Notes under the pieces: model-generated | Seen by the model: the letters and a program-made list of their open reading frames with translations, nothing else | Databases searched by the model: none | Told to the model about the DNA's origin: nothing | Shown here: positions 1 to 64,000 of the stretch, in pieces | Layout: each line of letters starts with the position of its first letter | Position numbering within the stretch: position 1 is the stretch's first letter | From: Candidatus Scalinduaceae bacterium | GTDB lineage: Bacteria > Planctomycetota > Brocadiia > Brocadiales > Scalinduaceae | Reading direction: 5' to 3' | Assembly (NCBI GenBank): GCA_046759445.1 | Contig: JBHICG010000001.1 | Span: 94,467 to 158,466, forward strand | Length of the DNA stretch: 64,000 bases | Made by a program: the position numbers and the translations under genes

Positions 1-105
1 CATAAAGAAGGGAAGGCAGTCGTAAAGGTTGAAGAAGGCAAGGCAAAAACCGAGGAACTTATTCATGCTGTTGAAAAGGCAGGATTCAAAGCATCAAAAA
101 GCTAA
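1..105 (+). CDS. 3' end of a heavy-metal-associated (HMA, CopZ/MerP-like) protein, partial
   Basis: Frame 1 reads HKEGKAVVKVEEGKAKTEELIHAVEKAGFKASKS*, a typical HMA C-terminus (AVEKAGF); the CxxC lies outside the window. Confidence 0.7.
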   Translation, partial: HKEGKAVVKVEEGKAKTEELIHAVEKAGFKASKS

Positions 106-469
106 CAACATATTTAAGATGCAAAGGCTTAATCCTCTGGTAATGTCTTATTAGTAGAAGCATTCTTAAATATCACCATCCCTTTTCCTCTTCTTTTACC
201 CCCGTCATTTACAAGGAGAGGAAGGGGGTATGGTATTTACTTGACATTGAGCAAGTTCCGATTCTGTTACACAAACAATTCAGGATTATGTGATCTGTTA
301 AAGGCATTCATTCATGAGTCCTTTTTGGGAATGATTATTCCTGTGTTATTTAAAAGGAACTAACGCAGATTACATGAAATTTAAAGATTATTTCTACAAA
401 CCAAAAAACATCGTACCTTTTCAGGAAGGTAATAGTAAAAGTAATATCTGAAATACAAGGTTAAAAGAA

Positions 470-1006
470 ATGAGGTTGGAAATGAAAATAACGAAAAGAA
501 CGTTTTTAATTGTATTACTAAATATATTTGTAATGCCCTTTCTTACATTCAATGTCAATAACGATATAGTATTTGCTGAAATTGAGACTGGTGTAAGTGT
601 AGGACAGAAAGCATCTCCATTCAAACTATTAAGTATCGATGGCAAGGAATTGGATTTGAGATCTTTTGGGGATGGGAAGGTTACATTATTGGTTTTTGGT
701 GCTACATGGTGCCCCGCTTGCAAACATGAAGTTCCACTTCTTAAGGAATATTACAATGAATTTAAAGATGATGGACTTGAAGTGTTAAATATTGACATTC
801 AAGAGACCGAAAGGAAGGTCAGATCGTTTGTTGAAAAGAATCAGATAAATTATTCAGTTGTTCTTGATTCGAAAGCTGAAGTGGCAATGTTATATAAGGT
901 AGTGGGTATACCTTTAAATATCATATTTGATAAAAACGGGATAATAAAATACAGGGAAAATAGGCCACCGAGCAAAGAGACTCTAGAAAAATTATTAGCC
1001 AACTAA
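470..1006 (+). CDS. TlpA/ResA-family thiol-disulfide oxidoreductase
   Basis: Signal/TM N-terminus, ATWCPAC, GIP cis-Pro loop. Confidence 0.9.
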   Translation: MRLEMKITKRTFLIVLLNIFVMPFLTFNVNNDIVFAEIETGVSVGQKASPFKLLSIDGKELDLRSFGDGKVTLLVFGATWCPACKHEVPLLKEYYNEFKDDGLEVLNIDIQETERKVRSFVEKNQINYSVVLDSKAEVAMLYKVVGIPLNIIFDKNGIIKYRENRPPSKETLEKLLAN

Positions 1007-1067
1007 ACTTTGAAATAAGGAAAATCTTTCAGGGTGAGATGGTTAAGTCGGTATCTTTATTATAGAC

Positions 1068-1919
1068 ATGAATAAGTTCACACAATTTAGCAAAAAAAGG
1101 TTAAAAGATATCCTTATAATACTGTTGCTTTTCCTACCTTCAGGGCAATTATTGGCACAACACGACGGGCGATATTCTTTTAAATATCCCAGAAACTTTT
1201 TCAATCCTGGTGGTGCAGAGGAAGTTTTTAACCCATCAACTCACAATAAAATAGGTATCTTAATACAGAATCGTACTAACCGTCCTCTCCAGGAAATTAC
1301 TACTATGATATTTAACACGTCTCCCTTTGACCGTTATAAACAGTTTTTCTACTTCCGCATAGAAGAGGAATTTAGTGAGGATATTGTTAACAACAATATT
1401 CTTTCCGCAAGGGCTTATGACTACAATGGCAGACCAATAGCTGGTGGATTGACCACCTCTGAGGGACAGGGCGCTTTCAACCTGACATTTCTCAAGTTCG
1501 GTTTTAGGGAGGTGATACAGTGTAGTTGTAATGGTGTAACTATCCATACTAATCAGGGTAATTTTTCCTTTGTTGGAGAAGATTCTATCTTGCATGAGAC
1601 AGGTCATGCATTTACCGAACTTGCCGATGAATATTCCCATCCTATGTCAAGTAATTTTGCTGCCATAAACCTCGAAGACAGACACGTCCCAGGCCTTAAA
1701 TGGAGTGGATTGATAGAACAGGGATTTTTGCCCGATAGAAGAATCGAAAGAAACGAGATAATTGGTGGTATAGATAGAGGGAGATTTTTGATACCATCAA
1801 ACAACTGTTACATGAACAACCACACCAGTCCAAGGGACAACCGCTATTGCCCTGTGTGTCAACTTGCCATAATTAGCAGGATTTCTCAGTTATCAGGTAC
1901 AGCTCTCCCATGGCAATAG
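1068..1919 (+). CDS. Secreted M64-like zinc metallopeptidase
   Basis: Signal peptide, HETGHAFTELADEY, CYM and CPVC motifs typical of peptidase M64. Confidence 0.7.
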   Translation: MNKFTQFSKKRLKDILIILLLFLPSGQLLAQHDGRYSFKYPRNFFNPGGAEEVFNPSTHNKIGILIQNRTNRPLQEITTMIFNTSPFDRYKQFFYFRIEEEFSEDIVNNNILSARAYDYNGRPIAGGLTTSEGQGAFNLTFLKFGFREVIQCSCNGVTIHTNQGNFSFVGEDSILHETGHAFTELADEYSHPMSSNFAAINLEDRHVPGLKWSGLIEQGFLPDRRIERNEIIGGIDRGRFLIPSNNCYMNNHTSPRDNRYCPVCQLAIISRISQLSGTALPWQ

Positions 1920-2026
1920 GGCTCATAGTTTGGAAAAAATATATAAGGAACATTTCTATCATAATTATTGTATAAAAGTAAAATAGTAATAAAAAAAACG
2001 TAAGCTATTTTTAAAGGAAAGAACTG

Positions 2027-2323
2027 ATGAATAAATTATTATCCATTGCAGTATGTTTGTTGACGATTTGTTGTATAGTCATGATTTTATCAGTTTCTTC
2101 TTATGCCTTTGTACATCATGGTAATCATCATAGCAATCTTGGAAACCACGACAAACATCATGGTTATGGTCATGCAAGACATCAAAGCCACGGATTACGG
2201 CAACATGGACATCATGGTCATCGATTCAGACACTATGACTTTAAACATCACAGACAACATCAAAGGTTCGAACACCACAGAGCTTTTAGACATTACAGAC
2301 ATTACCATAATTCCTGTTTTTAG
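2027..2323 (+). CDS. Small secreted histidine-rich protein
   Basis: AAGGA RBS, signal peptide, His/Arg-rich mature region. Confidence 0.6.
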   Translation: MNKLLSIAVCLLTICCIVMILSVSSYAFVHHGNHHSNLGNHDKHHGYGHARHQSHGLRQHGHHGHRFRHYDFKHHRQHQRFEHHRAFRHYRHYHNSCF

Positions 2324-2464
2324 GGCACAGTTAACAATCGACAATTATGATACTGGCTATAAGTAAAAACATTACTATACTTCATTATTCATAAGATCAC
2401 TAAAAATTGTCGTTAGTACAATCATTACTACAAACAAACGGAAATTACACACAGAAACGAAACA

Positions 2465-2890
2465 ATGCCAAAGCTTTTTAGAGAAATTGAGAGACGGTCG
2501 GATAAGAGATTAGATCTCTCACTACCAATAAAATTACTCGGTCACAAAGCTAAGTCTAAGAATATCAGTTCTAGTGGTGTTTATTTAGAAGTGGAAACAG
2601 ATGTTGCTAAATTGTTTTCTCCCGGCAAAAAAATAACGCTTGGAATAAATGCAAATATTTATACGCCCTGGCTCCCCAGCAAAACCGTCAGATTTACTAC
2701 AAGAGGAGTAATTCTCAGGACAAACACAGTAGAAGGTACGGAGCATGATAGTGAAAAGAGGACAAAAAGATTGGAAATAGCCTTGAATTTTATTGAAAGG
2801 TTTAAGGTTATGTATAAAGATCATAATCATATGAACGATTTAAAATCAACTCCGTGTTTTAATGCATTAAAGGACTTCTTAAAAGCTTAG
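2465..2890 (+). CDS. PilZ domain protein
   Basis: ERRSDKR and NISSSG (RxxxR and D/NxSxxG motifs). Confidence 0.75.
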   Translation: MPKLFREIERRSDKRLDLSLPIKLLGHKAKSKNISSSGVYLEVETDVAKLFSPGKKITLGINANIYTPWLPSKTVRFTTRGVILRTNTVEGTEHDSEKRTKRLEIALNFIERFKVMYKDHNHMNDLKSTPCFNALKDFLKA

Positions 2891-2929
2891 GACTTAATTA
2901 GTATCTAATTAATAAATGGGAAAATAAAA

Positions 2930-3259
2930 ATGGCAAATATAACAGTAGTAGCAAACGAAGAATTTGAGCAGACGGTTATTCAATCCGATGTGCCTGTTCT
3001 GGTTGACTTTTCTGCAGATTGGTGTGCACCTTGTAAGACACAAACACCTATTTTAGATGAACTATCCAGCGACTTCGATGGTAGGATTAAGTTTGCGAAG
3101 GTAGATATTGATGTAGATGGAAACAAAGAATTGGCTACGAAGTACGGCGTCTTATCCGTGCCAACTCTAATACTTTTTAGCAATGGTAAAATAAAGGATA
3201 CTATGGTTGGCGTTACAAGCAAAAAGAAACTTGAACAAAAATTTGAACAGGTTTTGTAG
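2930..3259 (+). CDS. trxA: Thioredoxin
   Basis: VLVDFSADWCAPC, VPTL, 109 aa. Confidence 0.95.
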   Translation: MANITVVANEEFEQTVIQSDVPVLVDFSADWCAPCKTQTPILDELSSDFDGRIKFAKVDIDVDGNKELATKYGVLSVPTLILFSNGKIKDTMVGVTSKKKLEQKFEQVL

Positions 3260-3271
3260 GAATAATATTAT

Positions 3272-3979
3272 ATGGAAGGTTTTTTGCAAGGTTTAGAAGG
3301 TTATCTCAGCGCATCACCATTTCTTGCTTACATAGCAGTCTTTTTGGGTGGTGTACTCACCAGCTTTACGCCCTGTGTATACCCGATGATACCGATAACG
3401 ATTGCATATATAGGAGGACGTAGTGGTGAGTCAAGATTAAAGGGATTTTCCCTTTCGATTTTTTACGTAATAGGAATGGCAGCGACATACTCTGCTCTAG
3501 GAGCATTTGCAGCTTTGACAGGAAAACTTTTTGGCGCTGCCAGTACGAATCCTATACTCTACCTGGTCGTTGCTAATATCTTTATTTTTTTAGGCTTGTC
3601 AATGTTAGATGTCTTTGTCCTGCCTATACCTTCATTTCTTGCGAGCAGACAACCTGGTAAGAAAGGTGGTGAGTACTTTGGAGCGTTTCTAGTAGGACTT
3701 CTTGCCGGAACGGTTGCAGCGCCATGTACAGCTCCTGTATTGGGGGTTGTCTTGACCTTTGTGGCGGCAAAACAAAATGTCATTTACGGCATGACCTTAC
3801 TTTTCATCTTCTCCATAGGGTTGGGGACGCTCTTAATCATTGTAGGTACGTTTGCGGGTTTGATGTCGAGTATGCCCAAGACTGGGAAGTGGAGTGTGGC
3901 TATCAAAAAGTTTTTTGGTTGGGTAATGATAGGAACAGGAGAATATTTTCTTATAACGGCAGGAAAATTATTGGTCTAA
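3272..3979 (+). CDS. ccdA: CcdA/DsbD transmembrane electron transporter
   Basis: TPCVYP and APCTAP motifs, about six TM helices. Confidence 0.9.
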   Translation: MEGFLQGLEGYLSASPFLAYIAVFLGGVLTSFTPCVYPMIPITIAYIGGRSGESRLKGFSLSIFYVIGMAATYSALGAFAALTGKLFGAASTNPILYLVVANIFIFLGLSMLDVFVLPIPSFLASRQPGKKGGEYFGAFLVGLLAGTVAAPCTAPVLGVVLTFVAAKQNVIYGMTLLFIFSIGLGTLLIIVGTFAGLMSSMPKTGKWSVAIKKFFGWVMIGTGEYFLITAGKLLV

Positions 3980-3988
3980 TTTGTATAA

Positions 3989-4684
3989 ATGATAAGTAAG
4001 ATGAAGATACTTGGCATCAGTGGGAGTCCAAGAAAAAGTCAGACAACAGAGGGATTAGTTAGGACAATCCTGGATGCAACTGGTTTAGAGACAGAATTAA
4101 TATCTTTACACGGCAAGAAGATTAATGGTTGTATATGTTGTCTGGGATGTGTTGAAGACAATATCTGTAAAGTCCAGGATGATTATATCCCCTTAATGCA
4201 TAAGGTACTGGAAGCAGACGCTATCGTGATTGGTGCTGCCAATTATTTTGGCAGGCTTAATGCCCTCACACATTCATTTCTAGAACGACTTTACTGCTTC
4301 AGGCATAACAAGGATGGACATGGTGGTATGAGACTTTCCGGTAAATTAGGGGCTATTGCTTCAGTAGGGGGCGGCGGGGAATGGGAAATGCCCGGAAGAG
4401 ATAGTAAAATGTACGAGATTGCAGGAGAAGATGTTAGGGGATTTTTTGACTATAATGAGATTGAGCTTGTCGGAATCGTAGAGGCACAGGGTGCAGTACC
4501 ATGCTTTTCGTGTGATTATGGTGAAGTCTGCAGTGTAAGCGGTGTAAAAGCTTTTTTTGGCAAGGGTGCAAAGATTACGCCCGAAATCATACCGTGTTTG
4601 GAAAAGCAGCCTGAAGTCGTAAATAAGGCAAAAATGCTTGGAAATGCCTTGCACGATAGATTAAAAAATAAAGAAAAAATGTAA
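3989..4684 (+). CDS. Flavodoxin-family / iron-sulfur flavoprotein
   Basis: GISGSPR, CICCLGCVEDNIC cluster motif. Confidence 0.85.
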   Translation: MISKMKILGISGSPRKSQTTEGLVRTILDATGLETELISLHGKKINGCICCLGCVEDNICKVQDDYIPLMHKVLEADAIVIGAANYFGRLNALTHSFLERLYCFRHNKDGHGGMRLSGKLGAIASVGGGGEWEMPGRDSKMYEIAGEDVRGFFDYNEIELVGIVEAQGAVPCFSCDYGEVCSVSGVKAFFGKGAKITPEIIPCLEKQPEVVNKAKMLGNALHDRLKNKEKM

Positions 4685-4903
4685 AACAATCTACGGATGT
4701 TTACCTCGTACCTCATAGATATTGCCAAATATGACGAACAATTTCCCGACAACATTCCGCGAAACGGGAGCGGGCACAAAGAGGTGCGAGGTTTACATTA
4801 ATGTTCCCATGTTGGATAGCAAACATCTAAGGGGTAAAAAAACCTTTATTTAAAAGTTTTTACTGATAGAATGATTACTTTTTGATTTTGAGATATATTT
4901 CGG

Positions 4904-5470
4904 ATGAAAAATTTTTTTATAAATTGTTATTTAAGAATCTTATTCACTGTTGGAATAGTCCTGTGCGGGATTCTCAATTTGGAATTGAAAGGTAAAGCTG
5001 CCTCTATTGGAAAACAGGCCCCCGAGTGGGTGATTTCCGAATGGATTAATACTACAGGATTTACACTTGCGGATATGCGTGGAAAGGTTGTGGTGATTGA
5101 CTTTTTCCAGCTCTGGTGTCCCGGTTGTAACAATTTCTCCATACCCCTTATGGAGAAATGGAAACAAAAATATCGTGGTCATAAAGATATTCAATTGATT
5201 GGTATTCATACGGTCTTTGAGGGACATTCTCATCAAACACCAAAAAGATTACGCCAATACATCAAAGAAAAGAACATAGCTTACCCTGTAGGAATTGATG
5301 ATCATGTATCAAATAAAAGAACACCAGAAACAATGATTCGTTATCGTACTCGTGGAACTCCTGAAATGGCAGTCATTGATAAAGGGGGTAATATCCGTTT
5401 TCAGCATTTCGGTGGTTTTAATCCAGCAGTTGCAGAAAAGCTTATAGATGCACTTCTAGCCGAAAAGTAG
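4904..5470 (+). CDS. TlpA/redoxin-family thioredoxin-fold protein
   Basis: FQLWCPGC, GIHTVFE, GTP. Confidence 0.85.
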   Translation: MKNFFINCYLRILFTVGIVLCGILNLELKGKAASIGKQAPEWVISEWINTTGFTLADMRGKVVVIDFFQLWCPGCNNFSIPLMEKWKQKYRGHKDIQLIGIHTVFEGHSHQTPKRLRQYIKEKNIAYPVGIDDHVSNKRTPETMIRYRTRGTPEMAVIDKGGNIRFQHFGGFNPAVAEKLIDALLAEK

Positions 5471-5564
5471 CTTCGTACAATGCTGTGAAAAACAGCAGGA
5501 AATGTCTTAAGAGATATAAAACCCGTTAAGATAGTAAACGTGAGAATAACTATTTTAACCCTTT

Positions 5565-5638
5565 TGTCATTCCCGCGAAGGCAGGAATTCACACCCCTTT
5601 GTAACAATTGTGTCATTTCTCCTTTCGTAGGAACGACA
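5565..5638. repeat. Intergenic palindromic REP-like element (TGTCATTCCC...GGAACGACA)
   Basis: Imperfect inverted repeats with ATTCCCGCGAAGGCAGGAAT internal hairpin. Confidence 0.55.
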
Positions 5639-5689
5639 CACTTATTGTCTAAATATTTATTGTTTTCTATATAAAAACGAAATACTTTT

Positions 5690-6298
5690 ATGGATTATAA
5701 GTTTTTAATAAATACATACGAGACAGAGAGAATTAAGACTTTGAGTACATGGTGCACGTTCAAGGACGAGGACCTTCCTAAGCGTCCTCATCCCGGGGAT
5801 AAACGCGGGAGAAATGCTCTTGAGCATATGGTTCATCAGTGTATGAGTGAGAATAAATGGTTTACGGGCATGCTGGGTATTGATGTCGGTGCTCCCCCAT
5901 TACCTGAAAAGGAAACACGTTTGGAGTTTATTAAGCGTTATGCTGAAGATTCAGAAAAACGGGTAGAGGCCTTAAAAGAGAAGGATAATAATTGGTGGGA
6001 AGAAGATGTCAAGTTCTTCGAATTTAATCGTTCACGAGCATGAATTGTTACCAGAAGAATCACCCATACTGCACATCACCGAGGTCAACAGACTATGTTA
6101 TTGCGAATGTTGGAACGTGAGATTTACAGCACTTATGGTCCAACTGCTGATACAGGTGGTTTACAACAAAATAATGCGCTAACGATATATCCTTATCTTA
6201 ATATAGAAACACTAATCAAAGAAGAAACAGCCGGTGGTGCCAAGGCTTCATTGCCAGGGCCTGGAGAAAAACCATGTACGGAACGACCTGAATCTTAA
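5690..6298 (+). pseudogene. DinB-family protein interrupted by an in-frame TGA at 6041-6043
   Basis: Two ORFs in the same frame; read-through gives RSRA*IVTRRITHTAHHRGQ, which carries the DinB His motif. Confidence 0.8.
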
Positions 6299-6374
6299 TA
6301 TGAAAACAAGGGACATCGTTGCATTACTTAGTACTACATTTCATAAATACGGTTACGTATTGTCTTTCGAGCAA

Positions 6375-6408
6375 GAGATTCTTCGTCACTTCGATCCTCA
6401 GAATGACA
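6375..6408. repeat. REP-like palindrome, GTCATTCTGA/GAAGAATCTC family
   Basis: Related copies at 9993-10024 and 14503-14640, and a more diverged one at 60872-60921. Confidence 0.6.
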
Positions 6409-6499
6409 GTTAAAATACGTCACCGTATTTACAAACAAGAGCACTTAGTCCCAGCCAATATAGTAAATATCTAAAAAAATAGGCAGATATAATCTTCTT

Positions 6500-8812
6500 A
6501 TGTGGAAATATAAGATAAACGTACTTATAATTATAATTACGGCTACTTTTGGAAACACCATGGCAGAGGAAACAAAGGAAAAAGGTTGCCTGTTGTGTCA
6601 TGAGAGGATCGATGTTATTAATGAGAAGATGCAACCGTTTCTATTATTTTTTGCCGAACAAATATACGGAAGGGAAAACGGTTATGAATGTTCTATCTGC
6701 CACGAAGGAAATCCTTTATCCAGTGAGAAGAAACAGTCACACAAAGGCTTGATACCAAACCCATCAAGTATGTGGGCGCTGCATGAGGGGAAGGGTTGTG
6801 CGAAATGCCACGACGGTAAAGGGAGCATTGTTACACTGATGGGGGTGCCTCTCAATCCTTCCGTTGGCGGGGAACTTATATGGCAACAATTCCTCTCTTC
6901 AGAGCCTTCCTGGTCTCTTGGAATAGATTATGTTTATAGGTTGTCAATGTCTCTGCATTCGTTAACAACAGGGATAGCAAGCAAGGTTTTGTCCTCTAAT
7001 GGGGTAGTGCCCAAAGGGACATTCCCGTACGGCAATTTCAATATGGAGGATACGGACGGATTATCTCCAAGGGTTGGTTCTGATAATTATAAAGAGTGGA
7101 TCGATAAGGCAATAAAATCTGGCTTTATAAGAGCAGTTGAAAAGGTAGAGGAAATTCCAGATTTCAGAGAGGGTATCGCAGTTTTTGGTTCGGAAGAAAA
7201 AGCTGGTTTTTCAGACATATACAGAAAACAGTGCGGCAGATGTCATGTATGGGGTGAAGGCAGAAACAAAAGAGGTGATTTTAGGGCATCTGGATGTGCC
7301 GCTTGCCACGTGCTATACGGTAACGATGGCAAATACGAAGGTAATGATATAAATATCAGGAACAATGGAGACCGGCCACATCCATTAAAACATCGTATCA
7401 CTACCGCCATTCCAGCGGCTCAGTGCACACATTGCCATACAAGGGGTAGAAGGATAGGGACAACCTTTATGGGAATGTTTGAATACGATTATGTAAGAGA
7501 TGGCCATGCGCCTCCGTTTGATGAACAAGGAAAAACTCAGGAACCATTATTTACAAAAGAGTATATGCACGTGAGAAAAGATGTACATTTTGAAAGAGGG
7601 ATGCAGTGCGTGGACTGCCATACTTCTATTGATGTGCATGGAGATGGCAATATCTATCCTGTAACCGTATATCAGGTGGAGATTACTTGCTATGACTGTC
7701 ACGGAACCCCTGAAAAATATCCCTGGGAACTCCCTGTAGGGTATGGGACACCTGTAACTCTGGATGGAAATAGAGGGGGTTATAAGCGCGAAAATAAAGA
7801 ATACCTGTTTACCTCAAGAGGGAATGTAAAAGCAAACTGGTATAGAGAAGGAAAGAAGGCTTATGTGTTAAGTTTATATACGGGTAAAAAGCATGAAGTT
7901 ACCTTACTCAAAGATGTAAAGTTGAATGATAGCTTTAAGACCCAACAGGGAAAAGTCGCTATGTCAACTATCCACATGCATATAGAAAAGATGGAATGTT
8001 ACGCCTGCCATAGCACATGGACACCTCAATGCTTCGGATGCCATATGCAATATGATAGGAGAGTTAAGGGGACTGATTGGATAAGCACTTCTAAGACAAT
8101 AGATTCAAAAACAGGCAGACAAACAGTAACAAAAGAATTTGGTAATCTATCTTTTGAAAATAGATCCTTTATGAGATGGGAAAATCCTATATTGGGTATA
8201 AATTTTAGAGGAAAGGCCTCTCCCCTTGCTCCCGGATGCCAGGTTTTTTATACCTTTATTGATGAGGAAGGAGATGTCAAGGCGCTAAATAAATTTTATA
8301 CCACGTCCACAGGCCATAATTCTCCTACATTAGCCCCTATGCAACCTCACTCCATAAGCCTTGTTGCCAGAACTTGTGAAGACTGCCATGCAAACCCCAA
8401 GGCCATAGGATATGGCACAGGCAATTCAAGAAGTGCAGAAAAACTCATGGGTGACAGTCCTCTATTCCAGGATCTTTCTAAAGGAGTATATGGGGATATT
8501 CCAGGCGCAAAGACTGGAATATGGCAGGTTTCAAAAATAGAGAATTTCCCGTATGCTCTGGATCAATTGGTCGTAAGAAGTGGGAAGCAAACGCAGAATA
8601 TGCCTCTGCCCGAAGATAGGCCGTTAAACCATGAGGAAAGGCATCATGTTGAGAGAGAGGGTTTATGCATAGGATGCCATCAATATCAAGGAACCCCTGG
8701 ATGGGAGAGAATAGTTAAAAAATATGGAAAAGCAAGTACTGCGGAACAGCATGAGAAGATAGTTTCAGAGGCAATTAAGAGTTTTATGGAGAAAAGTAAA
8801 CTAATCCCTTAA
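6500..8812 (+). CDS. Multiheme cytochrome c (12 CxxCH), ExtM-like architecture
   Basis: CLLCH, CSICH, CAKCH, CGRCH, CAACH, CTHCH, CVDCH, CYDCH, CYACH, CFGCH, CEDCH, CIGCH; signal peptide. Confidence 0.9.
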   Translation: MWKYKINVLIIIITATFGNTMAEETKEKGCLLCHERIDVINEKMQPFLLFFAEQIYGRENGYECSICHEGNPLSSEKKQSHKGLIPNPSSMWALHEGKGCAKCHDGKGSIVTLMGVPLNPSVGGELIWQQFLSSEPSWSLGIDYVYRLSMSLHSLTTGIASKVLSSNGVVPKGTFPYGNFNMEDTDGLSPRVGSDNYKEWIDKAIKSGFIRAVEKVEEIPDFREGIAVFGSEEKAGFSDIYRKQCGRCHVWGEGRNKRGDFRASGCAACHVLYGNDGKYEGNDINIRNNGDRPHPLKHRITTAIPAAQCTHCHTRGRRIGTTFMGMFEYDYVRDGHAPPFDEQGKTQEPLFTKEYMHVRKDVHFERGMQCVDCHTSIDVHGDGNIYPVTVYQVEITCYDCHGTPEKYPWELPVGYGTPVTLDGNRGGYKRENKEYLFTSRGNVKANWYREGKKAYVLSLYTGKKHEVTLLKDVKLNDSFKTQQGKVAMSTIHMHIEKMECYACHSTWTPQCFGCHMQYDRRVKGTDWISTSKTIDSKTGRQTVTKEFGNLSFENRSFMRWENPILGINFRGKASPLAPGCQVFYTFIDEEGDVKALNKFYTTSTGHNSPTLAPMQPHSISLVARTCEDCHANPKAIGYGTGNSRSAEKLMGDSPLFQDLSKGVYGDIPGAKTGIWQVSKIENFPYALDQLVVRSGKQTQNMPLPEDRPLNHEERHHVEREGLCIGCHQYQGTPGWERIVKKYGKASTAEQHEKIVSEAIKSFMEKSKLIP

Positions 8813-8831
8813 ATATAGATAAAACATTTTT

Positions 8832-9959
8832 ATGGCAATATTAATAATCCTTTTCCTGACTACGTGTTTTCTTGCATACTCAAACGGTGCTAATGATAAC
8901 TTTAAGGGAGTAGCTACGCTCTTTGGTAGCAGAACTACTAATTATAAAAACGCCATTCGGTGGGCGACTATTACGACTTTTGCAGGTTCGGTGGGTTCGG
9001 TATTCTTTGCTCACGCCCTTGTAAAGACCTTTTCTGGAAAGGGGTTGGTACCACAGGATATCTCTATATCACCTGAATTTCTTACCGCGGTGGCAATCGG
9101 TGCCGCTATTACGGTCATGGTTGCGACGGTTACGGGTTTCCCCATATCAACCACACACAGTCTTACGGGCGCCCTCGTTGGCGCTGGGTTTATGGCCATA
9201 GGCTCGGAGGTTAACTTTACCGTCTTGGGCAGCTCTTTTTTTCTTCCACTTTTACTCAGTCCCTTTATCGCAACAGCAATTGGCGGAATTCTTTATATTT
9301 TATTCCGAAGTATTCGCATTCGTTCTGGTATTACAAAGGAGTGGTGTCTTTGTATTGGCGAGCAGAAGGAAATAATACCCTCTACCCAGCCAGTTGCTAT
9401 CCTTGCAGCAAAATGTGGGAATTCCATCGATGCGACAATTGATAAAAGTCAAAACTGTATAGAAACCTATAAAGGAAATTTCCTGGGCATGAATTGCCAG
9501 AAGATGTTAGATTATCTGCACTTTTGTTCTGCTGGCATTGTGAGTTTTGCCAGAGGCTTAAATGATACACCAAAGATTGTAGCACTTTTATTATTAATCA
9601 AGGGTCTGGCAATACACTGGGGTATGCTGGCTGTCGCTGTTGGTATGGCGCTAGGCGGACTTTTAAATGCCCGCAAAGTCGCCGAAACTATGAGTAACAA
9701 AATCACAAGGCTTAATCACGGTCAGGGCTTTACAGCAAACCTTGTTACTGGTATACTTGTTATATTTGCCAGTAAGTTTGGAATGCCAGTATCTACGACA
9801 CACGTATCAGTAGGGTCGCTCTTCGGTATAGGCTTGGCTACTAAGCACATAAACACTCATAAAGTACTAGAAATAATTTTATCGTGGTTCATAACACTGC
9901 CCTTAGCTGCTATATTCAGCGGCGGCGCTTATTGGATATTAGTCAGATTTGCGAATTAA
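8832..9959 (+). CDS. PiT-family inorganic phosphate/anion transporter
   Basis: NGANDN, GLND, and PISTTH/PVSTTH repeated signatures. Confidence 0.92.
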   Translation: MAILIILFLTTCFLAYSNGANDNFKGVATLFGSRTTNYKNAIRWATITTFAGSVGSVFFAHALVKTFSGKGLVPQDISISPEFLTAVAIGAAITVMVATVTGFPISTTHSLTGALVGAGFMAIGSEVNFTVLGSSFFLPLLLSPFIATAIGGILYILFRSIRIRSGITKEWCLCIGEQKEIIPSTQPVAILAAKCGNSIDATIDKSQNCIETYKGNFLGMNCQKMLDYLHFCSAGIVSFARGLNDTPKIVALLLLIKGLAIHWGMLAVAVGMALGGLLNARKVAETMSNKITRLNHGQGFTANLVTGILVIFASKFGMPVSTTHVSVGSLFGIGLATKHINTHKVLEIILSWFITLPLAAIFSGGAYWILVRFAN

Positions 9960-9992
9960 TCTAGGAAGGATATTTAACACTCGGCAACACTT

Positions 9993-10024
9993 TGTCATTC
10001 TGAAGAGGAACGACGAAGAATCTC
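9993..10024. repeat. REP-like palindrome (GTCATTCTGA family)
   Basis: TGTCATTCTGAAGAGGAACGACGAAGAATCTC. Confidence 0.55.
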
Positions 10025-10111
10025 ACGATATAGGGGCGTATGACAACCCGCCCGAATAGGTACATGCGGGTACGCCCTCACATACACAAGCCTTGTAGCT
10101 AATCAACAATT

Positions 10112-11623
10112 ATGGATAAAATGTTTTTAATAATAATCCTTATTTTCTACTGTCCTGCAGCATTATGGTTGTTCCTCTATGGCATTAACAATTATTATAT
10201 GGTTTATCTTTTTTTAAGTAAAAGGAAGAAAGAAGCATCTCAAAATGCTGAATTCCTCAAACGGTTCTGGTCTACTCATGGCAAATACAAGTTGCCAAAA
10301 GTTACTACACAATTACCCATATATAATGAAAGATACGTAGTAAAACGTTTAATTAAGGCGGTTGTGAATCTTGATTATCCGAAGGAACTACACGAAATTC
10401 AGATACTGGACGATTCTAATGATGAAACGAGAGATATAGTAGCTGATCTGGTTAATAAATACAGTAAAAAGGGATTCAACATAAAACAAATCATCAGAGA
10501 AAATAGAATTGGGTTTAAGGCAGGTGCCTTAAATAAAGGACACGAAGAAGCTGAAGGTGAGTTTCTGGCAATCTTTGATGCTGACTTTGTGCCTGATAAA
10601 AACTTTTTTTATGAAACCATCCCTTTCTTTTACGAAAAAGAAAAAGTTGCCCTTGTCCAGACACGGTGGGGACACATAAATAGAAATTACTCTCTCCTAA
10701 CAATTGCCCAGAGTATTGGCATGGATGGACACTTTATTATTGAACAGGGCGCCAGGACATGGAACGGCCTTTATATGAACTTTAATGGGACTGCTGGAAT
10801 CTGGAGGAAAGAGGCAATCGTTGATGCTGGAGGGTGGCATTATGATACTTTAACTGAGGATTTAGATTTATCATACAGGGCACAATTAAAAGGATGGAAT
10901 ACAAAATTTCTTTTTGATGTAGTAACGCCTTCAGAGTTACCCGTGGATATGAATGCCTATAAGTCCCAACAGCATAGATGGGCTAAAGGCTCAATACAAA
11001 CTGCCAAGAAGGTTTTGCCACAGATATTTAAGACGAAAGATAGTTTTACAAAGAAGATTGAGGCATTTATACACCTCAACCAGTATATGGTACACCCTAT
11101 GATGATCGTCCTTGCCTTACTATCCCTTCCATTAATAATCTTATTAAAACCATTAGTAATCTCTATTTCTAGTACAATGGTAGCCCTGTTGCTTCTAATA
11201 TTCCTGGGAGCCTCTGCACCATCATTTCTTTATATAGTATCTCAGAAGGTAGGTTATAGGGATTGGTGGAAAAGATGTTTGTTTATACCTGCGCTTATGT
11301 TTATCGGATGTGGAGTTGCCATCAATAACACAAAGGCTGTGCTTGAAGCATTATTTAACATTAAGAGTGATTTTGTTAGAACGCCGAAGTACGGTGTTAT
11401 CAGAAGAGGAAAGAACATAATAGCAAAAAATTATACTTTACCAGTAAAGTTATTCTTTGTCAGTGAAATACTCTTAAGTATATATTGTTTTATTGGATTC
11501 ATACAATATACAAACGACAAGAAGTTTGTCTTTGGGCCTTTTCTATTAATGTATGCAATAGGGTTTTTCTACGTAGGCATACTGTCTCTTTTGCAAAAAT
11601 TTAATGAGAAAATAAAATGCTGA
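10112..11623 (+). CDS. Processive GT2 glycosyltransferase (cellulose synthase-like)
   Basis: DDS, KAG, DAD, TEDLD and QQHRW motifs; flanking TM helices. Confidence 0.93.
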   Translation: MDKMFLIIILIFYCPAALWLFLYGINNYYMVYLFLSKRKKEASQNAEFLKRFWSTHGKYKLPKVTTQLPIYNERYVVKRLIKAVVNLDYPKELHEIQILDDSNDETRDIVADLVNKYSKKGFNIKQIIRENRIGFKAGALNKGHEEAEGEFLAIFDADFVPDKNFFYETIPFFYEKEKVALVQTRWGHINRNYSLLTIAQSIGMDGHFIIEQGARTWNGLYMNFNGTAGIWRKEAIVDAGGWHYDTLTEDLDLSYRAQLKGWNTKFLFDVVTPSELPVDMNAYKSQQHRWAKGSIQTAKKVLPQIFKTKDSFTKKIEAFIHLNQYMVHPMMIVLALLSLPLIILLKPLVISISSTMVALLLLIFLGASAPSFLYIVSQKVGYRDWWKRCLFIPALMFIGCGVAINNTKAVLEALFNIKSDFVRTPKYGVIRRGKNIIAKNYTLPVKLFFVSEILLSIYCFIGFIQYTNDKKFVFGPFLLMYAIGFFYVGILSLLQKFNEKIKC

Positions 11624-12669
11624 TTATGAATATTCCTGATAAAAGACTTTTTCAATTATTTTGCCTAATAGCCTGTTTAACGATTCCAGCAATTGATTTA
11701 GACCGTACATGTTTTGCAAACATACACGAAAAGGACGAAATAAAATATGTACTTCCTCGTGACGCTATCCCTGCCATAAAGAATCCTGAATTTGTCCCTG
11801 CAAGTGAAGCAAGACTTGATGATGATGAACCTGTTATAGGCATAACTATTAATGGTGAAAGTCGTGCCTATTCTGTTTATCTCCTGAATCATCACGAAAT
11901 AGTCAATGATAAAATAGGAGATAAAGATATTGCCATCACCTGGTGTCCCCTTGCGAACCTGGCAGTTGTATATAACAGGAAAGTTGACGGCAAAGAATAT
12001 ACGTTTGGAGTATCGGGTAAGCTACTCAAGAACACCCTCGTAATGTTTGATTACGAAACTGAATCCCTCTGGCCAATCGTTTATGGCAAGGCTATAGATG
12101 GAAAACTATCGGGTAAAAAAACAAATATAGTAGTTAACAGCCAAAAGATGTCATGGGGTGCATGGAAGGCATTACACCCAGATACATTGCTACTGTCTCT
12201 TCATGGTTCAAGAACAGTTGGTTATGATGTTTATAAACATTATCATAAGAGTAAAAAAACAGGCATATATCCTGTCGTAAATTCAGATAAAAGTTTAAGT
12301 GCGAAGACAAATGTTATCGGAATAGAACTTAATAGCAAACATAAGGCTTATCCCTTTAGCATATTTGATACTACGAAAATAGTTACTGATAAATTTCAGG
12401 GTGAGGACTTGCTTATTTATAGAAACAATGAGACCAATAATATCATGGTCTATGATAGACACGTAGACGAATATATAATTGATTTTGAAGAAAATTCATC
12501 ACAAAATTTTGCTACGGATAAAACAACAAAAACTACGTGGGACTTGGAAAATGGGATTGGCATAAAGGGTAACATGAAGGGTATACGGTTACAACGTGTT
12601 AGTTTTATGGCCATTTACTGGTTTGTCTGGGCAGATTATTATCCTGATACTGAAATATTTAATCAATGA
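11617..12669 (+). CDS. DUF3179-family protein
   Basis: DAIPAI, HEIVND, WCPL, FGVSGKL, D.ETESLW, C-terminal YWFVW..YYP. Confidence 0.85.
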   Translation: MLIMNIPDKRLFQLFCLIACLTIPAIDLDRTCFANIHEKDEIKYVLPRDAIPAIKNPEFVPASEARLDDDEPVIGITINGESRAYSVYLLNHHEIVNDKIGDKDIAITWCPLANLAVVYNRKVDGKEYTFGVSGKLLKNTLVMFDYETESLWPIVYGKAIDGKLSGKKTNIVVNSQKMSWGAWKALHPDTLLLSLHGSRTVGYDVYKHYHKSKKTGIYPVVNSDKSLSAKTNVIGIELNSKHKAYPFSIFDTTKIVTDKFQGEDLLIYRNNETNNIMVYDRHVDEYIIDFEENSSQNFATDKTTKTTWDLENGIGIKGNMKGIRLQRVSFMAIYWFVWADYYPDTEIFNQ

Positions 12670-12770
12670 ATTTCATTTACTGAAAATCAAATGGGAAACC
12701 TACTTTTTATCCCCTCCTTACGAACTTCTAGTTACCCACAACTCTGGGAGGGATAAAGAGCATGGAGTAG

Positions 12771-12838
12771 CACCCCTTAGTCCCCCCACTGCTTTCTTGC
12801 ACCGTATCGGCACGATGCGAAAGCAAGAAGTGGGGGGA
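12771..12838. repeat. Palindromic element (CCCCTTAGTCCCCC family)
   Basis: 40-bp core at 12791-12830 matches 14085-14124 with one mismatch; relative at 53711-53774. Confidence 0.75.
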
Positions 12839-12987
12839 AATAATGTATAATTAGTTTCTTACGGAGGGGAGATAATTAATTCGTTCTCTTTCCTTAAATA
12901 TGATGTGGGTAAGGTTAAGCCTTACGAACGAGGGGGAAATGGGGGTGGTTAAATAAAATGGAATCTCAGTTACATTGAACAAATACC

Positions 12988-14484
12988 ATGAATAGGAAAT
13001 TACTTTCCATAATAATAACAGGACTGGTCATTGAAATCCTGTGTATTTCGATTGCTTCCCTTGGAGATATCAAGGAAAATATACCTATGTTTTGTTTTCT
13101 GTATACAGCCTCTTTTATTGTTTATATCTTTGCTGTATTTTATATTTTGAAAAACACCGAGATATTTGGAAAAGACAAAAGCAATTCTAAAAAGATTCTT
13201 TGGACTATTATAATCTTTTCACTGATATTTCGTTTGACACTATTACCTATGACTCCATCAGAGGATGTTTATCGTTACTTATGGGAAGGAAAGTTACAAT
13301 TAAATTGGCTTAATCCATATTCCTACCCGCCGGAATCGTCAAGTCTGGAACATCTCAGGGACAACTTTTTTTCCGGCATTAACCACAAACATCTGACCAC
13401 AATCTACCCTCCACTGACGTTAATGGCGTTTGCCCTAGCGGATTACGTATCTCATTCCTTCATATCAATGAAGTCTACTTTTTTGTTTTTTGATGTGCTT
13501 TCAATATTCATATTAATAAGGTTTTTAAGGGTAGTGGGAGGGAAACCCGCTAATGTGTTGATATATGCATGGAGCCCGTTAGTCCTTATTAGTTTTGCGG
13601 CAAAGGGACATTGCGATTCTTTGCAGATATTTCTCGTAATTCTTGCCTTATACCTTTTCTCTATTAGAAAGAATTTAAAATCTATCGTTTCGATTGGCCT
13701 GGCAGCAATGTCCAAATTTGTATTCATTATTATAGCCCCTTTCTTAATTCCCAGACGTAAACTCAAATATCTTATAGTTTTGTTTACAGTTATTGCACTT
13801 TTGTACTTACCATACATTGGCGCTGGTAAGGGGTTATTTTCGACACTTTTACATTTTGGGACTCAATATCATTACAATGATTCAGCTCACTTCCTGATTT
13901 TTTGCCTATGTCTCGGCTCTCCATTTATGTCTAAGATAATTACGTCTATAATTTTTTGCGCTGTACTTTTGTATTTGTATATAAATCATATGACCCTTTT
14001 ATTTACAAAAGATAATGAAAATTCCCCTAATTCCTGCTTTAGCAGGCATAAAGGGGGGACAAATCCCCCTCTTTCCCCCCCGCAGCTTTCTTGCACCGTA
14101 TCGGCACTATGCGAAAGCAAGAAGCAGGGGGGATTTAGGGAGATTGATGATAATATTTTAAAATTTGCCTTTCTGTCTGTTGGTACCTTTTTAATATTTG
14201 CACCAACAGTTCATCCATGGTATCTAACATGGATTGTCCCCTTCCTCTGTTTCTATCATAGCTGGGCATGGCTTGTCTTGACAGGAACTGTTGTTTTCTA
14301 TTATTTTATGAATCATAATTTATTTTCAAGTATGATAGAGTATAACAACGAATGGGTATGGCAAGAAGTCCACTGGTTAAAATTACCAGAATATGTCCCT
14401 TTTTATTGTCTGTTAATTTATGGATGGCTAAGATCAGGTTCAGCCGCTAAGGCACGCCAGAACGATGTATCGGCTGTGTCATAA
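12988..14484 (+). CDS. Polytopic GT-C glycosyltransferase (GT87/DUF2029-like) with an in-frame repeat insertion
   Basis: SEDVYRYLWEG, TIYPP, YAWSP, GHCD and TVHPWY motifs. Confidence 0.8.
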   Translation: MNRKLLSIIITGLVIEILCISIASLGDIKENIPMFCFLYTASFIVYIFAVFYILKNTEIFGKDKSNSKKILWTIIIFSLIFRLTLLPMTPSEDVYRYLWEGKLQLNWLNPYSYPPESSSLEHLRDNFFSGINHKHLTTIYPPLTLMAFALADYVSHSFISMKSTFLFFDVLSIFILIRFLRVVGGKPANVLIYAWSPLVLISFAAKGHCDSLQIFLVILALYLFSIRKNLKSIVSIGLAAMSKFVFIIIAPFLIPRRKLKYLIVLFTVIALLYLPYIGAGKGLFSTLLHFGTQYHYNDSAHFLIFCLCLGSPFMSKIITSIIFCAVLLYLYINHMTLLFTKDNENSPNSCFSRHKGGTNPPLSPPQLSCTVSALCESKKQGGFREIDDNILKFAFLSVGTFLIFAPTVHPWYLTWIVPFLCFYHSWAWLVLTGTVVFYYFMNHNLFSSMIEYNNEWVWQEVHWLKLPEYVPFYCLLIYGWLRSGSAAKARQNDVSAVS

Positions 14485-14502
14485 TTATAAAAACGCTCTC
14501 AA

Positions 14503-14640
14503 TGTCATTCTGAACCCTTCGCCCGTCATTCTGAGCCGAAGGCGAAGAATCTAGTTGAGGCTCAGGATAAACTCCGTTAAGAATCTGATATCTTCAGTAG
14601 GTTATAAAACCGAGATTCTTCGGCTAACGCCTCAGAACGA
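14503..14640. repeat. Composite REP/MITE-like element (GTCATTCTGA family)
   Basis: Nested GTCATTCTGA...GAAGAATCT units and a facing GAGATTCTTCG...CTCAGAA unit. Confidence 0.65.
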
Positions 14641-14698
14641 TTATATGACAGAGCTTTAAATATTTCTTACATAATGTTTTATGGGAGGTTAACACTAA

Positions 14699-17245
14699 AT
14701 GGAAGTAAACGATAAATCACTTTTTTACGTACATGATTATGTTCAAATAGAGAGAGACTCTCTTTATCTACTTATAGACCCCGAAACACCAAATTGGATT
14801 GTAACTGACAAAAGAGGCAGCCAGATTGTAAGCAATATTAAAAAATGTAAAAACGTTAGAAAACTGATATTCGACTATGCAAATGATTTTGATATGGAAC
14901 AAACCAGGGCATGGTTGGAAATAGATACATTTCTGAGGGATTTGATAAGGTGTAAATTCTTATCCTCAGAACCCGTAAAGAAAACTGCTTACGTCGGCAG
15001 ATCAAATTTCATTCACGCAGAAAAACTCAATGAACTATGGATTCACACTAATAATCTCTGCAATCTGACATGTCCGCATTGTCTGGTGAATTCATCTCCA
15101 CACGAGGATAAAGGTCTTCCTACGGACTCAATCAAGAAGATTATTGACGAAGCTGTAACATTAGGAACAAGCTGTTTCTATTTTACGGGTGGCGAGCCAT
15201 TTATGAGGAAAGATATTTTTGAACTTATTGAGTATGTTTGCAATCGTAAAGGGACAGAACTGATAATACTTACAAATGGAACACTTCTGAGAGGAAACAT
15301 CATTGAAAGATTACAAAAGTTTAATAAGGAACAACTAAGGATTCAGATAAGCCTTGATGGTTCAAAGCCGGAAATAAACGACCCTTTGAGGGGTAAGGGC
15401 AGCTTTGACCAAATTATCGAGGGGATTAAGAATATTATCAGGATTGGATATTCTCCGACAATAACAACCGTGGTGACAAAACATAATATTAATGATGTGC
15501 CTGAAACGACAAAGCTGATTGCACAATTGGGTGTAAAGACTCATCATCTCCTCTGGGTACACAAACGAGGCAGGGTAACTGATAATGGTAATGATTTTTT
15601 TACTTCAATAGATGAGGTAATCGAAACAACGAGAAAGGTGAAGGATGTAGCAGATAACCTGGGTATGTCAGTAGACAACATTGATTCTTACAAATTCAGG
15701 GCAAATAGCAACAGAGGAACACGTTACGATTTGGGTAATGCCTGTTACGATAGCATGTGCGTATATTCAAATGGTGAAGTCTACCCGTCTGCTTCATTTG
15801 CCGGCCATGAAGGGCTGAAATGTGGAAGTATACTTGAGAATTCCCTTAGAGAAATCTGGGAAAATAGTAATATTAGCAAGGCATTTAGAAACGCAACACT
15901 ACAGAATAAAGAAAAATGCAACGAATGTCATATAAAGTTTATATGCGGTGGTGGTGATATTGAACATTCATTCTTCTATTCTGAAAATGGGTTCAAGCTG
16001 GAAAATAATAAATTCCCTGCAGACGTTGGCGTACATGCCTTGGACCCTTATTGTGACCTGCACAAGGAGATAGTCAATGACGTAATATTTGAGCTTGCTG
16101 AGGCGAGGAAGAAGTTGTTGGAAAGAAAAACAGGGTTTACTGCTCCCGTTGTATTACGCTCAATGGGCGAAGGCTCTCTCAATTGTGGATTGACGATTTC
16201 GGATTTCGGAATAGAAAATCTAAAATCCGAAATCCGAAATCCGAAATCGGTTCGTACTCTTCATTCAAACTGTGTGCTTTCTTTTGACGTGGATAAGCCA
16301 AGAAGTATTGTACGTGAGTTTTATGGTAATGCGGCAGAAGCTCCTCAAGAGGACTTATGTTGTCCAACCAAGAATTCAACAGAAGATACAAGTCATATTC
16401 CACAGGATGTATTGGACAGGTTCTATGGATGCGGAAGTCCGACTACAATAGCAGAAGTCTCAGAAGGAGAGACGATGGTCGATTTGGGAGCAGGCGCGGG
16501 GATTGACTGTTTCATTGCTGCAAAGAAGGTTGGCCCAAAGGGTAAGATTTACGGGATAGACATGACGGATGAAATGTTAAAGGTTGCCAATGAAAACAAA
16601 CATCCGGTGGCAAGGAACCTTGGTTACGATATTGTGGAATTTAGAAAAGGATTTTTAGAAGATATTCCCGTTGATAATAATTCAGTTGATTTGATCACAT
16701 CAAATTGCGTTATCAATCTATCCCCTGACAAAAAAAAGGTCTTCGGCGAAATGTGGCGAATACTGAGGGATCACGGGAGGATTGTTATCTCTGATATTGT
16801 TTCTGAAGAAGAAACTCCTCCGTTTTTAAAAATCAATAAACAACTGTGGGGTGAATGCATCAGCGGCGCATTAACCGAAGACGAATTTATGTCCTATCTT
16901 GAACAGGCTGGCTTTTATGGACTTCAAACACTACAGAAGGTCTTCTGGAAAGAAGTGGAAGGGTATTCATTCTATTCAGTAACATTACGTGGGTATAAGT
17001 TTGAAAAGAAGGAGGGTTGTGTATACGTTGGGCAAAAGGCAATTTATCATGGCCCGTATAAGGCAATAACGGATGAAGAAGGCCACCTGTTCCCCAGGAA
17101 CGAGCCCGTTGAAGTCTGCACAGATACAGCGGCCAAACTAAGCAACCCACCTTATGCAGGACAATTTACCATATTCAATCCTGACGATGCAAATACCGCA
17201 TCATACAATTGCAGTCCCTCGGAAGAAGGCGTTCCTTGTTGTTGA
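14699..17245 (+). CDS. Radical SAM/SPASM domain fused to an ArsM-like arsenite methyltransferase
   Basis: CNLTCPHC, FTGGEP, SPASM Cys (CYDSMC, CNECHIKFIC); MTase half has LCCP, YGCGSP, DLGAGAG, SNCVIN, WGECISGA; ends in PCC. Confidence 0.88.
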   Translation: MEVNDKSLFYVHDYVQIERDSLYLLIDPETPNWIVTDKRGSQIVSNIKKCKNVRKLIFDYANDFDMEQTRAWLEIDTFLRDLIRCKFLSSEPVKKTAYVGRSNFIHAEKLNELWIHTNNLCNLTCPHCLVNSSPHEDKGLPTDSIKKIIDEAVTLGTSCFYFTGGEPFMRKDIFELIEYVCNRKGTELIILTNGTLLRGNIIERLQKFNKEQLRIQISLDGSKPEINDPLRGKGSFDQIIEGIKNIIRIGYSPTITTVVTKHNINDVPETTKLIAQLGVKTHHLLWVHKRGRVTDNGNDFFTSIDEVIETTRKVKDVADNLGMSVDNIDSYKFRANSNRGTRYDLGNACYDSMCVYSNGEVYPSASFAGHEGLKCGSILENSLREIWENSNISKAFRNATLQNKEKCNECHIKFICGGGDIEHSFFYSENGFKLENNKFPADVGVHALDPYCDLHKEIVNDVIFELAEARKKLLERKTGFTAPVVLRSMGEGSLNCGLTISDFGIENLKSEIRNPKSVRTLHSNCVLSFDVDKPRSIVREFYGNAAEAPQEDLCCPTKNSTEDTSHIPQDVLDRFYGCGSPTTIAEVSEGETMVDLGAGAGIDCFIAAKKVGPKGKIYGIDMTDEMLKVANENKHPVARNLGYDIVEFRKGFLEDIPVDNNSVDLITSNCVINLSPDKKKVFGEMWRILRDHGRIVISDIVSEEETPPFLKINKQLWGECISGALTEDEFMSYLEQAGFYGLQTLQKVFWKEVEGYSFYSVTLRGYKFEKKEGCVYVGQKAIYHGPYKAITDEEGHLFPRNEPVEVCTDTAAKLSNPPYAGQFTIFNPDDANTASYNCSPSEEGVPCC

Positions 17246-17269
17246 TGCTACTCTGGGCATGCCCTAATA

Positions 17270-17905
17270 TCATTTCAGTGTCTGGTTATACGCTTTTATA
17301 TTTATGAGCATCACCTCAACGGCCATCATGGCAGTTGACCAAATAATGTCAGTTGACAGATGTGATACACAACTTGAATCGAACAAGAGGGACGACTTTG
17401 ATGAGAATTCTTCATCACCTGACCACACAATAAGTACTACAGGCACCCTTGGAAAAGGGGAAAGCTTTAAAGAAATATCTCCATATTCTAACTGAGAACC
17501 ATCAAGACTTTTACCGATGTTTAAAAATTCCTTAAAATTATTGCTAAAGTACTCAGCTATTTTATCCAGGGGAATGACATGCGTGCCTTTCAAAAAAATA
17601 TCTCCTCCAGGTAAATCTGAGGGCCGCACGAGTTGACCCGATAACGGTAGATCTTTCGCATGAATCAAGTATCTAAGAATTGAAAGCCTTGAATATTCAC
17701 GAAGTTCTTTGACCAGGAATTTCCCTAAACTAGAAGTACCGAAGATATCTCGATTCGTCAATGAAATATAGACATCCTGACCAAAGCAGGCTAGTTCATA
17801 TGTCGAATTATGAGAATTAAAAATTACATTAGCCCTGGTTTTTACATCCTTTGAGTCAAGCCCTGTAAGTATATCCCATGCCTGTTTTTCACCTGGCCAT
17901 GCCAT
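17270..17905 (-). CDS. DUF3786-family protein (cassette)
   Basis: DLPGG..F..TH, FPRVP, W.GDEEF.S.S.LLFD. Confidence 0.8.
   Translation of the reverse strand: MAWPGEKQAWDILTGLDSKDVKTRANVIFNSHNSTYELACFGQDVYISLTNRDIFGTSSLGKFLVKELREYSRLSILRYLIHAKDLPLSGQLVRPSDLPGGDIFLKGTHVIPLDKIAEYFSNNFKEFLNIGKSLDGSQLEYGDISLKLSPFPRVPVVLIVWSGDEEFSSKSSLLFDSSCVSHLSTDIIWSTAMMAVEVMLINIKAYNQTLK
17274..17291 (-). other. Truncated attC, left arm only
   Basis: GTATAAC-CAGAC-ACTGAA at the gene end; pairs with the cassette start GTTGTAC. Confidence 0.5.
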
Positions 17906-17919
17906 AATTTATTCTTTTT

Positions 17920-17994
17920 GTACAACGCTCCGCATAACCGGCTGGTAAAGAAGCACAGCAGATTTACCAGTCTGAGTTGATGCGGTTGTTGGGC
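17920..17994 (-). other. attC site (75 bp)
   Basis: Minus strand GCCCAAC AACCG CATCAACT...CTGGTAAA/TTTACCAG...GGTTATG CGGAGC GTTGTAC. Confidence 0.9.
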
Positions 17995-18008
17995 ATTGTG
18001 CATATGCA

Positions 18009-18878
18009 CTATCTATTTAGTTCGTTCTCGATAACGTGCGACAATTTATCCCACGTTTCCTCTTGCTCAATTTCTGGCAATGATAGTAATGGTTTGTCAG
18101 GAGAATTTAATGCTTGAAATTGTGAAAGGTGCTTGTCTCTCAAAAACCGACATGGTTTTAAAATAATAGGTAGTACCCTTGTTCCTTCTAGCTCAGCTTT
18201 TTTGAGAATCGGAGGTAGTTCATTCTCAACAATGAAGTCGGATGCAAGAAAATCGGCACTTATTATTAAAACCGCTATTGCTGCCTCTGATAGTGCTTTT
18301 TCGATTTGTTCTTTCCACTTTTCTCCCGTCTTTATCTTTGTATCATCCCATACATCAACCAATCCATTTTTTTCTAATGGCTTGAGATGAACATGAAGTC
18401 TTTCTAGATGTTTTTTGTCTTCACGGCTATAACTTATAAATACTGATTTTTTATTTTTTGATTTTGCACTGTTCTCTTCTCTGTAATAGTTTAATTTCTC
18501 GTTTTTTAAAAATATATTTCCCCCTGTTCCTATAGAAGACCGCCATGTCCCTTCTATAGCACCATTACCGATAACCTTAGCATTAAGAGTTACGTTTCCA
18601 TGATTCGAAGTTGGCATGCTAATGGTTAGTGGACGGTTATTAACAAAAATTTGTTGTGTGCAATTTTTCTTTAAAAAATCCCAGTCTGGAGTCATATTCA
18701 ATGTAATATCATCATTCTTAATTTCTCCTGAAAATGAATACACTACTGTACCATGAATTGGGTCATGAATTCTGGCAATACCCGAAAGCTTGGTTAATTC
18801 CTGCTTTACTTCTGCAAATACATTTGCATTATTAGTTCCTGTGATTCTTCCTGACCAATTCCCCTCAATACTTCTCAT
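18009..18878 (-). CDS. TIR-domain protein with N-terminal beta-rich domain (cassette)
   Basis: VFISYSRED, VWDD, ISADFLASDFIVENEL including the putative catalytic Glu. Confidence 0.9.
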   Translation of the reverse strand: MRSIEGNWSGRITGTNNANVFAEVKQELTKLSGIARIHDPIHGTVVYSFSGEIKNDDITLNMTPDWDFLKKNCTQQIFVNNRPLTISMPTSNHGNVTLNAKVIGNGAIEGTWRSSIGTGGNIFLKNEKLNYYREENSAKSKNKKSVFISYSREDKKHLERLHVHLKPLEKNGLVDVWDDTKIKTGEKWKEQIEKALSEAAIAVLIISADFLASDFIVENELPPILKKAELEGTRVLPIILKPCRFLRDKHLSQFQALNSPDKPLLSLPEIEQEETWDKLSHVIENELNR

Positions 18879-18916
18879 ATAATTATCCTTTAATAGGTGT
18901 ATCTTTTAAATTTGAT

Positions 18917-18944
18917 GCTTAACGTTCAGCTTAACCGGCTGGCT
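18917..18944 (-). other. Partial attC, right arm only
   Basis: GCCGGTTAAG CTGAAC GTTAAGC; left arm absent and a MITE lies just beyond. Confidence 0.65.
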
Positions 18945-18971
18945 TTGTAGACATTTTTTCTTGGGTTTCTT

Positions 18972-19118
18972 GGGGATGCATCTTGATATTTGACATTGTG
19001 AATTTGCGGCTTACTAAAAAAAGATTTTCCTTCCATGATTTTTCAAATAATTTCTTTGATGTTTGATTTGTTTATCAATTTGTTGGTTTTAACTTTGTCA
19101 AATGTCAAATACGTCCCC
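18972..19118. mobile_element. About 147-bp MITE with GGGGATGCATCTTGATATTTGACA-type terminal inverted repeats, copy 1
   Basis: About 24-bp imperfect TIRs; near-identical copy at 21338-21485. Confidence 0.8.
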
Positions 19119-19211
19119 TATCTCCCGTCCTATCTCCGTCTATTATTGTTTTTTACGCAACTATTTTACTGCAATCCTTCGCCAAGAGGATGTTGCCGTG
19201 ACTTTTCTATT

Positions 19212-19230
19212 CTGTAGTGCTTTGTTATGT
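19212..19230 (-). other. Partial attC, left arm only, after the R-M genes
   Basis: ACATAAC AAAGC ACTACAG ten bp after the REase stop codon. Confidence 0.5.
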
Positions 19231-19240
19231 TTTTTTGTAA

Positions 19241-20359
19241 TCATTTTTCAACTTCTGCCGCCTGTCTCAATGCTAAAAATGCTTCTTTTAAAGGTTGATT
19301 GACAGCGGAATTAGGTTCATCAAGCACTAATTTTTGATATTCCTCGATAAAAGCTGTTCTTTTTCTATGAAAAAAATGCAGAAAGTGTTTTATGAACCCT
19401 ATGCAGTCAAGTATTGCTATTTCAAACTTAGACAAATCATAAATAGATTTTGCATATTCACTAACTTCAAAATCAATTTCTTCGGTGGTTATGAAAATAT
19501 AGTTATCTATGTTTAACTTAGACTCAGCAATTTTTTTAATTGCAATCTCAATATCAGATTTGGTTATTCGCTTTTCTTTCATTTCATAGCTTGTAACAAT
19601 ATTATCATCATTGATTAAAGTTACTTCAACGTCACCATAAGCACCAGTTTGTTTGTCCGCCGCATTGTGTGCTTGTAAATCATTTATTTTTTCTCCAATC
19701 AAATCTGAAACACTGTTATATGCTGCGGCAACTATTAAAATAGGTAATCTGCTTGAATTTTTACAAGCCAAGTGTTGCTGCAATAAATTAACAATTTGCT
19801 CAGATGATAGAGCAATTGATTTGTCTGAGCCTTTTAAAGTTTCGATTAGCTGTTTAATCCGTTTAGCATTTTCTTCCCGTATTATGACGAGTATTCTAAT
19901 CGTTTCTTTAAATAGTTTTTCGGCTGATAAGTTACCTTTATGGACTTCATCAATCAACTCAAGAGCTGCTTTGTATAGCTCAGGTTGTCGGCCAACAAGC
20001 TCTGTTTTGGGTGTCATTGTTGAATTTCTATTTCTAAAAGCAGGAGTCAAGTATGCAGTTGTTGTATTGCAAGGAAGGTTATGTTTTTCTATTACCTTTT
20101 GTATATACTGCTCGTCATAAGTTCTTCCTGAGTAAGCATCTTTATCCCTTATTTCTGTATATGGCTTTCTGATATCAATCTTGGAGTTGTCTATTTTTGC
20201 AGCGCAGCAGGACAATAAAAACCTTATCGGCGCTTTAATTCTTATATTCCTACAGACAAACTCTATTTTCTTCTCTAAATGCTTGCTACCAACGAAAGTC
20301 CTTTTTGCATGTATTGCTCTTTGTACATATTCTTCCAGAGTATTCAATAAATTACTCAT
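19241..20359 (-). CDS. Putative type II restriction endonuclease (PD-(D/E)xK)
   Basis: Directly downstream of an MTase; GDVE...YEMK catalytic-like motif. Confidence 0.7.
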   Translation of the reverse strand: MSNLLNTLEEYVQRAIHAKRTFVGSKHLEKKIEFVCRNIRIKAPIRFLLSCCAAKIDNSKIDIRKPYTEIRDKDAYSGRTYDEQYIQKVIEKHNLPCNTTTAYLTPAFRNRNSTMTPKTELVGRQPELYKAALELIDEVHKGNLSAEKLFKETIRILVIIREENAKRIKQLIETLKGSDKSIALSSEQIVNLLQQHLACKNSSRLPILIVAAAYNSVSDLIGEKINDLQAHNAADKQTGAYGDVEVTLINDDNIVTSYEMKEKRITKSDIEIAIKKIAESKLNIDNYIFITTEEIDFEVSEYAKSIYDLSKFEIAILDCIGFIKHFLHFFHRKRTAFIEEYQKLVLDEPNSAVNQPLKEAFLALRQAAEVEK

Positions 20360-20361
20360 TT

Positions 20362-21258
20362 TTATAATAACCTGCCTATTGTTTCGACTTCATAATTTAC
20401 CCATAGCACTTCTTTTCTTTTATCTTTTGTTGAATGTATTGTCTTCTGTGGGCCAAAATGTTTTTTCCATTTTGGAGCCGGATATAATTTATCCATTAGT
20501 TCACATTCATAATTTGATATTGCAGCTTTTCCCTTGATATTGTTTAAGACCATTGACAACTGAACATGCTCGTCATTACTCATTTCAAAACCATATGCTT
20601 TATTGTCGCCTCTTGTATCGTGAACATATGGCGGATCGCAATAAAAAAGAGTTTCCTTACTATCATACAATTGTATTACTTCAATTGCCGGTCTATTTTC
20701 AATCTGAACTCTTAAAAGCCTTTCTGCAATAAAATCAAGCTTTTCAACTCCACCAATATAACGACTGATAACACCACTCATTCCAGAACGACTTGTATTT
20801 TTGCAATTTGCCCATCTTCCAATTGTTGCCGTTTGTGCTAATCCGGTTCTTACTTGCCTCGCTCTTATATAAAACCTTCTTGCACGTTCTAACTCATCCT
20901 GACTACTATCCAACTCGCAGGCTAGAGAAAATTCTTCTCTGGAAAACGGCGTTAACAAGATTTGTTCTAAAAGTTTCTCTTTTTGAGATCGTAAAACTCT
21001 AAAGAAATTAACAACTTCTCCGTCTAAATCATTATATGTTTCTACATTAGATGGATATCTGTTGAAAAGCACTGCACCTGAACCTGCAAATGGTTCACAG
21101 TAATGATTACAAGAGGGCAAAAGAGGTAATAACCAATCCAAATGAGAATATTTTCCCCCATACCACCCAAAAGCAATTACCTTTTTTCCATTTAATCTTG
21201 TTAATGGTGAGGGAGTCTTTTTTCCGTTTTTACAATTCTTTATCTGCATTTTAATCAT
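20362..21258 (-). CDS. D12-class (Dam-like) N6-adenine DNA methyltransferase
   Basis: WYGGK, EPFAGSGAV, DPPY. Confidence 0.93.
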   Translation of the reverse strand: MIKMQIKNCKNGKKTPSPLTRLNGKKVIAFGWYGGKYSHLDWLLPLLPSCNHYCEPFAGSGAVLFNRYPSNVETYNDLDGEVVNFFRVLRSQKEKLLEQILLTPFSREEFSLACELDSSQDELERARRFYIRARQVRTGLAQTATIGRWANCKNTSRSGMSGVISRYIGGVEKLDFIAERLLRVQIENRPAIEVIQLYDSKETLFYCDPPYVHDTRGDNKAYGFEMSNDEHVQLSMVLNNIKGKAAISNYECELMDKLYPAPKWKKHFGPQKTIHSTKDKRKEVLWVNYEVETIGRLL

Positions 21259-21337
21259 CCCCTATTCTTGTTTTTTTTGAAACCCAACTCATTTATTCTT
21301 TACCCTGCATTTGTTTTATTCTTATCCATATTTTCTT

Positions 21338-21485
21338 GGGCACACATCTTGACATTTGACATTATGAATTTGCGGCTTACTAAAAAAAGATTTTCCTTCC
21401 ATGATTTTTCAAATAATTTCTTTGATGTTTGACTTGTTTATCAATTTGTTGGTTTTCACTTTGTCAAATGTCAAGATACATCCCC
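21338..21485. mobile_element. MITE copy 2 (direct repeat of 18972-19118)
   Basis: Same internal sequence; right TIR TGTCAAATGTCAAGATACATCCCC. Confidence 0.8.
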
Positions 21486-21492
21486 TATCTCG

Positions 21493-21540
21493 TCCTAACA
21501 TTGAATTGAGCAGTTTATCTGCTCAAATGACTGGTTGTGC
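21493..21540 (-). other. Short attC site (48 bp)
   Basis: GCACAAC CAGTC ATTTGAGC AGATAAACT GCTCAAT TCAAT GTTAGGA; L'' carries one extra base. Confidence 0.75.
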
Positions 21541-21658
21541 ATCATGACATCTAATTTTGTACTCGTCATCGCAAACTTGTCTGTTTGTTTATACCCCATC
21601 GTCAGCAATTTCCTTCCAAAATACGGGCGCTACCCCTGGTTTTTCTTTGGTGTAAGTT

Positions 21659-23176
21659 TTAAATATCAACGTTGAATGGGAAAACTCCTACCTCTTCCTG
21701 TAGTAATCTTTGTGCCATAACAACGTCAGGGTCATCCCGATTTTGATCGTAAAAAAGCTGGTCAATCATAGAAGTCAATATAAAAATGTTATGTGCTTCT
21801 TGTGCGTCAATAAATTTAATTTTACTAAGTGTTACACTTCTTGAGAACGATTGTGCTATTTGTAGTCCTTGGTCGTTTTCAAAACCCCGATAAACCACCT
21901 CACCTCTAGATTCGAAGTTTTTCTCAATTAGCACGCCTCCCTTTATAAAGTCTTGACGAACCGGTGGATTAACATACTTTGAGCACGAATTATTATATTT
22001 ACTAGGGTCTATATATGTCTCTGGATTTTCTAAAAAAATATTGATCATATGTTTTTGAGCATCGCAAACATTTTTGATAAACTTTAAAAATATACTTTTA
22101 TCGAAAAGATTAGCCCAAGCTAAGTCGAGAGGGAAAACTTTTTCAATCATTTTTGGAAATTTATCGGCTTCACGTAGTCCATGCTTAAAAGCTTTGTTAA
22201 CTTTTGACAGATTAGTTATATCACTCCAATCGTCAAAGAGCTGAATAGACAAGCTTGAGCCATTTGGAGGTCCCGCTTTTAATAAGTAATTGTGTATAGC
22301 AGCAAATCTAAAAGTTGGACACGCTCGCCATTTATCATCTTCATATGATCCCATTAATGACCAAAATACGATAGCTGATGCCATTTCTAAAGGCATTAAT
22401 TTGTTATGACGGTGCCAAATATTTAGTAGCGCACGGTATAATATAATATAGGGTACATTCAGTTCCTTAAAAACAATGTCCTGAAATCTTTGGAGTGACT
22501 GCTTCCCTAAATCTGACCAAATCGTCTGCATTTGGCAAATTAGCCCGGACAATTCAAATATATGGCAAGGTTGATAGATGACAGATTCAGATTGTTTTGG
22601 TGGTCGAAAAGTAAAATTTCTCATCATCTGATAATAATGCATTGTGACCGCAATTAACCGATCAAAATGATTAAGTGTTTCATTTTTAGCCAGTTTTAGT
22701 AGTGAATTGTCAAGCGTGAAAAAAGGTAAAGTACAAGGTCGGTAATGTAAACCATTTTTAAGAGGCCTCAAATCGGAAAGGTGTTTGAGCATGCTTTGTC
22801 GTTTATGATAATCATAACGAGACCAAGAAGAAATTGGTACTGGAATACAATTAAAGGATTCATTGTTTTTCATATCTATCAAATGTCCAAGAGTCTGCAC
22901 ACCGTTAAAAAGTATCACCATGCGTAGCCTCCACAACATCTGACTATATGGTGCTATAAGAAAATCATGAAAGTGGCGTACTTCGTGAGAACAAACTGAA
23001 ACCATTGACAAAGCATCAAATGCCTGAACTGGCGACAAAGATAATATTTCATTCTCAGTGATTGATCCAGCTCGATCTAACCAATTGCAGCTGTTTTGAT
23101 CGGCTACACGGATCACAACGCCTACATATTTTGGATTAAAACCCCCGTAATCAGCTTGGATAGAATTGATTATCAT
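21659..23176 (-). CDS. Hypothetical protein with HExxH motif, possible zincin peptidase (cassette)
   Basis: SHEVRHFHD and a downstream Glu in HIFELSG; 4-bp ATGA overlap with the upstream gene. Confidence 0.6.
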   Translation of the reverse strand: MIINSIQADYGGFNPKYVGVVIRVADQNSCNWLDRAGSITENEILSLSPVQAFDALSMVSVCSHEVRHFHDFLIAPYSQMLWRLRMVILFNGVQTLGHLIDMKNNESFNCIPVPISSWSRYDYHKRQSMLKHLSDLRPLKNGLHYRPCTLPFFTLDNSLLKLAKNETLNHFDRLIAVTMHYYQMMRNFTFRPPKQSESVIYQPCHIFELSGLICQMQTIWSDLGKQSLQRFQDIVFKELNVPYIILYRALLNIWHRHNKLMPLEMASAIVFWSLMGSYEDDKWRACPTFRFAAIHNYLLKAGPPNGSSLSIQLFDDWSDITNLSKVNKAFKHGLREADKFPKMIEKVFPLDLAWANLFDKSIFLKFIKNVCDAQKHMINIFLENPETYIDPSKYNNSCSKYVNPPVRQDFIKGGVLIEKNFESRGEVVYRGFENDQGLQIAQSFSRSVTLSKIKFIDAQEAHNIFILTSMIDQLFYDQNRDDPDVVMAQRLLQEEVGVFPFNVDI

Positions 23177-23529
23177 TTCTCTTTTAATAACCCCGTAGCA
23201 TTTTGAAGTTTTAGTTGGATTTCCATTTCAGTCATACCCGCAGTTATTTCTTCAGATGCAACCATCGTTCTAATTACAATTTTTTGGTTTGGGTTGTTCT
23301 TCATCCAACGTTCTAAAAGTTTAGCGAATTCTTTGCTAATAAATATACCACCTTGAATGATTGCTATTACCGCTGCCACTTCAATTATACCAAATTGCAG
23401 GTAGGTTTGTTCCTTTTTGCTTGCAATATCTTCGATTACTATGTCATTGGCTTGAGCAAAAGTTCGAAATTGTTCAACAAAAGCAGGGTCACATAGAATC
23501 TCCGTACGTACACTCTTTGGATTAGTCAT
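23173..23529 (-). CDS. Small protein with a central hydrophobic helix, EACC1-like (cassette)
   Basis: GGAG RBS; FGIIEVAAVIAIIQGG...LLERWMK...KIVIR pattern. Confidence 0.55.
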   Translation of the reverse strand: MTNPKSVRTEILCDPAFVEQFRTFAQANDIVIEDIASKKEQTYLQFGIIEVAAVIAIIQGGIFISKEFAKLLERWMKNNPNQKIVIRTMVASEEITAGMTEMEIQLKLQNATGLLKEK

Positions 23530-23562
23530 AAGCTATCTCCTTTTTTTACTAAAGTGATTATA

Positions 23563-23798
23563 ACAAGTTATTATAAAGTTTTTGGATATCACCACTATTG
23601 TAATGATATCAAGAAAACCAAGTTACTACCTTATGGAAAAGCAGCGGGAAGGTTCATTTATTTACGTTTCTGCAAAAATAAACTTAATTCAAGATGATTT
23701 AATCTCATCACACAATGCGGCATAGTCTTTATACTGTTTGAATTGAACATGTTGGAATAGTAAAGCTACATATTATTGAAGTCAAGGGAAAAGAAATG
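23563..23798 (-). repeat. 236-bp cassette-array leader (promoter plus attI-like end), copy 1
   Basis: Four mismatches against 27812-28047; identity ends at ACTTGT, at the G/TT of the first cassette (GTTATAA). Confidence 0.85.
23757..23785 (-). promoter_or_regulatory. Sigma70-type promoter facing the cassettes (Pc-like)
   Basis: TTGACT-17 bp-TACTAT. Confidence 0.7.
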
Positions 23799-23835
23799 AA
23801 GGGGTCTCAATGGGTCATCTCAATCTCAACTCAAG

Positions 23836-23916
23836 GGGTCAAGTCTGCCGATAGCTAATCTAATAAAGACTGTATACGTAAAATAATATCAGTTAAGCCA
23901 TAAGCAGACTTGACCC
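23836..23916. mobile_element. 81-bp MITE with 13-bp perfect TIR GGGTCAAGTCTGC
   Basis: GGGTCAAGTCTGC...GCAGACTTGACCC; overlaps the 3' end of the GT gene. Confidence 0.7.
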
Positions 23917-25233
23917 TTTTCGTTTATCCAATTTCCTATAACATAGTAAATTCTGGCTATGATATAGAAGGTATTTTATGATCTCAAAAATCAACAACGC
24001 AGCAAGAATACAAAAGACTACTTCAGAAACATATCTGTATCTGGTCTTTCCCCAAAAAATTAACGCGTATCCTATCCAGTTCATCATCACGATTCCGTAT
24101 AGAAAGACCCACATTCTGAAGGTATATCGGCACAAGAATAAGAAGGACAAACTAGCAGCCAAAAACAAAGCAAAATAGGTTAGTGTCAATTTGTAAAACC
24201 AATAGGTACCTTTCAGTTCTTTTGATGGCCATGGTGTTCCTTGTTCTAATCTTGGTAAGCGAGTACTCCATGCTACGGAATAAGTATCCGAAGTAAAAAA
24301 TAATTTGTACGTTCCTTTTGCAATATCCTTGGCTATTCTTAATAGGCTAGCGTTGGTTAGATACTCAAGTCCAAGTTGGTAACCGAGTTCCTGCTGCTGA
24401 ACCTCATTCTTACCGTCGAAAACTGTTCCCTTTAGAGTATGCCAGCCATATCGATTCTCATTATGAGCATAATAGAAGTTTATGCCTCCTGTGGTAGACA
24501 ATCCTGACCCCGCACCAACCAAGTAATGGTTCCGGATATACCAAGGAGCAATGGTTACACCAAAAGCCAACAAAACTAGAAATACCGACAAATATCTGTG
24601 AGCGTTATGACTGAAATTGAAATATATCATCACTAAAAGTACTGGCAAAAAAAAGATGGCCTCGCCACGAGTCAAGGCTGCTGTTCCAAATAATACACCG
24701 GACAATACTAGTCTCACAGTCCGACGAGTAGATAAATTTACACGGTTGTCGCATAAAACCAAAAAAGCTGAAAAGAGGAAGATAACGTACAAATGCTCTG
24801 AAACAAGTACTGGTGATAAGAAAACAAACGTTGGATTAAAGGCACAGATCAAAGCAGCGAGTATTGAAAGTAGTTTTTCTGAAGTTAGATATAACACAAG
24901 CCTCCATACTATATAGATCAAGAATGTGGACAGAATCACATTGACAAAACTTAACCAAGCTATTGAATTACTTATCCACATTGTGATAGCAAGAAAGACT
25001 GGGTACCCGGGAAGTCGAAACGCGGACGGATTTGGAATTCCAAGCTGACCCTGCTTCAAGAGTCCTTCAGCCAAACGTAGATACTCCTCAGAGTCTGATA
25101 CTGGAACTGGTTCAGCATATGCCCACCATAGAACTCGTGCTGCAAATCCAAACAGAATAATAAGAATGATCCATATTGGACATTCCCGCAATGATAGAGG
25201 TATGAAACCAAGAGTGTTCTTTTTTTTCATCAT
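23893..25233 (-). CDS. GT-C (ArnT/PMT_2, GT39/83-like) membrane glycosyltransferase (cassette)
   Basis: VSDSEEY, RLPGYP, SE.L, TR.E, PW.IRN, RYR. Confidence 0.8.
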   Translation of the reverse strand: MMKKKNTLGFIPLSLRECPIWIILIILFGFAARVLWWAYAEPVPVSDSEEYLRLAEGLLKQGQLGIPNPSAFRLPGYPVFLAITMWISNSIAWLSFVNVILSTFLIYIVWRLVLYLTSEKLLSILAALICAFNPTFVFLSPVLVSEHLYVIFLFSAFLVLCDNRVNLSTRRTVRLVLSGVLFGTAALTRGEAIFFLPVLLVMIYFNFSHNAHRYLSVFLVLLAFGVTIAPWYIRNHYLVGAGSGLSTTGGINFYYAHNENRYGWHTLKGTVFDGKNEVQQQELGYQLGLEYLTNASLLRIAKDIAKGTYKLFFTSDTYSVAWSTRLPRLEQGTPWPSKELKGTYWFYKLTLTYFALFLAASLSFLFLCRYTFRMWVFLYGIVMMNWIGYALIFWGKTRYRYVSEVVFCILAALLIFEIIKYLLYHSQNLLCYRKLDKRKGSSLLMA

Positions 25234-25246
25234 GAATCCTTATAAA

Positions 25247-25373
25247 GGCTAACGTTTAAGCTAAGCTAACCCGCTTAGCAAATAGAACTATGAATAAGGA
25301 TAAAATAAACAAAGAATCTAAAACTTGAAAACCGCACATGATAAAAGGGGTTAGCTTAAGCGAATGGTTATGT
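25247..25373 (-). other. attC site (127 bp)
   Basis: ACATAAC CATTC GCTTAAGCTAACCC...GGGTTAGCTTAGC TTAAAC GTTAGCC. Confidence 0.9.
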
Positions 25374-25380
25374 AATTTTT

Positions 25381-25917
25381 CTAAGTCTTGTTAATTTGTT
25401 TGAGTGCTTTAGGTACTCTTATATGTTGTTTTATTAATGGTTTTGATTTGTAAATATTAACAAATGTTTGTCTCAAGTCTTTATTTATTTCCAAGTCGTT
25501 GACAAATAATTTGTGAGCTTTTTTCATATGGCGAAATAGAGGATACGGATTTATAATAACATGATCAAAGCCATTTGGTTTTTTCAGATGTATTTCTTGA
25601 GCCCATGTCTCTTTACTACAGAGAATGATAAATTTGTTTTCCATATTGAATGAATGAACTAACCCACACCTTATAATTTTGTAAAAAATCTCAGGTTCAT
25701 AACTTTCAGGGAAATAGTTTCCAACAAAAGTCATAATTTTCTTCTTATTACCACTTGTGCTTGGACTTGCTGCTGCATAATTTGCCAATGTATCTACAGC
25801 ACAGCATATTAATATTGTTGCGCCAACTCCCTGATGTAGTTTTAGACAACTTGCAATATTTGAGTACACATATGCAGGAAAGTGTTTATTAAATCTGGAA
25901 ACATAGGGATTACTCAT
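25381..25917 (-). CDS. Hypothetical protein with HEPN-like Rx4H motif (cassette)
   Basis: Helical protein with IRCGLVH and an N-terminal CAVDTLA. Confidence 0.6.
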   Translation of the reverse strand: MSNPYVSRFNKHFPAYVYSNIASCLKLHQGVGATILICCAVDTLANYAAASPSTSGNKKKIMTFVGNYFPESYEPEIFYKIIRCGLVHSFNMENKFIILCSKETWAQEIHLKKPNGFDHVIINPYPLFRHMKKAHKLFVNDLEINKDLRQTFVNIYKSKPLIKQHIRVPKALKQINKT

Positions 25918-25929
25918 ATTAATTTTTAA

Positions 25930-26037
25930 ACATAATGAAACGGATGAGCTACGGCGGAGATGAAAAAGATTTTATGAGTCAATAATAAGTCTAGGATCGC
26001 CTAAGTCTTCGTCGTTAGCTCAAGCCGATTGTTAGAT
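25930..26037 (-). other. attC site (108 bp) with R' box ATTATGT
   Basis: ATCTAAC AATCG GCTTGAGCTA...TAGCTCATC CGTTTC ATTATGT; FRG stop codon lies inside R''. Confidence 0.85.
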
Positions 26038-26952
26038 TTTTGTGTCATTTGGAGGTGGAAACCGCATATCTCTCAAATAATTTGTTTTTGAATTATAGTT
26101 GTATGAATTAATTACATCTTGTGCAACACCATCAGCATTCATATATAAAGCCCCTCCATTAATTCCCATAAGTTCTAATTTAGCAAAAACATCAGTTACA
26201 CAATCTTTTTTAATAAATACTTTATAAAGAGTAGCTTCCGCCTTCTCTATCTCTCCATTTGGGAGATGTGTATCTGGCTCCTTATGCTTCTCGATCAATT
26301 CGTCTAAATTTTCAGCATCTATATTGCTGTAGTTAAGTGTGTCATAAAGAAAAGCTCCATGTTGCCGATGCATGCGAGAGTTATATTTTCCTGGAAATGG
26401 AATGAATTGCATCCATGGACCTGGAAAACCATCTTTAAATAGGTCTCCTTTTGGATAAAGAAAATCTTTATATCGTTTCATGACTTCATCATATTTTTCT
26501 TTTGGATCTAGAAACAGTGTAGCCCACAACCATGCCAACTTGCTAAAATTTAAAGCATAAATAACAGAATATTCCTTTTCTTTTGACTTGTAGTTTCTCC
26601 TAACTCCATTGAAAGTGAAAAATAATGCGATATATGGGGAATAACTGAAATCTAAAACGGGTGTGGGGACACCATGATGGCGGGCATATTCAAGCCAATC
26701 AAGGCGATTGTCACTTTTAAAAGGCAGCATTCCGAGCTTCGTCAGACCAACACGAAATTTGTCGATCATTTCGTCAATATCTGAACTCCATGATTCATGG
26801 GGTATTTTCCTGTGACGATTTAAGGTTGTTGTTAGTTTATAATGTTCTTTCGTATGTCCTCTAAATACAAAGTCTCTCTTTACAAGAGCAAGATTATCTA
26901 AAAACTCAAAAGCACTATTCGCATTATCAAAATGGTGATTTTCAATGCTCAT
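26032..26952 (-). CDS. FRG-domain protein (cassette)
   Basis: FRGH, HHGVPTPVLDFSYSPYIALFF, RMHRQHGAF. Confidence 0.92.
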   Translation of the reverse strand: MSIENHHFDNANSAFEFLDNLALVKRDFVFRGHTKEHYKLTTTLNRHRKIPHESWSSDIDEMIDKFRVGLTKLGMLPFKSDNRLDWLEYARHHGVPTPVLDFSYSPYIALFFTFNGVRRNYKSKEKEYSVIYALNFSKLAWLWATLFLDPKEKYDEVMKRYKDFLYPKGDLFKDGFPGPWMQFIPFPGKYNSRMHRQHGAFLYDTLNYSNIDAENLDELIEKHKEPDTHLPNGEIEKAEATLYKVFIKKDCVTDVFAKLELMGINGGALYMNADGVAQDVINSYNYNSKTNYLRDMRFPPPNDTKI

Positions 26953-26968
26953 TCTTTTTCTCTTTAAA

Positions 26969-27026
26969 ATCTAACGGCCGAATTAAGCGGGCGTGTTAAC
27001 GCTCCGACTTGAATGATTTGTTATAA
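26969..27026 (-). other. attC site (58 bp)
   Basis: TTATAAC AAATC ATTCAAGT CGGAGCGTTAACACGCCCG CTTAATT CGGCC GTTAGAT. Confidence 0.93.
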
Positions 27027-27032
27027 GATAAA

Positions 27033-27800
27033 TCATTGAAGTGCAATAGAACTTAATTTTACAAGAATTTTCCAGCCAGTAATCACTAGCCTAGTTAGAA
27101 CTGAAGTGATTATTAAACTTAATACAATTTGTCCAAATAATCCCAATGGTTTCTTTTTAAATGACGTAATTGGCCAATACTTGTCTCGAAGTTTACCCAG
27201 CAATACTAAAATGTAAGTCCATAGGTTTGAGAAAATAAGAAAAAAACCGATGAACAAAACAAAAAAGGAGTATTTTACTTTGAGTGCTGGCGAGAGGAGA
27301 CTCGCTACTATTAAGCAGAAAGAAAAGCCAGCGATGACGCCGAAAAGTTGAATAAGCAATTCAGTAAAGGGATTCCGAGTTACACCATTGTGATTTTGGT
27401 ACTGTGCGAGTCTCGTCGAAAGTCTTTTGAAAACATTATCAACCCATTTTTCATCATCATCAGATACAGCAAGATAACATCTTGAGCTATCTGAAGCATC
27501 TAATAGTATTTGTATTCTTTTTCCTTTATTTTCTAAAAGGTTTTTAACAGAGGAAAAATCAAAGATAACACGCTCAATTTTTTTTCCAGTTTCGAAACAG
27601 CGTTTTATTTCGGAATAATCTTTCCTAACAATTCCCATCCCATCGTAACGCAGGGTGTATACATTCGATTTTAGTTTTTCATCTTCAGAAAATGAGCTAG
27701 TTTCGTTTACGATAGTCTGTAAATCCGAGTTTATTGCGTCAATATCACCTATGCCAATAGTTAAATAGGGCATGAAACTATCTTTTAAGTAATCACTCAT
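27033..27800 (-). CDS. Hypothetical membrane protein: soluble N-domain plus about 3 TM helices (cassette)
   Basis: 255-aa ORF between the leader and an attC. Confidence 0.7.
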   Translation of the reverse strand: MSDYLKDSFMPYLTIGIGDIDAINSDLQTIVNETSSFSEDEKLKSNVYTLRYDGMGIVRKDYSEIKRCFETGKKIERVIFDFSSVKNLLENKGKRIQILLDASDSSRCYLAVSDDDEKWVDNVFKRLSTRLAQYQNHNGVTRNPFTELLIQLFGVIAGFSFCLIVASLLSPALKVKYSFFVLFIGFFLIFSNLWTYILVLLGKLRDKYWPITSFKKKPLGLFGQIVLSLIITSVLTRLVITGWKILVKLSSIALQ

Positions 27801-27811
27801 TTATTTACCTT

Positions 27812-28047
27812 ACAAGTTATTATAAAGTTTCTGGATAACATCACTATTGTAATGATATCAAGAAAACCAGGTTACTACCTTATGGAAAAGCAGCGGGAAG
27901 GTTCATTTATTTACGTTTCTGCAAAAATAAACTTAATTCAAGATGATTTAATCTCATCACACAATGCGGCATAGTCTTTATACTGTTTGAATTGAACATG
28001 TTGGAATAGTAAAGCTACATATTATTGAAGTCAAGGGAAAAGAAATG
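27812..28047 (-). repeat. 236-bp cassette-array leader, copy 2
   Basis: Direct repeat of 23563-23798. Confidence 0.85.
28006..28034 (-). promoter_or_regulatory. Sigma70-type promoter (Pc-like), copy 2
   Basis: TTGACT-17 bp-TACTAT. Confidence 0.7.
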
Positions 28048-28350
28048 TGTAAGTGAGATATAGGGTGGGGTGCACCGCAAAGCGCTCAAAACCAGAAAAT
28101 TAATCAAAATTAAGGTAATGTCCTAATTTCAGTATCTTTCGTATTGCTTCCTAAATTTTTAGAGTCCTTACCCGATAAATATAAAAACAAGAAAAGATTT
28201 TTTTATTAACTGTAGTTTTTAATTGACTATTTTAAAAAAAATGATTTATAATATTTAAATTACCCTAAATTATGTTATCTGCCAACACAGTACAACTTTT
28301 CTTTAAAGAACAAGTGTTATCACAAGCTTCTAATAGGACTATAATTAGCG

Positions 28351-28764
28351 TTGGTAAATGCTTATTCATGCAAGATTAAATGGCCTGTAGATGGCAAAGA
28401 AATAGTAATACGAATAGAACCAGCGTATTTTGATTTTCTTAAAATTTATTGGCCAAATGATTTTATTAATCTTTATACAGTACATGAAGTATTAATAAAA
28501 CCTAATCGTATATTCTCTGGTCTCAACAGACCTTATAGTGATAGTAGTAATAAACTATGTGTTGTTGGTAAACCTCTTTATTGGTATATAGGAAATACCA
28601 ACAACAAAGTGCCTTTTCCATCCGGCTTCGTTTATGTAGTATTTTTGAACGAAAGATACAGTGTATATGAATTTGGAGCAGAGAAAGCAGATACAGATGA
28701 TTCATTAAGTCCTATAGGTTGGAGAGATCGCTTTGGAGAACTGATATGGAAGAAAAATTCATAG
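28351..28764 (+). CDS. Hypothetical protein, possible BECR/RelE-fold toxin
   Basis: VHEVLIKPNRIF pattern; overlaps a DUF2283-like gene. Confidence 0.45.
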   Translation: MVNAYSCKIKWPVDGKEIVIRIEPAYFDFLKIYWPNDFINLYTVHEVLIKPNRIFSGLNRPYSDSSNKLCVVGKPLYWYIGNTNNKVPFPSGFVYVVFLNERYSVYEFGAEKADTDDSLSPIGWRDRFGELIWKKNS

Positions 28765-29171
28765 AACAAGTGACACAAGGCTTAAAAGGAAGTGATTTTG
28801 GCTCTAAGCAACATGAGCCTCAGATTTGGTATAACAAAGAAGGTGACTGTATTCAATTTAAGACCAGACATGTTGCGACAATAAGAAAGAGAATTGACGA
28901 ATATTTAACATTATATGCGACAATGGAAGATGAAGATCCAATTGGATTTCAATTAAAAGATATACATGCACTAGCCAGTGTACATGATATAGATTTAATG
29001 GCTATACAAGCAGATTACACTTCTAGGGATAAAAAGTTAGTTTCAATCAGTATGCTGATATTTAAGGCTTTTGCTAAAAGACCTCCTTCTATAAACAGGA
29101 TTTCTGGCTATACAGATGCATTTAGGACTATGGTAAAAGATGGAGATAATGTAAAAATTCCAGTATCATAA
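28746..29171 (+). CDS. Hypothetical protein, DUF2283-like putative antitoxin
   Basis: IWYNKEGDCIQF...IGFQL pattern; ATG at 28746 preferred over TTG at 28719. Confidence 0.5.
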   Translation: MEEKFIEQVTQGLKGSDFGSKQHEPQIWYNKEGDCIQFKTRHVATIRKRIDEYLTLYATMEDEDPIGFQLKDIHALASVHDIDLMAIQADYTSRDKKLVSISMLIFKAFAKRPPSINRISGYTDAFRTMVKDGDNVKIPVS

Positions 29172-29225
29172 TTATATGCCTATTATACAAATTCTTGATT
29201 TTCAACTTTTTAATATAAATTTTTT

Positions 29226-30065
29226 TTAGTCAACAGACCACATATATATTTTGTCAATGGTACTATCTTTATTCTTTGCACCAACCATGAAACATTTTGA
29301 TTGACAAGGAATATTCTCACCAAAGACTTCAATTCTTATCTTTAAATCACCATTATCTGTAGAATAACGCACAGGGATTCTGGTATAGTTATGATCAACC
29401 TCAATATGGCAAATATCAAAACTAAGACTATCTTCTTCTTTCCCTGCCATGTACCATTCTAATACATCCACAAATATACATTCTCCAGGAGCAATATTAA
29501 CAGATCGCCTATAGGGTTGAACGTTGTTATCCGTAAATTTAAGAATTTCCTCCCTACCAGTGGTTCCCTCAACTATCAGTTTAGCCTTAACATCTTTAAT
29601 TGTTGTTACAGAAGAATCATTGTGAATAGAAATTCTCCACACTCGCTCAAAGCGATCATATATATGTTTTGTGTTTGGATTCTTATTTTTTTGGAAAGTA
29701 TCATGACAATAACTTGGATTATTTTCAGAAAAATCTATTCGTAATTTAGGTTTTTGCTGTTCTTCTAAAAATTCTATTGTTTGCTGTTTAGAATTTATAA
29801 TATCTTGTTGTTCTTCGTAGATATCTTCAGGTACAAGACGCAGTGATTTCCATAAAAATAGAACTCCAAACATTATTATTACTCCTATAAATTCATAAAG
29901 TAATGACATTAAAATGTTATAATTTTTATTGGCTACAAGAATACCATTAATAATTGTTCCAATGATTATAGTGGCAATCTCGTATAATTTCTTTTCCTTA
30001 AAAAATTCCCAAATTTCGTTCTTTGTTCTTAAAAGGCGAATTTTGTGGTATTTTCTAGATTCCAT
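29226..30065 (-). CDS. Hypothetical protein with two N-terminal TM helices
   Basis: 279-aa AT-rich ORF with a coiled-coil-like segment after the TMs. Confidence 0.6.
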   Translation of the reverse strand: MESRKYHKIRLLRTKNEIWEFFKEKKLYEIATIIIGTIINGILVANKNYNILMSLLYEFIGVIIMFGVLFLWKSLRLVPEDIYEEQQDIINSKQQTIEFLEEQQKPKLRIDFSENNPSYCHDTFQKNKNPNTKHIYDRFERVWRISIHNDSSVTTIKDVKAKLIVEGTTGREEILKFTDNNVQPYRRSVNIAPGECIFVDVLEWYMAGKEEDSLSFDICHIEVDHNYTRIPVRYSTDNGDLKIRIEVFGENIPCQSKCFMVGAKNKDSTIDKIYMWSVD

Positions 30066-30216
30066 GCCCAGATTCTATTGTCTGGACTATGTTGTGTCAA
30101 AAAAAATAATTCAAATTAGGACACTGCCAAAAAATTAATCAATTCTTGACATAATATATGATAATCGGCTATACTAAAAGTTTATTTATAGTCCTAATAA
30201 CAAATATGTATAAGGA

Positions 30217-30690
30217 GTGTTCAAAATGAGTGAAGGTTGTCCAGGATCAAGAACGATGGATTTCAGTGAAAAAGATGAACAAGTTGAAGAAACAGGCGCA
30301 CGCCAGTCTCAACTGAAGCAATGGCCGATTCAGTTGCACCTGGTTTCTCCACAAGCACCGTATTTTCAGGAGAGGGACATATTACTTGTAGCAGACTGCG
30401 TGCCTTTTGCCCTGGCAGATTTCCACAAGGATTATCTTAAAGGAAAAAGTCTGGCCATCGCCTGTCCAAAGCTGGACTCAGAACAGGAAATTTATGTAGA
30501 TAAGATTACGTCTTTGATTGATGAATCAAAGATCAATACCTTAACGGTTATGATAATGAAGGTACCCTGCTGTATGGGTTTGACTCATATTGCAAAAGCT
30601 GGCGCCGACAAAGCTAGCCGCAAGATACCGATCAAGCAGGTAGTTGTAGATGTAGCAGGCGGTCAAATCCTATCCGAAGACTGGATTTAA
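30217..30690 (+). CDS. Fe-S cluster-binding protein (standalone C-terminal domain of ferredoxin/ATP-binding family)
   Basis: GCPGS, QWPIQL, ADC, CPKLD, VPCC. Confidence 0.75.
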   Translation: MFKMSEGCPGSRTMDFSEKDEQVEETGARQSQLKQWPIQLHLVSPQAPYFQERDILLVADCVPFALADFHKDYLKGKSLAIACPKLDSEQEIYVDKITSLIDESKINTLTVMIMKVPCCMGLTHIAKAGADKASRKIPIKQVVVDVAGGQILSEDWI

Positions 30691-30715
30691 GACTTGATCA
30701 TTTTCCAAATATAAG

Positions 30716-30751
30716 AAACTCCTGGGAAGCCAAAAGCTTCTCAGGGGTTTT
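30716..30751. terminator. Probable bidirectional intrinsic terminator
   Basis: AAACTCCTGGGAAGC/GCTTCTCAGGGGTTT hairpin between convergent genes. Confidence 0.65.
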
Positions 30752-30888
30752 ATTATAACTATAAAATTTAACCGCACTCACCAAAAAACTCGTCGGGCAG
30801 GGAGATAACAGAGTAAAGACACTTAGCCGCAGACTTACTTAGCGTAGCCGCAACCAAAAGTATATCGACAATCGCAAATCCTTCATGT

Positions 30889-31248
30889 TTATCCTTCAAT
30901 AATAAGCCGTAGTCCACAGTCAGAACATTCCTTTGCATCCTTACCAACATGGTGACCGCAGGCAGGGCATTTGCCCTGATCGGCCCATTCCTGTGATTCC
31001 CTGATTTCCGGATGCAATTCCATGTAATATTCATCAATACTGACAAGGGCTGCCTGAGCATCCTTTTTAGCAACCAGGAGATGGAATTGGCACCCGCACG
31101 TTCCAGCACTGCATCCAGGAGCAAGCGCTATGCGGGAGGGAATATCCTTCTCAGAAAGCATGTGAGATAACTTCTGGATCCATTCTTGTTCTTCTTCCTT
31201 AATTACTACCCATTCGTCATGGGCTTCATCTGGAATTGGAGTTTTCAT
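30889..31248 (-). CDS. DUF2007-like protein with C-terminal zinc ribbon
   Basis: CPACG...CSDCG. Confidence 0.65.
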   Translation of the reverse strand: MKTPIPDEAHDEWVVIKEEEQEWIQKLSHMLSEKDIPSRIALAPGCSAGTCGCQFHLLVAKKDAQAALVSIDEYYMELHPEIRESQEWADQGKCPACGHHVGKDAKECSDCGLRLIIEG

Positions 31249-31320
31249 GTAAATACACCTTTATTCAAAAATTACGCTATTTAGCTCGTTTTCGTCTTTC
31301 CTTATAAGATGCCGGTCATT

Positions 31321-31368
31321 TCTTTATTTCTTTATTTCTTTATCTCTTTATCTCTTTATCTCTTTATC
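31321..31368. repeat. Tandem octamer repeat (TCTTTATY)x6
   Basis: Read directly from the sequence. Confidence 0.85.
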
Positions 31369-31438
31369 AAAACCATTGTCTGCAGGTTTATAGTATCCCC
31401 TGCCACCAACTCCCGCACATACTGTCAGACTTGCAAAC

Positions 31439-33088
31439 CTAAATGGGACAACTTATGTCTTCCAATTCTCCGCTGAAGACTTTCTTGTTCTCAGAATAGT
31501 CTATCGGACATTCGATAATGACCGGTCCTTTCTCATCAAAAGCCTTCTCTAACTCAGGAAGAAGCTCGTCTGTAGAATTAATCTTGAATCCTTTAGCCCC
31601 ATAACTCTCAGCATACTTGACAAAATCAGGGTTGCCGTAATCTAGGGCAAAATTCTTGTACCCATAAATCTGCTGCTTCCATTTAATAAAGCCATAGGCA
31701 TTGTCGTTAAGGATGAGTACAACTACGTTTAGTCCCAATCTCACTGCTGTCTCTAATTCCTGGGAATTCATCATAAAACCACCATCCCCTACAACCGCCA
31801 GAACTTTCTTTTTCGGATGGACTATTTTACCCGCCATCGCGCTGGGCAGTCCAGCGCCCATAGTAGCCAGGGTATTATCCAGGAGGAAGGTGCCAATGTT
31901 GTAGGTTTCGTAATGACGCGAGAACCAGAGTTTGTAGATACCATTGTCCAGACAGAGAACGTCTTCCTTTCCGAGTGTCTTCCTGCAATCGGCAACTATG
32001 CGACGTGGTTTAAGAGGATAACTTGGGTCATCTGCACCTTCTACAAACAGTTTGGCATTTAATTCTTTTTTTACTCTCTCCTCATACTCCCCGCTATAAT
32101 AGTAACCTTTCAATTCTTTACCCAGTAATTCCAGGGAAGTTCCTATATCTCCTACAAGTTCCCAATCAGGGTTGTAATAAGTATCAGTCCTCGCGGGGTT
32201 AAAGTTAAGATGGAGAATCTTCTTATCCATATTTTTGTTCCAGACGCTAGGAGGATGCTCACGAGTAGAGTAGCCAACCGTAATGACCAAATCTGCTCTG
32301 TCAACCACACAATGAACGTAATCTTTTTTATGAATGCCGAATGCATAAAGGCAGTTTTTATGATCTGCTCCCAATACACCTTTCCCTAATTGAGTATGAA
32401 TGGCATAAATGTTGGTTTGGTCACAGAATTTCCGTAAGGCATCACGGACTAAGTTCCTTTGAGCCCTGCTGGAGACAATGATAATGGGGTGTTCGGCTTT
32501 CCGAATTATCTCAGCAGCTATCCTGACCCCCTTAGTATCTGCAATAGGCCGTCGCACTTTGATTGACTTCTGTGGATGGATAGAATCATCAACCTTCTCG
32601 TTAGCAATATCTTCAGGCACCTCAATATGACAGACTCCTTGCCGTTCTGTTGTTGCTACTTTAAAGGCCATTCTAATCTCTTTTGGAATTGGTTTCGGAC
32701 CTTTAATTTGCACCACCCTCTTGGTAAGTGACTTCATCATGTTAACAACATCCAGAACCTGAAAATTTGCCAGTTCATTGTTGCGAATTCCTTTCTGTCC
32801 GGTGATTGCCAGCAGAGGCATTCCACCAAGTTGAGCGTGGGCAATTCCCGTTACTAAGTTAGTTGCACCCGGACCCAGGGTAGACATGCAAACCCCTACT
32901 TTCCCGGTTAATCTCCCGTAAGTAGCCGCCATAAAAGCCGCTGCCTGCTCATGGCGGTTAACTATTACCTTTATATTAGATTTCCGCAAACTTTCCAGGA
33001 GGTGCAGGTTTTCCTCACCGGGAACGGTAAAAATATACTCCACTCTTTCTTCTTCCAAACATTTGACAAATAAATCAGAAGCTTTCAT
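31439..33088 (-). CDS. TPP-dependent acetolactate synthase-like enzyme (possibly 2-oxoglutarate decarboxylase)
   Basis: PGEEN, RHEQ, GPGATN, GDGGF...ND. Confidence 0.88.
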   Translation of the reverse strand: MKASDLFVKCLEEERVEYIFTVPGEENLHLLESLRKSNIKVIVNRHEQAAAFMAATYGRLTGKVGVCMSTLGPGATNLVTGIAHAQLGGMPLLAITGQKGIRNNELANFQVLDVVNMMKSLTKRVVQIKGPKPIPKEIRMAFKVATTERQGVCHIEVPEDIANEKVDDSIHPQKSIKVRRPIADTKGVRIAAEIIRKAEHPIIIVSSRAQRNLVRDALRKFCDQTNIYAIHTQLGKGVLGADHKNCLYAFGIHKKDYVHCVVDRADLVITVGYSTREHPPSVWNKNMDKKILHLNFNPARTDTYYNPDWELVGDIGTSLELLGKELKGYYYSGEYEERVKKELNAKLFVEGADDPSYPLKPRRIVADCRKTLGKEDVLCLDNGIYKLWFSRHYETYNIGTFLLDNTLATMGAGLPSAMAGKIVHPKKKVLAVVGDGGFMMNSQELETAVRLGLNVVVLILNDNAYGFIKWKQQIYGYKNFALDYGNPDFVKYAESYGAKGFKINSTDELLPELEKAFDEKGPVIIECPIDYSENKKVFSGELEDISCPI

Positions 33089-34455
33089 GGTTCATACACA
33101 TTGATTGCCTTCACATTAACGAATTCTCTCAATCCGTATTTTGATAGTTCTCGACCAATACCACTTTTTTTGATACCTCCAAAAGGAATGCGAGGGTCTG
33201 ATTTTACAAAGGAGTTAACAAAGGCGCAGCCGCATTCAAGTTGTCGTGCAATTCTCTTTCCTCGTTCAATATCTTTCGTCCAGACGCTCCCGCCCAGTCC
33301 AAACTCGGTTGCATTCGCCACTTTTACGGCATCTTCTTCGTCCGCGACAACAATAATCGGGGCAACTGGACCAAACACTTCTTCTTTGACTACTTTCATT
33401 TCCTTTGTCGTATTAACAAGAATCGTTGGTTCGTAGAAATACCCCTTATCTTTAGCTCGCTTCCCTCCCGTGAGGATGGTAGCGCCTTTATCAACGGCAT
33501 CATTAACTTGATCCTCAATTTGCTCTACAGCCTTTTTGCTAACTAACGGTCCTAAACGTGTTGACTCCTCTACCGGATTACCCAAGACTTTTTGTTTCAC
33601 GTCTTTGGCAAACTTTCGAGCAAAATCCTCTGCAACGGATTCCACAACAATAAATCTCTTTGCAGCGACACAACTCTGACCACAGTTGAGGAATCGGCCC
33701 ACTGTTGCCTGTTCGGCTGTCTTATCAAGGTCTGCATCCTCTAACACAATAAACGGATCTGAACCTCCCAGCTCCAGGACTACTTTCTTCAGATTCTTTC
33801 CCGCTAATTCTCCGATTCTTTTCCCGGCACTGGTGCTCCCCGTCAATGAAACGCCGGCGATGTGGTTTGAAGCCACAATCTCGGCGACTGAATCATGATC
33901 GGCAATAACAGTCCTAAATACGTTCTCAGGAAAACCGGCCTCTTTAAACACATCTTCGATTGCCAGGGCACAACCCGTCACGTTACTGGCATGCTTAAGG
34001 AGTGAAGCATTACCTGCCAATAACGTTGGTATACCAAATCTAAACGCTTGCCAGAAGGGAAAGTTCCAGGGCATAATCGAGAAAATAACCCCCAGGGGCT
34101 GGTAAACTACGCGATGTTCCTTGCCGTCCGCTTTCAGAACTTGTTCCTGCAACCATCGTTCACCATTCTCTGCATAAATTTCAGCCGTCCATACACACTT
34201 TTCAATCTCGGCTCTGGCTTCGGTGACTGGCTTCCCCATCTCTTGTGTTATTAATTGAGCATACTTCTCTTTATTATTTCTCAGGACTCTTGCTACCTTT
34301 GCAAAATATGACGCTCTTTGTTGTACCGGGAGTGTTTTCCACCCCACGAAAGCTTTATGGACATAATCAAGGATCACCATCACCTCTTTCCGAGACATAA
34401 GACTATAGTCTTTAATCACTTCTTCTGTTGCTGGATTGATTGTTGTAACAGTCAT
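33085..34455 (-). CDS. gabD: NAD(P)-dependent succinate-semialdehyde dehydrogenase
   Basis: MPWNFPFWQ, LELGGSDP, GQSC, EEVFGP. Confidence 0.85.
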   Translation of the reverse strand: MTVTTINPATEEVIKDYSLMSRKEVMVILDYVHKAFVGWKTLPVQQRASYFAKVARVLRNNKEKYAQLITQEMGKPVTEARAEIEKCVWTAEIYAENGERWLQEQVLKADGKEHRVVYQPLGVIFSIMPWNFPFWQAFRFGIPTLLAGNASLLKHASNVTGCALAIEDVFKEAGFPENVFRTVIADHDSVAEIVASNHIAGVSLTGSTSAGKRIGELAGKNLKKVVLELGGSDPFIVLEDADLDKTAEQATVGRFLNCGQSCVAAKRFIVVESVAEDFARKFAKDVKQKVLGNPVEESTRLGPLVSKKAVEQIEDQVNDAVDKGATILTGGKRAKDKGYFYEPTILVNTTKEMKVVKEEVFGPVAPIIVVADEEDAVKVANATEFGLGGSVWTKDIERGKRIARQLECGCAFVNSFVKSDPRIPFGGIKKSGIGRELSKYGLREFVNVKAINVYEP

Positions 34456-34567
34456 GGTAAACTGGAGCCTCCTCTTTAATATTTGATATTTAATAGTTTT
34501 GTGAAATCCTTTTCATCATAAAATCATTCAAATTCCAATCATATTCCTTACATATCAAAAAAAAAAT

Positions 34568-35896
34568 CTATTTAACTTGTTTTCGTTTTTCTTTGTAAAA
34601 CGCCAACCGCTTCTTAATCTCTTTATCAAAGCCGTTGTCTGTGGGTTTATAGTATTCTTTACCCTGTAGCTCCTTTGGCAAATAAGACTGTTCTGTGTAT
34701 CCACCATAACTATGCGGATATTTGTATCCCTTCGCATATCCGAGGTCTTTCATCAGGGATGTGGGTGCATTTCTGACGTGTAACGGTACTCCTAACGCCC
34801 CTTTTTCTTTGACGTCCTGTAATGCACTTTGATAAGCTACGTAAGAGGCATTACTCTTTGGTGCAGAGGCAAGATAGGTTACACCCTGCGCTAGAGGTAT
34901 CCATCCCTCCGGCATCCCAACAAAATGAAATGCATCTTTCACTGCTACGGCTACACGGATAGCATCGGGATCAGCATTGCCAATATCCTCTGAGGCAAAT
35001 ATAACCATACGCCGTGCAATAAAGAGGGGGTCTTCTCCTGCCTCTAGCATTCGTGCCAGCCAGTAGAGGGCCGCATCAGGATCACTACCACGCATAGATT
35101 TGATAAAGGCCGAAATCACGTTGTAATGTTCTTCCCCACCTTTATCATAAAGAAGCGCCCTTCGTTGCATGGCTTCCTGTGCAATCTTTAAAGTTACGAT
35201 TCGCTTACCTTCTTGATTAGGCCTGGTAAGCATTACGGCCGATTCAAGCGTATTTAGGGCTACTCTCGCCTCTCCATGAGAAAGCTCCTCAATAAAGTTA
35301 AAGGCATCTTCTTGTATCTCCAGTTTCAATTTGCCAAGACCTCGCTCCTTATCCGATAGAGCATTAGTCATTATAGTATTAATGTTGTCTGCAGTGAGTT
35401 GTTCCAGAACCAGAACTTTACAACGTGAGAGGAGTGGTGCATTGACCTCAAATGAAGGGTTCTCCGTAGTCGCGCCAATCAAAGTAATAGTGCCATCTTC
35501 TACATGATGGAGAAAGGCATCCTGTTGGGCCTTGTTAAATCTATGTATCTCGTCGACGAACAGGATAGTTCTTCTTCCATAAAACTTAAGCTGCTCTTTG
35601 GCTTCTGTAATGACTGCACGAATATCCTTGACACCTGACAACACAGCCGAAAACGAGATAAAGTGAGCGTCCATCGCCTTTGCAATAATTATGGCAAGAG
35701 TAGTCTTTCCCACACCGGGTGGCCCCCAAAAGATTAAGGATACCAATTCTTTATTATCAACAAAACCTCTGAGAATTTTATCATGTCCAACTAGATGTTC
35801 CTGACCAACAAACTCTTTCAAGTTTCGTGGTCTCATCCTATCAGCCAGTGGGGACTTCTTTGCCGTCTTTGCTCTTGCTTCAAACAAATCAACCAT
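34568..35896 (-). CDS. rarA: Replication-associated recombination protein A
   Basis: PLADRMRP, GPPGVGKT, DEIHRF, KSMRGSD. Confidence 0.97.
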   Translation of the reverse strand: MVDLFEARAKTAKKSPLADRMRPRNLKEFVGQEHLVGHDKILRGFVDNKELVSLIFWGPPGVGKTTLAIIIAKAMDAHFISFSAVLSGVKDIRAVITEAKEQLKFYGRRTILFVDEIHRFNKAQQDAFLHHVEDGTITLIGATTENPSFEVNAPLLSRCKVLVLEQLTADNINTIMTNALSDKERGLGKLKLEIQEDAFNFIEELSHGEARVALNTLESAVMLTRPNQEGKRIVTLKIAQEAMQRRALLYDKGGEEHYNVISAFIKSMRGSDPDAALYWLARMLEAGEDPLFIARRMVIFASEDIGNADPDAIRVAVAVKDAFHFVGMPEGWIPLAQGVTYLASAPKSNASYVAYQSALQDVKEKGALGVPLHVRNAPTSLMKDLGYAKGYKYPHSYGGYTEQSYLPKELQGKEYYKPTDNGFDKEIKKRLAFYKEKRKQVK

Positions 35897-36315
35897 TTTT
35901 GATCATTTTAAAATCTTATAAAAACCAGCCAAAATAATTTCCTAATATTGTCAATTTACATATTGATGACTAATTAGTCAATCATTTATACTATTAATCT
36001 TTAAGGCTTCTTTCTAGGGGAATTTTTTATAAATGCTGAAAATATTAAAGTTGCCAGCAAGTCATTTGTCATATGGCTTCGCAGCCATTGTTTAATTTGG
36101 AAAGTTCCAATATATTTGATAACATTGAATATACGGGTTCTGGTTGTATTGTTGTCGAAATTAAGAGTCTGTTCTGGTTGAAGTCCTAAACGTTAGGAGT
36201 CAAGATGACTATATTTTAAAGGTAACTTTTAAGACGGCGTGGCCCTGAGTTGTTTTGCTTAGGCAAGATCGTTTTTCTAATTACGTTTTTTACAAATTCA
36301 GGAGCATATTAATAG

Positions 36316-37347
36316 ATGACAGGAAATAACGTAGCGATTAAGGTCAAAGACTTACGGAAAGAATTCTCAGTAGAAAAATCTGGTAAAGGTTTTATTGGTG
36401 CCGTAAAAGCCCTTTTCCACAGAAGGCATAGAATAATTACAGCCGTTGACGGTATTAACTTTCAAATAAACCGTGGGGAATTTGTAGGTTATGTAGGTGA
36501 AAACGGCGCCGGCAAATCTACAACCGTAAAAATGCTAACCGGTATCCTTGTACCATCCTCAGGAACAGCAGAGGTTAACGGAATTGTTCCTTACGAAAAA
36601 CGACAGAAGAACGCCGCAAAGATCGGTGTTGTCTTCGGTCAAAGGACACAGCTTTGGTGGGATCTTCCTGTCAGTGAATCTTTTGAGATGTTAAGGGTAA
36701 TATTCCGTGTACCTAAACCGAACTTTGATCATCAGATGGAGAGGTTGGAAAATGCGTTAGACCTTGAACCGCTTCTGAATATGCCTGTCAGGAAACTCTC
36801 TCTAGGTCAAAGAATGAGGTGTGATTTAGCTGCCTCGCTAATTCACAACCCGCCTGTATTATTTTTGGATGAACCTACAATCGGCCTTGATGTGCTGGCA
36901 AAAGAATCGATAAGAAACTTCCTTGCAGAAATTAACAGGGAAGATGGCACTACTATTATCCTTACCACCCATGATATGAATGACATTGAACAGCTTTGTA
37001 AAAGGCTTATTATCCTGGATGAGGGGAGGATTATCTTTGATGGCGAGACGGAGGCGTTAAAGCAACAGTTCGTTCATGAAAAAGTAATCGAGGTAGAGTT
37101 ACACGAAGGTGGCTGTGCCTTAAAAGAAATCCCAGGCGTTATAGTTATAAGTGAGCATGGGTGTAAAAAGTGGCTAAAGATTGATAGTGATAACTACAGT
37201 ACGGGTGAAGTCATAAGCCTGCTTGCCAACAACTATAAAATAAAAGATATCTCCGTAAAAGAACCGTCCGTTGAGAACATAATTAGAAACATTTATGATA
37301 ACCGCGTGAAGCTGCCAGCACCTCTGGATAAATCACTTACAAAATAA
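36316..37347 (+). CDS. ABC exporter ATP-binding subunit
   Basis: GENGAGKST, LSLGQ, DEPT. Confidence 0.93.
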   Translation: MTGNNVAIKVKDLRKEFSVEKSGKGFIGAVKALFHRRHRIITAVDGINFQINRGEFVGYVGENGAGKSTTVKMLTGILVPSSGTAEVNGIVPYEKRQKNAAKIGVVFGQRTQLWWDLPVSESFEMLRVIFRVPKPNFDHQMERLENALDLEPLLNMPVRKLSLGQRMRCDLAASLIHNPPVLFLDEPTIGLDVLAKESIRNFLAEINREDGTTIILTTHDMNDIEQLCKRLIILDEGRIIFDGETEALKQQFVHEKVIEVELHEGGCALKEIPGVIVISEHGCKKWLKIDSDNYSTGEVISLLANNYKIKDISVKEPSVENIIRNIYDNRVKLPAPLDKSLTK

Positions 37348-37348
37348 A

Positions 37349-38149
37349 ATGAATCTGGAAATCTTTTTTAAATTTGTATCAATATCTTTTCGGAAACAGG
37401 TCACTTACAGATTTGAATATTTCGTTGGAATCTTAAACGGCTTTCTATACGTCTTTATATTTACCTCATTATGGAGGGCGTTGTACTCGCAGTTTGACGC
37501 CGTAGAGCATAATGGTTTTACCTTATCAGCAATTATTACCTATGCTGTTATGGCTATGGCAATCAAGATATCCTTTACAATGGATGACTCGATCATCTCC
37601 AAAAAGGTTCAGGATGGTTCCGTAGCGATGGAGCTTATAAGACCTACATCCTTTTTTCTTATGAACCTAGCAGAAAATATGGGGCATTCCCTTTTCCATC
37701 TTTTAGCAAGAACTGTCCCCATTATTACCATCTCCATTTTTATTTTTGATATCCATATCCCGTTTGAACCTTTAAGGTTTCTAGCGTTCCTTTTATCAGC
37801 TTTTTTAGGATACTTACTTCTCTCCATGCTTAACTTTACCATGGGACTACTTGCTTTCTGGTTTGTAGAGATTTTCCCGTTCATGCTTTTTAAATATGCC
37901 CTGTTTACTTTCTTCTCTGGTGGAATAGTTCCTATTGATTTCTTTCCGGAAACCTTAAAGCCAATAGTAAACTTTCTTCCGTTCAAGTACATGCTTTACT
38001 CACCCACCATTATCCTTATGGGGCGAGCGCCTTTAATGGAGATTCATTCAATAATAACCACACAGTTAATCTGGGTCTTTATAATGGGTTGCATTTGTAA
38101 ATTTACGTGGAACGCTGGCAAAAACAAATTGATTATTCAGGGAGGGTAG
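37349..38149 (+). CDS. ABC-2 family permease (DUF990)
   Basis: About six TMs, G...L.RP motif, ends in QGG. Confidence 0.85.
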   Translation: MNLEIFFKFVSISFRKQVTYRFEYFVGILNGFLYVFIFTSLWRALYSQFDAVEHNGFTLSAIITYAVMAMAIKISFTMDDSIISKKVQDGSVAMELIRPTSFFLMNLAENMGHSLFHLLARTVPIITISIFIFDIHIPFEPLRFLAFLLSAFLGYLLLSMLNFTMGLLAFWFVEIFPFMLFKYALFTFFSGGIVPIDFFPETLKPIVNFLPFKYMLYSPTIILMGRAPLMEIHSIITTQLIWVFIMGCICKFTWNAGKNKLIIQGG

Positions 38150-38950
38150 ATGGATACTTTTAAAATTTATCTCACACTTATTTCCACTTCGATAAGGGCA
38201 AGGATGGAATATAAAACAAGTTTCCTGTTTTACACAGTAGCCATATTGGCCTTTTATATTGGACAAATCGGTTTACTTTTCGTAATCCTGAACCGTTTCC
38301 AGAAGATACAGGGTTGGACGTTGGGAGAAATAGCTTTTTTATACGCCCTTCTTACCTTCGCTCATGGATTTACAAACCTGATATTCGCCCAGCTTATCCA
38401 CTTTGACCAAATGATTGTTAGTGGAGACTTTGATAGAACACTGGTAAGACCTCTCAGCCCATTAGGACAGATAATCTTTTCCAAGTTCGAGGTTTCAACA
38501 GCTGCGCATCTCATAATCGGGTTTATGGCTCTTTACTATGGCTCACATCTTGCCAGCATAGATTGGACCCTTAAAAAGGTTTTACTATTTCCCGTAATCG
38601 TACTTGGTGGTGTCTTAATCGCCGGGGCTATACGTTTAATAGTGGCGGCAGTTGCCTTCTGGACACTAAGAAACCAGTCGTTGGTTCATACGGTGGTATT
38701 CTCAAGTAAGGAGTTTATTATCTACCCAGTAACTATATACAACATGGGTATTCAGTTATTTTTAACTTTCGTATTCCCTATAGCGTTTATCAACTTTTAT
38801 CCAGCTCATCTGTTTTTAGACCGCTCGGGAGATAACCTTCTGCACCCTGTATTAGAGATGGGAACACCGCTTGTAGGTATCATCCTGTTTACAATCTCAA
38901 TCTTCACATGGAAAGCGGGCTTAAACCATTACCAAAGTTCCGGTTCTTAG
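38150..38950 (+). CDS. ABC-2 family permease (DUF990)
   Basis: GDFDRTLVRP, YP..IY, ends in YQSSGS. Confidence 0.85.
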   Translation: MDTFKIYLTLISTSIRARMEYKTSFLFYTVAILAFYIGQIGLLFVILNRFQKIQGWTLGEIAFLYALLTFAHGFTNLIFAQLIHFDQMIVSGDFDRTLVRPLSPLGQIIFSKFEVSTAAHLIIGFMALYYGSHLASIDWTLKKVLLFPVIVLGGVLIAGAIRLIVAAVAFWTLRNQSLVHTVVFSSKEFIIYPVTIYNMGIQLFLTFVFPIAFINFYPAHLFLDRSGDNLLHPVLEMGTPLVGIILFTISIFTWKAGLNHYQSSGS

Positions 38951-39054
38951 AGAGAATTTTTAAATTGACAATTTCTTTTCATTCTCTTCAATAAGCTTCT
39001 CAACCATTCAGCTGGAATGGTATACAACTGTCATAAAAACCAAGACAATCTATC

Positions 39055-40362
39055 ATGTATGGGAAAGACATTATTCGCAAGAAAAGAGAAGGATACGAGT
39101 TATCTAAAGACGAGATAAGTTTCCTGATTCAAGGATACGTCAAGGCTGATATTCCTGATTATCAGATCGCTGCATTTTTGATGAGTGTTTATGTTCAGGG
39201 TTTAACAACGAGAGAAACAGTTTTTTTAACAGAAGAGTTGATAGCATCCGGAAAGGTAATAGACTTAGGCTCCATTCCTGGAAAGAAGATTGACAAACAT
39301 AGTACGGGTGGAGTCGGTGATAAGGTTAGTTTAGTCCTGGCTCCGTTAGTGGCAGCGCTTGGAGTAAAAGTGCCGATGATATCTGGTCGCAGTCTGGGTC
39401 ATACCGGTGGAACTCTTGACAAGCTTGAATCAATTAAGGGTTTTCAGACCGATCTTACAATCCATAAATTTATCAAAAACGTTCGTGAGGTTGGGGTATG
39501 CATAATTGGCCAGACAGAAGAACTCACACCTGCAGACAGAAAATTATACTCTCTCCGTGATGCAACGTCTACTGTCGAAAGCATACCACTGATTGCAAGC
39601 AGTATAATGTCAAAGAAAATAGCATCTGGCGTGGACGGTCTTTTACTCGACGTAAAAACAGGAAATGGCGCATTTTTAAAAGAACATAATCAATCAATAT
39701 GTTTAGCAAAACAGATGATAGAAATAGGAAAAGAGATGCAGAAAGACGTTGTTGCCATAATCACTGACATGAATCAACCACTGGGCAAGATGGTCGGAAA
39801 TGCAACGGAGGTTGTAGAAAGCATTGAGACGTTAAAGGGAGAAGGTCCGGAAGATCTGGTTGAATTAACTGTTACAATAGGATCGCATATGCTTATGCTT
39901 GCAGAAATATGCAATAATCTGGATGAAGGAAGAGAGATGTTGCTTAAAACATTGAAAAATGGTAAGGCATATGAAAAGTTTGTAGAAATGGTTATACAAC
40001 AGGGCGGCAACGAAGGTTACCTTTTGGACATGAAAAACAAAGCAATCTCTAAAAAAACCAGGGAAGTATTAGCAACAAATGACGGTTATGTCAGCAATAT
40101 AGACACTTACAAAATGGGCACTGCAGCCTGGGTTCTTGGCGCCGGCAGAGATAAAATAAACGATAAGATTGACCATTCTGTTGGATATGAAGTATTGGCA
40201 AAACGAGGAGATAGGGTTGAACTTAAGCAACCTCTGGTGAGAATATCTTATAACGATGAAAAAAAATGCATTCAAGCAGAGGCGTTAATAAAGGAGGCTT
40301 ATAAAATCACAAATTCTCCCTCACATCTCCCACCACTTATTTACGAAGTGTTAGATAATTAA
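39055..40362 (+). CDS. pdp: Pyrimidine-nucleoside / thymidine phosphorylase
   Basis: DKHSTGGVGDK, GHTGGTLDKLES, SIMSKK. Confidence 0.95.
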   Translation: MYGKDIIRKKREGYELSKDEISFLIQGYVKADIPDYQIAAFLMSVYVQGLTTRETVFLTEELIASGKVIDLGSIPGKKIDKHSTGGVGDKVSLVLAPLVAALGVKVPMISGRSLGHTGGTLDKLESIKGFQTDLTIHKFIKNVREVGVCIIGQTEELTPADRKLYSLRDATSTVESIPLIASSIMSKKIASGVDGLLLDVKTGNGAFLKEHNQSICLAKQMIEIGKEMQKDVVAIITDMNQPLGKMVGNATEVVESIETLKGEGPEDLVELTVTIGSHMLMLAEICNNLDEGREMLLKTLKNGKAYEKFVEMVIQQGGNEGYLLDMKNKAISKKTREVLATNDGYVSNIDTYKMGTAAWVLGAGRDKINDKIDHSVGYEVLAKRGDRVELKQPLVRISYNDEKKCIQAEALIKEAYKITNSPSHLPPLIYEVLDN

Positions 40363-40364
40363 AT

Positions 40365-40721
40365 CTATGGTGACACATCGTCTGGTCCGGTGAAATTTAG
40401 CTCTTCGTCACCGGTAAGTATGTTGGGATGAATATACCAATCTCCCGTGAAAGACTTTACGGCAACCTTGTTTGCGGCCTCAGCCTCTTTCCCAAGGCTC
40501 ACACCATAAGTCAGCCCACTCGTTATTCCTCCCAGTATGGCATAAGCTGCCTTAAATGGAAAATATACCGCTGATGAGAAAACACTACCTGCTACCAGAC
40601 CAGCTTTTTCTGCAGGACTATGTTCGGAAAAAGGCTTGGCATAAACATTCTGGATAGAGCTACCTTGTACAAAGAAACAAACAACTGACAAACACACTAA
40701 AATTACAGCTAGTTTCCTCAT
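40365..40721 (-). CDS. Hypothetical exported/membrane protein
   Basis: GGAGG RBS, signal peptide. Confidence 0.7.
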   Translation of the reverse strand: MRKLAVILVCLSVVCFFVQGSSIQNVYAKPFSEHSPAEKAGLVAGSVFSSAVYFPFKAAYAILGGITSGLTYGVSLGKEAEAANKVAVKSFTGDWYIHPNILTGDEELNFTGPDDVSP

Positions 40722-41027
40722 CTTTTCCTCCTTGCAATAAAATTAAACATTGTCAAAAGTTAATCACAAAGCTCACAGAAAAATAGTTTTTGTGTATATC
40801 ATAAGATTAAAACTTTCAATCTCTCCTAATTTCATATTATATATCCTCATAGACAAGGATAGTCAAGAGAAATTATCAATTGGTATTTTCAAGAGATTTG
40901 ACGTTCGTTGCGGTTACGTAACTCGAATCGTTATTCGTTTTACAGATACCGTTTCCAGATAGGTAACCTTTCAACGTCTGACACGTTTTTTTGGTTTCCT
41001 TCGCAGTCTCAGCAGTTAACTATACCT

Positions 41028-41939
41028 TCAAGCAAAACCTATACTCTTTAAGAAATCAACGCCATCCATCAAATCCCTTTTAGTCTCTCTAGGATGAATC
41101 TCAAGTATCTTCAGCGTATCCTTTTTCAGGTATTTCTTTAACAATCTAAAATCCACCTCACCTGCACCGGGTACCTGGTGATCTATATACCCTGTGGCAT
41201 CATGAAGGTGTACACCAAGCAAATATTTACCGTATGTCTCAAGGAGCTGATTTGGTCTTATAATACCTAAATTTTCCTGAACCTTTGCATGTCCTACATC
41301 ATGCCAGTACCCAATCCTCCCATTTCCAAACTTCTCTAATACGATACCTATCTCATCAAGATTCGGATACTCTCTGAAGTAATATCTATTTTCAATACCT
41401 ACATTGACGCCAAGGCTCTCCGCAGCCTTCTGTATTTCATCTATGCTCTGTAAGAGAACGTCAAAGCTTTTCCCTTTTTTCTTCTCCCTTTCTAGTCTAA
41501 ACTCTTCAAGCATTTTTCTATGTTCATTCGAACCTATCTTCCCCTCATCATACAACCTGAAGAGGTCTTGCTTTACAGTATCCATAGGCACTCTTCCAAG
41601 ATGCAAAATTACAGCCCCGGCGCCTAGTTCTGCCGCTATTTGCATGGTTCCAATTGTATATTTAACTGCCAATGCCCTCTCCTCTTTGTCTTCTGTCGAC
41701 AGAAGGAATACATCGGCCCCACCCTCTCCAAATGTTTCTGGAATTGGAAAAAAGTTGTGTATACTAGATATCCTAACCCCGTTTCCTTTATTTAAGAATT
41801 TTTTTATTTCTCTAAACGTCTCTCCAGATATTCTGTATTCTAACTCTATGTCTCTAAATCCGAGTTTAGAAAAACATTCCAGGAGTTTTTGCCCATCCTT
41901 TACCTTACCAGATTTCCATACAGTAGAAATTCCAAGCAT
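41028..41939 (-). CDS. Sugar phosphate isomerase/epimerase (AP endonuclease 2 TIM barrel)
   Basis: SIHN, IENR, HDVGH, HLHD, DH, EIH. Confidence 0.85.
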   Translation of the reverse strand: MLGISTVWKSGKVKDGQKLLECFSKLGFRDIELEYRISGETFREIKKFLNKGNGVRISSIHNFFPIPETFGEGGADVFLLSTEDKEERALAVKYTIGTMQIAAELGAGAVILHLGRVPMDTVKQDLFRLYDEGKIGSNEHRKMLEEFRLEREKKKGKSFDVLLQSIDEIQKAAESLGVNVGIENRYYFREYPNLDEIGIVLEKFGNGRIGYWHDVGHAKVQENLGIIRPNQLLETYGKYLLGVHLHDATGYIDHQVPGAGEVDFRLLKKYLKKDTLKILEIHPRETKRDLMDGVDFLKSIGFA

Positions 41940-42016
41940 AGTATATAATATGGTTCTAAAAAATATTTAATATCGAGATCACAGAAAATTGTGGGAAGTA
42001 TCCCTTTATTTCTCCT

Positions 42017-43789
42017 TTAACCCTTTTTCCTCTTAGATATTGTCATTAGTCCAAAAATTACTATTGCCGCAACTACAATAATACCTCCCAGTACACCAAC
42101 AATCCCTCCTCTATCCTTTTTTACTAATATCTTGTCTACTTCCTTAGCCCTTAATAATTTCTGCGCCTCACTTTCCATGGCGCTTATCTTTTTATAAACC
42201 ATGGCAGAACCAAACCACCACGAAATATCCTGTTGCACATGTGCAATACCTTTGTATGCGTGGGCCTTGTCACCAAACCACATGTCAGTATATAAATTTT
42301 CTATGTAGGAAGGATTATTACTCCCTGCCATGAAAACACCATAAACCCCCAATATAGGCCCATACACAGGCAACTTGCCACCAGTAGCCTTAAATGCATT
42401 GTAAATAGTCTCTCCAAGTAAGTCAGGTCCTAATACATCCGCAAGCACTTCTCCCATTGGATACGGATCTCTCTCTGAAACAGGAGGATCAAAGGCGTCT
42501 GCTGCCGCTATCTCGTCTAAAATTAAGTGTGCCCTATCCTGTAGCTGCCACATCTCAAACATCATATTATCCAGGTTTTCAAGATAAAGCCTTGCCCAGC
42601 GTGGACTATGGCAACTGGAACACATTTGTATCCATTTTTCTCGCTTTGCCTTACTTTCTGGCGAGTATATGTCAAGTTTATAATTCAATGGCGGCAACTT
42701 TACACCATATGGATAAGCCTTAAGGGAGGACTCAAATTCAACACTCTTTGGCGGAACAGTACCCATTCGCCATATAGCCTTTGAAGCAGTAGTGTGTGTG
42801 AACTCTCCCTCCCTCTGATACATGTGACAGAATTGACAGGTAGGAGCTCTATAATCTTTGCCGGGTATAACCTGTCCAAGTGGTTTTTCCCAATCCCAGC
42901 GCTCTCCTTCAAGTTCATATATTATCCCCATCTTGGATCCCAGATAAGACTCGGCGTCAGGATGATCAAACCCCATATGGCAACTAATGCAAGCCTCCGG
43001 CCTTCTACCCTCAGCAGCCGTATATTTATGTCTTGTATGACAAATATCACACTTCTCAGTAGTTGCATGACAATAATCACATCCAAACATGGTTGTGAGT
43101 AAACCTCTCCTTGCATTTTCAGAATACCATGGTGGAACTACATTAGCCGCAAATGCGTCCACGTGATTCGGACGACCATATTTCATTTCATCCAGATACT
43201 CACCTACCTGCTTAGGATGACACTCACCACATATATCAGGTGTAGGCATCCTAAGTTCTTTGTGGTCTTTGCCATGACAATTACTACACGTAACCTCCTT
43301 TAATTCCGTTTCCAGCAATTGTTCTATCCGTTTCGTCTTCTGCGAAAAATAACTGTTCTTTTTTGGATTTGCATGTGTGGAGCTCCTCCAATCATGCACA
43401 ATACCCGGCGTTACCTCCTCATGGCACTTTACACATTCCTCAGCTTTATACTTCTCCAATAGTTGGTCATAATATGTGCCGTCGGGTCTTACATAATGCC
43501 TTTTAGGAAACCAGTACATTTGCATTGGCACGGGTTTGTAATAATCCTGCCATGGCCCTGCACCCTTTTCCATCCCGACATTATCGCTATACAATGCCCT
43601 TAACTGCTCAGATGGGTAAATCTCGTTATAATAATTCATTGCCCTTTTTTGCATCTCCTTAGTTATTGGCTCATCAACAACTTTATAAGCTTTTTCTTTG
43701 TGTTCTTTTGCGGCGATTGCAAGATTATCCTGCAAGACGTAAAAGACCGTAATCGAAGTTACAATCACACAAATTTTTAGAAGATTCAT
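42017..43789 (-). CDS. hao: Octaheme hydroxylamine oxidoreductase-like protein with C-terminal TM anchor
   Basis: Eight CxxCH in HAO spacing (CDICHTRH, CHMGFDH, APTCQFCHM). Confidence 0.9.
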   Translation of the reverse strand: MNLLKICVIVTSITVFYVLQDNLAIAAKEHKEKAYKVVDEPITKEMQKRAMNYYNEIYPSEQLRALYSDNVGMEKGAGPWQDYYKPVPMQMYWFPKRHYVRPDGTYYDQLLEKYKAEECVKCHEEVTPGIVHDWRSSTHANPKKNSYFSQKTKRIEQLLETELKEVTCSNCHGKDHKELRMPTPDICGECHPKQVGEYLDEMKYGRPNHVDAFAANVVPPWYSENARRGLLTTMFGCDYCHATTEKCDICHTRHKYTAAEGRRPEACISCHMGFDHPDAESYLGSKMGIIYELEGERWDWEKPLGQVIPGKDYRAPTCQFCHMYQREGEFTHTTASKAIWRMGTVPPKSVEFESSLKAYPYGVKLPPLNYKLDIYSPESKAKREKWIQMCSSCHSPRWARLYLENLDNMMFEMWQLQDRAHLILDEIAAADAFDPPVSERDPYPMGEVLADVLGPDLLGETIYNAFKATGGKLPVYGPILGVYGVFMAGSNNPSYIENLYTDMWFGDKAHAYKGIAHVQQDISWWFGSAMVYKKISAMESEAQKLLRAKEVDKILVKKDRGGIVGVLGGIIVVAAIVIFGLMTISKRKKG

Positions 43790-43935
43790 TATGAAAATCC
43801 TCCCTTTCTTTTATTGAAATTCACACTTCCTTAACCTATACATGTAACTTTACATTAATAATCACTTTTCAAGAACGTTCTCCTTCTAAAACAAGTAGTG
43901 ATTGTTATTCTGCTATACAATTTTATCATTCACAA

Positions 43936-44997
43936 CTATTTTCCTTGTTTTATCATTTCTAAAGATTCATCTACAATACGCTTATATTTTGGATTAAACC
44001 ACTCATAAGGGTCATATTTTTTATGTTCCCGGAAATACTTTACCCTCATCTCATGTCTCCTGCTTCTATGGCAACCGGTATTACTACCACAGACATTATA
44101 TGCGGGTGTTATTCTGGCAATTTTTTGGCCTTCTAATGCCTTGCCCACGTCCATAAAGTAAGCAAAAACCTCCCCGGGCCCATGGCACGCCTCACATGTT
44201 ATTCCCTCTTCTGAATATGTACCTGTTTCTTTATCATATCCTGTTGTATGGCATTCATAACACATTTTCCTATAATCTTTATCACCGTCTATAAAATCAG
44301 GCGCCTCCTGTACAACCCTGAAGCTTTCAAACTTCACCCTCTTCCACCGTTCGACATGTGGGGCCGTCAAACCTGTATGACATCGCAAACACCTTCCACT
44401 ACCCAGGTATATCGCCTTTTCCCCCGTTATTGTCCTATTCTTAAAGCTTCCCCACTCAACCTCATCGTCCAGTGAAAGTGTAGCTAACTCTTCCCACATT
44501 GCAAAGATTGCATCAGAATTCGTCATCCTTTTATGCATCTGCCGTTTATGCTTATACATGTCATGATGAGCATGTTCTTCATCCAACATCCTTCCAACTC
44601 CACCATGGCAAACAGTACACCCGTATATGTCAAAAGGAAAATCCTTTACAACTGTGATATGAGACTCTTTCAATTTTCCCTCATCAATGTGACATGTCAT
44701 ACATCTATCTACTTTTTGCCCGTTTCGTTGATTCGCCCAACTATACTCACCTTTCAGGAGTATTTGTTTAATCTCATAACTTGGATTTCGCAGTTTTGCC
44801 AGCTTTTCTTTTAATTTCTCTGTTTCTTCAATGTTTTTTTCGTTTTGTAGCTTTTTTTCTACATCTTTTCGTTGCCCCTTATAATACTCTTCCTGATACT
44901 TCTTCCAACCAGGCTCAGCAGCATCCTTAATCCAGTTGTAAGAACTCAAAAAAAGCATTATGCTGAACAAAAAAAATAATTTTCTCTTTATCTTCAC
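43936..44997 (-). CDS. Membrane-anchored multiheme cytochrome c of the Rieske/cyt b complex
   Basis: Five CxxCH plus one CxxxxxCH; DRCMTCH. Confidence 0.88.
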   Translation of the reverse strand: MKIKRKLFFLFSIMLFLSSYNWIKDAAEPGWKKYQEEYYKGQRKDVEKKLQNEKNIEETEKLKEKLAKLRNPSYEIKQILLKGEYSWANQRNGQKVDRCMTCHIDEGKLKESHITVVKDFPFDIYGCTVCHGGVGRMLDEEHAHHDMYKHKRQMHKRMTNSDAIFAMWEELATLSLDDEVEWGSFKNRTITGEKAIYLGSGRCLRCHTGLTAPHVERWKRVKFESFRVVQEAPDFIDGDKDYRKMCYECHTTGYDKETGTYSEEGITCEACHGPGEVFAYFMDVGKALEGQKIARITPAYNVCGSNTGCHRSRRHEMRVKYFREHKKYDPYEWFNPKYKRIVDESLEMIKQGK

Positions 44998-45038
44998 TTA
45001 ATTGTTTCTTTCAAAAAAATTTATAACCATAATCTAAA

Positions 45039-45188
45039 ACCTAAATTGAGCGATTTTGTAGCCGCAACCTTGAGGTTGCGTGACTTACGAGGATCCATCA
45101 AATGATGAGAAACGCAGGCGGTCAATCTTAAGATTGCCTTAAGCCAGCGGCTACAATGGCATATAATATAAAATCGCTCAATTTAGGT
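45039..45188. mobile_element. MITE/REPIN-like element with CCTAAATTGAG terminal inverted repeats
   Basis: 19-bp perfect TIR; internal GTAGCCGC/GCGGCTAC; relatives at 58126-58249 and 55688-55760. Confidence 0.75.
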
Positions 45189-45193
45189 AAAAA

Positions 45194-45934
45194 TTAAATA
45201 TTAAACCAAGGGGTTTGCAGTATGTATTTGATATTAAACAAAAGTCTTAAAATAATCTTTATGATTACGCCTAACATCGTTAGCAACATTATCATGACAA
45301 TATAATATCTAATACCCCCCAATTTTTCGTAAAAATCCTTCTTTTTCCTTTTTATGATTATGAGTCCTGCTCCAAAATAAACAAGAATTGCAAGGAGGCC
45401 TAAGACATTTGGAAAACTCTTTAAAGGTGGTGGAGTTGGAAAATCGAGCGTCCACTCTTCCCACGGCCAGAAGAATGCCCAGAACGGCCCTCTCATGTAT
45501 ACGCCAATAACGATAAGCACAAACCAGAAGATAAATCCAAATACGAAAACTGTAACTGCAAATTTTCTATCTGAGAAGTTGTAAAACCCATTTCCTTTCG
45601 GATTCACGTCCAGATAAGGTAGCATCATAAGGCCAACAATAATAATACCAGGAAGCACCACTCCAGCAAACCATGGATCGAAATAGACAAGTGCCTCCTG
45701 TAAACCCAAAAAGTACCATGGCGCCTTTGCTGGATTTTCAGGTTCTACTGGATTGGCAAGTTCTCTCAACGGCGCATCAACATAGAATGAAAATAAAAGC
45801 AAAAAAACAGTCACAAGAATCGCCGCCAAGAATTCCTTTGCTACCAGGTTTGGCCAGGCAAAAACATTGTCAGTTTTATTTTTTGACATATCTGTCTTTT
45901 GTGGTCCTTCAAACTTCACTGCAGGGTTTGACAT
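45194..45934 (-). CDS. petD: Cytochrome b6 subunit IV-like (C-terminal cyt b domain)
   Basis: WPNL, NPAKAPWYF, LPYLD; ATG at 45934 with GGAG RBS preferred over the track start at 46048. Confidence 0.8.
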   Translation of the reverse strand: MSNPAVKFEGPQKTDMSKNKTDNVFAWPNLVAKEFLAAILVTVFLLLFSFYVDAPLRELANPVEPENPAKAPWYFLGLQEALVYFDPWFAGVVLPGIIIVGLMMLPYLDVNPKGNGFYNFSDRKFAVTVFVFGFIFWFVLIVIGVYMRGPFWAFFWPWEEWTLDFPTPPPLKSFPNVLGLLAILVYFGAGLIIIKRKKKDFYEKLGGIRYYIVMIMLLTMLGVIIKIILRLLFNIKYILQTPWFNI

Positions 45935-45951
45935 AAATATTCTCCCGGCAA

Positions 45952-46722
45952 TTAAAGTGAACGAGAAATACCTCCATCTTTTCTTACACGCCAGAAATGA
46001 AGCATCATTAGCCCCCCGGCAATTACGGGTATTGCTATACAATGCCATACATATGCACGAAGCAAGGCCGGGGCAGCAATTTCAGTACCGCCTAAGAGAG
46101 CAAAACGAATATCATTATTTATCTTTACACCTAATAAATCAGCAAAAGGCCCTTGATAGCCTATAAAAGGAGTTGCCCCACTCATATTAGTACCAACCGT
46201 AATCGCCCAATAACCAAGCTGATCCCATGGGAGCAGATAACCAGTAAAACTCAAAAGGAACGTTAACACTAACAAGACTACACCAAGAACCCAATTGAAT
46301 TGCCTGGGAGACTTATACGAACCTGTAAGGAAAACCCTGAGCATATGAAAACATACTGTTATAACCATCACATGGCCAGCCCAGCGGTGTGAGTTCCTCA
46401 AAAAACGTCCATAAGGCACTGCATACATCAAGTCAATCATATCTGCGTATGCGCGATTGACATCTGGCACATAATAAAACATTAACAAAATGCCCGTTAT
46501 CGCCTCAAACAAGAAGATAAAGAATGTTATACCACCCAGACACCACGTAAACCTGATTTTTAAGGCATGCTCTGGAATCTTCACGGGATGCAAATGCAAC
46601 CATACGTTACTTATAGTCTGAAGGGCCCTGTTTCTGGAGGTATCAGCATAACCATGTCGAAACACAGACTTCCAGATTTCACTGTCCGTAATTCTCTTTA
46701 TTATATCCGAGATTAAATTCAT
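45952..46722 (-). CDS. petB: Cytochrome b6-type subunit
   Basis: WCLGG (heme ci Cys), [24 protein letters not shown]...LHF. Confidence 0.92.
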
Positions 46723-46841
46723 TTGAACATTCCCTGCTTCTCATTACTTTTCTTAACACCACAATCATATTAGAAGTTTACAATCCTATTCTTCGTTTGT
46801 ACCCTAGTATATTATTAATTTCTTCATCATAAATTAAATAT

Positions 46842-47351
46842 TTATATAATCAACTCTGTATCGAGGGGCACTTTTTTACTCGTATCTACAATCATCTTGC
46901 CATCATCTGAAAGTGAAAGCTTATAATGATACAATGGCCTTAGTGCAGGGCCTGCAAAATTTACTCCATTTCTATAATATTTACTCCCATGGCATGGACA
47001 TTCAAATACGTTCTTTTCCTTTGACCAATGAACCGCACAGCCAAGATGCTGACACACAGTTGATATTGCCTTAAAACTGTTACCATCCCTTATTATAAAA
47101 ATTTTCCTGGACTTCAATGTTGCAACCATATTCGCTGCAAAATCCGATGGGATACCAACGGAAAAAACAGGAGAAGGCTCAAAAAGCACTTTGGAAAAGA
47201 AAAATCCTTTAGGCCCTAAAATTTCCCATGCATAAGCCAACATAGTTGTCAGGAACACTCCCCATCCTGCTATAGTAAAAAAATCTCTTCTTGTCGTATA
47301 TATGCCACCCTTTGAGTTTTCTTCTTGTGTTTGTTTTAATACTTCAGTCAT
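46842..47351 (-). CDS. petC: Rieske 2Fe-2S subunit
   Basis: TRRDFF Tat motif, CQHLGC, CPCHGS. Confidence 0.93.
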   Translation of the reverse strand: MTEVLKQTQEENSKGGIYTTRRDFFTIAGWGVFLTTMLAYAWEILGPKGFFFSKVLFEPSPVFSVGIPSDFAANMVATLKSRKIFIIRDGNSFKAISTVCQHLGCAVHWSKEKNVFECPCHGSKYYRNGVNFAGPALRPLYHYKLSLSDDGKMIVDTSKKVPLDTELII

Positions 47352-47967
47352 AATTCGTTAATTCGTATTGTACTGGAACAACCTTAATTGCAATGGGCTG
47401 GTTTACTGTATTGCATACATTCTCACAAATACCACACCCTACACATTTTTCTTTTTCTACAATAGGCTTACCGTCATCCTGATAAATTGCACCTGGAATT
47501 GGACAATTCCTTACACAGTGTTCACAAAATTGCGCACCCCAGGCCATACAATTGGATTCATTTATATACGCTTTACCCATCCTCACTTCTTCCTTATCCC
47601 TCACCTCCACCAGAGCGCCTTCCTTACACGCCTTTATACAGGGAAAATCCTCACATAAATAACACGGTGTCTCTTCAGGTACTATAATAGGCGTACCGTC
47701 AGCAATATCAAAATCTTTATTTAATTTCCGTATACTTTCATGCGGGCAGACTTTCAAACATTCATCGCACCTGGTGCATAAAGAAAGGAACTCATTCTCT
47801 TTCACTGCCCCAGGTGGCCTGATATAACGCCTCGTCCTTGAATTAGTATTAGGGTTGGATACAGCATCTACCTTTCCCTTAACGATCTCACTAATCTTAT
47901 TTCCTATAAAGGAAAACGTTTCCTTAAATAATTCCCTTCTCCCACGATCAACAATCTTATCCTTCAT
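47344..47967 (-). CDS. NapG/MauM-type 4x[4Fe-4S] ferredoxin
   Basis: RPPGA, CTRCDEC...CP, CYLCEDFPC, CVGCGIC. Confidence 0.88.
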   Translation of the reverse strand: MKDKIVDRGRRELFKETFSFIGNKISEIVKGKVDAVSNPNTNSRTRRYIRPPGAVKENEFLSLCTRCDECLKVCPHESIRKLNKDFDIADGTPIIVPEETPCYLCEDFPCIKACKEGALVEVRDKEEVRMGKAYINESNCMAWGAQFCEHCVRNCPIPGAIYQDDGKPIVEKEKCVGCGICENVCNTVNQPIAIKVVPVQYELTNYD

Positions 47968-48068
47968 TATATATCCTCAAGCACTAAATCCAGATTTCTA
48001 ATTTTAACTAATAAATTATAAAACATTTTTTTTAATCTTAAAAGATTTATTCTCTTTTTCTGCAAAAT

Positions 48069-48104
48069 AAAAAAGCCCCTAACTCAAACTGTCAGGGGCT
48101 TTTT
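48069..48104 (-). terminator. Intrinsic terminator-like hairpin between the USP and ferredoxin genes
   Basis: AAAAGCCCCT...AGGGGCTTTT with T tracts on both strands. Confidence 0.65.
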
Positions 48105-48349
48105 AATGAGACAAAAATCTCTGTGAAAATAAAGTCAGGTAATTATGGATGCATTTTTTATGTAAAAAATATTTGGTCTGTAGCTTTATATTAGCATATG
48201 CTGGAATATCCAGAATGCAGAAAAATAGAAATGATTTTACGAGTTATGTGAGGTTTTGCAGATTTGTCTTTCTACATTTGACCCTTGCACCGGGATTCAA
48301 TCAACACTTTTCTCCCCTAACTTTATAAAGGGAGTTATAATGAGAAACT

Positions 48350-49597
48350 TTAAGATGATTTCATTGCATCAGACCACTTTGCTTTGGCTTCTTCCACAAT
48401 TTGCCGCGTAATCTCACTACTACCTTTCTTCCTGGCATAGTCCTCCACTTCACCAACAACCATTTTCCTCACAAACGCAGGAACTTTTGAAATCAAAGAC
48501 CTGGCATCCTCATTCCAGGAAACTTCTCCTTCTTCAACCGTTTGGCTCAAAGGTCGTTCCAGGCCGATATTCTCTCTTTTTTCATAAAAAGGATTGACCT
48601 CCATATCCTTTTCGTTTCTCGTTATAAGAACATTACAATTAGCAAAACGTAATATATTCTCTGTTGCACTCCCAATTTCCAGTCCATTTATCGCATGCAT
48701 ACCAGTGCGTCCCAAGACCAATAGTGATGGTTTCACCTTGTCAACATGCCTCAGTATCTGATCATAAGGCTTACCTTCAAGTAGTGTGCTTTTTGTCTCA
48801 AAACCCAAATCTTTCATTCTATTTATGGCAATTTCCAGATGTCCCCGGTAAATTTTCTCCAATCCCTTGTCAATAACGTCTTCATGAAGCTTCTCTTGCT
48901 CCTCTGATTTGAACACATCACCCATTTCTCCAGAAAGTATCTTAGCAATACCACCAAAAGCCACTCTATGATAATGAGGGTCAAAGACAGACAATGCTTC
49001 CACTTCTAATTCAAATTCCTTCGCAAGGCTGCCTGCCATTTCTACCGCCCTCGAAGATTGTTCACTCCCATCTACGGCTACTATTATACTGCCCTCAAGT
49101 GGTCTGTCATTTTTAACAACCAATACGTCAGTATTTATCTTCCTTACCACCCTCTCACAAACACTACCAATTAGGTTGCCATTTACCTCTCCAAGTCCTC
49201 GTATACCAATAATAACCAGGTCATAATCTTCATTTTGTATATCCTTAACTAACTCAAGATAGTTTTTCCCCTCCTGAACATTACGACCAAAAGACACCCT
49301 TTCTTTCTGACACTTCTTTTCAAGGTTATCCAGATAAGAATTTGAAATTATTCGTAGTCCACGACCTATCAAAGAATTATGAAATTCCCTTTGCTTCTTA
49401 AGTTCATTTTCATCTCTGTACTGCTCTGGCAATCCACTTTCCATTTCCCTGAATCTCTTGTGATGTAAGCCAGCCGCATAAACGTGTCCTCCTATCAATT
49501 CAGAAGCATATTTCTTTGATATCGATATCCCTATATCTTCACAATAATTTGAAAATTTTGAGTTATCTAATGGAATAAATATTTTTTTATACATCAA
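48350..49597 (-). CDS. Tandem universal stress protein domains plus C-terminal PCP_red-like domain
   Basis: IPLDNS, VAVDGS, GSV.ERV, GSATE; W.EDA...VPAFVR C-terminus. Confidence 0.85.
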   Translation of the reverse strand: MMYKKIFIPLDNSKFSNYCEDIGISISKKYASELIGGHVYAAGLHHKRFREMESGLPEQYRDENELKKQREFHNSLIGRGLRIISNSYLDNLEKKCQKERVSFGRNVQEGKNYLELVKDIQNEDYDLVIIGIRGLGEVNGNLIGSVCERVVRKINTDVLVVKNDRPLEGSIIVAVDGSEQSSRAVEMAGSLAKEFELEVEALSVFDPHYHRVAFGGIAKILSGEMGDVFKSEEQEKLHEDVIDKGLEKIYRGHLEIAINRMKDLGFETKSTLLEGKPYDQILRHVDKVKPSLLVLGRTGMHAINGLEIGSATENILRFANCNVLITRNEKDMEVNPFYEKRENIGLERPLSQTVEEGEVSWNEDARSLISKVPAFVRKMVVGEVEDYARKKGSSEITRQIVEEAKAKWSDAMKSS

Positions 49598-49725
49598 ATA
49601 AACCTCTTTCAGCCAACCTAACCTGAGTCGGGCAGATTGCTAATCTATGTTAACAACCTTAATTTCCTTAACTCACACATTTTTTTACTTCGCAAAACAA
49701 TACAAAATAACAAAGCCCGTTGGGC

Positions 49726-50499
49726 CTATCGTTTCAGTTTCAAACTAATTATTCCCCATTCAGACAAGGCACCTGCTACTACGCCAACACATATCAATCC
49801 CATAATTCCAAAAACAATGACATTAAATACACCTCCTGGTTCTTCACTTTCAGCAACCTTCTCTTCACTTACCTTTTCTTCTGCAGGCTTTTCTTCCGGA
49901 ATTAACGAAAGTCCTCTCACATATGCAGCAAGACCCTTAATTCTATCCTCGCTGAAAGTATTCTGCCATGGAGGACACAGATTCGACTTTCCCACTGATG
50001 CAGTCCCACCACTTATAACCCTAACCACATGATCATCACTTAATGTAGCCATGTAATCGGCATCTGTAAGGTTTGTCGGCCCAGGTTCTAGAACACTTGC
50101 AAAGTTTTTACCATCTCCCACTCCTGTTACACCATGGCACGGCCCACAAAAATGCTCATACATTTGTTTAAAAGTAGTCCGTACCCCTTTCTTTTTCATA
50201 TTTTCTTCCGTTAATGAGAATACCAAATCAGTAACCACTCCTGCGCCCGCTTCCTGACCATCATATTCTTCCGCAGACCTTTCTGCAAATTCCTCATCTC
50301 CATATTTTCCAAAATCCACCCCTTCAACAGGACCATAAGGAGTATCAACGATCTTTGCGATTACATACGAAGTACTGCAAATCATACATACTCCTGTAAA
50401 AAACATTGCAAAAAAGAAACGATGCAAGGCAAAAGGTGGAAAAAAATTGAGCAGTGTACACCTTCTGGTATAACTAAAAATAATATTAATTACCTTCAT
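49726..50499 (-). CDS. Monoheme cytochrome c with C-terminal TM
   Basis: CGPCHG..G.GDG; start codon uncertain. Confidence 0.85.
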   Translation of the reverse strand: MKVINIIFSYTRRCTLLNFFPPFALHRFFFAMFFTGVCMICSTSYVIAKIVDTPYGPVEGVDFGKYGDEEFAERSAEEYDGQEAGAGVVTDLVFSLTEENMKKKGVRTTFKQMYEHFCGPCHGVTGVGDGKNFASVLEPGPTNLTDADYMATLSDDHVVRVISGGTASVGKSNLCPPWQNTFSEDRIKGLAAYVRGLSLIPEEKPAEEKVSEEKVAESEEPGGVFNVIVFGIMGLICVGVVAGALSEWGIISLKLKR

Positions 50500-50546
50500 A
50501 ATATTGTACCTAACGTAATTTTAAATTAATAAACTCCTTAACACAT

Positions 50547-52028
50547 TTATTCATGTAGTGTCATAAGAAAATGAGTTAAATCAAGTATCTCTTCGTCCGA
50601 CAGGTCATATTTGGGCTCTACCGCTCCTGGATTAGCACGCTGCGGATCCTGTATATGGAAAAATATAAACCCGGTTTCCAGTCTAGTTCCGGCCTGGTTG
50701 AGGCTTGGTCCCAGCGCACCAGCTTCTTCACCTGCAGTATGACAGGTTTGACAACCTTTTTCAAAGAAGATAGTCCTGCCTTTTTCTATCTGTTCATCCG
50801 TAAGCTCATCTTCATCTATGTCCATAACAGGCACTTCATTACTAATCAGGAATTTTTCAATGAAATTCGCTGCAGCTATGGCATCCTCTTCGCTAAGAGC
50901 AAACCTTGGCATTTGTTTCAGTAAGGGACGTATAGGATTGGGAGACTTGAGAAAATCTATTTCCCATTCCCGCTTAAGCTTGCTGCCCGCACGGGTTAAA
51001 TCCGGCGCAAAGTGTCCACCCGCATCACGCATCCTATGACATGTAAGGCATCTTATTTCGTCAATAAGTTTTGCAAATTCAGCATGTTCACCCGTGGCAA
51101 TAGTTTCCATCTCCATTGGGTCTTCAGTTTCCGGTTGATGTAATAGATTTTTTTCATCAAAACCCTCTATCTTATGGCATAAGAAACACCTGGTTAACTC
51201 TATTACCCTTTTCCCCTCCTCGATAAGGGCTTTATTTCCCCTTAAGGCTTTGTATTCATCCCGGCTTTTCTTGAGTAATTCTTGTTCTCCCGGAAGCACA
51301 TAATCTCCTGCCTCATACTCCTCTCTTGTTATCCCATAATATTCGTGCACTTCAGGTTTGAATTGGTCATCCCTCATTATGAATTCAATAATTTGTCTCA
51401 GTTGTTCATCTGTCAATTTGAATCTGGACATCTGTGTGCCAGAAAAATAACCTTGAGGTTTCTTAATCCAATCAAACAACCAATTTCGGTTGACCTTTAT
51501 CGTGATAGCGCCAAGGTCAGGACCAACTCCAACCGCTCCAAATTCCTTATCAACACGATGGCAGATAATACAACGTGATGAACTAAATATAGACTTACCC
51601 TCAGCAAACAAAGCGTCCATATCATCCCACTCTTCATCCGTCATATCATCCTCACTCTTAAATAAAAAGGGTTCCCAATCTACCTGAGGAAACTCTTCAT
51701 CGGCAATGCTGGCCAGATAAGCGATTATGGCTTCTATTTCCTTCTCCTCTAATCTGAGTATGGGCATTCGAGCCTTTGGATCATGCCCCTTTGGATTATT
51801 AATCCATTTTCGCAGCCAGTCTATATGTACCTTATGGGTAACATTATTGAGTGTGGGACCATTCTTAGGACGATTATGCGGATCCTTAAGCTTAAAGGGA
51901 AGCGGTTCAAGCTTAACCTCATCCCCGAAAGAAGACACCAAGTCTACTGGAATAATAAAGAATGATACCGTCATTACAAAAACGATTAAATATTTAAACC
52001 TATTCATTAATCCAATTTTCATTTTCAT
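50547..52028 (-). CDS. Tetraheme cytochrome c
   Basis: CIICH, CFLCH, CLTCH, CQTCH. Confidence 0.9.
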   Translation of the reverse strand: MKMKIGLMNRFKYLIVFVMTVSFFIIPVDLVSSFGDEVKLEPLPFKLKDPHNRPKNGPTLNNVTHKVHIDWLRKWINNPKGHDPKARMPILRLEEKEIEAIIAYLASIADEEFPQVDWEPFLFKSEDDMTDEEWDDMDALFAEGKSIFSSSRCIICHRVDKEFGAVGVGPDLGAITIKVNRNWLFDWIKKPQGYFSGTQMSRFKLTDEQLRQIIEFIMRDDQFKPEVHEYYGITREEYEAGDYVLPGEQELLKKSRDEYKALRGNKALIEEGKRVIELTRCFLCHKIEGFDEKNLLHQPETEDPMEMETIATGEHAEFAKLIDEIRCLTCHRMRDAGGHFAPDLTRAGSKLKREWEIDFLKSPNPIRPLLKQMPRFALSEEDAIAAANFIEKFLISNEVPVMDIDEDELTDEQIEKGRTIFFEKGCQTCHTAGEEAGALGPSLNQAGTRLETGFIFFHIQDPQRANPGAVEPKYDLSDEEILDLTHFLMTLHE

Positions 52029-52078
52029 ACTCTTGTTTTTTCTTGTTTGTTAAATTAAGTTCTCTTTTAATTTACTCA

Positions 52079-53674
52079 TTATTTGTTGTCGCTACGTTTA
52101 TTACGTAGCCAACCAACAAACCAGAGCTCACCACCCGCAGCTATTATGAGTCCCATAATAGCATATATATAAATGCTAACCGGTGTCGGTGTCTTTAACA
52201 CCACATAGTACCAGGGCGCTAGAGAATGTACAGAACCTATCTCATTATTTGCACCATTCCAGGCCGCAAAGGCAACAGGAATATTCTTGCTCATTGCAAA
52301 CTGCACATCATTGGCTTTATCTTCTGTTATTAAAGATCTTGTAAATACAACCCGCCATCTACCGTCCTTCCAATAACCCTTACCACTTATATCTGTTGTA
52401 GCCTGTGTAACAAGGGGTTTTTTAAACCCCTTTCCATTAATCTCTTTTACGGAAATACCGCCGTCGTATTCCCTAATGTTCTGAAATCCCTCAGCCTGAG
52501 CCTCAGGATTATACTCAGCCTTCCATTTCCAAATATTAACCTTATGAGTCCTGTCACCCATTGCAAAGTGCGGCTTTTCAGCGCCTGGATATTCTTTCAC
52601 AGGAAACTGAATAGAAATAGCATCCCTGTAAATTTCGTCTTGAGCGCCTGTTCGGTCATCCCACTCAACCAGGAAGGCCACACTATCTTCGTTAAACATG
52701 GATCTCAAATTTACAGCGTTTATGGATCGAGTCCATGATCTGGGAGCCACCATTAACTGACCACCCATTTCAATCTCTGTTATTTTCTTAATCTCATCCC
52801 ATCTTGAGTCAAACGGATCAGTGGCTAGATCACCCTCTTCTATCATTTTAGATTCAACCACTATTGAACCACCTCCCTTTGTTACGGGTATCGGGTCACG
52901 ATTCAGTGATTTTACAAAATGTACCAGATGCCATCTATCTTCCTCTGTAATCAGCTCGGCAAAAGACCCCATAGGTGTCCCATTAAGACCTGTAGAGATA
53001 CGATTAAATATATCCTGCGTAGTGTTTCCACCCTTAAACAGCCAGCCCTTAGTCAAATCCCTTGCCCTGAACTGAAACCCCCACTCATTTCTCAGTGTCT
53101 TTGTTATTCGTCCATCACCCCTTCCTTCATCACCATGACACAAAAAACATTTATTTTTTTTGAACAGTTCTTCTCCTTTGGCAATACTTTCTTCGTCAAA
53201 AGGTGGTTCTTCAGGAACGGTTATAGGTTTTCCCGGCCCTTCCTTTTCCCATTTGTCTGAAAAGGTCTTTATGTAGCCGATTACCTGTCTACGTTCCTGT
53301 TCACTTAATAGTGTTTTCCAAAATGGCATAGCCGTACCGAATACGCCATCTGAGACCGTCTTGAAAAGGTTGTCTTCAGTTGGAAGCGTCCCTAACGGTG
53401 TTGTCCGAAATCTGAAATCGGCATTCCTGAAATTCCGAGGTTTAGGATCAAGACGTGGCACAACCGGACCGTCTCCTCCCCCTTTAAGGCCGTGACAATA
53501 ATAGCACCTCTTCTCAAAAATTTCTTTCCCTTTGTCAACATCTTCGTCTGCAACCGCCTGCACAGAGTTTGCCAACGCCATAAATAAAATACAAAAGGAT
53601 TGTAAAATATATTTTTGCATTTTCATGTTCATTCTACACCCGTTTATTAGTTCGATATTAATAAAACCACACAC
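52079..53674 (-). CDS. Diheme cytochrome c plus DMSO-reductase/ethylbenzene dehydrogenase heme b domain, C-terminal TM (module B)
   Basis: CYYCH, CFLCH; EWDD, QFP, W.WKA, AFAAWNG; true start probably near 53632. Confidence 0.88.
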   Translation of the reverse strand: MCGFINIELINGCRMNMKMQKYILQSFCILFMALANSVQAVADEDVDKGKEIFEKRCYYCHGLKGGGDGPVVPRLDPKPRNFRNADFRFRTTPLGTLPTEDNLFKTVSDGVFGTAMPFWKTLLSEQERRQVIGYIKTFSDKWEKEGPGKPITVPEEPPFDEESIAKGEELFKKNKCFLCHGDEGRGDGRITKTLRNEWGFQFRARDLTKGWLFKGGNTTQDIFNRISTGLNGTPMGSFAELITEEDRWHLVHFVKSLNRDPIPVTKGGGSIVVESKMIEEGDLATDPFDSRWDEIKKITEIEMGGQLMVAPRSWTRSINAVNLRSMFNEDSVAFLVEWDDRTGAQDEIYRDAISIQFPVKEYPGAEKPHFAMGDRTHKVNIWKWKAEYNPEAQAEGFQNIREYDGGISVKEINGKGFKKPLVTQATTDISGKGYWKDGRWRVVFTRSLITEDKANDVQFAMSKNIPVAFAAWNGANNEIGSVHSLAPWYYVVLKTPTPVSIYIYAIMGLIIAAGGELWFVGWLRNKRSDNK

Positions 53675-53710
53675 GAAAGCCCATTACCATTCTTTAACTA
53701 AAAGAGGCAG

Positions 53711-53774
53711 AATCCCCCTTAGTCCCCCCACTTCTTGTTTTCGCAAGAAAGCAGTGGTGGGACTAAGGGGGATT
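53711..53774. repeat. Palindromic element AATCCCCCTTAGTCCC...GGGACTAAGGGGGATT
   Basis: 16-bp perfect inverted arms; same family as 12771-12838. Confidence 0.8.
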
Positions 53775-53782
53775 ATCATATT

Positions 53783-54595
53783 TCATTCTTCTTCACCAAG
53801 TTCTTCCGGCACTCGTGGTGATACATCTGCCGTTACATATTCTCCCATTATAATCTTCCAAATCTGCTCTTCTGTAAAATCCGGTTCCCACGGAGGCATT
53901 GTAGAATCCCACGGGGTAGCAGACATTGGTAGACCAGGTCCACCTTTCGTTATACGCCAGACCGGATAATTTTCAACGAGCGTACCAATAGTCCCGGGGT
54001 CTCTGAAGTTAGCGGGTTTCAAACGAAAGGCATCGGCAAATAGACCATTACCATCCGCCTTCGAACCATGACATGGTCTACAATTTTGTTGGAAAAGAAC
54101 CTTTCCTTGCTCAATATGTACCAACTGTTCTTCAGGAGAATCTTTACGATAAGGATTTTCAAGACCCTCAAATTTGCCTGGTAATGTCGGATGCTGAATC
54201 CTTAATTCTGTAGGTGAAGACACCTTAGTAGCTCCTTTTGAATATACAGTCTCCCCTATTAGGAGCGGAATGGCTATTAATATAATAATGCGAAGCACAT
54301 TCTGTGTTGTTGACCTGTTTTGATACAAAAATGCCAGGCAGACTTCTATCCTTTCGTTACTTGTCGTAACCCAGAGAAACGTAAATACACTTGTCAAGAG
54401 CATATACCATAACATCAAGGTTCCCGGTGTAGGTAATACATGATCCTTACCCATCACCCAGGCCCATACAAAAGGAGCCGCAAATTTTAATAACAGATAC
54501 ATAATAATAACTACCAATATAACCCAGGGGAGCAAATATGTTATGCTTATGCTATCTGCCGGCGTTTTATTATCATTTACTTTATTATTATTCAT
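53783..54595 (-). CDS. Membrane-bound monoheme cytochrome c (module B)
   Basis: Three TMs, LRIQHPT, CRPCH. Confidence 0.88.
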   Translation of the reverse strand: MNNNKVNDNKTPADSISITYLLPWVILVVIIMYLLLKFAAPFVWAWVMGKDHVLPTPGTLMLWYMLLTSVFTFLWVTTSNERIEVCLAFLYQNRSTTQNVLRIIILIAIPLLIGETVYSKGATKVSSPTELRIQHPTLPGKFEGLENPYRKDSPEEQLVHIEQGKVLFQQNCRPCHGSKADGNGLFADAFRLKPANFRDPGTIGTLVENYPVWRITKGGPGLPMSATPWDSTMPPWEPDFTEEQIWKIIMGEYVTADVSPRVPEELGEEE

Positions 54596-54632
54596 TGGCT
54601 TCTTACCCCATCAATTTAAGTTACAGAAATCC

Positions 54633-55652
54633 CTATTTTTGGTTAGCAAGGAATGATACAATGTCGTATAATTCTTGAACATTTAGCATTTCGTTAAAAT
54701 TACCAGGCATCATTGAGATTGGATCCTTTTTCCTTTCCATGATTTCATCCTTATAGATTTCCACGATTTCTATCTCACCACCTTCATCCACAGCCATTTC
54801 AACTATCTCCTCATCTTCCTTTTGGACAATTCCACTGTACATCACATAATCTTGATCCATAATAGATGTGGTCTCAAATCCGCCTACAATTACCTCACTG
54901 GGCTTAAGGATAGATTCGACAAAATATTCAGGCCTCTGAACTGCGCCCAAACCTGTAAGTTCAGGTCCAACCTTTCCTCCTTTACCATTTATGGTGTGAC
55001 ATTTAACACAGCTTGCCTCACGTGCCTCATTAAAGAACAGACTCTCACCTGCAACAAGATCCACCGGAAGAGGAGGTTCCCAGGGCTTTTCCTTACTCCC
55101 TTTTGCCTCAGGTATCCTGTCTTTCATTGCTACTACTGCATCTATATCCGCCTCAAGTATCTCATCTCCCCCAAGCGTTTGCAAATATGTGAGTACGGCC
55201 AGGATTTTTTCACGACTGAGAAGAATTGGCGGCTCAAATACCTTTGGCATGATCTTGCCAAAACCCTCCACCACATATGCCTGTGGTTCCACTATTGATT
55301 CAACAAGGTAATCAAGCGACGAATATTTTTTACCTGTTTTCTCCTCTCTCTCTTTTATCCTGGAAGCCATGCTACTGGATTTCCCCGTATGATCAACACC
55401 ACCCATAGCAATTCGCACCATTACATTACCCTGGTTAGGGCATCGGTTAGCGCTACCTTCTCCACCCACACTATGGCATGTACTACACTGACCTTCACCA
55501 AAAAATATATCTTTTCCCGCCTCTGGATTGATACCTGCTGCCGATTCCTTTGCCCCGCCTGTCCCTGATACTGTCGTAACGTAAGAACAGAAACCCATAA
55601 ACGCTCCTATTCCAAGAAGGCCTACAATCAGAACCATTATGTTAGTTTTCAC
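54633..55652 (-). CDS. Membrane-anchored diheme cytochrome c (module B)
   Basis: CSTCH, CVKCH, ESI..P, SMMP. Confidence 0.88.
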   Translation of the reverse strand: MKTNIMVLIVGLLGIGAFMGFCSYVTTVSGTGGAKESAAGINPEAGKDIFFGEGQCSTCHSVGGEGSANRCPNQGNVMVRIAMGGVDHTGKSSSMASRIKEREEKTGKKYSSLDYLVESIVEPQAYVVEGFGKIMPKVFEPPILLSREKILAVLTYLQTLGGDEILEADIDAVVAMKDRIPEAKGSKEKPWEPPLPVDLVAGESLFFNEAREASCVKCHTINGKGGKVGPELTGLGAVQRPEYFVESILKPSEVIVGGFETTSIMDQDYVMYSGIVQKEDEEIVEMAVDEGGEIEIVEIYKDEIMERKKDPISMMPGNFNEMLNVQELYDIVSFLANQK

Positions 55653-55756
55653 TTTAAACGATCCCCCCCTAATTCAACTTCTTTCAACCATCAGGTTATG
55701 AGAAACGTCCGCCTAGTCGGACGGCTACAGTAATATACAATATCAAATCGCTCAAT

Positions 55757-58027
55757 TTAGCTACTATTATTTTCTCTATTTGATTGCTTTCTTGAGGTAC
55801 TATTACTATCTATTATCTCTCCTCCATTGGTAAATGCAGGCTCAGGTACGATCCCAGAAACCTCAGGAACAATCTTCTTTTTCTTATCAGTCAATCCTGC
55901 CAGCCAGAATACAAGGACTACCAGGCTTAAAAATGTGGCAACTATACCCCCATTCATCAACCCCAACGTCCTGACACTGGGTGTAAAGGCAAAGGGAGAG
56001 CTGTCCTGCATGAAACCATATATGTGCCACTCCATGCGAAGCCCCGAACGGATGAACCCCATAACACCTATAAGTATTACAATCGCCACGCACAGAAGTA
56101 CAAGGATATACTGTGCCCTTACCGGTATCTTGCCCCATTTAATTTCGCCAAGTATTTTACTATTTTTGAATAAATAGCCATCTATTACGGCATTCATAGT
56201 CATGCAGCTTAGAACCATGATTACCTGAGTTACCGTAATAAACCTCATCACCAGATTTGCCTTGGACATGACTATAAATCCATAAAAGCCAAGGAATAGT
56301 ACAACCGTGAATACAGTCACACCATAGTTAATATTCTGAGCAAGTAAACCCCTGTTGATAATAGTTAGAAAAGCAGAAACTCCCAAAACTACTGTTTCAA
56401 ATGCAAGCAGGCCAATCAATGGCCATATATAATTCAGTGTATTTGCATCCACATCAGCCCTGGAGAGAGATAGTGCATAGTACCCCATAGTGAGTGCCGC
56501 AAGGACAGCAGTAGAAATAACCACAATCTTAGCACTTCTACCATGGGTAGAGAAATGAGCCCTCTCGCCCTTATTAACACGCCTGTATATCAAAAAAGTG
56601 AAAAAGGTGGCAAGTATAATCAAATTTAACACAGCAACCTTACCCGTCATTACGCCAAAGTATTTTGAGAACGGATGATATGCCTCACCAATAATGGCCC
56701 TTTCTTCACCGCTAAGAGGCAGGTTATGCGGTGTTACAACTATGGCAAAACATATGGCAATGACAGCAAAGACGTATTTCAGCAACCCGTTATAACGCTC
56801 TATGCCAGGCATCCTCTGCATACCCATCCACAGGTAATAATTAGCCATAGTAAAGATTGTGCCCACCATCGTTACCTGGACAACAAACGGCCACGAAAAG
56901 GCGCCACCCATCATCTGGTTTCCCATAACGGCGCTGGCACTGTATACCTCCCTTCCCAGCCAGTACCCGGCAAATGGGAGGGGAATTAATCCTATAATAC
57001 CAACAAAATTACCGGTATAACCCATCCAATCATAATGCCTTTTTTCCTCAGGTGTCTGAGATTTCAAGAATTTTATAGCTGCATACCCACCTACGATAAA
57101 CCCGCCAAATGCAAGATTTCCCAACAAACGATGTACGGCAACGGGTATCCAGAGAGGGTTCCAAACCGCATTATACAGGCTTGTGACAAAACCGGTCTCC
57201 ATATTTATCCCGGAAGGACTCATCATAAATGTGGCCCAGGAATTAGCCGCCAACATGATTACCGTACCAAAGAGATTTAACAATACACACAACGAAATGT
57301 GAATCCATCTCTGTGTGGCAGTGTGAAGTAATCTATCCCACGAATAATACCAGGCATACAGTGTAAATGTCTCACCAAAGAAAAGGAGCGCATAAAAGAA
57401 CATCGTACTATTGAATATCCTTATCATCTCATGCATGAACGCAGGATAAAGGCTTATAAGCGTAAAGGCCAGAAGTCCACCCAGGGCGGCAGTAGTAGCA
57501 AAGGCTGCAGAAAGAAGCTTGGCAAACTCCTTACCTAATTTGTCGTATCTAGCAGCCTCTATCGGGTCATCCTTTGCCTTCTTTAATGCAACAAATTCAA
57601 TCGCCAGGGCAAACATGGGCACTGCAAGAACAAATGCTCCGAACATAAGATGAAGCTCTGCTATAAACCAGATGAGCTTGCGTGAACTCATGCCCATAAA
57701 CGTCCTATACTCTTTCTCCTCAACTTGCGGAGCTTCCTCTACTGCTTCTTCTGCCTCCTCAGCGGCCTCCCCTTCAACAGTTTCAGATGCCCCTTCACCT
57801 TCCGATGCCGCTTCAGCAGTTTCAGATGTTGCAACTGCTTCTGTTGTCTCTTCGGCAGTTTCCTGAGCATACAATGCGTATGATGAACAAAGCGCTATCA
57901 ATACTGCAATAACCGCAGCTAGCATAATTATTTTTACATTAGACATTTTAGATATACACTTTGTTATCCCCTGCATTTGTACTATATTGCCCGAATAATT
58001 TATAAGATTTTTAACCATACGTTCCAT
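55757..58027 (-). CDS. Cytochrome bd subunit I (CydA)-like polytopic protein (module B)
   Basis: ELH, FFGETF, NSW..FMMSP, VHRLLGN, GFIRSGLR..W; many TMs; no cydB in the window. Confidence 0.85.
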   Translation of the reverse strand: MERMVKNLINYSGNIVQMQGITKCISKMSNVKIIMLAAVIAVLIALCSSYALYAQETAEETTEAVATSETAEAASEGEGASETVEGEAAEEAEEAVEEAPQVEEKEYRTFMGMSSRKLIWFIAELHLMFGAFVLAVPMFALAIEFVALKKAKDDPIEAARYDKLGKEFAKLLSAAFATTAALGGLLAFTLISLYPAFMHEMIRIFNSTMFFYALLFFGETFTLYAWYYSWDRLLHTATQRWIHISLCVLLNLFGTVIMLAANSWATFMMSPSGINMETGFVTSLYNAVWNPLWIPVAVHRLLGNLAFGGFIVGGYAAIKFLKSQTPEEKRHYDWMGYTGNFVGIIGLIPLPFAGYWLGREVYSASAVMGNQMMGGAFSWPFVVQVTMVGTIFTMANYYLWMGMQRMPGIERYNGLLKYVFAVIAICFAIVVTPHNLPLSGEERAIIGEAYHPFSKYFGVMTGKVAVLNLIILATFFTFLIYRRVNKGERAHFSTHGRSAKIVVISTAVLAALTMGYYALSLSRADVDANTLNYIWPLIGLLAFETVVLGVSAFLTIINRGLLAQNINYGVTVFTVVLFLGFYGFIVMSKANLVMRFITVTQVIMVLSCMTMNAVIDGYLFKNSKILGEIKWGKIPVRAQYILVLLCVAIVILIGVMGFIRSGLRMEWHIYGFMQDSSPFAFTPSVRTLGLMNGGIVATFLSLVVLVFWLAGLTDKKKKIVPEVSGIVPEPAFTNGGEIIDSNSTSRKQSNRENNSS

Positions 58028-58125
58028 GATAATCCCTCCCCTTTAACCTCTCTATATTCCCAATATAATCTCAGAAATTTTGCAACATAGGATATTAGGG
58101 ATAAAATTTAACTATGCAATTTTTG

Positions 58126-58249
58126 CCTAAATTGAGTGATTTATGTAGCGTGATTTAAAAAGATTTTTAATCAACCTATCAGATAATAATAAACGCAGTC
58201 TAAAGCCTTCGGCTACAAAAATTTCGTCAAATAAATCACTCAATTTAGG
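58126..58249. mobile_element. MITE/REPIN-like element, CCTAAATTGAG family
   Basis: 19-bp perfect TIR CCTAAATTGAGTGATTTAT/ATAAATCACTCAATTTAGG. Confidence 0.75.
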
Positions 58250-58299
58250 TTTTATTAATTGCGTTATTTTAATTTAAATTCTTTTTAAAGTCAACCTCT

Positions 58300-59094
58300 T
58301 CACTTCTTTTTCTTTTTCTTTTTCTTTTTCTTCCTTTTTTTCTTCTTTTTTAGTTCAAAATCTACTTGTGTATCCGCATTTGCATTTATAGTAACATCTT
58401 TTTTTATGCGCCTTCCCAGGGCCTCTTGCCATGCTGAAACCTTGTATGTGCCTGGTGGAATATCTTCAATCTTGAAATTTCCATTCTCGTCAGTTACTGC
58501 GTTATACGGGCTATCCTTTACAACAATCCATGCCAACATCCATTTGTGCACGTCACATGTCATTTTAACCAGACCCGGTTTTTTAAGGGGCACAGAAAAT
58601 GTGCCTCCAAATGGCACTCCCTTATTAAAAGGGCGATTGCTATTTGACGGCATCGTATATGAGTGGAGATTATGCATAACCTTGTCAACCTTATTAGGGA
58701 ATGATACGGTAGCGCCCGCAGGAACAGCCATTACGTGTGGCTCAAACCAGCATTTTCTTTGACCCATATTATAACCTTCGGCAGGGGGCTCAGCTTTTTT
58801 ACCTTTCTCAATACCCTCAATAGAGACCACTACATACCTTATTCCCTTATTTTCAGCATTGATAACATATTTCTCAGAATGCTTAGGCTCCGCACCGCAC
58901 ACCTCTTTATCTTTATCTACAGTAATGGTTTTCACCTTGGGAATCTTCTCGCCAACAAATTTTACAGTACCCGATATCGATCCTCCATCCTTTACGTCTA
59001 TCTCTTCATATCCGTATACATAACCTTTAAATCCAATAACTAAACTTATAATAAAAATAACTGCTAACGGCTTCATTATAAATATGTTTTTCAT
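58300..59094 (-). CDS. Exported cupredoxin-like / carboxypeptidase-regulatory-like protein with poly-Lys tail
   Basis: HNLH and CDVHKWM candidate type-1 Cu ligands; TDENGNFKI..IPPGTY. Confidence 0.8.
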   Translation of the reverse strand: MKNIFIMKPLAVIFIISLVIGFKGYVYGYEEIDVKDGGSISGTVKFVGEKIPKVKTITVDKDKEVCGAEPKHSEKYVINAENKGIRYVVVSIEGIEKGKKAEPPAEGYNMGQRKCWFEPHVMAVPAGATVSFPNKVDKVMHNLHSYTMPSNSNRPFNKGVPFGGTFSVPLKKPGLVKMTCDVHKWMLAWIVVKDSPYNAVTDENGNFKIEDIPPGTYKVSAWQEALGRRIKKDVTINANADTQVDFELKKKKKRKKKKKKKKKK

Positions 59095-59138
59095 TATACA
59101 TATCTCCTTAATTTTTATATGTTTACTTCATTAATTTC

Positions 59139-60902
59139 TTATTGATCTTTTGAACGACACTTCTTCACGAGCCATACCTCAGCTAGTGCGATTATGATGG
59201 TGCCTATAAAGCTATATATATATACCAATATTGGAGTCCTCACCTCCAGGTTCAAGAAATACCAGGACGATATAGACATCTTCAAGCCCACCTCCCCATT
59301 AGAACCATCCCGGACATGAAAGGCAATCGGGATTAATTTACCTCTTTCAAACTGAATGTCTTTACGTTTATCTTCAGTGGCTAATGTCCTCTTCACGACT
59401 ACCCTCCATCTACCATCCTCCCAGTATCCGTTACTACTTGCTGTTTGACTTTCTGCAGGTTGTACCTTAATGGGATTTTTAAACCCTGTGGCATTATATT
59501 CTTCCACAGCCGGATTCTTCTCAGGGTCTTCCTGTACATCCGCCTTCCAGCGCCACAGATTAACAGGGTTACCTGAATTGCCCAGGAAAAAATGCGGCTT
59601 TATGGGTCCATCCGGAATCTTTGTGGGAAATTGAATCTCAATAGAATCCCTTAAAACCCATTGCGGAAGCACTGTTTCCTCTTCCTCCTCAAATCCGTAT
59701 TCATCATCTTCTTCTTCGTATTCCTCTTCTTCATATTCTTCTTCCTCGTATTCCTCGCCCTCTTCGTAATCTTCTTCTACCCATTCCTCTTCGCCTTCAG
59801 TAGAAGTGGAAGTATATAACTTTACATACGTAAACTCCTTATCACCCTCCAGATCGATCATCTCTTCATCATGCTTTATGTTCTTAAATCTATCATCCCA
59901 TTCCAGAAGAAATGCAATTTCACTATCATTATACATTGATCTTACTGATACAAGGTCAACTGACGGTATCTGCCAGCGGGGCTTTGCCAGTACCTGCCCG
60001 GTAAGATCAACATTAATGCTTCCTATATTATCCCATCTTGTATCATCAGGCGCTGCAGGCAAATCCCCTTTGATATATTTTGATTTAATAACCACCTCAC
60101 TTCTGTCAACATCACGAACCAGAGTCTTCACATAATAAGACAAATGCCATCTTTCCTCATCAGTAAGGTTATCAACAAATGATGGCATGGGTGTACCGTC
60201 CATCCCGGTTGTAAATCTGGTATAAATATCTTTAACCGTAGTGCCACCTTTGTACCTCCATGCCTTTGTCAGATTTCTGGGTAGTATGGGAAGTCCACGC
60301 TGATCAGCAAGCCCCATGGCCGATTCTCCATTTCCCCTGCCTGCTTCTCCATGGCACTTAAAACATTCAGCCTTTTTATAAACCTCTTTACCCTTTGCAA
60401 CGGTTTCTGCCGTTGAAGAAATCTCATCAATATTAACAAGGTGTTTATATGGATCAAGGTCGGGGTCAGTAAAAATATCTGAAAATGTCTTAATGTATTG
60501 TATCACCTCATTTCTTTCCTTTTCATTTAATAAAGCCTCAAAGGTAGGCATTGCCGTACCTGGCACTCCTCTCTCAAGGGTTCCTTGCAAATCTTCGTCA
60601 GTGGGCGGATACCCACTCTCTGTGGTGCGAAATTTAAATAGTGCCGTCACAAAATCCCGGGGCCTTGGAACCAGGTATTCTGCTACAGGTCCATCCCCTC
60701 TTCCCTCACGGCCATGGCAAAACCAGCAACGCTTATCGAATATCTTTTTTCCTGCTTCAACTAATTCATCAGTTTGAGCAAAGACTTGTGCATTCTTGTA
60801 AATCGGAAAAATTATCAAAACCCCTAATACTCCTTGAAATAATATCCTAATTAATATATTCATATAAATTATATTCCTCGACTCCGCTCGGAATGACGTC
60901 AC
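59139..60902 (-). CDS. Diheme cytochrome c plus heme b (EB_dh) domain with acidic insertion (module A)
   Basis: CWFCH, CFKCH; paralog of 52079-53674; true start likely downstream of 60902. Confidence 0.88.
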   Translation of the reverse strand: MTSFRAESRNIIYMNILIRILFQGVLGVLIIFPIYKNAQVFAQTDELVEAGKKIFDKRCWFCHGREGRGDGPVAEYLVPRPRDFVTALFKFRTTESGYPPTDEDLQGTLERGVPGTAMPTFEALLNEKERNEVIQYIKTFSDIFTDPDLDPYKHLVNIDEISSTAETVAKGKEVYKKAECFKCHGEAGRGNGESAMGLADQRGLPILPRNLTKAWRYKGGTTVKDIYTRFTTGMDGTPMPSFVDNLTDEERWHLSYYVKTLVRDVDRSEVVIKSKYIKGDLPAAPDDTRWDNIGSINVDLTGQVLAKPRWQIPSVDLVSVRSMYNDSEIAFLLEWDDRFKNIKHDEEMIDLEGDKEFTYVKLYTSTSTEGEEEWVEEDYEEGEEYEEEEYEEEEYEEEDDEYGFEEEEETVLPQWVLRDSIEIQFPTKIPDGPIKPHFFLGNSGNPVNLWRWKADVQEDPEKNPAVEEYNATGFKNPIKVQPAESQTASSNGYWEDGRWRVVVKRTLATEDKRKDIQFERGKLIPIAFHVRDGSNGEVGLKMSISSWYFLNLEVRTPILVYIYSFIGTIIIALAEVWLVKKCRSKDQ

Positions 60903-60947
60903 ACTGAGCGAAGTCGAAGTGTAATCAACATTGAAATTACTATAATA

Positions 60948-61769
60948 TTAATGAAATTCCTCCGGTATACGGGGTTCGACACCTGCAGTATCATATTCTG
61001 CTATGATTATCTTCCACTTCTCTTCATCGGTAAGTTCATTTCCCCATATAGGCATAGCTGAATCCCAGGGTGTGGATTGGACAGGAAGTTTTGGTCCACC
61101 CTCAGTTACTCTCCAGAATGCAAATGATTCTACCACGGTAGCAATCGTGCCCGGATCAGAAAAATCCACAGGTTTCAGGCGAAAACCTCCCGCCATCGGA
61201 CCTGCGCCATCTGCCTTACTGCCATGGCAAGGCCGGCAATTAATCTGGTAAAGTGCCCTTCCCTCATCCATGTATTTCTCCACAAGCAACCCCCTGGCTT
61301 TCTCTAAACTAATATCTCCCATGTTTTCTTCCTCAATGAATTTCTTTACAACTTCATCCTCAGGGTTTCTCAGAGGGTTCTCAAGCTTTTCGTATTTTCC
61401 GGGAATGGTCGGATGCTGTATCCTCAATCCTGTGGGTGACTGTGCCTTTGGCGCCTTATAGGAGTATATTGACCATCCAACCAGGAGTGGAATTATTACC
61501 AATACAACCATCCGTATCTTATTATAGGTAGTTTCTCCAGGTTTCCCCCTCAAAAACTCAGTTACAGTGCACACAAATTCATTCAGTTTTTCATCATTAT
61601 ATGTAATGTATAAGGCAACTCCAATTACAAGCAGCATTATATACATTATTACTGCGGCATTTGGCAGTGCGAAATAGAAACGTGGTATCACCATCACTAT
61701 TATAAGGCCTATTATGATTGCTATAACAGAATACCAGAATACAGATAATGTTGTTTTCTTTTCACTCAT
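60948..61769 (-). CDS. Membrane-bound monoheme cytochrome c (module A)
   Basis: LRIQHPT, CRPCH; paralog of 53783-54595. Confidence 0.88.
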   Translation of the reverse strand: MSEKKTTLSVFWYSVIAIIIGLIIVMVIPRFYFALPNAAVIMYIMLLVIGVALYITYNDEKLNEFVCTVTEFLRGKPGETTYNKIRMVVLVIIPLLVGWSIYSYKAPKAQSPTGLRIQHPTIPGKYEKLENPLRNPEDEVVKKFIEEENMGDISLEKARGLLVEKYMDEGRALYQINCRPCHGSKADGAGPMAGGFRLKPVDFSDPGTIATVVESFAFWRVTEGGPKLPVQSTPWDSAMPIWGNELTDEEKWKIIIAEYDTAGVEPRIPEEFH

Positions 61770-62728
61770 TGCAATCTTAATAAAAATGACAGGATATTAT
61801 GGAATTCCTCCATGTTTAATGTTTTAGAAAAATCAGGCATAATAGACGTAGTTTGCGTGGCAATTGTTTCAATATCGTCCTTATGTATTTCGATTATCTC
61901 ACCTTCCTGGTCAGCCAGCTCAAACCATTCTTCATCTTCGCTCTTCTTTACACCGGTAATATATTCTCCATCAGTCGTAATAACCAGATACGGCTCAAAA
62001 CCACTAGCAATCACGGCGCTTGGTTTGAGGATTGATTCAACCAGAAATTGTGCTGTTCTGGTCCCTGCGACAGTAGTTAGTTCAGGTCCTATTTTTGCGC
62101 CCTTTTCTTTTACTGTGTGGCATTTGGCGCAACCCGCCCTACTTTCGGTATCAAAGAATAAGGATTCTCCAACTTCCGGATCGCCTTCCATGTAAGGTGC
62201 CCATGCCACGGCTTTTCCCTTGCCGGCACTGATTTTTTTCACCACTTCCTCAGGTATTTTAATGGCTGATTGGTCAGATTCACCCCCTTGCGTCTGTAAA
62301 TAGGTTATAACGGCCATAATCTCTTCCTGGTTTAAGGAAATAGGCGGCTCATACACAAATGGCATCTCACCCTTGAAACCATCGACAACGTAATTATTAG
62401 GAAATGAAATAGATTCTACTATGTAATCTGTAGCCGTCATACCCGGTTTACCCTGCTTTGCTCTTTCTTCTACCCTTTCTAAAGCCCTTTCTGCAACATT
62501 TTCCAGATTAGGACATCTAACTGCGCTGCCCCTTGGTCCGATCTGATGGCAGGTATGACACTTCCCTTTGCCCCAGAAAATACTCTCCCCGGCTTCAGGA
62601 CTAATACCTGCAATGGTGGCAATACTCGCCGACTCCCCGGAAATCCTGCTTAACAATCCACACAAATATACGAAACTACCAATAAATACAAAAGTGAAAA
62701 TAACCACATTGAGGAAGGGTCTGTTCAC
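61766..62728 (-). CDS. Membrane-anchored diheme cytochrome c (module A)
   Basis: CHTCH, CAKCH; paralog of 54633-55652. Confidence 0.88.
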   Translation of the reverse strand: MNRPFLNVVIFTFVFIGSFVYLCGLLSRISGESASIATIAGISPEAGESIFWGKGKCHTCHQIGPRGSAVRCPNLENVAERALERVEERAKQGKPGMTATDYIVESISFPNNYVVDGFKGEMPFVYEPPISLNQEEIMAVITYLQTQGGESDQSAIKIPEEVVKKISAGKGKAVAWAPYMEGDPEVGESLFFDTESRAGCAKCHTVKEKGAKIGPELTTVAGTRTAQFLVESILKPSAVIASGFEPYLVITTDGEYITGVKKSEDEEWFELADQEGEIIEIHKDDIETIATQTTSIMPDFSKTLNMEEFHNILSFLLRLQ

Positions 62729-64000
62729 TCCTTATCCCTCCTCCTCGAAGATATATTTTTTTGCTCGGCATTAACGCCAAAATTTTTTGCTATTATTTCC
62801 CCGCCGTCTGTACTCGAAAGCGCAGGTTCTGGAACACCAACAGCCTCTTGCGCTACATCATGTTTTTTCTCTGAAACACCACTAAGCCAGAAAAGAAACG
62901 TGACAATTCCCAGAAAGATTAATGTGCATGCGCCTATTACCTTCCCCATATACGCCATTGTTGGGGTGTATGCCCATGGAGATGTGTCCTGCATGACCCC
63001 GTATATGTGCCAATTTTCCCTGAGCCCGGACCTTATATAACCCATCAAGGCAATAAGCATGACAATAGATATACACATAAGGATGAGGGCATATTGTGAC
63101 CTTGCATTCATCTTCCCCCATGAAATCCCCCCCACTACCTCTGCTCCCTTAAACAAATATATATCAATTACTGTGTTTACGGTAATACAACTCAGTACCA
63201 TTAGTACCTGAGTCACAGCTATATTCCTAAGAAATGGATTGGCCTCAGTCATAATCACAAAGCCATAGATACCGAGGACCAGAACAACACTTGTCGCCGT
63301 AATAGCAAAAAGAACAATCTGGGCAAGCTTCCCTTTGTTTAAAAACGTTATTACAATAGCTGCCGTTATAGCAATTATCTGAAAGAACAGCAATCCTCCA
63401 GGCAGCTTAAAAAACTTTGCTTTTTCAGCAGATAAGTCCAGTGTGGATGGGTCAAGTGTATATGTAATAACACCGTACCAGCCGAGTAAAACAGCTACGA
63501 GCGCCCCTGTTATGCCAATTACGACCTTGGCGCTCAACCCATGCCGGGAAAATGGAAGCGTTGTGCCTTTATTTGCGCGCCTGTAAAGCAAAAAGCAGAA
63601 AAAGGTTGTAAGGATTATGAAGTTTACGACTGCGTTTTTGGCAGACATCAAGCCCAGGTACTTTAAGATCGGGTGATATTGTCCACCAATGCTTAATTGT
63701 TCCTCAGAGCTTAAGGGCAGGTTGTGCGGTGTTAGCCAGATAGCAAAACATACAATAAGGACTATCACCAAATACTTTATATACTTCTCATACCTTTCAC
63801 CTCCCTTTATGCGCTGCATCCCTGACCATAGATAGTAGTTCCCGCCGAGAAAGATAAATCCTATAAGAATGGCCTGTACGATAAACGTCCAGGAAAACGC
63901 ACCACCCATCATGTTATTTCCCATTACGACACTGTTGCTATAGACCTCTCTGCCCATATAATAACCGGCAAACGGAAGAGGTATCAAGGCCGCAAGGGCA
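62725..64000 (-). CDS. CydA-like polytopic protein (module A), 5' end outside the window
   Basis: PLPFAGY..GREVY, TPHNLP, GYIRSGLR.NWH; paralog of 55757-58027. Confidence 0.85.
   Translation of the reverse strand, partial: ALAALIPLPFAGYYMGREVYSNSVVMGNNMMGGAFSWTFIVQAILIGFIFLGGNYYLWSGMQRIKGGERYEKYIKYLVIVLIVCFAIWLTPHNLPLSSEEQLSIGGQYHPILKYLGLMSAKNAVVNFIILTTFFCFLLYRRANKGTTLPFSRHGLSAKVVIGITGALVAVLLGWYGVITYTLDPSTLDLSAEKAKFFKLPGGLLFFQIIAITAAIVITFLNKGKLAQIVLFAITATSVVLVLGIYGFVIMTEANPFLRNIAVTQVLMVLSCITVNTVIDIYLFKGAEVVGGISWGKMNARSQYALILMCISIVMLIALMGYIRSGLRENWHIYGVMQDTSPWAYTPTMAYMGKVIGACTLIFLGIVTFLFWLSGVSEKKHDVAQEAVGVPEPALSSTDGGEIIAKNFGVNAEQKNISSRRRDKE

Follow-up and report, generated by a model that had tools for sequence, protein, structure and literature searches.

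Gene content and domain architecture of the locus

The window analysed here is a 64,000-nucleotide stretch of one contig from the genome of a marine anammox bacterium (Candidatus Scalinduaceae). Between positions 8832 and 17245 it bears five open reading frames, all on the forward strand, which code for a PiT-family anion transporter, a membrane GT2 glycosyltransferase, a DUF3179 protein, a 498-residue membrane protein and a large fusion protein (Table 1). No description of this fusion was found in the literature searched. Nearer the start of the window, five thiol-redox genes may be further members of the module, which in the source genome reaches about 30 kb upstream, past the window edge.

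Table 1. Features of the locus, in window coordinates.
Feature	Position	Strand	Size	Evidence
Candidate accessory thiol-redox gene, ResA-like	470-1006	+		
Candidate accessory thiol-redox gene, thioredoxin	2930-3259	+		
Candidate accessory thiol-redox gene, DsbD/CcdA membrane protein	3272-3979	+		
Candidate accessory thiol-redox gene, FMN reductase	3989-4684	+		
Candidate accessory thiol-redox gene, ResA-like	4904-5470	+		
PiT/PHO4-family anion transporter	8832-9959	+	375 aa	PF01384 (PHO4) 231.7 bits, E 1.6e-68
Membrane GT2, cellulose-synthase/PgaC type, QQHRW motif	10112-11623	+	503 aa	Pfam GT2 families E 3e-21
DUF3179 protein	11617-12669	+	350 aa	PF11376 278 bits, E 1.2e-82
GT87/MptA_B-like GT-C membrane glycosyltransferase	12988-14484	+	498 aa	ESM Atlas, fold comparison
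Whole fusion: RRE/PqqD-like, radical SAM, SPASM, ArsM-type methyltransferase	14699-17245	+	848 aa	
Fusion, RRE/PqqD-like winged-helix domain	14699-14983	+	residues 1-95	AF2 topology, PqqD matches in relatives
Fusion, radical SAM core	15053-15517	+	residues 119-273	PF04055 E 3.3e-28
Fusion, SPASM domain	15746-15931	+	residues 350-411	PF13186 E 5.7e-8, 33.4 bits vs cut-off 21.5
Fusion, ArsM-type As(III) SAM-methyltransferase domain, C-terminal domain and disordered tail ending CC	16307-17242	+	residues 537-848	

The transporter is a divergent second paralogue, the canonical PiT of the same genome (414 bits) being encoded on another contig. The GT2 matches Cellulose_synt in Pfam (E 7.9e-9), scores 134.8 bits against the CelA cut-off of 699 and contains DAD, TED and QQHRW motifs, the last of the QxxRW type. 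Its stop is overlapped by 7 nt by the start of the DUF3179 gene, a single-copy gene in the source genome whose product has a hydrophobic N-terminus and is probably exported. The 498-residue protein has no Pfam match of its own, and PF09594 matches four of the seven homologues scanned. It resembles GT87/MptA_B clusters of the ESM Atlas (score 0.99, TM 0.82; AlphaFold2 model pLDDT 81.6), and PDB ranks 1 to 30 are GT-C-fold membrane proteins (among them ALG3, PIG-M, PimE, AglB and ArnT) whose Foldseek E-values are weak, at 4e-3 or more. ALG3, PIG-M and PimE are the best folds, and a profile comparison with the PDB gives PIG-M at E 0.007. Residue D93, within a loop of the SDDxYRYLWDG type, is invariant, and by analogy the donor would be a polyprenol-phosphate-sugar.

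At the N-terminus of the fusion, residues 15-84 are modelled by AlphaFold as three strands followed by three helices (pLDDT about 88-90), which is an RRE fold; PF05402 (PqqD) matches 6 of 18 family members, though not the window protein at E ≤ 0.01. The best NCBIfam model is that of the sactipeptide maturase StsB, whose alignment begins at residue 5, and about 490 columns align to TigE, CteB and SuiB, which with SkfB are the top folds in Foldseek (E 4e-17 to 5e-16). RRE residues D27, P31, W33 and G40 are invariant among the relatives aligned. The radical SAM core carries a CxxxCxxC motif (C121, C125, C128), and a family-specific CGGGDxEH motif comes after the SPASM domain. In the methyltransferase half, where Methyltransf_31 spans residues 589-738 (E 1.4e-32), lie the ArsM-like motifs CCP (C554, C555), GCG (C578), NCV (C670) and ECI (C720), and a tail with pLDDT below 50 (residues 831-848) ends in CC (C847, C848). 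Its closest solved relatives are CrArsM (5evj, E 6e-41), CmArsM (E 3e-36) and human AS3MT (E 1e-35); in the PDB alignment, C554 is the counterpart of the first conserved cysteine of CrArsM, and C578, C670 and C720 are the counterparts of C72, C174 and C224 of CmArsM. The polypeptide and its N-domain of PqqD/RRE size, as well as the co-orientation with PiT, a processive GT2, DUF3179 and a GT-C, had been described in a previous sequence-only reading, and all are borne out by these matches, motif positions and fold comparisons.

A conserved fusion family and its gene neighbours

Full-length copies of the fusion were found in 80 GTDB genomes with at least 12 phylum-level labels, and because these orthologues share 44-88% identity over their full length, the architecture is far beyond chance. 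Residues C554, C555, C578, C670, C720 and D420 (of CGGGDxEH) are kept in 74 of 74 members, the terminal CC in 72 of 75, and the CxxxCxxC cysteines (the other two members having a gap or X) and SPASM C354 in 72 of 74. SPASM C407, C410 and C416 are retained in just 35, 35 and 36 of 74 members, a loss in about half of the family that the pathway proposed below does not account for.

At least one gene for PiT, the GT87-like GT-C, an AglJ-like GT2, or a TIGR04282- or TIGR04283-like protein lies within 10 kb of the fusion in 47 of the 80 loci, spread over many phyla, and 34 loci, 28 of them outside Scalinduaceae and Anammoxibacter, have one or more of the four glyco genes. None of these core neighbours occurs in the locus DNA searched for the other 33 loci (16 loci under 12 kb). 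By tblastn (stricter profile counts in brackets), PiT is found in 29 (25) of the 80 loci, mostly adjoining the fusion on the same strand, the GT-C in 18 (17), DUF3179 in 12 (10) and the QxxRW GT2 in 11 (11), three of the last being outside Scalinduaceae and Anammoxibacter. The linkage of glycosyltransferase and PiT genes to the fusion, singled out earlier as a decisive point, is conserved. Neighbours in other phyla pass the NCBIfam cut-offs for TIGR04282 (193-210 bits vs 134) and TIGR04283 (226-259 bits vs 182), two families whose functions are names given from comparative genomics, and in one locus a single 943-residue protein adjoining the fusion combines GT87-like, AglJ-GT2 and DUF2064 parts. 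ResA/AhpC-like and DsbD_TM genes are also found near the fusion outside Scalinduaceae (six loci), and FMN_red in Scalinduaceae loci only.

Relation to ArsS and other organoarsenic systems

ArsS is described as catalysing a radical C-adenosyl-S cleavage in arsenosugar synthesis. Its model TIGR04167 gives the fusion 77.6 bits (cut-off 300), over model positions 2-151 only, which rules out the radical SAM half as an ArsS relative; the nearest families and folds are the RRE-dependent peptide maturases StsB, TigE, CteB and SuiB. The source genome has no ArsS above cut-off, the best match to the model being the fusion itself, which is also its sole ArsM-like gene. It encodes TIGR04282 (203.5 bits) on a separate contig and, about 30 kb upstream of the fusion on the same strand and contig, TIGR04283 (238 bits) and an AglJ-like GT2, after which come an RND efflux system with an ECF sigma/anti-sigma pair on either side and then VTT, MerA-like and DUF547 genes.

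Twenty ArsS loci contain much the same accessories: ArsM (11), DUF2064 (11, a count biased because the first 12 loci were chosen for ArsS-TIGR04282 closeness), TIGR04283-like (9), DUF547 (7), AglJ-GT2 (6), GT87-like (4), MerA-like (3), VTT (3), DUF3179 (2) and PiT (1). The QxxRW GT2, which the sequence-only reading had counted as a partner, is present in the 11 fusion loci but in 0 of these 20, and is the weakest link. Among 30 fusion genomes, TIGR04282 is found in 28 and ArsS above cut-off in 2. In 301 Planctomycetota genomes, the fusion occurs in 12, ArsS in 77 and TIGR04282 in 126, and the co-occurrence analysis suggested beforehand gives ArsS in 0 and TIGR04282 in 10 of those 12. The Fisher p of 2.7e-4 obtained from the genome profiles is overstated because the genomes are kin. 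One genus has the fusion in two species and ArsS in one. Fusion and ArsS are mutually exclusive in the genomes searched, save for the two exceptions among the 30, and TIGR04282 is not exclusive to either, since 48 of the 126 positive Planctomycetota have neither. Neighbour linkage, shared ArsS-locus accessory genes and genome profiles support an arsenosugar-type role, and with the TIGR04282/TIGR04283 neighbours the arsenosugar link is stronger than could be seen from the window.

Like the ArsM and ArsS pair of the Synechocystis type, the fusion combines an ArsM-type methyltransferase with four catalytic cysteines and a SAM-cleaving radical enzyme, but it holds both activities in one polypeptide, its radical half stems from the SPASM/RRE peptide-maturase lineage, it has in addition an RRE-like domain and a CC tail, and the TIGR04282, TIGR04283 and AglJ-like transferases of the source genome are not adjacent to it. 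In arsinothricin synthesis, published accounts have ArsL, a radical SAM enzyme with CxxxCxxC, form the C-As bond and ArsM methylate. The fusion resembles this pairing, but its score against the arsinothricin ArsM model NF040538 (204.7 bits) is far below the cut-off of 500, no ArsL-named family is among the best 25 of 37 NCBIfam matches to the radical half, and its neighbours are glycosyltransferases, not amino-acid-type genes. Of the other ArsM models, NF008823 gives 240.4 bits, just below its cut-off of 263, and the arsenosugar-type NF038099 gives 160.8, far below 400.

A putative arsenosugar pathway and its alternatives

Domain architecture, invariant residues, conserved gene linkage and mutual exclusion with ArsS are directly established, and we give a probability of about 0.6 to the reading that these genes form the core of a variant arsenosugar-type (organoarsenic glycoconjugate) pathway in which the fusion does the work of both ArsM and ArsS. 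The divergent PiT paralogue would import an oxyanion, arsenate; after reduction, As(III) would be bound by the four invariant cysteines and methylated with SAM, as homology suggests, and the flexible CC tail may, speculatively, ferry arsenic between active sites. Judging from genomic equivalence, the radical SAM/SPASM half would cleave SAM and couple the methylated arsenic to a carbon radical, which, if the ArsS analogy holds, would be 5'-deoxyadenosyl and yield a 5'-deoxy-5'-arsinoyl nucleoside. TIGR04282 (DUF2064), TIGR04283 and the AglJ-like GT2 would then produce a polyprenyl-phosphate-linked sugar, which the GT87-like GT-C, acting on the outer side of the cytoplasmic membrane, would attach to an acceptor in the envelope. 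The last steps follow the logic of mycobacterial lipoarabinomannan capping, in which MtxS (Rv0539), a GT2, is reported to produce a polyprenyl-phosphate 5-deoxy-5-(methyl-heteroatom) pentose donor, lipid-linked methylthioxylose, and MtxT (Rv0541c), a GT-C, to transfer the sugar outside the membrane; there the heteroatom is sulfur, and the published accounts drawn on here report no radical SAM or ArsM enzyme.

Within an unchanged pathway architecture, the element handled could be other than arsenic: the ArsM-like domain might methylate S, Se, Te or Sb species, and the product would be an envelope sugar akin to methylthioxylose, with a methylthio or methylseleno group. The GT2 and GT-C logic fits the methylthioxylose pathway, selenoproteins are reported among ArsM-family and TIGR04167-family proteins, thiol/disulfide redox genes (ResA, thioredoxin, DsbD, MerA-like reductase) recur nearby, and the transporter scores nearly the same against sulfate-permease (73.2 bits) and phosphate-transporter (72.5 bits) models. 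Immediately upstream of PiT lies a multihaem cytochrome gene with 249.7 bits (cut-off 800) to ExtM, a model named for selenite/tellurite reduction, but this gene is linked to the fusion in 0 of 80 loci. We regard another element as unlikely, since the four cysteines with which solved ArsM enzymes bind As(III) are all invariant, the best solved relatives are arsenic methyltransferases, and the replaced ArsS is reported to work on arsenic.

A RiPP-type maturase, whose RRE would bind a precursor peptide for crosslinking by the radical SAM/SPASM part and methylation by the methyltransferase, the glycosyltransferases being unrelated, would explain the N-domain fold, the StsB and TigE matches, the invariant RRE residues and the domain order of residues 1-490. 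We consider it improbable: among the relatives compared, no precursor-type small ORF is conserved beside the fusion, the upstream spacer is unconserved except for a ribosome-binding site and almost missing in three relatives, no RiPP-typical protease or exporter is among the recurrent neighbours, and a peptide methyltransferase would have no need of four arsenic-binding cysteines. Unlike those maturases, the fusion is joined to ArsM, has an invariant Asp at the fourth Cys of CX2CX5CX3C and lacks three SPASM cysteines in half of its family; linkage and genome profiles point to an ArsS-type module. More doubtful still is an ordinary detoxifying ArsM whose Fe-S half merely gives electrons or senses redox beside a separate envelope-polysaccharide cluster. 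Fusions of ArsM homologues to AhpD and DUF2284 are known from NCBIfam names and published reports, and some arsenic defence is expected because Acr3 was not found in the 97%-complete source genome, but it is the SAM-cleaving CxxxCxxC that is kept and the electron-transfer-type SPASM cysteines that are lost, the glyco-gene linkage persists across phyla, and ArsS mutual exclusion would be left unexplained.

The organoarsenic reading itself, proposed earlier as a SPASM enzyme fused to ArsM making an intermediate for glycan/lipid attachment or peptide modification, gains from the linkage, the shared ArsS-locus genes and the ArsS exclusion. It stands in part, because the radical half is not ArsS-related, the peptide branch is unsupported for want of a conserved small ORF, the QxxRW GT2 is weakly linked and key partners lie outside the five-gene segment. 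In this arsenosugar-type reading, ArsS and ArsM have most likely been replaced by a single fusion protein, and the cluster probably makes arsenic-containing sugars for the cell envelope.

Architecture and conserved residues of the fusion protein

The sequence-only reading had proposed a co-oriented row of PiT, a GT2, DUF3179, a GT-C and an 848-aa fusion of a radical SAM/SPASM enzyme with an ArsM-type methyltransferase, and all five genes were found on the + strand, with domains assigned by Pfam in all but the GT-C. In the fusion, the CxxxCxxC motif and SPASM domain were likewise recovered, C121, C125 and C128 being present and both PF04055 (99.4 bits, cut-off 29.5) and PF13186 (33.4 bits, cut-off 21.5) scoring above their cut-offs. 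As judged from profile matches and modelled fold, the N-terminal half is nearest to RRE-dependent SPASM maturases: it matches StsB at 148.9 bits, aligned from residue 5, then NirJ2, AhbD and MftC, and its Foldseek matches are led by TigE, CteB, SuiB and SkfB (about 490 aligned columns, TM by target 0.57-0.73, E 4e-17 to 5e-16). An AlphaFold model built from 18 family members has a mean pLDDT of 70.8, with a confident radical SAM/SPASM core, an ArsM part of moderate confidence and a tail (residues 831-848) that is disordered and undocked in the full-length model. The PqqD/RRE-sized N-domain claimed earlier is a possible RRE: residues 15-84 form three strands and three helices (pLDDT about 88-90), a topology that fits, and PF05402 is found in 6 of 18 relatives, but the fusion itself has no PF05402 match at E<=0.01.

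The methyltransferase half is ArsM-like by sequence, and arsenite methylation is predicted for it. Its match to the ArsM model NF008823 reaches 240.4 bits (cut-off 263; model positions 38-229 of 272), or 241.4 bits in the whole-genome search, and its solved relatives are CrArsM (E 6e-41, residues 515-832), CmArsM (E 3e-36) and human AS3MT (E 1e-35); ArsM structures also lead the Foldseek matches of this half. Four cysteines had been noted at ArsM-like positions, and PDB alignments pair C578, C670 and C720 with C72, C174 and C224 of CmArsM and C554 with the first conserved cysteine of CrArsM. The As(III)-binding cysteines of CmArsM are C44, C72, C174 and C224, of which PDB titles bear out C72 and C224.

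Residue conservation was counted over 74 of 80 family proteins, each recovered as one ORF of 700 aa or more. The four ArsM-like cysteines and C555 are kept in 74/74, as is D420 of the CGGGDxEH motif; CxxxCxxC is kept in 72/74 (the other two have a gap or X at this place) and the C-terminal CC in 72/75, the window protein counted in. The full SPASM motif has seven cysteines and includes CX2CX5CX3C; the fusion has C354, C375, C407, C410, C416 and C452, with Asp420 at the place of the fourth cysteine of CX2CX5CX3C. The SPASM cysteines C407, C410 and C416 are kept in only 35, 35 and 36 of 74 proteins, respectively, so that about half of the family is without them, and Asp stands at position 410 in 36/74. 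Loss of these cysteines next to an invariant D420, in a GGGDxEH motif that follows them, suggests a family-specific site instead of a canonical auxiliary cluster.

Of 8000 candidates scored in a word-indexed search with the fusion, 2397 proteins reached E<=0.001; the 120 listed are mostly full-length, with 50-88% identity, and the names listed among them are solely "methyltransferase domain-containing protein" or "radical SAM protein". The best homologues bear Candidatus Scalindua names (77-88% identity), and the window is therefore from a relative of the marine anammox bacteria. Among GTDB contigs, with one genome per species, there were 599 pattern matches, 570 of which code for a relative, and the best 80 of these 570, all full-length copies with 44-88% identity, defined the loci compared below. 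They come from Planctomycetota, Acidobacteriota, Elusimicrobia, Omnitrophota, Nitrospinota, Nitrospirota, Thermodesulfobacteriota, Dadabacteria, Latescibacterota, Wallbacteria, Gemmatimonadota, Armatimonadetes and Spirochaetia MAGs. Shorter matches to the fusion (67) are mostly fragments on short contigs; a few short forms on long contigs (P0122, 455 aa; P0149, 432 aa) may be real stand-alone radical halves. One homologue, in compared genome G090 (contig C86:5383-7785), contains one in-frame TAG; the gene could be broken, the assembly could be wrong at this place, or the stop could be recoded.

Genomic setting and recurrent neighbours

Features of the gene row and its flanks (window coordinates unless a contig is named)
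Feature	Coordinates	Strand	Evidence or remark
TIGR04283	own contig C1:79287-79922	+	238.2 bits, above cut-off
PiT	8832-9959	+	ORF; Pfam PHO4, E 1.6e-68
GT2, 503 aa	10112-11623	+	Pfam GT2 families with cellulose-synthase match; DAD, TED and QQHRW motifs
DUF3179	11617-12669	+	Pfam E 1.2e-82; overlaps GT2 stop by 7 nt
Palindrome, copy 1	12782-12837		inside DUF3179/GT-C spacer
Membrane protein (GT-C), 498 aa	12988-14484	+	no Pfam match
Palindrome, copy 2	14076-14131		in frame within GT-C gene
Fusion ORF, 848 aa	14699-17245	+	Pfam: Radical_SAM 119-273, SPASM 350-411, class I methyltransferase 589-738
SPASM cysteines to GGGDxEH	15917-15958		fusion residues 407-420
DUF3786	17270-17905	-	converges on fusion; 24 nt separate stops
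TIR-domain protein	18009-18878	-	defence-type island (18009-21258)
SacI-like restriction endonuclease	19241-20359	-	same island
D12-class adenine methyltransferase	20362-21258	-	same island

The PiT of the row matches PF01384 over the full model (231.7 bits, cut-off 33.7) and is a divergent second paralogue, with about 231.6 bits vs 414 for the other copy of the genome; DUF3179 is single-copy there. The membrane protein had been called a GT-C, and this assignment is borne out by fold rather than by Pfam, which gives no match at E<=0.1, PF09594 included. ESM Atlas places it in GT87/MptA_B clusters (0.99 by features, TM 0.82 by structure), and PF09594 (GT87) is found in 4 of 7 homologues scanned (E 6e-7 to 3e-4), two above and two below the 25-bit cut-off. 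Its model (pLDDT 81.6, pTM 0.84) retrieves ALG3, GPI mannosyltransferase I (PIG-M), PimE, AglB and ArnT as best Foldseek matches, with weak E values (>=4e-3) and TM by target of 0.51-0.65 for the ALG3/PIG-M/PimE folds; a PDB sequence profile search gives PIG-M at E 0.007, and D93, an acidic residue of the first loop, is invariant.

The row does not stop at the window. Further module genes lie upstream on the same strand of the same contig (C1:78448-93916, or 3949-19417 of upstream locus L118), in the order AglJ-like GT2, TIGR04283, ECF sigma/anti-sigma, RND efflux, a second ECF sigma/anti-sigma, VTT/DedA, MerA-like reductase and DUF547, and window positions 470-8812 add, before PiT, ResA-like, thioredoxin, DsbD-type, FMN reductase, ResA-like and multihaem cytochrome genes. 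From the AglJ-like GT2 to the fusion, which is last, the genes are co-oriented, and thus nearly all the recurrent neighbours of other phyla are gathered in one run of about 33 kb; since this run starts upstream of the window, the module exceeds both the flagged coordinates and the window. No Rfam family matches within window 1-30000 and no plus-strand terminator-like site was found in 6000-18500. Promoter-like sites numbered 49 vs 39.5 +/- 7.4 expected; this promoter and terminator scan is compatible with co-transcription and otherwise uninformative.

The two copies of a 56-nt palindromic element are 91% alike; the second lies within the loop of GT-C residues 345-380, disordered in the model. 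Across window 6000-18000, contigs from two metatranscriptome libraries of one study fill 30/30 and 27/30 bins with 95-100% identity and span the cytochrome/PiT and GT2/DUF3179 junctions; they say nothing on transcription, strand or level, and hint at a near-identical strain in the sampled site. A related-strain contig among them is without the first palindrome copy, 12785 being joined to 12852 via 22 other letters. Another joins window 6410 to 14502, skipping 8091 nt that run from the cytochrome into the GT-C gene and take in most of it; its shorter side is 21 letters (advised minimum 30), and the joint could come from a chimeric contig, from repeated sequence or from a strain without the block. 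DUF3786 and the TIR gene were rejected as module members (each in 0/80 fusion loci by tblastn), and the multihaem cytochrome upstream of PiT likewise occurs in 0/80. The 23-34-aa ORFs in the 214-nt spacer before the fusion were rejected as precursor peptides; they are unconserved, and three relatives have almost no spacer.

Linkage of the GT and PiT genes to the fusion, on which the earlier proposal hinged, is conserved in the survey of 80 loci, in which neighbours were counted by tblastn with the window proteins and by domain profiles built from the loci. The counts are lower bounds because only 38/80 loci reach 20 kb and 16/80 are shorter than 12 kb.

Neighbour counts at fusion loci and at canonical ArsS loci (lower bounds for fusion loci; DUF2064 near ArsS is biased by choice of 12 loci)
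Neighbour	Fusion loci, tblastn	Fusion loci, profile	ArsS loci, profile
PiT	29/80	25/80	1/20
GT-C-like / GT87-like	18/80	17/80	4/20
DUF3179	12/80	10/80	2/20
QxxRW GT2	11/80	11/80	0/20
DUF547		19/80	7/20
DUF2064		18/80	11/20
TIGR04283-like GT2		17/80	9/20
MerA-like reductase		15/80	3/20
ECF sigma		14/80	
AglJ-like GT2		12/80	6/20
VTT/DedA		9/80	3/20
Stand-alone ArsM			11/20

At least one of PiT, GT87-like, AglJ-GT2, DUF2064 and TIGR04283-like genes is found in 47/80 loci; 34/80 carry one or more of the four glyco genes, and of these 34, 28 are outside Scalinduaceae/Anammoxibacter. Gene order varies: GT87-like, AglJ-GT2, DUF2064, fusion, PiT in loci L077 and L069; a TIGR04283+AglJ fusion, GT87-like and the fusion in five Vicinamibacterales loci; PiT, fusion, TIGR04283, DUF2064, VTT and MerA-like in L025; and PiT, GT2, DUF3179, GT87-like and fusion in Scalinduaceae, this window included. 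In locus L044 (7171-10002), GT87-like, AglJ-GT2 and DUF2064/TIGR04282 form one 943-aa protein directly upstream of the fusion gene, a Rosetta-stone type link suggesting that the three act together. Neighbours score above the curated cut-offs of TIGR04282 (193-210 bits vs 134) and TIGR04283 (226-259 vs 182), both of which NCBI names "arsenosugar biosynthesis glycosyltransferase".

Mutual exclusion with ArsS

No ArsS above cut-off was found in the genome of this bacterium (3.62 Mb, 97% complete), in which the best match to the ArsS model TIGR04167 is the fusion itself (77.6 bits, cut-off 300, only model positions 2-151 of 303 matched). The fusion is also the sole ArsM-like gene of this genome, which carries TIGR04282 above cut-off on contig C86 (203.5 bits, with a Pfam DUF2064 match) and, as its only ArsC-like match, a gene under cut-off (139.8 vs 174.3 bits); a search for the arsenite efflux gene Acr3 found none.

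Twenty canonical ArsS loci from Planctomycetota genomes were scanned with the fusion-locus profiles, the first 12 chosen for closeness of ArsS to TIGR04282, which biases the DUF2064 count, and the other 8 taken regardless of neighbours. Fusion and ArsS loci have neighbours in common, and one accessory set therefore appears around either ArsS+ArsM or the fusion. Among 30 fusion-bearing genomes, ArsS was above cut-off in 2 and TIGR04282 in 28. In 301 Planctomycetota genomes, sampled evenly, the fusion was present in 12 (E<=1e-150), ArsS in 77 (E<=1e-70) and TIGR04282 in 126 (E<=1e-30). TIGR04282 accompanies the fusion in 10/12 (the two misses are 86% complete genomes) and ArsS in 68/77, and 48 genomes have it with neither; fusion and ArsS occur together in 0/12. 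Fisher's p within TIGR04282-positive genomes is 2.7e-4, a value that makes the case look too strong because the genomes, being kin, are not independent. In one Planctomycetota genus (G227, G259, G320), two species have the fusion without ArsS and the third ArsS without the fusion, TIGR04282 being present in all three, which looks like a recent ArsS/fusion swap.

Proposed pathway, alternatives and significance

The best-supported reading is a non-orthologous replacement: within an arsenosugar-type module, ArsS+ArsM give way to one protein, in which ArsM is fused to a radical SAM enzyme of RRE/SPASM lineage. The genetics and enzymology of ArsS were reportedly described by Xue et al. in 2019 and Cheng et al. 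in 2021. Arsenosugar synthesis by ArsS proceeds through radical cleavage of the C-adenosyl-S bond of SAM (bioRxiv 10.1101/2024.02.01.577332), and ArsS and ArsL are the only makers of C-As bonds by radical chemistry reported. By way of DUF2064 and GT2 enzymes, the product of the fusion would then probably reach a polyprenol-phosphate carrier, from which the GT-C would move it onto the envelope. The data show the domain architecture, the invariant residues, the gene linkage and the exclusion; the chemistry of each step, the element and the acceptor are putative, as are the roles of the RRE, the CC tail, DUF3179 and the QxxRW GT2. This logic of GT2, polyprenol carrier and GT-C would parallel the MtxS/MtxT pathway, whose enzymes act on methylthioxylose (PMC8780516, PMC12088412).

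Three alternatives were weighed against this replacement. An element other than arsenic could occupy the same place, as the methylthioxylose parallel would allow; set beside the pairing of invariant cysteines with those of solved ArsM proteins, this is unlikely. More doubtful still is a peptide maturase, which the kinship of the N-terminal half invites; it would have no use for the arsenic-binding cysteines, and the glycosyltransferase neighbours would have nothing to do with it. A plain detoxifying ArsM, consistent with the methyltransferase half, leaves the radical SAM half and the alternation with ArsS aside and is the least probable of the three.

An ArsM fused to a radical SAM/SPASM enzyme was not found described in a full-text literature search that took in few subscription journals, and the same search found nothing tying arsenosugars to DUF2064 or the TIGR numbers; the papers that matched included selenoproteome reviews, and those on ArsS and arsenosugars were judged by title or abstract. 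If the fusion does the job of ArsS, it would represent a third, unrelated radical SAM lineage making C-As bonds. A wider reading, tentative and given roughly three chances in ten, is that marine anammox bacteria and many uncultured anaerobes of at least a dozen phyla put arsenic sugars on their envelope: one self-contained enzyme would carry out both arsenic methylation and C-As bond formation, the latter with a radical SAM domain of peptide-maturase descent; arsenic would be carried on the enzyme's own CC tail, to which the RRE might dock; and the GT-C would transfer the polyprenol-linked arsenosugar outside the membrane.

Were this true, C-As bonds would have arisen in biology a second time, by a route that evolved independently, and the arsenosugars and arsenolipids of anoxic waters and sediments would have an unrecognised bacterial source. 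Known arsenosugar producers are cyanobacteria and algae; the likely producers would widen to anammox bacteria, Acidobacteriota, Elusimicrobia, Omnitrophota, Nitrospinota and others. A polyprenol-phosphate GT2 recurs together with a GT-C, which points to a product that is envelope-attached rather than merely excreted, and such attachment would alter our view of the arsenic cycle where seas and soils are poor in oxygen.

Follow-up and report, generated by a model that had tools for sequence, protein, structure and literature searches.

The locus described here raises the question of how an array of gene cassettes comes to lie in a chromosome with no integron integrase beside it. It is contained in a stretch of 64,000 nucleotides from a Candidatus Scalinduaceae bacterium (the window), which is part of a 158 kb contig (C1). 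Clusters of two or more attC sites that are less than 4 kb apart and have no nearby intI are known as CALINs (attC site clusters without an integron integrase); in the survey that defined them they average five attC sites, and half lie in genomes encoding IntI elsewhere (Cury et al. 2016, PMC4889954). Such clusters are described as roughly matching complete integrons in frequency, and where they come from is disputed, the proposals being integrase loss, rearrangement and secondary-site insertion (PMC4889954; 10.1101/2022.09.11.507474). By the survey's account, most integrons have no known attI site, and attI was left unsearched there (PMC4889954); for this reason it could not be asked whether the clusters keep a docking site.

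A first-pass annotation had read the region as a cassette array in which ten co-oriented ORFs are separated by five full attC sites of heterogeneous length. The ten ORFs are present, all on the minus strand between 17270 and 27800. For the attC sites we built two covariance models, R2 from four intI-adjacent sites (on contig C8 of the same genome and in two relatives) and R3 from 23 intI-adjacent sites, those of the window being excluded; both are our own models and not IntegronFinder's, and their E-values are rough. When R2 was run over the entire window, on both strands and with filters off, eight matches were obtained at E ≤ 5. The top five, all on the minus strand, were the annotated sites: attC1 at 26969..27027 (59 nt, R'' TTATAAC, R' GTTAGAT), attC2 at 25930..26038 (109 nt, R'' ATCTAAC, R' ATTATGT), attC3 at 25247..25374 (128 nt), attC4 at 21493..21541 (49 nt) and attC5 at 17920..17995 (76 nt). 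The best score was that of attC1 (27.8 bits, E 3.1e-05; 40.9 bits with R3), the other four had E-values of 0.0077 to 0.031, and the sixth-ranked match had an E-value of 2.2. R3 found the identical five sites at E 5.1e-08 to 2.3e-04, followed by a match at E 2. Both models therefore select exactly the five proposed sites, on the strand of the ORFs, with none other at E < 2, and the lengths of 49–128 nt bear out their heterogeneity. No attC match at E ≤ 1 was obtained in 40,183 bases of relatives' sequence, made up of four control loci. The sites have the R''-L''/L'-R' pairing, unpaired spacers and bulged bases in the 5' arm that R2 and R3 describe, and in five of five the bottom strand folds at least as stably as the top strand. 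Furthermore, attC3 shares 85% identity over 132 nt with an attC that adjoins the intI gene on contig C104 of this genome. In kind, the window attC sites do not differ from those adjoining real intI genes.

The cassette signature was scored as complementarity between the first six bases of a cassette (TTRRRY) and the cassette's own R''. The FRG cassette (cassette 2) and the cassette of the 178-aa ORF (cassette 3) both reached 6/6, but only 4/6 when compared with the R'' of the site that they physically occupy, and they qualify as integron cassettes by this measure; the later, disrupted junctions reach 3–4/6. Two of the three complementary pairs quoted in the first-pass annotation thus held at 6/6, whereas the third, GTTGTAC/GTATAAC at 17291-17285, is a lone 7-mer with one mismatch. 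The same two cassettes were found in a metagenome run from another study (X3), the FRG cassette (25934-26972) with 1+4 differences in 461+588 nt (about 99% identity) and the 178-aa cassette at about 94% identity. The X3 contigs turn dissimilar at 25934, 25935 and 26972, which are cassette boundaries, and the neighbouring cassettes were not found in that run. The array is part of a strain-specific island of 12.9 kb (17265..30132), the whole of which corresponds to 127 bp in the same-genus genome G001; the flanks at 14677-17264 and 30133-30776 align to 2442-5038 and 5166-5812 of locus L032, respectively. G002 lacks the part that runs from 17265 to roughly 28100. All genomes used here are draft, MAG-like assemblies, in which linkage can be read within contigs.

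One could envision that the locus is no integron at all but an ordinary defence island, as its cargo is typical of such islands and the locus is variable, with intergenic hairpins that serve as terminators. Model matches that are strand-specific and confined to five sites, the homology of attC3 to an intI-adjacent attC, the existence of the R'/R'' signature and the loss of X3 similarity precisely at cassette boundaries all speak against it, as does the fact that none of the five attC sites is among the nine terminator-like matches in the region. We consider this reading extremely improbable and, as far as these computational tools can tell, already refuted by the R2/R3 matches, the attC3 homology and the cassette signature.

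The annotation had also noted that the 64 kb hold no tyrosine recombinase gene, and this absence extends to the whole of contig C1: none of the seven PF00589 matches in the genome is on C1, and tblastn with both IntI proteins of the genome found nothing on its 158 kb at E ≤ 1. With five attC sites, a largest gap of 3.7 kb and no integron integrase across the contig, hence no intI adjoining the array as in a complete integron, the array is a CALIN by the published definition, with defence-like cargo, and the earlier reading of a cassette array without a nearby integrase is supported. The genome search for intI, which that annotation had named as a check, uncovered two genes, on contigs C8 and C104, that are full length, stop-free and score 415 and 378 bits against the TIGR02249 cut-off of 265. 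Because of these two genes, and of the likeness of attC3 to the attC beside the C104 intI, servicing of the array in trans by IntI is possible. In its clustering, its five attC sites and the presence of IntI elsewhere in the genome, the array resembles the CALINs of the survey; it differs from them, as they are described there, in having a recognisable candidate attI-type site with a predicted promoter, in two copies (PMC4889954).

This site and promoter belong to a 236-nt module, D1b (27812..28047, minus strand), which heads the array and consists of a predicted promoter, a leader some 190 nt long and a 3' attI-like core ending at G (27813). A second promoter/attI-like module, D1a (23563..23798, minus strand), lies inside the array and is 98% identical to D1b. 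The first-pass annotation had taken in D1 only as the end coordinate of the region. The predicted D1b promoter is sigma-70-like (TTGACT-17-TACTAT at 28034-28006), and its -35 element is invariant in 12 of 12 aligned D1 copies; promoter-like matches in the region number 35 against 42.9 expected from shuffles and are thus not enriched, and we predict from conservation that D1 is an outward sigma-70-like promoter and leader module. The 3' end of D1 would be an attI-type docking site, ...CAGAAACTTTATAATAACTTG|T: the last ~24 nt of the module match the attI core as seen in three real integrons and stop at the G|TT crossover. When six D1 copies and three true attI sites (C104 of this genome, G004 and G011) were aligned, they agreed through ...AACTTG and diverged immediately afterwards. 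The crossover of D1b reads G|TA, not G|TT, and the bases after the two window copies complement the downstream R'' at 2/6 and 3/6, so that the cassette signature is missing at both. The D1 3' end at the head of the window array, with its match to three true attI cores, is a candidate for docking.

The interpretation that we favour, and hold to be probable, sees the region as an integron cassette array without its own integrase that has retained the rest of the integron platform, namely the promoter and the attI-type docking site. According to this proposal, D1 would supply an outward promoter and dock cassettes at its attI-type 3' end, one module heading the array and one lying within it; the co-oriented cassettes, with five folded-strand attC sites between them, follow the D1 modules, from whose promoters they would be transcribed, and would owe their insertion and shuffling to an integron integrase that acts in trans. 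The C104-type IntI of this genome would be the likely enzyme; its own attI shares the core of D1.

Alternatively, D1 might be a mere dispersed promoter or leader element, be it a regulatory RNA or some small mobile repeat, with an incidental likeness to attI, and the array a plain CALIN produced by rearrangement or secondary-site insertion. D1 is indeed modular and dispersed: its pieces are present in 23 of 24 genomes of the family, as many as 17 matches being counted in one genome, in some places without a nearby attC (for example, one copy each on contigs C49 and C14 of this genome), and its 5' half is found alone ahead of a toxin-antitoxin-like pair in G017 (L015) and ahead of intI in G023 (L014). 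Three conserved hairpins are predicted, with compensatory changes at five pairs, and the core includes a TAnAAT hexamer that could account for its conservation. Against this alternative, conservation halts at G|TT in 9/9 aligned sequences, and the core adjoins the intI of C104, G004 and G011. We also searched 20 loci of relatives with D1 3' ends and two loci of this genome, and each of the 11 attC matches at E ≤ 1 was downstream of D1 and on its strand. The six bases following the G of D1 were complementary to the R'' of the first attC downstream at 6/6 in 5 of 14 cases, at 5/6 in two and at ≤3/6 in the remaining seven; among non-cognate pairs, 2 of 132 reached 6/6. For 80 exact-core sites across phyla, 38 of 41 attC matches were downstream on the same strand, and a 6/6 signature was seen at 10/21 orphan and 3/7 intI-adjacent sites, as compared with 17/754 non-cognate pairs. 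A divergent upstream intI or intI fragment was located 116–964 nt from the core at 14 of the 80 sites. This complementarity, far above the non-cognate rate, indicates that in other copies of the core cassettes start exactly at G|TT. Together with the intI-associated sites, it leads us to regard an incidental likeness of D1 to attI as improbable.

Most copies of the core have no integrase beside them: neither intI nor a fragment was present at 53 of the 65 exact-core sites with at least 1500 nt of upstream sequence, and only one of the nine cores in this genome adjoins an intI. The core spans phyla, for the most part with no integrase, and orphan docking sites are frequent in many bacteria. A broader hypothesis, for which we judge the chances to be even, is that integrons of this attI class are distributed systems, in which scattered promoter and attI modules collect cassettes via one or two remote integrases.

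Another scenario is that the array is a fossil, once built by an integron integrase and now frozen, with cassettes that behave as ordinary chromosomal genes. Several features could be cited in its favour. Three of the eight cassette junctions are decayed and have no intact attC. The attC is gone after the 446-aa ORF, where an inverted repeat search found a hairpin with imperfect 38-nt arms (I1, 23828..23924) that spans the end of the ORF and matches attC with neither R2 nor R3. At 18921..18948 (minus strand), an attC 3' half (L' to R' GTTAAGC) has lost its 5' half; over 18921-18942 it is identical to the attC5 3' half at 19/22 bases, and its best candidate 5' partner scores no higher than shuffles. 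It is the only one to stand of the three half sites that had been annotated. A 143-nt repeat bounded by inverted repeats of 23 nt (I7), present in only two copies in the genome, flanks the restriction-modification (R-M) pair as direct repeats inside the array, D2b (21332..21474) beginning directly after the attC4 R' and D2a at 18966..19108. The last ORF (17270..17905, minus strand; DUF3786, 211 aa, PF12654 2.1e-36) is part of the island and absent at this locus from the relatives examined, and it stops 5 nt short of the conserved flank and is followed by no attC, the R''-like 7-mer at 17291-17285 being all that is there. These losses, the D2 repeats and the G|TA of D1b show that the array is partly decayed, so that some of its parts are probably no longer mobile. 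The lack of a signature at both window D1 copies is also in keeping with a frozen array, and in the likely source runs X1 and X2 depth is even, and none of the attC sites shows a well-supported deletion joint; these runs were available as contigs, which are unable to reveal rare excision. On the other hand, the five attC sites score like intI-adjacent ones, the genome holds two full-length intI genes, and the finding of two cassettes in other surroundings, at 94–99% identity and in a separate study, argues that exchange was recent on an evolutionary scale. On balance, we find a fossil array doubtful, although by no means negligible.

The proposed array can be compared with two known arrangements. 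The classical intI-Pc-attI platform described in PMC4889954 has a promoter that drives co-oriented cassettes through attI, and a G|TT crossover. The D1-led array would share both, but it has no adjoining intI, and a genome carries the module at several chromosomal loci. Insertion by IntI in trans at non-integron attG sites, giving rise to SALINs, has been put forward to explain integrase-less cassettes, and attG sites are described as greatly unlike attI in sequence and structure (10.1101/2022.09.11.507474). The docking sites reported here differ from attG, as characterised there, in having at least 21 nt in common with true attI and in recurring across phyla. The window thus provides a recognisable, widely conserved attI core and sequence evidence of cassette docking at integrase-free copies, which makes the question of origin testable by a genome census and a recombination assay. 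The core would also allow cassette arrays, rich in compact defence genes, to be found from their 5' end. If integrons of this class are distributed, a large share of CALINs and orphan single cassettes would be working satellite platforms, marked by the 21-nt core GAAACTnTAnAATAACTTG|TT, and not debris, in Planctomycetota, Desulfobacterota, Nitrospirota/Nitrospinota and other phyla.

The cargo, all on the minus strand, includes the TIR, R-M, FRG and HEPN-like genes that the first-pass annotation had listed, of which the last is assigned plausibly and the others by profile matches. The 255-aa product of cassette 1 (27033..27800) is a predicted membrane protein of no family, the 446-aa ORF (23893..25233) is membrane glycosyltransferase-like with a weak PMT_2 match, and two overlapping genes (118 aa and 505 aa; 21659..23529) are of no known family. 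The 178-aa protein of cassette 3 (25381..25917) carries an Rx4-6H motif (Rx4H) in which R83 and H88 are invariant in 22/22 homologues. Its predicted model (pLDDT 87) gave a HEPN toxin as the best Foldseek match (E 0.49) and 4nqf (HEPN) as the best VIA-align match (Z 7.2, 113 aligned residues, rmsd 3.8), and many HEPN entries scored Z 5–7, a range common for helical bundles; the protein is plausibly HEPN-like. A D12-class adenine methyltransferase (20362-21258; PF02086 4e-24, 86 bits; MTase_II 8.4e-57) and a SacI-like endonuclease (19241-20359; PF09566 1.9e-06, 28.5 bits, cut-off 19.3) abut each other and form a type II R-M pair (19241..21258). The 289-aa ORF at 18009..18878 combines an unknown N-terminal part with a C-terminal, ThsB-like TIR domain (PF13676 1.5e-16; PDLC00420 8.8e-21); it matches ThsB models and no ThsA model matches any of the 13 proteins scanned, so the genes do not amount to a Thoeris system. 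Cassette 2 (26032..26952, 306 aa) encodes an FRG-domain protein (PF08867 1.1e-19) of the PADLOC candidate defence family PDC-S15 (PDLC04937 1.9e-36). Going by the names of these families, we infer that the TIR, R-M, FRG and HEPN-like genes may serve phage defence. Sedentary chromosomal and mobile integrons have been presented as anti-phage cassette banks (10.1101/2024.07.02.601686, 10.1101/2024.07.02.601719); as described, these adjoin their integrase, in contrast to the present array, for which the defence role is deduced from gene families. What they have in common with it is the compact, defence-type cassette gene, represented here by TIR, type II R-M, FRG/PDC-S15 and HEPN-like genes.

Contig C1, of which the window is positions 94467–158466, belongs to a draft genome of 3.6 Mb in 145 contigs (G000), and the ten co-oriented ORFs reported by the first-pass annotation do lie on its minus strand, between 17270 and 27800. 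The G+C content of the array region is 33–39%, compared with 40–45% in the core genes on the right. Because we know of no attC family in Rfam and the window gave no Rfam match at the gathering threshold, we built our own covariance models from sites located beside a real integron integrase gene (intI). The input was the cassette side of both G000 integrons and of ten relatives' integrons (99,030 bases). MAFFT was unable to align attC sites of unequal length, and the first model, R1, was therefore seeded from a single 60-nt site; it yielded only 4 sites at E ≤ 0.05. Realignment of the four best R1 hits gave R2, which found 23 sites at E ≤ 0.05 in the 99,030 bases, all on the strand expected for cassettes from the strands of the intI genes. 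These 23 sites constitute R3, and the window sequence entered no model. Two regex/alignment scans for attC were dropped, one being too strict (12 hits) and the other catching generic hairpins (106 hits). The genome-wide run of R3, in which 150 of 3850 candidates were scored and three window sites were missed, is not a census, and the incomplete list from an nhmmer search with the attC alignment served only to choose contigs.

When R2 was run on both strands of the whole window with filters off, eight matches were obtained at E ≤ 5. The best five, all on the minus strand (E 3.1e-05 to 0.031), are exactly the five full attC sites that had been proposed from the sequence (attC1 to attC5 in transcription order, attC5 at 17920–17995), and the sixth has an E value of 2.2. 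R3 again ranked these five first (E 5.1e-08 to 2.3e-04), with the next match at E 2, and no match at E ≤ 1 was seen in a control of four relatives' loci with the conserved flank (40,183 bases). attC3 is 85% identical over 132 nt to an attC beside the intI gene of contig C104 (C104:5928–6057), and in all five sites the DNA folding energy of the bottom strand is at or below that of the top strand. Of three half sites proposed in addition, one held up: an attC 3′ half precedes the TIR gene and shares 19 of 22 bases with attC5, and a search for its 5′ partner found none, no candidate scoring above shuffles. The other two are bare 7-mers. At window position 21496, one contig of X1, a sequencing run that is a likely source of the genome, matches attC4 but departs from the window at the R′ box and stays unlike it for 255 nt; X1 depth at this position reaches about 30, compared with 17–18 next to it. 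The contig stems either from a variant form of the junction or from another, similar attC.

The absence of a tyrosine recombinase gene was borne out over a wider range, since neither G000 IntI protein had a tblastn hit at E ≤ 1 anywhere on the 158 kb of C1. No IntI remnant was found near the array, and the seven PF00589 matches in the genome are all on contigs other than C1. Two intI genes scored above the TIGR02249 cut-off, at C8:67832–68788 (415 bits) and C104:2462–3400 (378 bits). An intI match at E ≤ 1e-60 was present in 23 of the 41 genomes searched, G000 included. The array is an attC cluster lacking an integron integrase (CALIN) in the sense of PMC4889954. In that paper such clusters average five attC sites, half of the CALINs lie in genomes with an integrase elsewhere, and attI, which was not among the features searched for, is described as unknown for the majority of integrons.

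The left flank of the array is an 848-aa radical-SAM/SPASM/methyltransferase gene that is 89% identical in both same-genus genomes, G001 and G002. In G001, window positions 14677–17264 align to 2442–5038 of the fetched locus L032 and positions 30133–30776 align to 5166–5812, so that 127 bp in G001 take the place of 12.9 kb of the window. G002 lacks the sequence between 17265 and about 28100 but has a plus-strand gene pair at 28351–29171 (70% identity). The array is thus an insertion, absent from this locus in both genomes, and its gene order is therefore not conserved as that of an ordinary operon, the alternative that the first-pass annotation had raised. The 127-bp empty site of G001 (L032 5040–5166) contains a short hairpin rich in G+C, with AAC on one side and GTT on the other (TAATAAC...GTTATAA); R3 called no attC there at E ≤ 1. 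The 848-aa gene itself (14699–17245) is a fusion of radical SAM, SPASM and class I methyltransferase domains, full-length at 61–89% identity in 15 of the 24 relatives searched, and in three of four relatives a contig end falls within 1.5–3.3 kb downstream of it. Next to the array, a 2-kb segment (28098–30144) has flanking inverted repeats of 32 nt that are 75% complementary. Its three ORFs, none of which has a family, are an overlapping pair on the plus strand (137 and 150 aa) and one of 279 aa on the minus strand. The segment is absent from G001, and G002 has the gene pair without the 279-aa ORF; it resembles a small mobile insertion in its own right.

If a cassette has passed through a circular form, the TTRRRY hexamer that follows the crossover has to be complementary to that cassette's own R″. 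This footprint of circular insertion, as claimed earlier, is perfect in two cassettes: the FRG cassette (TTAGAT against its own R″ ATCTAAC, 6/6) and the cassette of a 178-aa protein (TTATGT against ACATAAC, 6/6). Against the R″ of the site that physically holds them, the same two starts match at only 4/6. The later junctions of the array are visibly disrupted (3–4/6), and downstream of the 446-aa ORF there is a hairpin and a repeat but no attC. The restriction-modification pair is bracketed by a 143-nt direct repeat, D2 (18966–19108 and 21332–21474), whose copies are 95% identical and have 23-nt terminal inverted repeats. These are the only two copies in G000, and the 40 relatives searched contain none, a single 29-nt match apart. 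The D2 terminal repeat, CTTGACATTTGACAA, resembles a palindrome at −35 of the C104-type attI region.

This decay argues for a partly fossil array. It may instead still be serviced in trans, in favor of which are the intact attC sites, the two integrases of the genome and the recent spread of two array cassettes. The two likely source runs, X1 and X2, contain almost the whole of a stretch of the array and cover the array at even depth, with breaks only at repeats, in contigs in which rare excision would be invisible. Small shares of that stretch also occur in X3, a marine sediment run from another study, and in one more run, X4. X3 contains the FRG cassette, with 1 differing letter over 25934–26394 and 4 over 26383–26972, as well as the 178-aa cassette (25399–25935) at about 94% identity. 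Uncovered stretches in X3 and X4 are uninformative except where contigs run on with unlike sequence at cassette boundaries, and the X3 contigs do so at 25934, 25935 and 26972, which are cassette boundaries or at most 3 bases off. X3 does not cover the neighboring cassettes. In an independent sample, then, the two cassettes have different surroundings.

The TIR, restriction-modification and FRG genes of the proposed cargo were recovered. The TIR protein has hits to ThsB models, and a scan of 13 proteins gave none to ThsA; a SacI-like endonuclease adjoins a D12-class methyltransferase; and the FRG protein matches the PADLOC candidate family PDC-S15. Other cassette proteins are a DUF3786 protein and a membrane glycosyltransferase with a weak PMT_2-like match, and four array proteins have no family. 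The HEPN-like assignment, which concerns the 178-aa protein, is plausible. In its 26 homologues, R83 and H88 of an Rx4H motif are invariant in all 22 that were aligned. The predicted structure (pLDDT 87) has a HEPN toxin as its best Foldseek match (E 0.49) and HEPN entry 4nqf first in VIA-align (Z 7.2, rmsd 3.8, 113 aligned), followed by many further HEPN entries at Z 5–7, a range common for helical bundles. In ESM Atlas, the 178-aa and 505-aa proteins matched hypothetical clusters only. It is only the names of these families that suggest a role in defense, and defense cargo in integron cassettes is already reported in 10.1101/2024.07.02.601686 and 10.1101/2024.07.02.601719.

The first-pass annotation ended the array at 28047, where a 236-nt repeat, D1, has its 5′ end. 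The copy at the array head, D1b (27812–28047), and an internal copy, D1a (23563–23798), are 98% identical, and each lies just upstream of an ORF. G000 has three more full copies at 73–78% identity and several part copies. Judged from its sequence, D1 is a putative promoter joined to an attI-like site. Twelve full copies from G000 and relatives, 79% identical on average when aligned, share an invariant −35 (CTTGACT), followed by a TTTAyTA −10 region, and three conserved hairpins, although a promoter scan did not score above shuffles. The last 24 or so nucleotides can be aligned to the attI region in three genuine integrons (C104 and those of relatives G004 and G011), where the site is about 120 nt from a divergent intI start. 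D1 copies and true attI sites agree up to ...AACTTG in 9/9 and diverge right after, 8/9 going on with TT. At twenty relatives' D1 3′-end loci and two G000 loci, R3 gave 11 matches (E ≤ 1), all downstream and on the D1 strand. When the six bases past the G of D1 were compared with the R″ of the first attC downstream, complementarity was 6/6 in 5 of 14 pairs and 5/6 in 2 of 14, as against 6/6 in 2 of 132 non-cognate pairs; the true C104 attI scores 6/6 with its first cassette. Several observations oppose the attI-type reading: both window copies fail the six-base test (2/6 and 3/6), D1b reads G|TA, 7 of the 14 pairs score 3/6 or less, some D1 pieces have no attC nearby, and the 5′ half of D1 occurs alone ahead of other genes.

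Minor observations also concern D1. The joints 23610>28005, 23794>27806 and 27859>28005 all lie inside D1 repeats, with sides of 20–38 letters, in single contigs. The sequence TTATAA after D1a (23557–23562) is the exact complement of the attC1 R″ TTATAAC (27020–27026), and attC1 belongs to the cassette behind the other copy; this match could be fortuitous, or could reflect a past rearrangement involving both copies of D1. At locus L015 (523–1150, genome G017), the promoter half stands alone before a two-gene pair resembling a toxin-antitoxin, followed by a full copy directed at the 3′ end of an intI gene. At L014 (G023), an intI gene is preceded at a distance of about 320 nt by a 5′ half of D1 with the same orientation.

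Pieces of D1 turned up in 23 of the 24 relatives inside the family and in none of the 16 outside it. The 21-nt attI-type core at its 3′ end, GAAACTnTAnAATAACTTGTT, is spread far more widely, with exact matches in at least 119 stretches of species-representative genomes, against a chance expectation of about 2e-4 per genome. The record titles of the matches listed name Desulfobacterota, Planctomycetota (including anammox lineages), Nitrospirota, Nitrospinota, Gammaproteobacteria, Bacteroidetes, Verrucomicrobiales, Bacillota and one archaeal MAG; near-full-length D1 appeared in only three of the records listed, with titles naming Scalindua or Brocadiaceae. Flanks were analyzed at 80 loci from the matches listed, representing 80 distinct core sites. 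An intI gene or fragment is upstream and divergent at 14 of them (five are fragments of 49–94 aa), and 53 of the 65 core sites with at least 1500 nt available upstream have no intI there. R3 (E ≤ 0.1) found 41 attC matches at the 80 loci, 38 of them downstream on the core strand. In the six-base test with the first downstream attC, 12 core sites being counted as intI-adjacent, 10 of 21 reached 6/6 among the orphan sites and 3 of 7 among the intI-adjacent ones, compared with 17 of 754 non-cognate pairs. Among the matches listed, one contig of 2.9 Mb has three cores at distant places, and the scatter of cores is therefore not an assembly artifact.

A search of the available literature on orphan, additional, multiple or integrase-less attI returned no report of an integrase-less array keeping a recognizable attI and promoter, nor of a chromosome with several dispersed attI copies. 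For the attG route, 10.1101/2022.09.11.507474 describes sites unlike attI. G000 has nine cores, one of them beside intI. The core on contig C128 (600–700) lies within about 75 nt that resemble the C104-type promoter/attI region, with no intI upstream, and by its sequence would be a second kind of orphan attI in this genome. An attC is situated 1.4 kb downstream of the C128 core.

Follow-up and report, generated by a model that had tools for sequence, protein, structure and literature searches.

A Widespread Gene Pair Encoding an EACC1-Like Small Protein and a Predicted Gluzincin-Type Metallopeptidase: a Candidate Protease-Activated Anti-Phage Module

Introduction

Two-gene units in which EACC1 is paired with a caspase-like peptidase were described as System 4 by Kaur et al. 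2020 (PMC7159879), and EACC1 corresponds to the Pfam family PF19953. For the KrEACC1-KrAvs12 pair, Evans et al. 2025 (bioRxiv 10.1101/2025.11.14.688446 / PMC12642450) reported EACC1 to be a caspase-activated pore, with a putative cut at Asp49 of KrEACC1. In the published material covered here, the partners of EACC1 were caspase-like cysteine proteases, mostly with recognizable fused sensors, or a cNMP cyclase, and the protease activators of pyroptosis-like bacterial death described so far were cysteine and serine proteases. Among the canonical EACC1 genes that we extracted above the PF19953 cut-off, an ORF with a caspase motif came next in 8/8.

No EACC1-metallopeptidase pair was found in the literature covered, which lay mostly outside subscription journals and included the accessible parts of PMC7159879, PMC12642450, PMC8195603, and bioRxiv 10.64898/2026.10.19.760177. 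A metalloprotease or zincin partner was also unmentioned in the main text and two of the supplements of Evans et al. 2025.

In this study, we analyzed a 64,000-nucleotide stretch of DNA (the window) from a Candidatus Scalinduaceae bacterium (contig JBHICG010000001.1), in which a small EACC1-like gene is followed by a gene for a predicted gluzincin-type metallopeptidase. The two genes are a real, widespread, and tightly coupled module, and it is fairly likely that this module works as EACC1-caspase units do, with the metallopeptidase replacing the caspase. As in those units, the small 5' gene encodes one hydrophobic helix between alpha/beta parts and stands directly before the peptidase gene; the size and predicted fold of its product are similar, and a complex with the peptidase was confidently predicted. 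Unlike in those units, the partner is a predicted HExxH...E metallopeptidase and not a caspase-like protease or cyclase, and its length is constant at ~500 aa, with no STAND, DnaK, or other variable domain at the C-terminus.

A metallopeptidase is part of the regulator module of CBASS (bioRxiv 10.1101/2022.04.27.489752). The substrate in this module (CapP/CapH) is a repressor, and that of the Lit protease is EF-Tu. Both resemble the module described here in bringing a zinc-type protease into an anti-phage response; in contrast to them, the putative substrate here is a predicted pore-former, and no profile match links them to the large family. The bacterial gasdermin-protease and Pepco-protease pairs (Evans et al. 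2025) likewise place a latent pore-former, as we infer here, beside its activating protease.

Results and Discussion

Locus and Cassette Setting

The features of the locus and of its two products are collected in Table 1. A preliminary description of the window had named the 118-aa and 505-aa ORFs, their ATGA overlap, the hydrophobic helix, and the motifs LLERWMK, KIVIR, and HEVRH, every one of which was confirmed in place. The overlap of stop and start codons suggested that the small and large genes are translationally coupled.

Table 1. Positions of the features of the two-gene locus in the window, and layout of the encoded proteins (residue numbers).
Feature	Position	Strand	Details
Small EACC1-like gene	23529-23173	-	118 aa
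Large gene, predicted gluzincin-type metallopeptidase	23176-21659	-	505 aa
ATGA stop/start overlap of small and large gene	23173..23176	-	
AGGAG ribosome-binding site and start codon, small gene	23527..23541	-	
Repeat upstream of small gene	23563..23798	-	236 nt; attI-like 3' end
Promoter-like match inside the 236-nt repeat	23785-23757	-	TTGACT-17-TACTAT, 9/12
attC-like site	21540-21493	-	48 nt; ~120 bp past large-gene stop codon
Small-protein layout			N-terminal strand-helix-strand, loop, hydrophobic helix from ~46, C-terminal beta-hairpin (83-96), helix
Small-protein loop motif			D40-x-T42-x-L44-x-[F/L]46-[G/D]47-[L/I/F]48
Large-protein layout			G11-G12-F13, H64-E65-x-x-H68-x-x-D71, helical insert 76-200, E208, Y243, R290
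C-terminal part of large protein	residues 326-505		ends in hydrophobic strand, predicted dock for small protein

GC content is low (30-39%) over 18-30 kb, where the two-gene unit lies, and its neighbors in the array encode a TIR protein, an FRG/PDC-S15 protein, and a D12 methyltransferase with a SacI-like nuclease, besides several ORFans. The pair was missing from 27/27 host-family genomes. In a second DNA run of the same study, one contig covered 21505-23651 with 0 differences. Two contigs of one metatranscriptome matched the large gene exactly (21850-22039 and 22288-22630), possibly as DNA carry-over.

The 236-nt repeat has a second copy at 27812-28047 that is 98% identical. Its 3' end (...AATAACTTG, then TT) forms a core that recurs on contig C104, where an integron integrase follows ca. 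400 bp downstream, and because this core is common with the site beside intI, the repeat end was called attI-like; the G/TT crossover would lie between 23564 and 23563. Eight copies of the repeat occur genome-wide, with a near-identical core end followed by immediate divergence, and 7/8 enter a different ORF. Past the large gene, the 48-nt attC-like site has a near-identical copy on contig C24, and its predicted fold contains an inner hairpin (z -2.7) with unpaired outer boxes. The usual attC minimum is about 55 nt, as against the 48 nt of this site. Of the sites in the array, the attC scanner detected 2, the 48-nt site not being one of them, and Rfam gave no match in the window at the gathering level. 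The pair had been placed by the preliminary description in the first cassette position behind a promoter. The attI-like repeat and the 9/12 promoter match agreed in outline with this placement, although promoter-like matches around the locus were not enriched (13 vs. 10.5 +/- 3.4 in shuffles).

The Small Protein

The small protein is a predicted latent membrane effector. LLERWMK occupies its residues 71-77 and KIVIR its residues 83-87, and a 19-residue window from residue 46 is hydrophobic (Kyte-Doolittle 2.25); among the relatives from other loci, the hydropathy peak was at least 1.6 in 50/70. The EACC1 layout claimed for this protein in the preliminary description was upheld at the level of structure and family profile. 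An EACC1 cluster was row 1 of the Atlas structure search (TM 0.67), and EACC1 clusters made up 10/30 of the Atlas feature search. HHalign of the small family against 8 caspase-linked EACC1 proteins gave E 1.8e-4 (score 27.6, 100 columns, residues 7-111), with scores of at most 12.9 for 30 column shuffles and 11.0 for the reversed alignment as controls. When PF19953 was run against the 70 small relatives from the loci, 9/70 matched at E<=0.1 (best 2.1e-4), making it their commonest Pfam match. What did not stand was membership of the family proper: the small protein itself had no Pfam match, and none to EACC1 (PF19953) at E<=0.1, and in three genomes with both kinds, the small-subfamily profile missed the canonical EACC1 genes. 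Because of these two results, we regard the small protein as EACC1-like, a separate subfamily rather than an EACC1 member.

Within the small family, conservation is highest in the loop that precedes the hydrophobic helix, where position 46 is F/L in 69/70. The loop was matched by eye to the QD/WG site of KrEACC1, and in a further difference from EACC1-caspase units, Asp occupies the by-eye counterpart of the caspase cut (position 45) in only 3/70. As Asp was found at position 47 in 29/70, the register of the loop relative to KrEACC1 is uncertain. The protein also contains G60-G61, with Gly at column 60 in 27/70 relatives.

Used as a single query sequence, the small protein recovered only itself, and a profile search with the small family recovered 10 proteins, of which 0 were Pfam-labelled; the word-index tool is insensitive here. 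No match to the small protein was found in NCBIfam, PHROGs, or PDB (sequence profile), and PADLOC (2023 library) gave 1 stray weak match across the 70 small proteins. A run of PF19953 against 201 genomes of the host phylum, made with no positive control, gave 0 matches.

The Large Protein

The large protein is a predicted cytoplasmic gluzincin-type metallopeptidase. Among 1.84 billion representatives (50% identity clusters), phmmer returned 244 matches at E<=0.001, and 129 homologues of 455-560 aa were aligned, 25/154 having been left out for length. H64, E65, H68, D71, P114, W118, E208, and R290 were invariant in 129/129, and G11, F13, G19, R67, Q215, and others were more than 90% conserved. 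Since these homologues were gathered without motif selection, the invariance of HEVRH (residues 64-68, on predicted helix 49-74) indicated that the motif is not a chance occurrence. The candidate third zinc ligand is E208 on predicted helix 203-223, and the spacing from H68 to this next invariant Glu is 139 residues.

The large protein had no match in Pfam, NCBIfam, PADLOC, PHROGs, or PDB (sequence profile). At E<=0.01, Pfam matched 0/59 of its homologues, and PADLOC 2.0.0 (2023 library), run on the two window proteins and on 4 large homologues, gave 0 matches. Ten sampled clusters of the family were unnamed or "hypothetical," and among 30 Atlas feature neighbors, there was no Pfam family common to all. 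The longest homologue among the 149 matches listed was 552 aa, and none of these 149 had a variable C-terminal sensor or effector domain. The window protein is without a transmembrane segment or leader; a membrane-bound or secreted protease was disfavored by its hydropathy peak of 1.45 and by the conserved motif, before which most members have only 5-11 residues.

The AlphaFold2 model of the full-length large protein was of high quality (pLDDT 93.6, pTM 0.93), and in fold searches it returned generic helical hairpins or nothing, with no zincin row. Residues 1-325 were folded alone for a second fold search, in which zinc peptidases made up 12/15 top rows (Z 4.7-6.9, aligned over ~7-305). These included DPP III (Z 6.9, rmsd 4.6, 142 aligned), the aminopeptidase N family (Z 5.9), LTA4 hydrolase (Z 5.7), and thermolysin (Z 4.9), along with oligoendopeptidase F and lugdulysin; row 4 of the same list was a non-protease, SnPolE (Z 5.7, rmsd 4.3, 140 aligned). 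Every fold score fell below Z 8, the ambiguous range by the tool's own scale, and the gluzincin assignment therefore rests on the agreement of independent entries together with the invariant residues. The zincin relationship put forward in the preliminary description was seen, weakly but consistently, in the gluzincin-type rows for residues 1-325, and not with Foldseek, which gave no match for the large-protein models; re-alignment of residues 1-325 yielded nothing above Z 4.2. On these models, the N-terminal part weakly resembles gluzincin peptidases.

Like gluzincins of families M4 (thermolysin), M1 (aminopeptidase N and LTA4H), M3 (oligopeptidase F), M49 (DPP III), and M30 (lugdulysin), the large protein has HExxH on a predicted helix and an invariant Glu on a later predicted helix, with 128-157 residues aligned. 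Unlike them, it shows 6-13% identity (Z 4.7-6.9) and no match to a Pfam peptidase profile, its chain begins at the region of thermolysin residue 110, and it contains a ~125-residue helical insert and an unmatched C-terminal part. Thermolysin has a substrate-binding edge strand, and because residue 7 of the large-protein model aligns with thermolysin residue 110, the G11-G12-F13 segment is likely to correspond to this strand.

Pairing and Distribution

Loci were selected by scanning for HExRH[FY]HD and comprised 42 from GTDB, the best 80 of 105 from metagenomes, and 1 IMG/VR viral contig. By record name, the hosts included Alpha-, Beta-, Gamma-, and Deltaproteobacteria, Actinomycetota, Acidobacteriota, and Bacteroidota, and further Ignavibacteriales, Polyangiaceae, and Omnitrophota. 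The preliminary description had supposed that the two genes are conserved together, and this was clearly the case: the small gene was directly upstream of the large gene in 113/118 informative loci, that is, those with enough flank (five further loci were too short to judge, and some loci are near-duplicates), and both genes were single-copy and side by side in 30/30 whole genomes. When the 30 loci that had seeded the profile were set aside, pairing was found in 83/88. In three of the five unpaired loci (L094, L115, and L123), a small ORF is present that is divergent but, as judged by eye, similarly laid out, and the other two (L042 and L118) are fragments. In one metagenome-assembled locus (L002/G407), the small gene is intact and the large gene is split by a ~1.3 kb insert; another locus (L005) has a stop inside the small gene. 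The distances of the two proteins were correlated (Mantel rho 0.48, 0/999 permutations, 50 loci), which at the sequence level shows joint inheritance only.

A conserved third component was rejected, as the 627 neighboring ORFs at 123 loci formed clusters that were lineage-specific or generic. No caspase partner of the pair was found at the homologous loci, and a caspase acting in trans was disfavored by the location of the genome's three caspase-like genes, which lie elsewhere with no adjoining small-protein homologue. Neither the 72,556 plasmids nor the 50,697 phages searched with the single query gave a match.

Predicted Complex

The complex of the two proteins was predicted with ESMFold2 from both alignments plus zinc, and 3 controls were included. 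It scored 0.67 (runs 0.70, 0.67, and 0.50), compared with 0.00 for the best control; this mark is reached by 116/157 solved pairs and 2/215 mismatched pairs, counts that are only roughly valid here. At least 53% of contacts were common to the runs, and the pLDDT of the partners was at least 78. The predicted interface joins residues 129-138, 480-486, and 499-505 of the protease with residues 4-12 and 85-96 of the small protein, and its positions 133 and 503 are hydrophobic in 118/129 and 124/129 large homologues, respectively. The confident predicted contacts exclude the catalytic residues and the proposed scissile loop. As a model, the prediction supports binding of the small to the large protein, at a docking site rather than at the active site; the docking geometry would fit substrate tethering, and would also fit capping or regulation. 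Since no EACC1-zincin structure was found in PDB searches, the prediction is unlikely to be mere recall.

Neighborhood and the Defense Question

The 4 kb flanks of 17 loci were compared with control stretches of 8 kb that were taken from the genomes concerned, with families classed by hand and with DUF3800, SRAP, DACNV, and XerC-like integrase left uncounted. Defense or toxin-antitoxin genes were present near the pair at 4/17 loci vs. 1/17 controls, a difference that was not significant (Fisher p 0.34), and mobile or defense genes at 7/17 vs. 2/17 (p 0.12). Flank ORFs without a Pfam match numbered 65/131 vs. 40/133 (p 0.002, calculated on ORFs that are not independent). At the Nitrosospira loci, neighbors were stable, with a SelO-like gene in 8 loci, a pattern that appears unlike that of a fast-moving defense gene. 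At L115, the gene run that contains the pair also encodes Hsp70, two M48 peptidases, and a DA1-like zinc peptidase. The pair is located in accessory DNA; its context at the window locus is, by its neighbors, one of defense, and the evidence for a defense context across homologues is weak.

Proposed Mechanism and Alternative Explanations

By analogy with EACC1-caspase systems, we favor, with moderate confidence, a mechanism in which a zinc protease binds and cuts the EACC1-like protein and a death pore results, probably as an anti-phage response. Counting against this mechanism are the ambiguous range of all fold scores, SnPolE among the top rows, the predicted contacts away from the catalytic residues and scissile loop, the missing EACC1 Pfam match of the small protein, the non-significant defense enrichment, the stable Nitrosospira neighbors, and the negative plasmid and phage searches. 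The unnamed gluzincin-type protease would bind the small EACC1-like protein, and in the predicted complex its last strand (499-505) and helix 129-138 would dock on the edge of the small-protein sheet (4-10, 85-96). Thermolysin-like enzymes cut before hydrophobic residues, and given this preference and the F/L at position 46 in 69/70, the likeliest scissile bond would be that between Q45 and F46. A single cut in this loop before the hydrophobic helix could remove an autoinhibitory N-terminal piece, as in the model of Evans et al. 2025, and the released fragment would then be likely to form membrane pores and kill the cell. As the loci and the homologues listed show no sensor gene or fused sensor domain, the protease chain may itself read the trigger, with its variable helical parts (121-200 and 326-455) as the likeliest site, and this trigger may be phage infection; these two steps are the most tentative of the scheme. 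It is possible, if somewhat less probable than the cutting and pore formation as such, that the pair is a self-contained two-gene immune switch, in which the gluzincin senses infection, holds the sheet edge of the EACC1-like protein, and cuts before Phe/Leu, freeing the pore.

Two other assignments of roles were considered. It is unlikely that the protease acts as effector, with the small protein as a membrane-linked sensor or regulator and the freed protease cutting a host or phage target, as Lit cuts EF-Tu. Such an arrangement would explain a predicted interface away from the active site and a pair without any other sensor, and Kaur et al. 2020 (PMC7159879) considered EACC1 to be a sensor that activates its partner peptidase; however, EACC1 was later shown by experiment to be the cleaved toxic product, its deletion abolishing toxicity (bioRxiv 10.1101/2025.11.14.688446), and no part of the small family is better conserved than the loop ahead of the hydrophobic helix, as expected of a cleavage site. 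Slightly more unlikely again is a toxin-antitoxin or guard arrangement, in which the small protein is toxic alone, the large protein caps or degrades it, and loss of the large protein leads to the pore. The strict one-to-one pairing would suit this arrangement, as would the predicted covering by the protease of the small protein's C-terminal beta-strands (85-96), the rings of the EACC1 pore model being held by beta-strand contacts between protomers (bioRxiv 10.1101/2025.11.14.688446); chromosomal integrons, moreover, carry toxin-antitoxin cassettes (PMC13108822). Against it stand the autoinhibition of characterized EACC1, which disrupted liposomes only post-cleavage (bioRxiv 10.1101/2025.11.14.688446), and the locus L002/G407, a single metagenome-assembled case in which the small gene has stayed intact with the large gene split.

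The chemistry of cutting and pore formation that we favor could also serve a stress or protein-damage response or signaling and not phage defense, which we consider improbable, and more so than either exchange of roles. The non-significant defense enrichment, the stable Nitrosospira neighbors, and the company of Hsp70 and zinc peptidases at L115 are all consistent with such a use, and the same idea was raised for DnaK-fused EACC1 modules by Evans et al. 2025 (PMC12642450). It is countered by flanks rich in ORFs without a Pfam match, by the absence of the pair from 27/27 family relatives, and by the cassette array at the window locus, in which TIR and restriction-modification genes also occur. 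Least probable of the four, and quite improbable in our judgment, is that the large protein is an iron-dependent enzyme of gluzincin-like fold (cf. PolE and alpha-ketoglutarate HExxH oxygenases) that modifies the small protein or a metabolite. The position of SnPolE in the fold search, the use of an HExxH...E site for oxidation by PolE (PMC12614342), and an invariant R290 that could bind a co-substrate would accord with such an enzyme, but peptidases filled 12/15 of the top fold rows, there is no conserved biosynthetic neighbor, and the partner resembles a known protease substrate. The spacing also differs from that of PolE and DUF6421 Fe-pterin oxidases, in which the third ligand, Glu, lies 21-23 residues past the HE/DxxH motif (PMC12614342), compared with 139 here.

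If the favored mechanism, release of a pore from the EACC1-like protein by a zinc protease, is true, zinc proteases would join the cysteine and serine activators of protease-released pores, the bacterial counterpart of pyroptosis, and a new peptidase family would be defined. The module would also indicate that an effector module can be rewired to another catalytic class, and it would point to unknown infection sensing. Since the module has just two small genes and the predicted cut site is specific, it is directly testable. The large family alone, for which there is neither a name nor a solved structure, comprises at least 244 sequence clusters.

Attachment-like sites and a possible insertion element in the cassette array

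The 236-nt element, which carries an attI-like core at its end, was present in at least eight copies across the window and the remainder of the genome, and nearly every copy then leads into a different open reading frame. The attI-like core was common to the site adjoining the integron integrase gene, intI, on contig C104. No integrase gene was seen beside the two copies of the element in the window. The 236-nt elements look like a dispersed family of promoter-plus-attI platforms without an integrase.

A second repeated sequence, the 143-nt element, flanked the methyltransferase-nuclease pair in the window, with one copy on each side, and both copies adjoined an attC-like sequence. It may be a miniature insertion element with attC sites as its targets, or one that splits them. 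The 48-nt attC-like site had a near-identical second copy on another contig of the genome (C24, 45963-46006).

The gene encoding the TIR_2 protein formed a separate cassette, whose attC (17920-17994) was well formed, and the best PADLOC match of the protein was ThsB (E 8.8e-21). Just outside the array, the gene at 14699-17245 encoded a protein of 848 aa whose radical SAM part is joined to a methyltransferase-like domain.

Features of the window, the genome and the related loci
Feature	Location	Description
143-nt element	window 21332-21474; 18966-19108	terminal inverted repeats
attC-like site	window 21493-21540	48 nt, unusually short
236-nt element	window 23563-23798; 27812-28047	attI-like core at its end
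236-nt element, other places	contigs C129, C75, C48, C49 (two), C14, C104	
TIR_2 protein gene	window 18009-18878	N-terminal ~140 aa without annotation
Gene run with a divergent pair, L115	2446-9768	Hsp70, DA1-like zinc peptidase, small EACC1-like, large HExxH, M48 peptidase, radical SAM, ORFan, M48 peptidase
Divergent pair, L123	4414-6491	IMG/VR contig; 127 aa and 562 aa
Caspase linked to a canonical EACC1, L133	3-1493	

Distribution of the EACC1-like/HExxH pair

In the Nitrosospira-type loci (L013, L014, L016, L020, L021, L023, L027 and L071), the same genes surrounded the pair, with a SelO-like gene downstream, and the constancy of these neighbors suggests that the pair is stably inherited within Nitrosospira.

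Divergent copies of the pair were observed at two further loci. At L115, the copy lay within a run of genes on the same strand, bringing together a chaperone and four predicted zinc proteases. L123 was the sole match for the pair in the search of the viral collection. At L133, where a caspase is linked to a canonical EACC1, the C-terminal part of the caspase resembled, by eye, an SRA and HNH module.

Follow-up and report, generated by a model that had tools for sequence, protein, structure and literature searches.

Promoter-attI leaders free of an integrase gene at the head of cassette arrays in a Scalinduaceae genome: candidate landing pads for a remote integron integrase

Two copies (A and B) of a 236-bp repeat lie on the minus strand of a 64,000-nucleotide stretch of a Candidatus Scalinduaceae genome (the window), 4249 bp apart and with four mismatches between them, each standing ahead of a different set of genes. 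What kind of element is this, and how could it work with no integrase gene (intI) at its side? The original prediction was a portable promoter and attI platform, a reading that our analysis supports, because the repeat has many copies, each continuing into different DNA from the crossover G/TT (the slash marks the crossover point), and its core also adjoins a divergent intI. We consider it likely that each copy joins a predicted promoter to the attI of this integron integrase family, free of intI, and would serve as a landing pad loaded remotely by the integrase encoded on contig C104. At the level of sequence, the core matches the intI-linked attI, homology ends at G/TT, the attC cassettes found downstream have complementary ends, and identical cassettes are shared between intI-linked and leader-type sites.

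The original prediction had allowed for an error of assembly, or for the repeat being one end of an insertion sequence already known; both appear extremely unlikely. In two runs (X1 and X2, possibly the source of the assembly itself) the 3′ junctions of A and B were recovered on separate contigs with no differences, each side of the repeat had two different junctions, and the 177-bp contig common to both copies had about twice the depth (32.8 vs 15–19 and 27.6 vs 9.6–12.6). What the artefact explanation retains is that no contig from these runs bridges the repeat, so that the pairing of left and right flanks around the identical 177-bp core rests on the original assembly. Neither terminal inverted repeats nor an adjacent transposase was seen at the leader, as would mark an insertion sequence or MITE end, and searches of plasmids, phages and Rfam (gathering level) gave no match. 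A self-mobile MITE was rejected on the same grounds, together with the unrelated left flanks.

Two parts are joined in the leader, a 5′ promoter module and an attI block, and each also occurs apart from the other (Table 1). The predicted boxes TTGACT and TACTAT, 17 nt apart, are indeed present in both copies. A single match of this kind is no better than chance (9/12 positions, with 14 matches in the region vs 22.5 in shuffles), and the promoter prediction is supported by the conservation of the boxes across copies, with TAnnA(T/C) 17 nt after the -35 in 69 of 76 anchored 5′ ends. In the attI block, TTATAAT, 5 bp and GTT reproduce the 4–5 bp separating the L and R boxes of attI (PMC12614218, PMC12901181), the L box being assigned by position. 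Upstream of the core, where we looked for the accessory direct repeats DR1/DR2, there are a conserved block and a palindrome. We discarded a cryptic attC (the palindrome stops ~14 bp short of GTT and its R″ partner is absent), a structured RNA (no Rfam match to the leader at the gathering score, and one sub-threshold match, on the neighbouring palindrome) and a native small gene, since none is conserved in the 5′ module, where frames after an ATG span 10–84 codons and the sole recognisable one is fused to an IntI tail.

Table 1. Leaders A and B and the arrays behind them, in window positions
Feature	Positions	Strand	Remarks
Leader copy B	27812..28047	-	array head; promoter module + attI block
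Copy B predicted sigma-70-type promoter	28006..28034	-	-35 28034-28029, -10 28011-28006
Copy B mini-ORF, 8 codons	27880..27906	-	where promoter module meets attI block
Copy B imperfect palindrome	27828..27865	-	upstream of attI core
Copy B attI core	27813..27833	-	L box 27825-27819, 5-bp spacer, crossover G 27813; then TA, not TT
Cassette 1 gene, 255 aa	27033..27800	-	no family match
attC 1	26969..27026	-	R″ predicts cassette start GTTATAAG
Cassette 2 gene, FRG domain	26032..26952	-	PADLOC PDC-S15 matches
attC 2	25930..26037	-	R′ is ATT, not GTT
Cassette 3 gene, 178 aa	25381..25917	-	no family match
attC 3	25247..25373	-	almost the same as one attC of the intI-linked C104 array
446-aa membrane glycosyltransferase-like gene	23893..25233	-	begins as a cassette after attC 3; own attC absent
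Palindromic repeat, MITE-like	23828..23924	.	3 further matches in genome
Leader copy A	23563..23798	-	-35 23785-23780, -10 23762-23757
Copy A mini-ORF	23657-23631	-
Copy A L box	23576-23570	-
Copy A crossover G	23564	-
118-aa and 505-aa genes behind copy A	21659..23529	-	no family match, no matching R″
Short attC-like hairpin, 48 bp	21493..21540	-	R″ mismatched to copy A junction
143-bp inverted-repeat element, two copies	18966-19108 and 21332-21474
Dam-like methyltransferase and SacI-like endonuclease genes	19241..21258	-
attC halves split by second copy of 143-bp element	18917..19230	-	read by eye
TIR-domain cassette gene	18009..18878	-
Last attC of the array	17920..17994	-

Identity between the copies had been described as lost exactly where a different first cassette begins. 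Homology does stop at the crossover, but copy B has no GTT triplet, its junction reading G/TAAGG, and the genes of copy A have no matching R″. Judged from the end of cassette 1, the junction of copy B should read GTTATAAGATAAA; the crossover has thus lost 3 bp, and copy B has probably ceased to function as an attI. Copy A reads G/TTATAAT, with the G/TT crossover in place, and behind it the 118-aa and 505-aa genes end without a complementary R″. This pair had no homologues in 400 genomes of the phylum, four other homologues were all devoid of context, and the pair is at best a putative cassette.

The attC sites of the window share one orientation, three of them behind copy B and, behind copy A, one short, one interrupted and one intact. 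With at least two attC and intI not nearby (using our own attC PWM, not IntegronFinder), the window corresponds to a CALIN and not to a complete integron, as intI does not stand next to attI; none of the 56 window ORFs scanned with Pfam is an integrase, which agrees with the originally noted absence of a divergent intI beside both copies. The 446-aa gene ends in the palindromic repeat, which we take to be REP-like, followed by leader A, forming an attC-gene-attI unit in which attI DNA replaces the downstream attC, as in ΔattI-type cassettes.

Where, then, is the enzyme? There are two TIGR02249 integrases in this genome, on contigs C8 and C104, the latter scoring 389 bits (cut-off 265), and of 13 attI cores one adjoins an intact intI, that of C104. 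This attI lies 116 bp upstream of the intI of C104, which is divergent; the copy B core differs from it at 2 of 21 positions and the core of the leader on C49 at none. TT follows directly in 11 of the 13 cores, although it was not part of the search patterns used here or for the leader-type sites below, and R″ fits the junction over 8–10 nt at four of them (C14, C48, C49 and C104). Including C104, a core was found beside a divergent intI at 8 of the 30 integrase loci examined, and a ninth (L050) is convergent. The expectation of a leader copy next to intI was thus borne out for the core of ~25 bp, but not for the 236-bp leader.

In genomes of the Scalindua family and metagenomes we retrieved 82 sites with the attI block of the leader, each followed by different DNA, with TT at 70 and the full G/TT at 63 of the 82 junctions. 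As had been foreseen, other copies head cassettes: attC was detected within 2.5 kb at 23/54 leader sites, against 3/400 random segments, and at 19/42 intI-type sites, the latter being the training set of the attC PWM, which was built without leader-type sites. R″ matched the junction over at least 4 nt beyond AAC at 6/36 leader sites (permutation mean 0.73, maximum 4 in 500) and 8/38 intI-type sites. Starting at the junction, some cargo is common to intI-linked and leader-type sites (L138/L139, 133 bp at 100%; L150/L028, 126 bp at 89%), and two nearly closed genomes of another anammox family (G037 and G206) have attC-bearing cores more than 1 Mb away from any intI. These identical cassettes, the sharp G/TT boundary, the R″ complementarity in excess of permutation and an attC rate on par with intI-type sites make it highly unlikely that the repeat is a portable promoter only, with a vestigial attI-like end and genes that were not captured by an integrase, even if attI is absent from 32 of 51 modules and attC from about half of the leader sites. 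Neither attC nor attI was found downstream at 27/58 leader sites and most first genes behind leaders have no matching R″, indicating that many pads have decayed or never carried cassettes.

Each pad could alternatively be a separate remnant of a complete integron whose intI was lost in place, the ordinary route to a CALIN and one of the origins listed in the available part of PMC4889954. Such losses are evident in two other platform types, with intI fragments at 9/43 intI-type sites and a deleted or disrupted intI at six of seven co-oriented integrons (the seventh being intact). These seven sites, from four genomes, all have the same 5′ module upstream of the co-oriented intI, followed by G/TT; their attI core differs from that of the leader, and in a 51-module tree, unrooted and too poorly resolved for any order of events, their modules stand apart on a long branch. 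Among the leader sites themselves no intI was found upstream or divergent and no intI remnant upstream (0/82 in both cases, with at least 1 kb of upstream sequence at 73), the only IntI match (1/82) being downstream and convergent. One fused 236-bp layout recurs across genera, with tandem pads 0.7–1.2 kb apart; the fusion was copied once the integrase had already gone. A separate loss in place for each copy is therefore unlikely, and we give this explanation a small probability. The leader type may nevertheless have begun as a co-oriented integron that lost intI from inside, which we suggest tentatively.

The preferred reading, of pads served from a distance, has two components. Probably, the integrase would load the pads in trans and the cassettes would be transcribed from the leader. 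The chance that it also spreads the pad itself is in our opinion slightly below even: if the pad attI recombined with an attC, an attI or a GTT site upstream of it, a circle with the leader would be excised, and reinsertion of this circle would generate gene-leader-attI units, as seen in tandem. Such attI-gene-attI arrangements without an intervening attC occur at 7/58 leader sites, and three more reach the next attI after an attC. IntI1 excises and inserts ΔattI-type cassettes (PMC12901181). In the same study attI1-gene-attI1 was excised at 100%, so that the persistence of tandem pads would be difficult to account for under a frequently active integrase. A position in the middle of arrays, as originally suggested, was confirmed for a minority, with an attC right half upstream of 10/70 leader sites (background 6/500) and some pads beginning 40–190 bp past an attC end; a complete attC (score at least 16) lies upstream of 0/44, and arrival inside arrays is thus not the rule. 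In no case did a cargo gene and the leader downstream of it recur together in two unrelated contexts. As a sign of joining at the R″ of a lost attC we looked for YAAC at the left edge of the modules; it stands there in 15/64 vs 4.4 expected, with motif and search interval chosen post hoc, and both copies in this stretch lack it.

A less probable but serious option is that the pads are real attI sites copied through homologous recombination, through gene conversion or by an HUH transposase associated with REP, with loading as the only role of the integrase. The palindromic repeat abuts the left end of copy A and a Y1 transposase gene is present in the C104 array. All four differences between A and B fall within the last 59 bp (~0.004 if uniform, by our own arithmetic), fitting a conversion of the 5′ 177 bp, and the last 58 nt of B are matched as well by other leader copies (54–55/58) as by A. 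The 32 modules without attI imply in addition that the 5′ module can spread alone. Against this, the sequences flanking the module upstream bear no relation to one another and have no common repeat end, tandem pads are often only 72–92% alike, unlike a local duplication, and no transposase was found among the window ORFs scanned with Pfam.

The closest precedent is that of the ΔattI-type cassettes of clinical integrons of classes 1 and 2 (attC-ORF-ΔattI, attI-ORF-ΔattI and attI1-ORF-attI1, the longest being ΔattI2-238; Gonzales Machuca et al. 2026, PMC12901181), where attI DNA (up to ~240 bp) also replaces attC downstream of a gene inside an array, the layout of the attC 3-446 aa-leader A unit and of the tandem pads. 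However, those cassettes are seldom seen (96 in 1685 class 1 integrons) and mostly have scraps of 14–18 bp, their arrays have their own intI and their mobility was demonstrated (PMC12901181), whereas here a full set of predicted promoter and attI, putatively mobile, heads separate intI-free arrays at many chromosomal loci. Pad-headed arrays differ from CALINs as described in the available part of Cury et al. (2016, PMC4889954) in retaining attI and a predicted promoter on a multicopy pad, and a copied promoter-attI pad is not among the four origins given there. With the chromosomal platform intI-Pc-attI, including the co-oriented Treponema type (PMC3607928), they share the attI core as at the intI-linked site, the L box, 5-bp spacer and G/TT, and a predicted promoter towards the cassettes, but integrons have one attI each (PMC3607928) while these pads have no intI in cis and greatly outnumber the intI-linked core. 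Putative mobile promoters (Nijveen et al. 2012, PMC3575422) resemble the ~150-bp 5′ module repeated before unrelated genes, although a recombination site is often joined to this module, and four genomes have a co-oriented intI behind it. Promoter-containing ORF-less cassettes also supply a new promoter within an array but, in the accessible part of PMC8876359, are standard cassettes, whereas the pad ends in attI. Because of this end the pad could receive cassettes.

Integrase-less cassette clusters are common and usually read as relics or off-target insertions. Those described here could still be loaded and expressed, as they are headed by a conserved attI and a predicted promoter, and the pads would be a route to integrase-less arrays absent from the literature searched, which covered few subscription papers and held no report of attI in Scalindua or of dispersed promoter-attI pads. 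They would also escape IntegronFinder, whose attI matching is restricted to class 1–3 sequences according to the available part of PMC4889954. We advance more doubtfully the idea of a distributed integron, with one integrase per anammox genome serving a dozen promoter-attI pads and also copying the pad as an attI-ended cassette. If true, there would be arrays where each gene has its own promoter and attI in place of attC, the platform would be mobilised as a substrate by the very enzyme it belongs to, and integrase-less arrays would have a new origin.

In the window, copy B would be the older position, which acquired cassettes 1–4 and then likely lost activity through the 3-bp loss at its crossover. 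Copy A likely arose from B recently, by local copying or conversion, and may drive the genes behind it. This genome, with one intact integrase, its attI and intact pads, provides a direct test set in which the broken crossover of copy B is a natural negative control. The cargo of the window is largely defence-like (FRG, restriction-modification and TIR).

We recomputed the two near-identical leaders of the original prediction as a direct repeat of 236 bp (copies A and B) with four mismatches, all within the final 59 bp, at a spacing of 4249 bp. The minus strand, on which they lie, carries every gene between 27800 and 17270. An assembly artefact is argued against by two runs, possibly the source of the assembly, in which both 3' junctions appear on separate contigs with 0 differences and the leader's shared core has approximately double depth, no contig bridging the core. 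The predicted lack of a divergent intI beside either copy agrees with a family scan of the 56 window ORFs, among which no integrase or transposase families were found.

Judged by sequence, the 3' end of the leader is an attI. Two integron integrases of this genome score above the TIGR02249 cut-off, one on contig C8 and one on C104, and a core, CAGAAACTATAGAATAACTTG followed by TT, lies 116 bp upstream of the C104 integrase gene, pointing away from it, with a first cassette that carries the complementary R'' (the attC end predicting the cassette start) at its end. Copies B and A differ from this 21-position core at two and three positions, respectively. A core pattern stopping short of the TT, with its reversed form as control, retrieved 13 sites in this genome (control 0) and 118 across 28 family genomes (control 17, table sum), the C104 core being the one in this genome next to a divergent intI. 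The core was upstream and divergent at 8 of 30 integrase loci, always with long-form integrases.

The analysis covered 99 sites, of which 13 belong to this genome and 86 to 80 stretches representing part of the relatives' 105 matches. The short type, the form found beside intI, accounts for 43, seven beside a long intI (chosen deliberately) and nine with intI fragments; another 43 contain the leader block, none with an upstream intI, and 13 are unclassified. The window's genome has eight leader-type and five short-type sites. With database scans included and up to 3 mismatches permitted, the leader-type total reached 82; TT directly follows the core at 70 of them, and the majority base falls from 0.90 to <0.5 within the next two bases. 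A single IntI match, downstream and convergent, appeared in the available flanks of these 82. The whole leader matched in 24/24 genomes of the same family and 0/16 others. The core is also present in other anammox families, one of which has it in 32 of 47 genomes, control matches being more numerous there; of 22 such sites in 20 selected stretches, 19 have TT, ten an attC and two adjoin an intI remnant. For two of these other-family sites (G037 and G206), both on contigs of several megabases, the nearest intI is >1 Mb away, and its absence can therefore not be put down to contig ends.

Leader-type sites hold cassettes, as far as their junctions and flanks can tell. Complementarity between R'' and junction of at least 4 nt beyond AAC was found at 6/36 leader sites (permutation mean 0.73) and 8/38 short sites (1.09). 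An attC PWM trained without leader-type sites detected attC within 2.5 kb at 23/54 leader sites, 19/42 training sites and 3/400 random segments, and in two pairs one and the same short cassette begins at a short-type and a leader-type junction. Counting against this, 27/58 leader sites have neither attC nor attI downstream. The leader would work like an integron platform without its own integrase, heading arrays that count as CALIN under the definition in the available text of PMC4889954 and not as complete integrons. No report of such promoter-attI pads was found in the literature searched.

The 5' part is a separate module of ~150 bp, predicted to comprise promoter, leader and start codon; TAnnA(T/C) stands 17 nt past the -35 at 69/76 anchored 5' ends, and homology starts ~13 bp ahead of the -35. 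Modules lacking attI are common in front of ordinary genes, and the 80-bp attI block is also joined to other promoter-like sequences. The leader mini-ORF is reminiscent of ORF-11/ORF-17 in attI1 (PMC8876359, available text). A co-oriented intI (one intact, six deleted or disrupted) comes directly after the module at 7/7 sites from four genomes, and its stop is 88 bp ahead of the G/TT junction; the core there differs from the leader's and the upstream block is similar. These sites show a route from whole integron to promoter plus attI within the Scalindua family. They do not demonstrate that the leader type descends from them: in a weak unrooted tree the co-oriented modules sit on a branch by themselves, and those of leader type are dispersed (six changes, at least two forced). 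Co-oriented integrons are known in Treponema, according to the accessible part of PMC3607928.

Leader-type sites are repeated 0.7–4.2 kb apart at 11 loci including the window, two of them orthologous. A second attI follows without an intervening attC at 7/58 leader sites and after an attC at three more. An attC right half lies upstream of 10/70 leader sites (about six independent loci) versus 6/500 in the background; a complete upstream attC was present at 0/44 in a separate test with shorter flanks. Tandem pads match ΔattI-type cassettes, for which both excision and insertion by IntI1 are described (PMC12901181, available text); the tandem gene-pad units may be mobile.

Comparison with relatives indicates that both copies lie in an accessory stretch, whose flanks are only ~130 bp apart in G001 and whose position is occupied by an attI-less module in G016 and G017. 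The B array comprises three attC cassettes, a fourth gene and a palindromic repeat, presumably REP-like or MITE-like, before leader A. Separate capture of a different first cassette at each copy, as predicted, was not confirmed. The B junction is 3 bp short of the start predicted by its first cassette's R'', 9/10 other bases agreeing; B's attI is likely inactive, having a junction without GTT, whereas IntI1 requires GNT (10.1101/2022.04.29.490043, available text). The second attC likewise deviates (ATT). The A junction starts with TTATAA, the six bases predicted by cassette 1 and found at 1/111 TT junctions, and A may thus be a copy of B predating the 3-bp loss rather than a pad with a newly captured cassette. 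The mismatch clustering would also fit conversion of the 5' 177 bp. Next to B, flanking inverted repeats and the co-directional 5' module of a C37 paralogue suggest that a ~2-kb segment is inverted in the window.

Coordinates of leader copies and other features (window positions unless a locus is named)
Feature	Position	Observation
Leader A	23563-23798	minus strand
Leader B	27812-28047	minus strand
Mini-ORF	23631-23657 (A); 27880-27906 (B)	8 codons; length constant in most full leaders, start codon variable
Accessory stretch	17270-30130	
Orphan gene pair	21659-23529	118 aa and 505 aa; the latter with 4 other homologues only (30-52% identity), no family match
143-bp element	18966-19108; 21332-21474	terminal inverted repeats; one interrupts an attC, other comes after an attC end; no third copy in genome
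~2-kb segment	28098-30144	between 32-bp inverted repeats; 137-aa and 150-aa genes, paralogue on C37
Palindromic repeats, another family	12773-12837; 14076-14131; 53711-53774	intergenic
Long gene cluster	42017-63987	multiheme cytochrome c, Rieske/cytochrome b and bd-oxidase-like genes; internal paralogues
Tandem leader pair	L003 (G000 C49 20003-22941)	common ~140-bp insertion within 5' module
Short-type attI	L072/L002:3740-3830 (G000 C104)	by eye, two opposed promoter-like sequences (toward intI, toward cassettes) within TTGACA-TT-TGTCAA palindrome
Y1 (IS200-like) transposase gene	L002:6205-6756	after final attC of C104 array
Module, toxin-antitoxin-like pair and full leader	L019:870-1850 (G017 C78)	in this order; then convergent short intI 3' end 133 bp past junction
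Co-oriented integron lineage	L252-L258 (G022, G016, G023, G014)	module, short intI, G/TT junction with own core; attC cassettes behind
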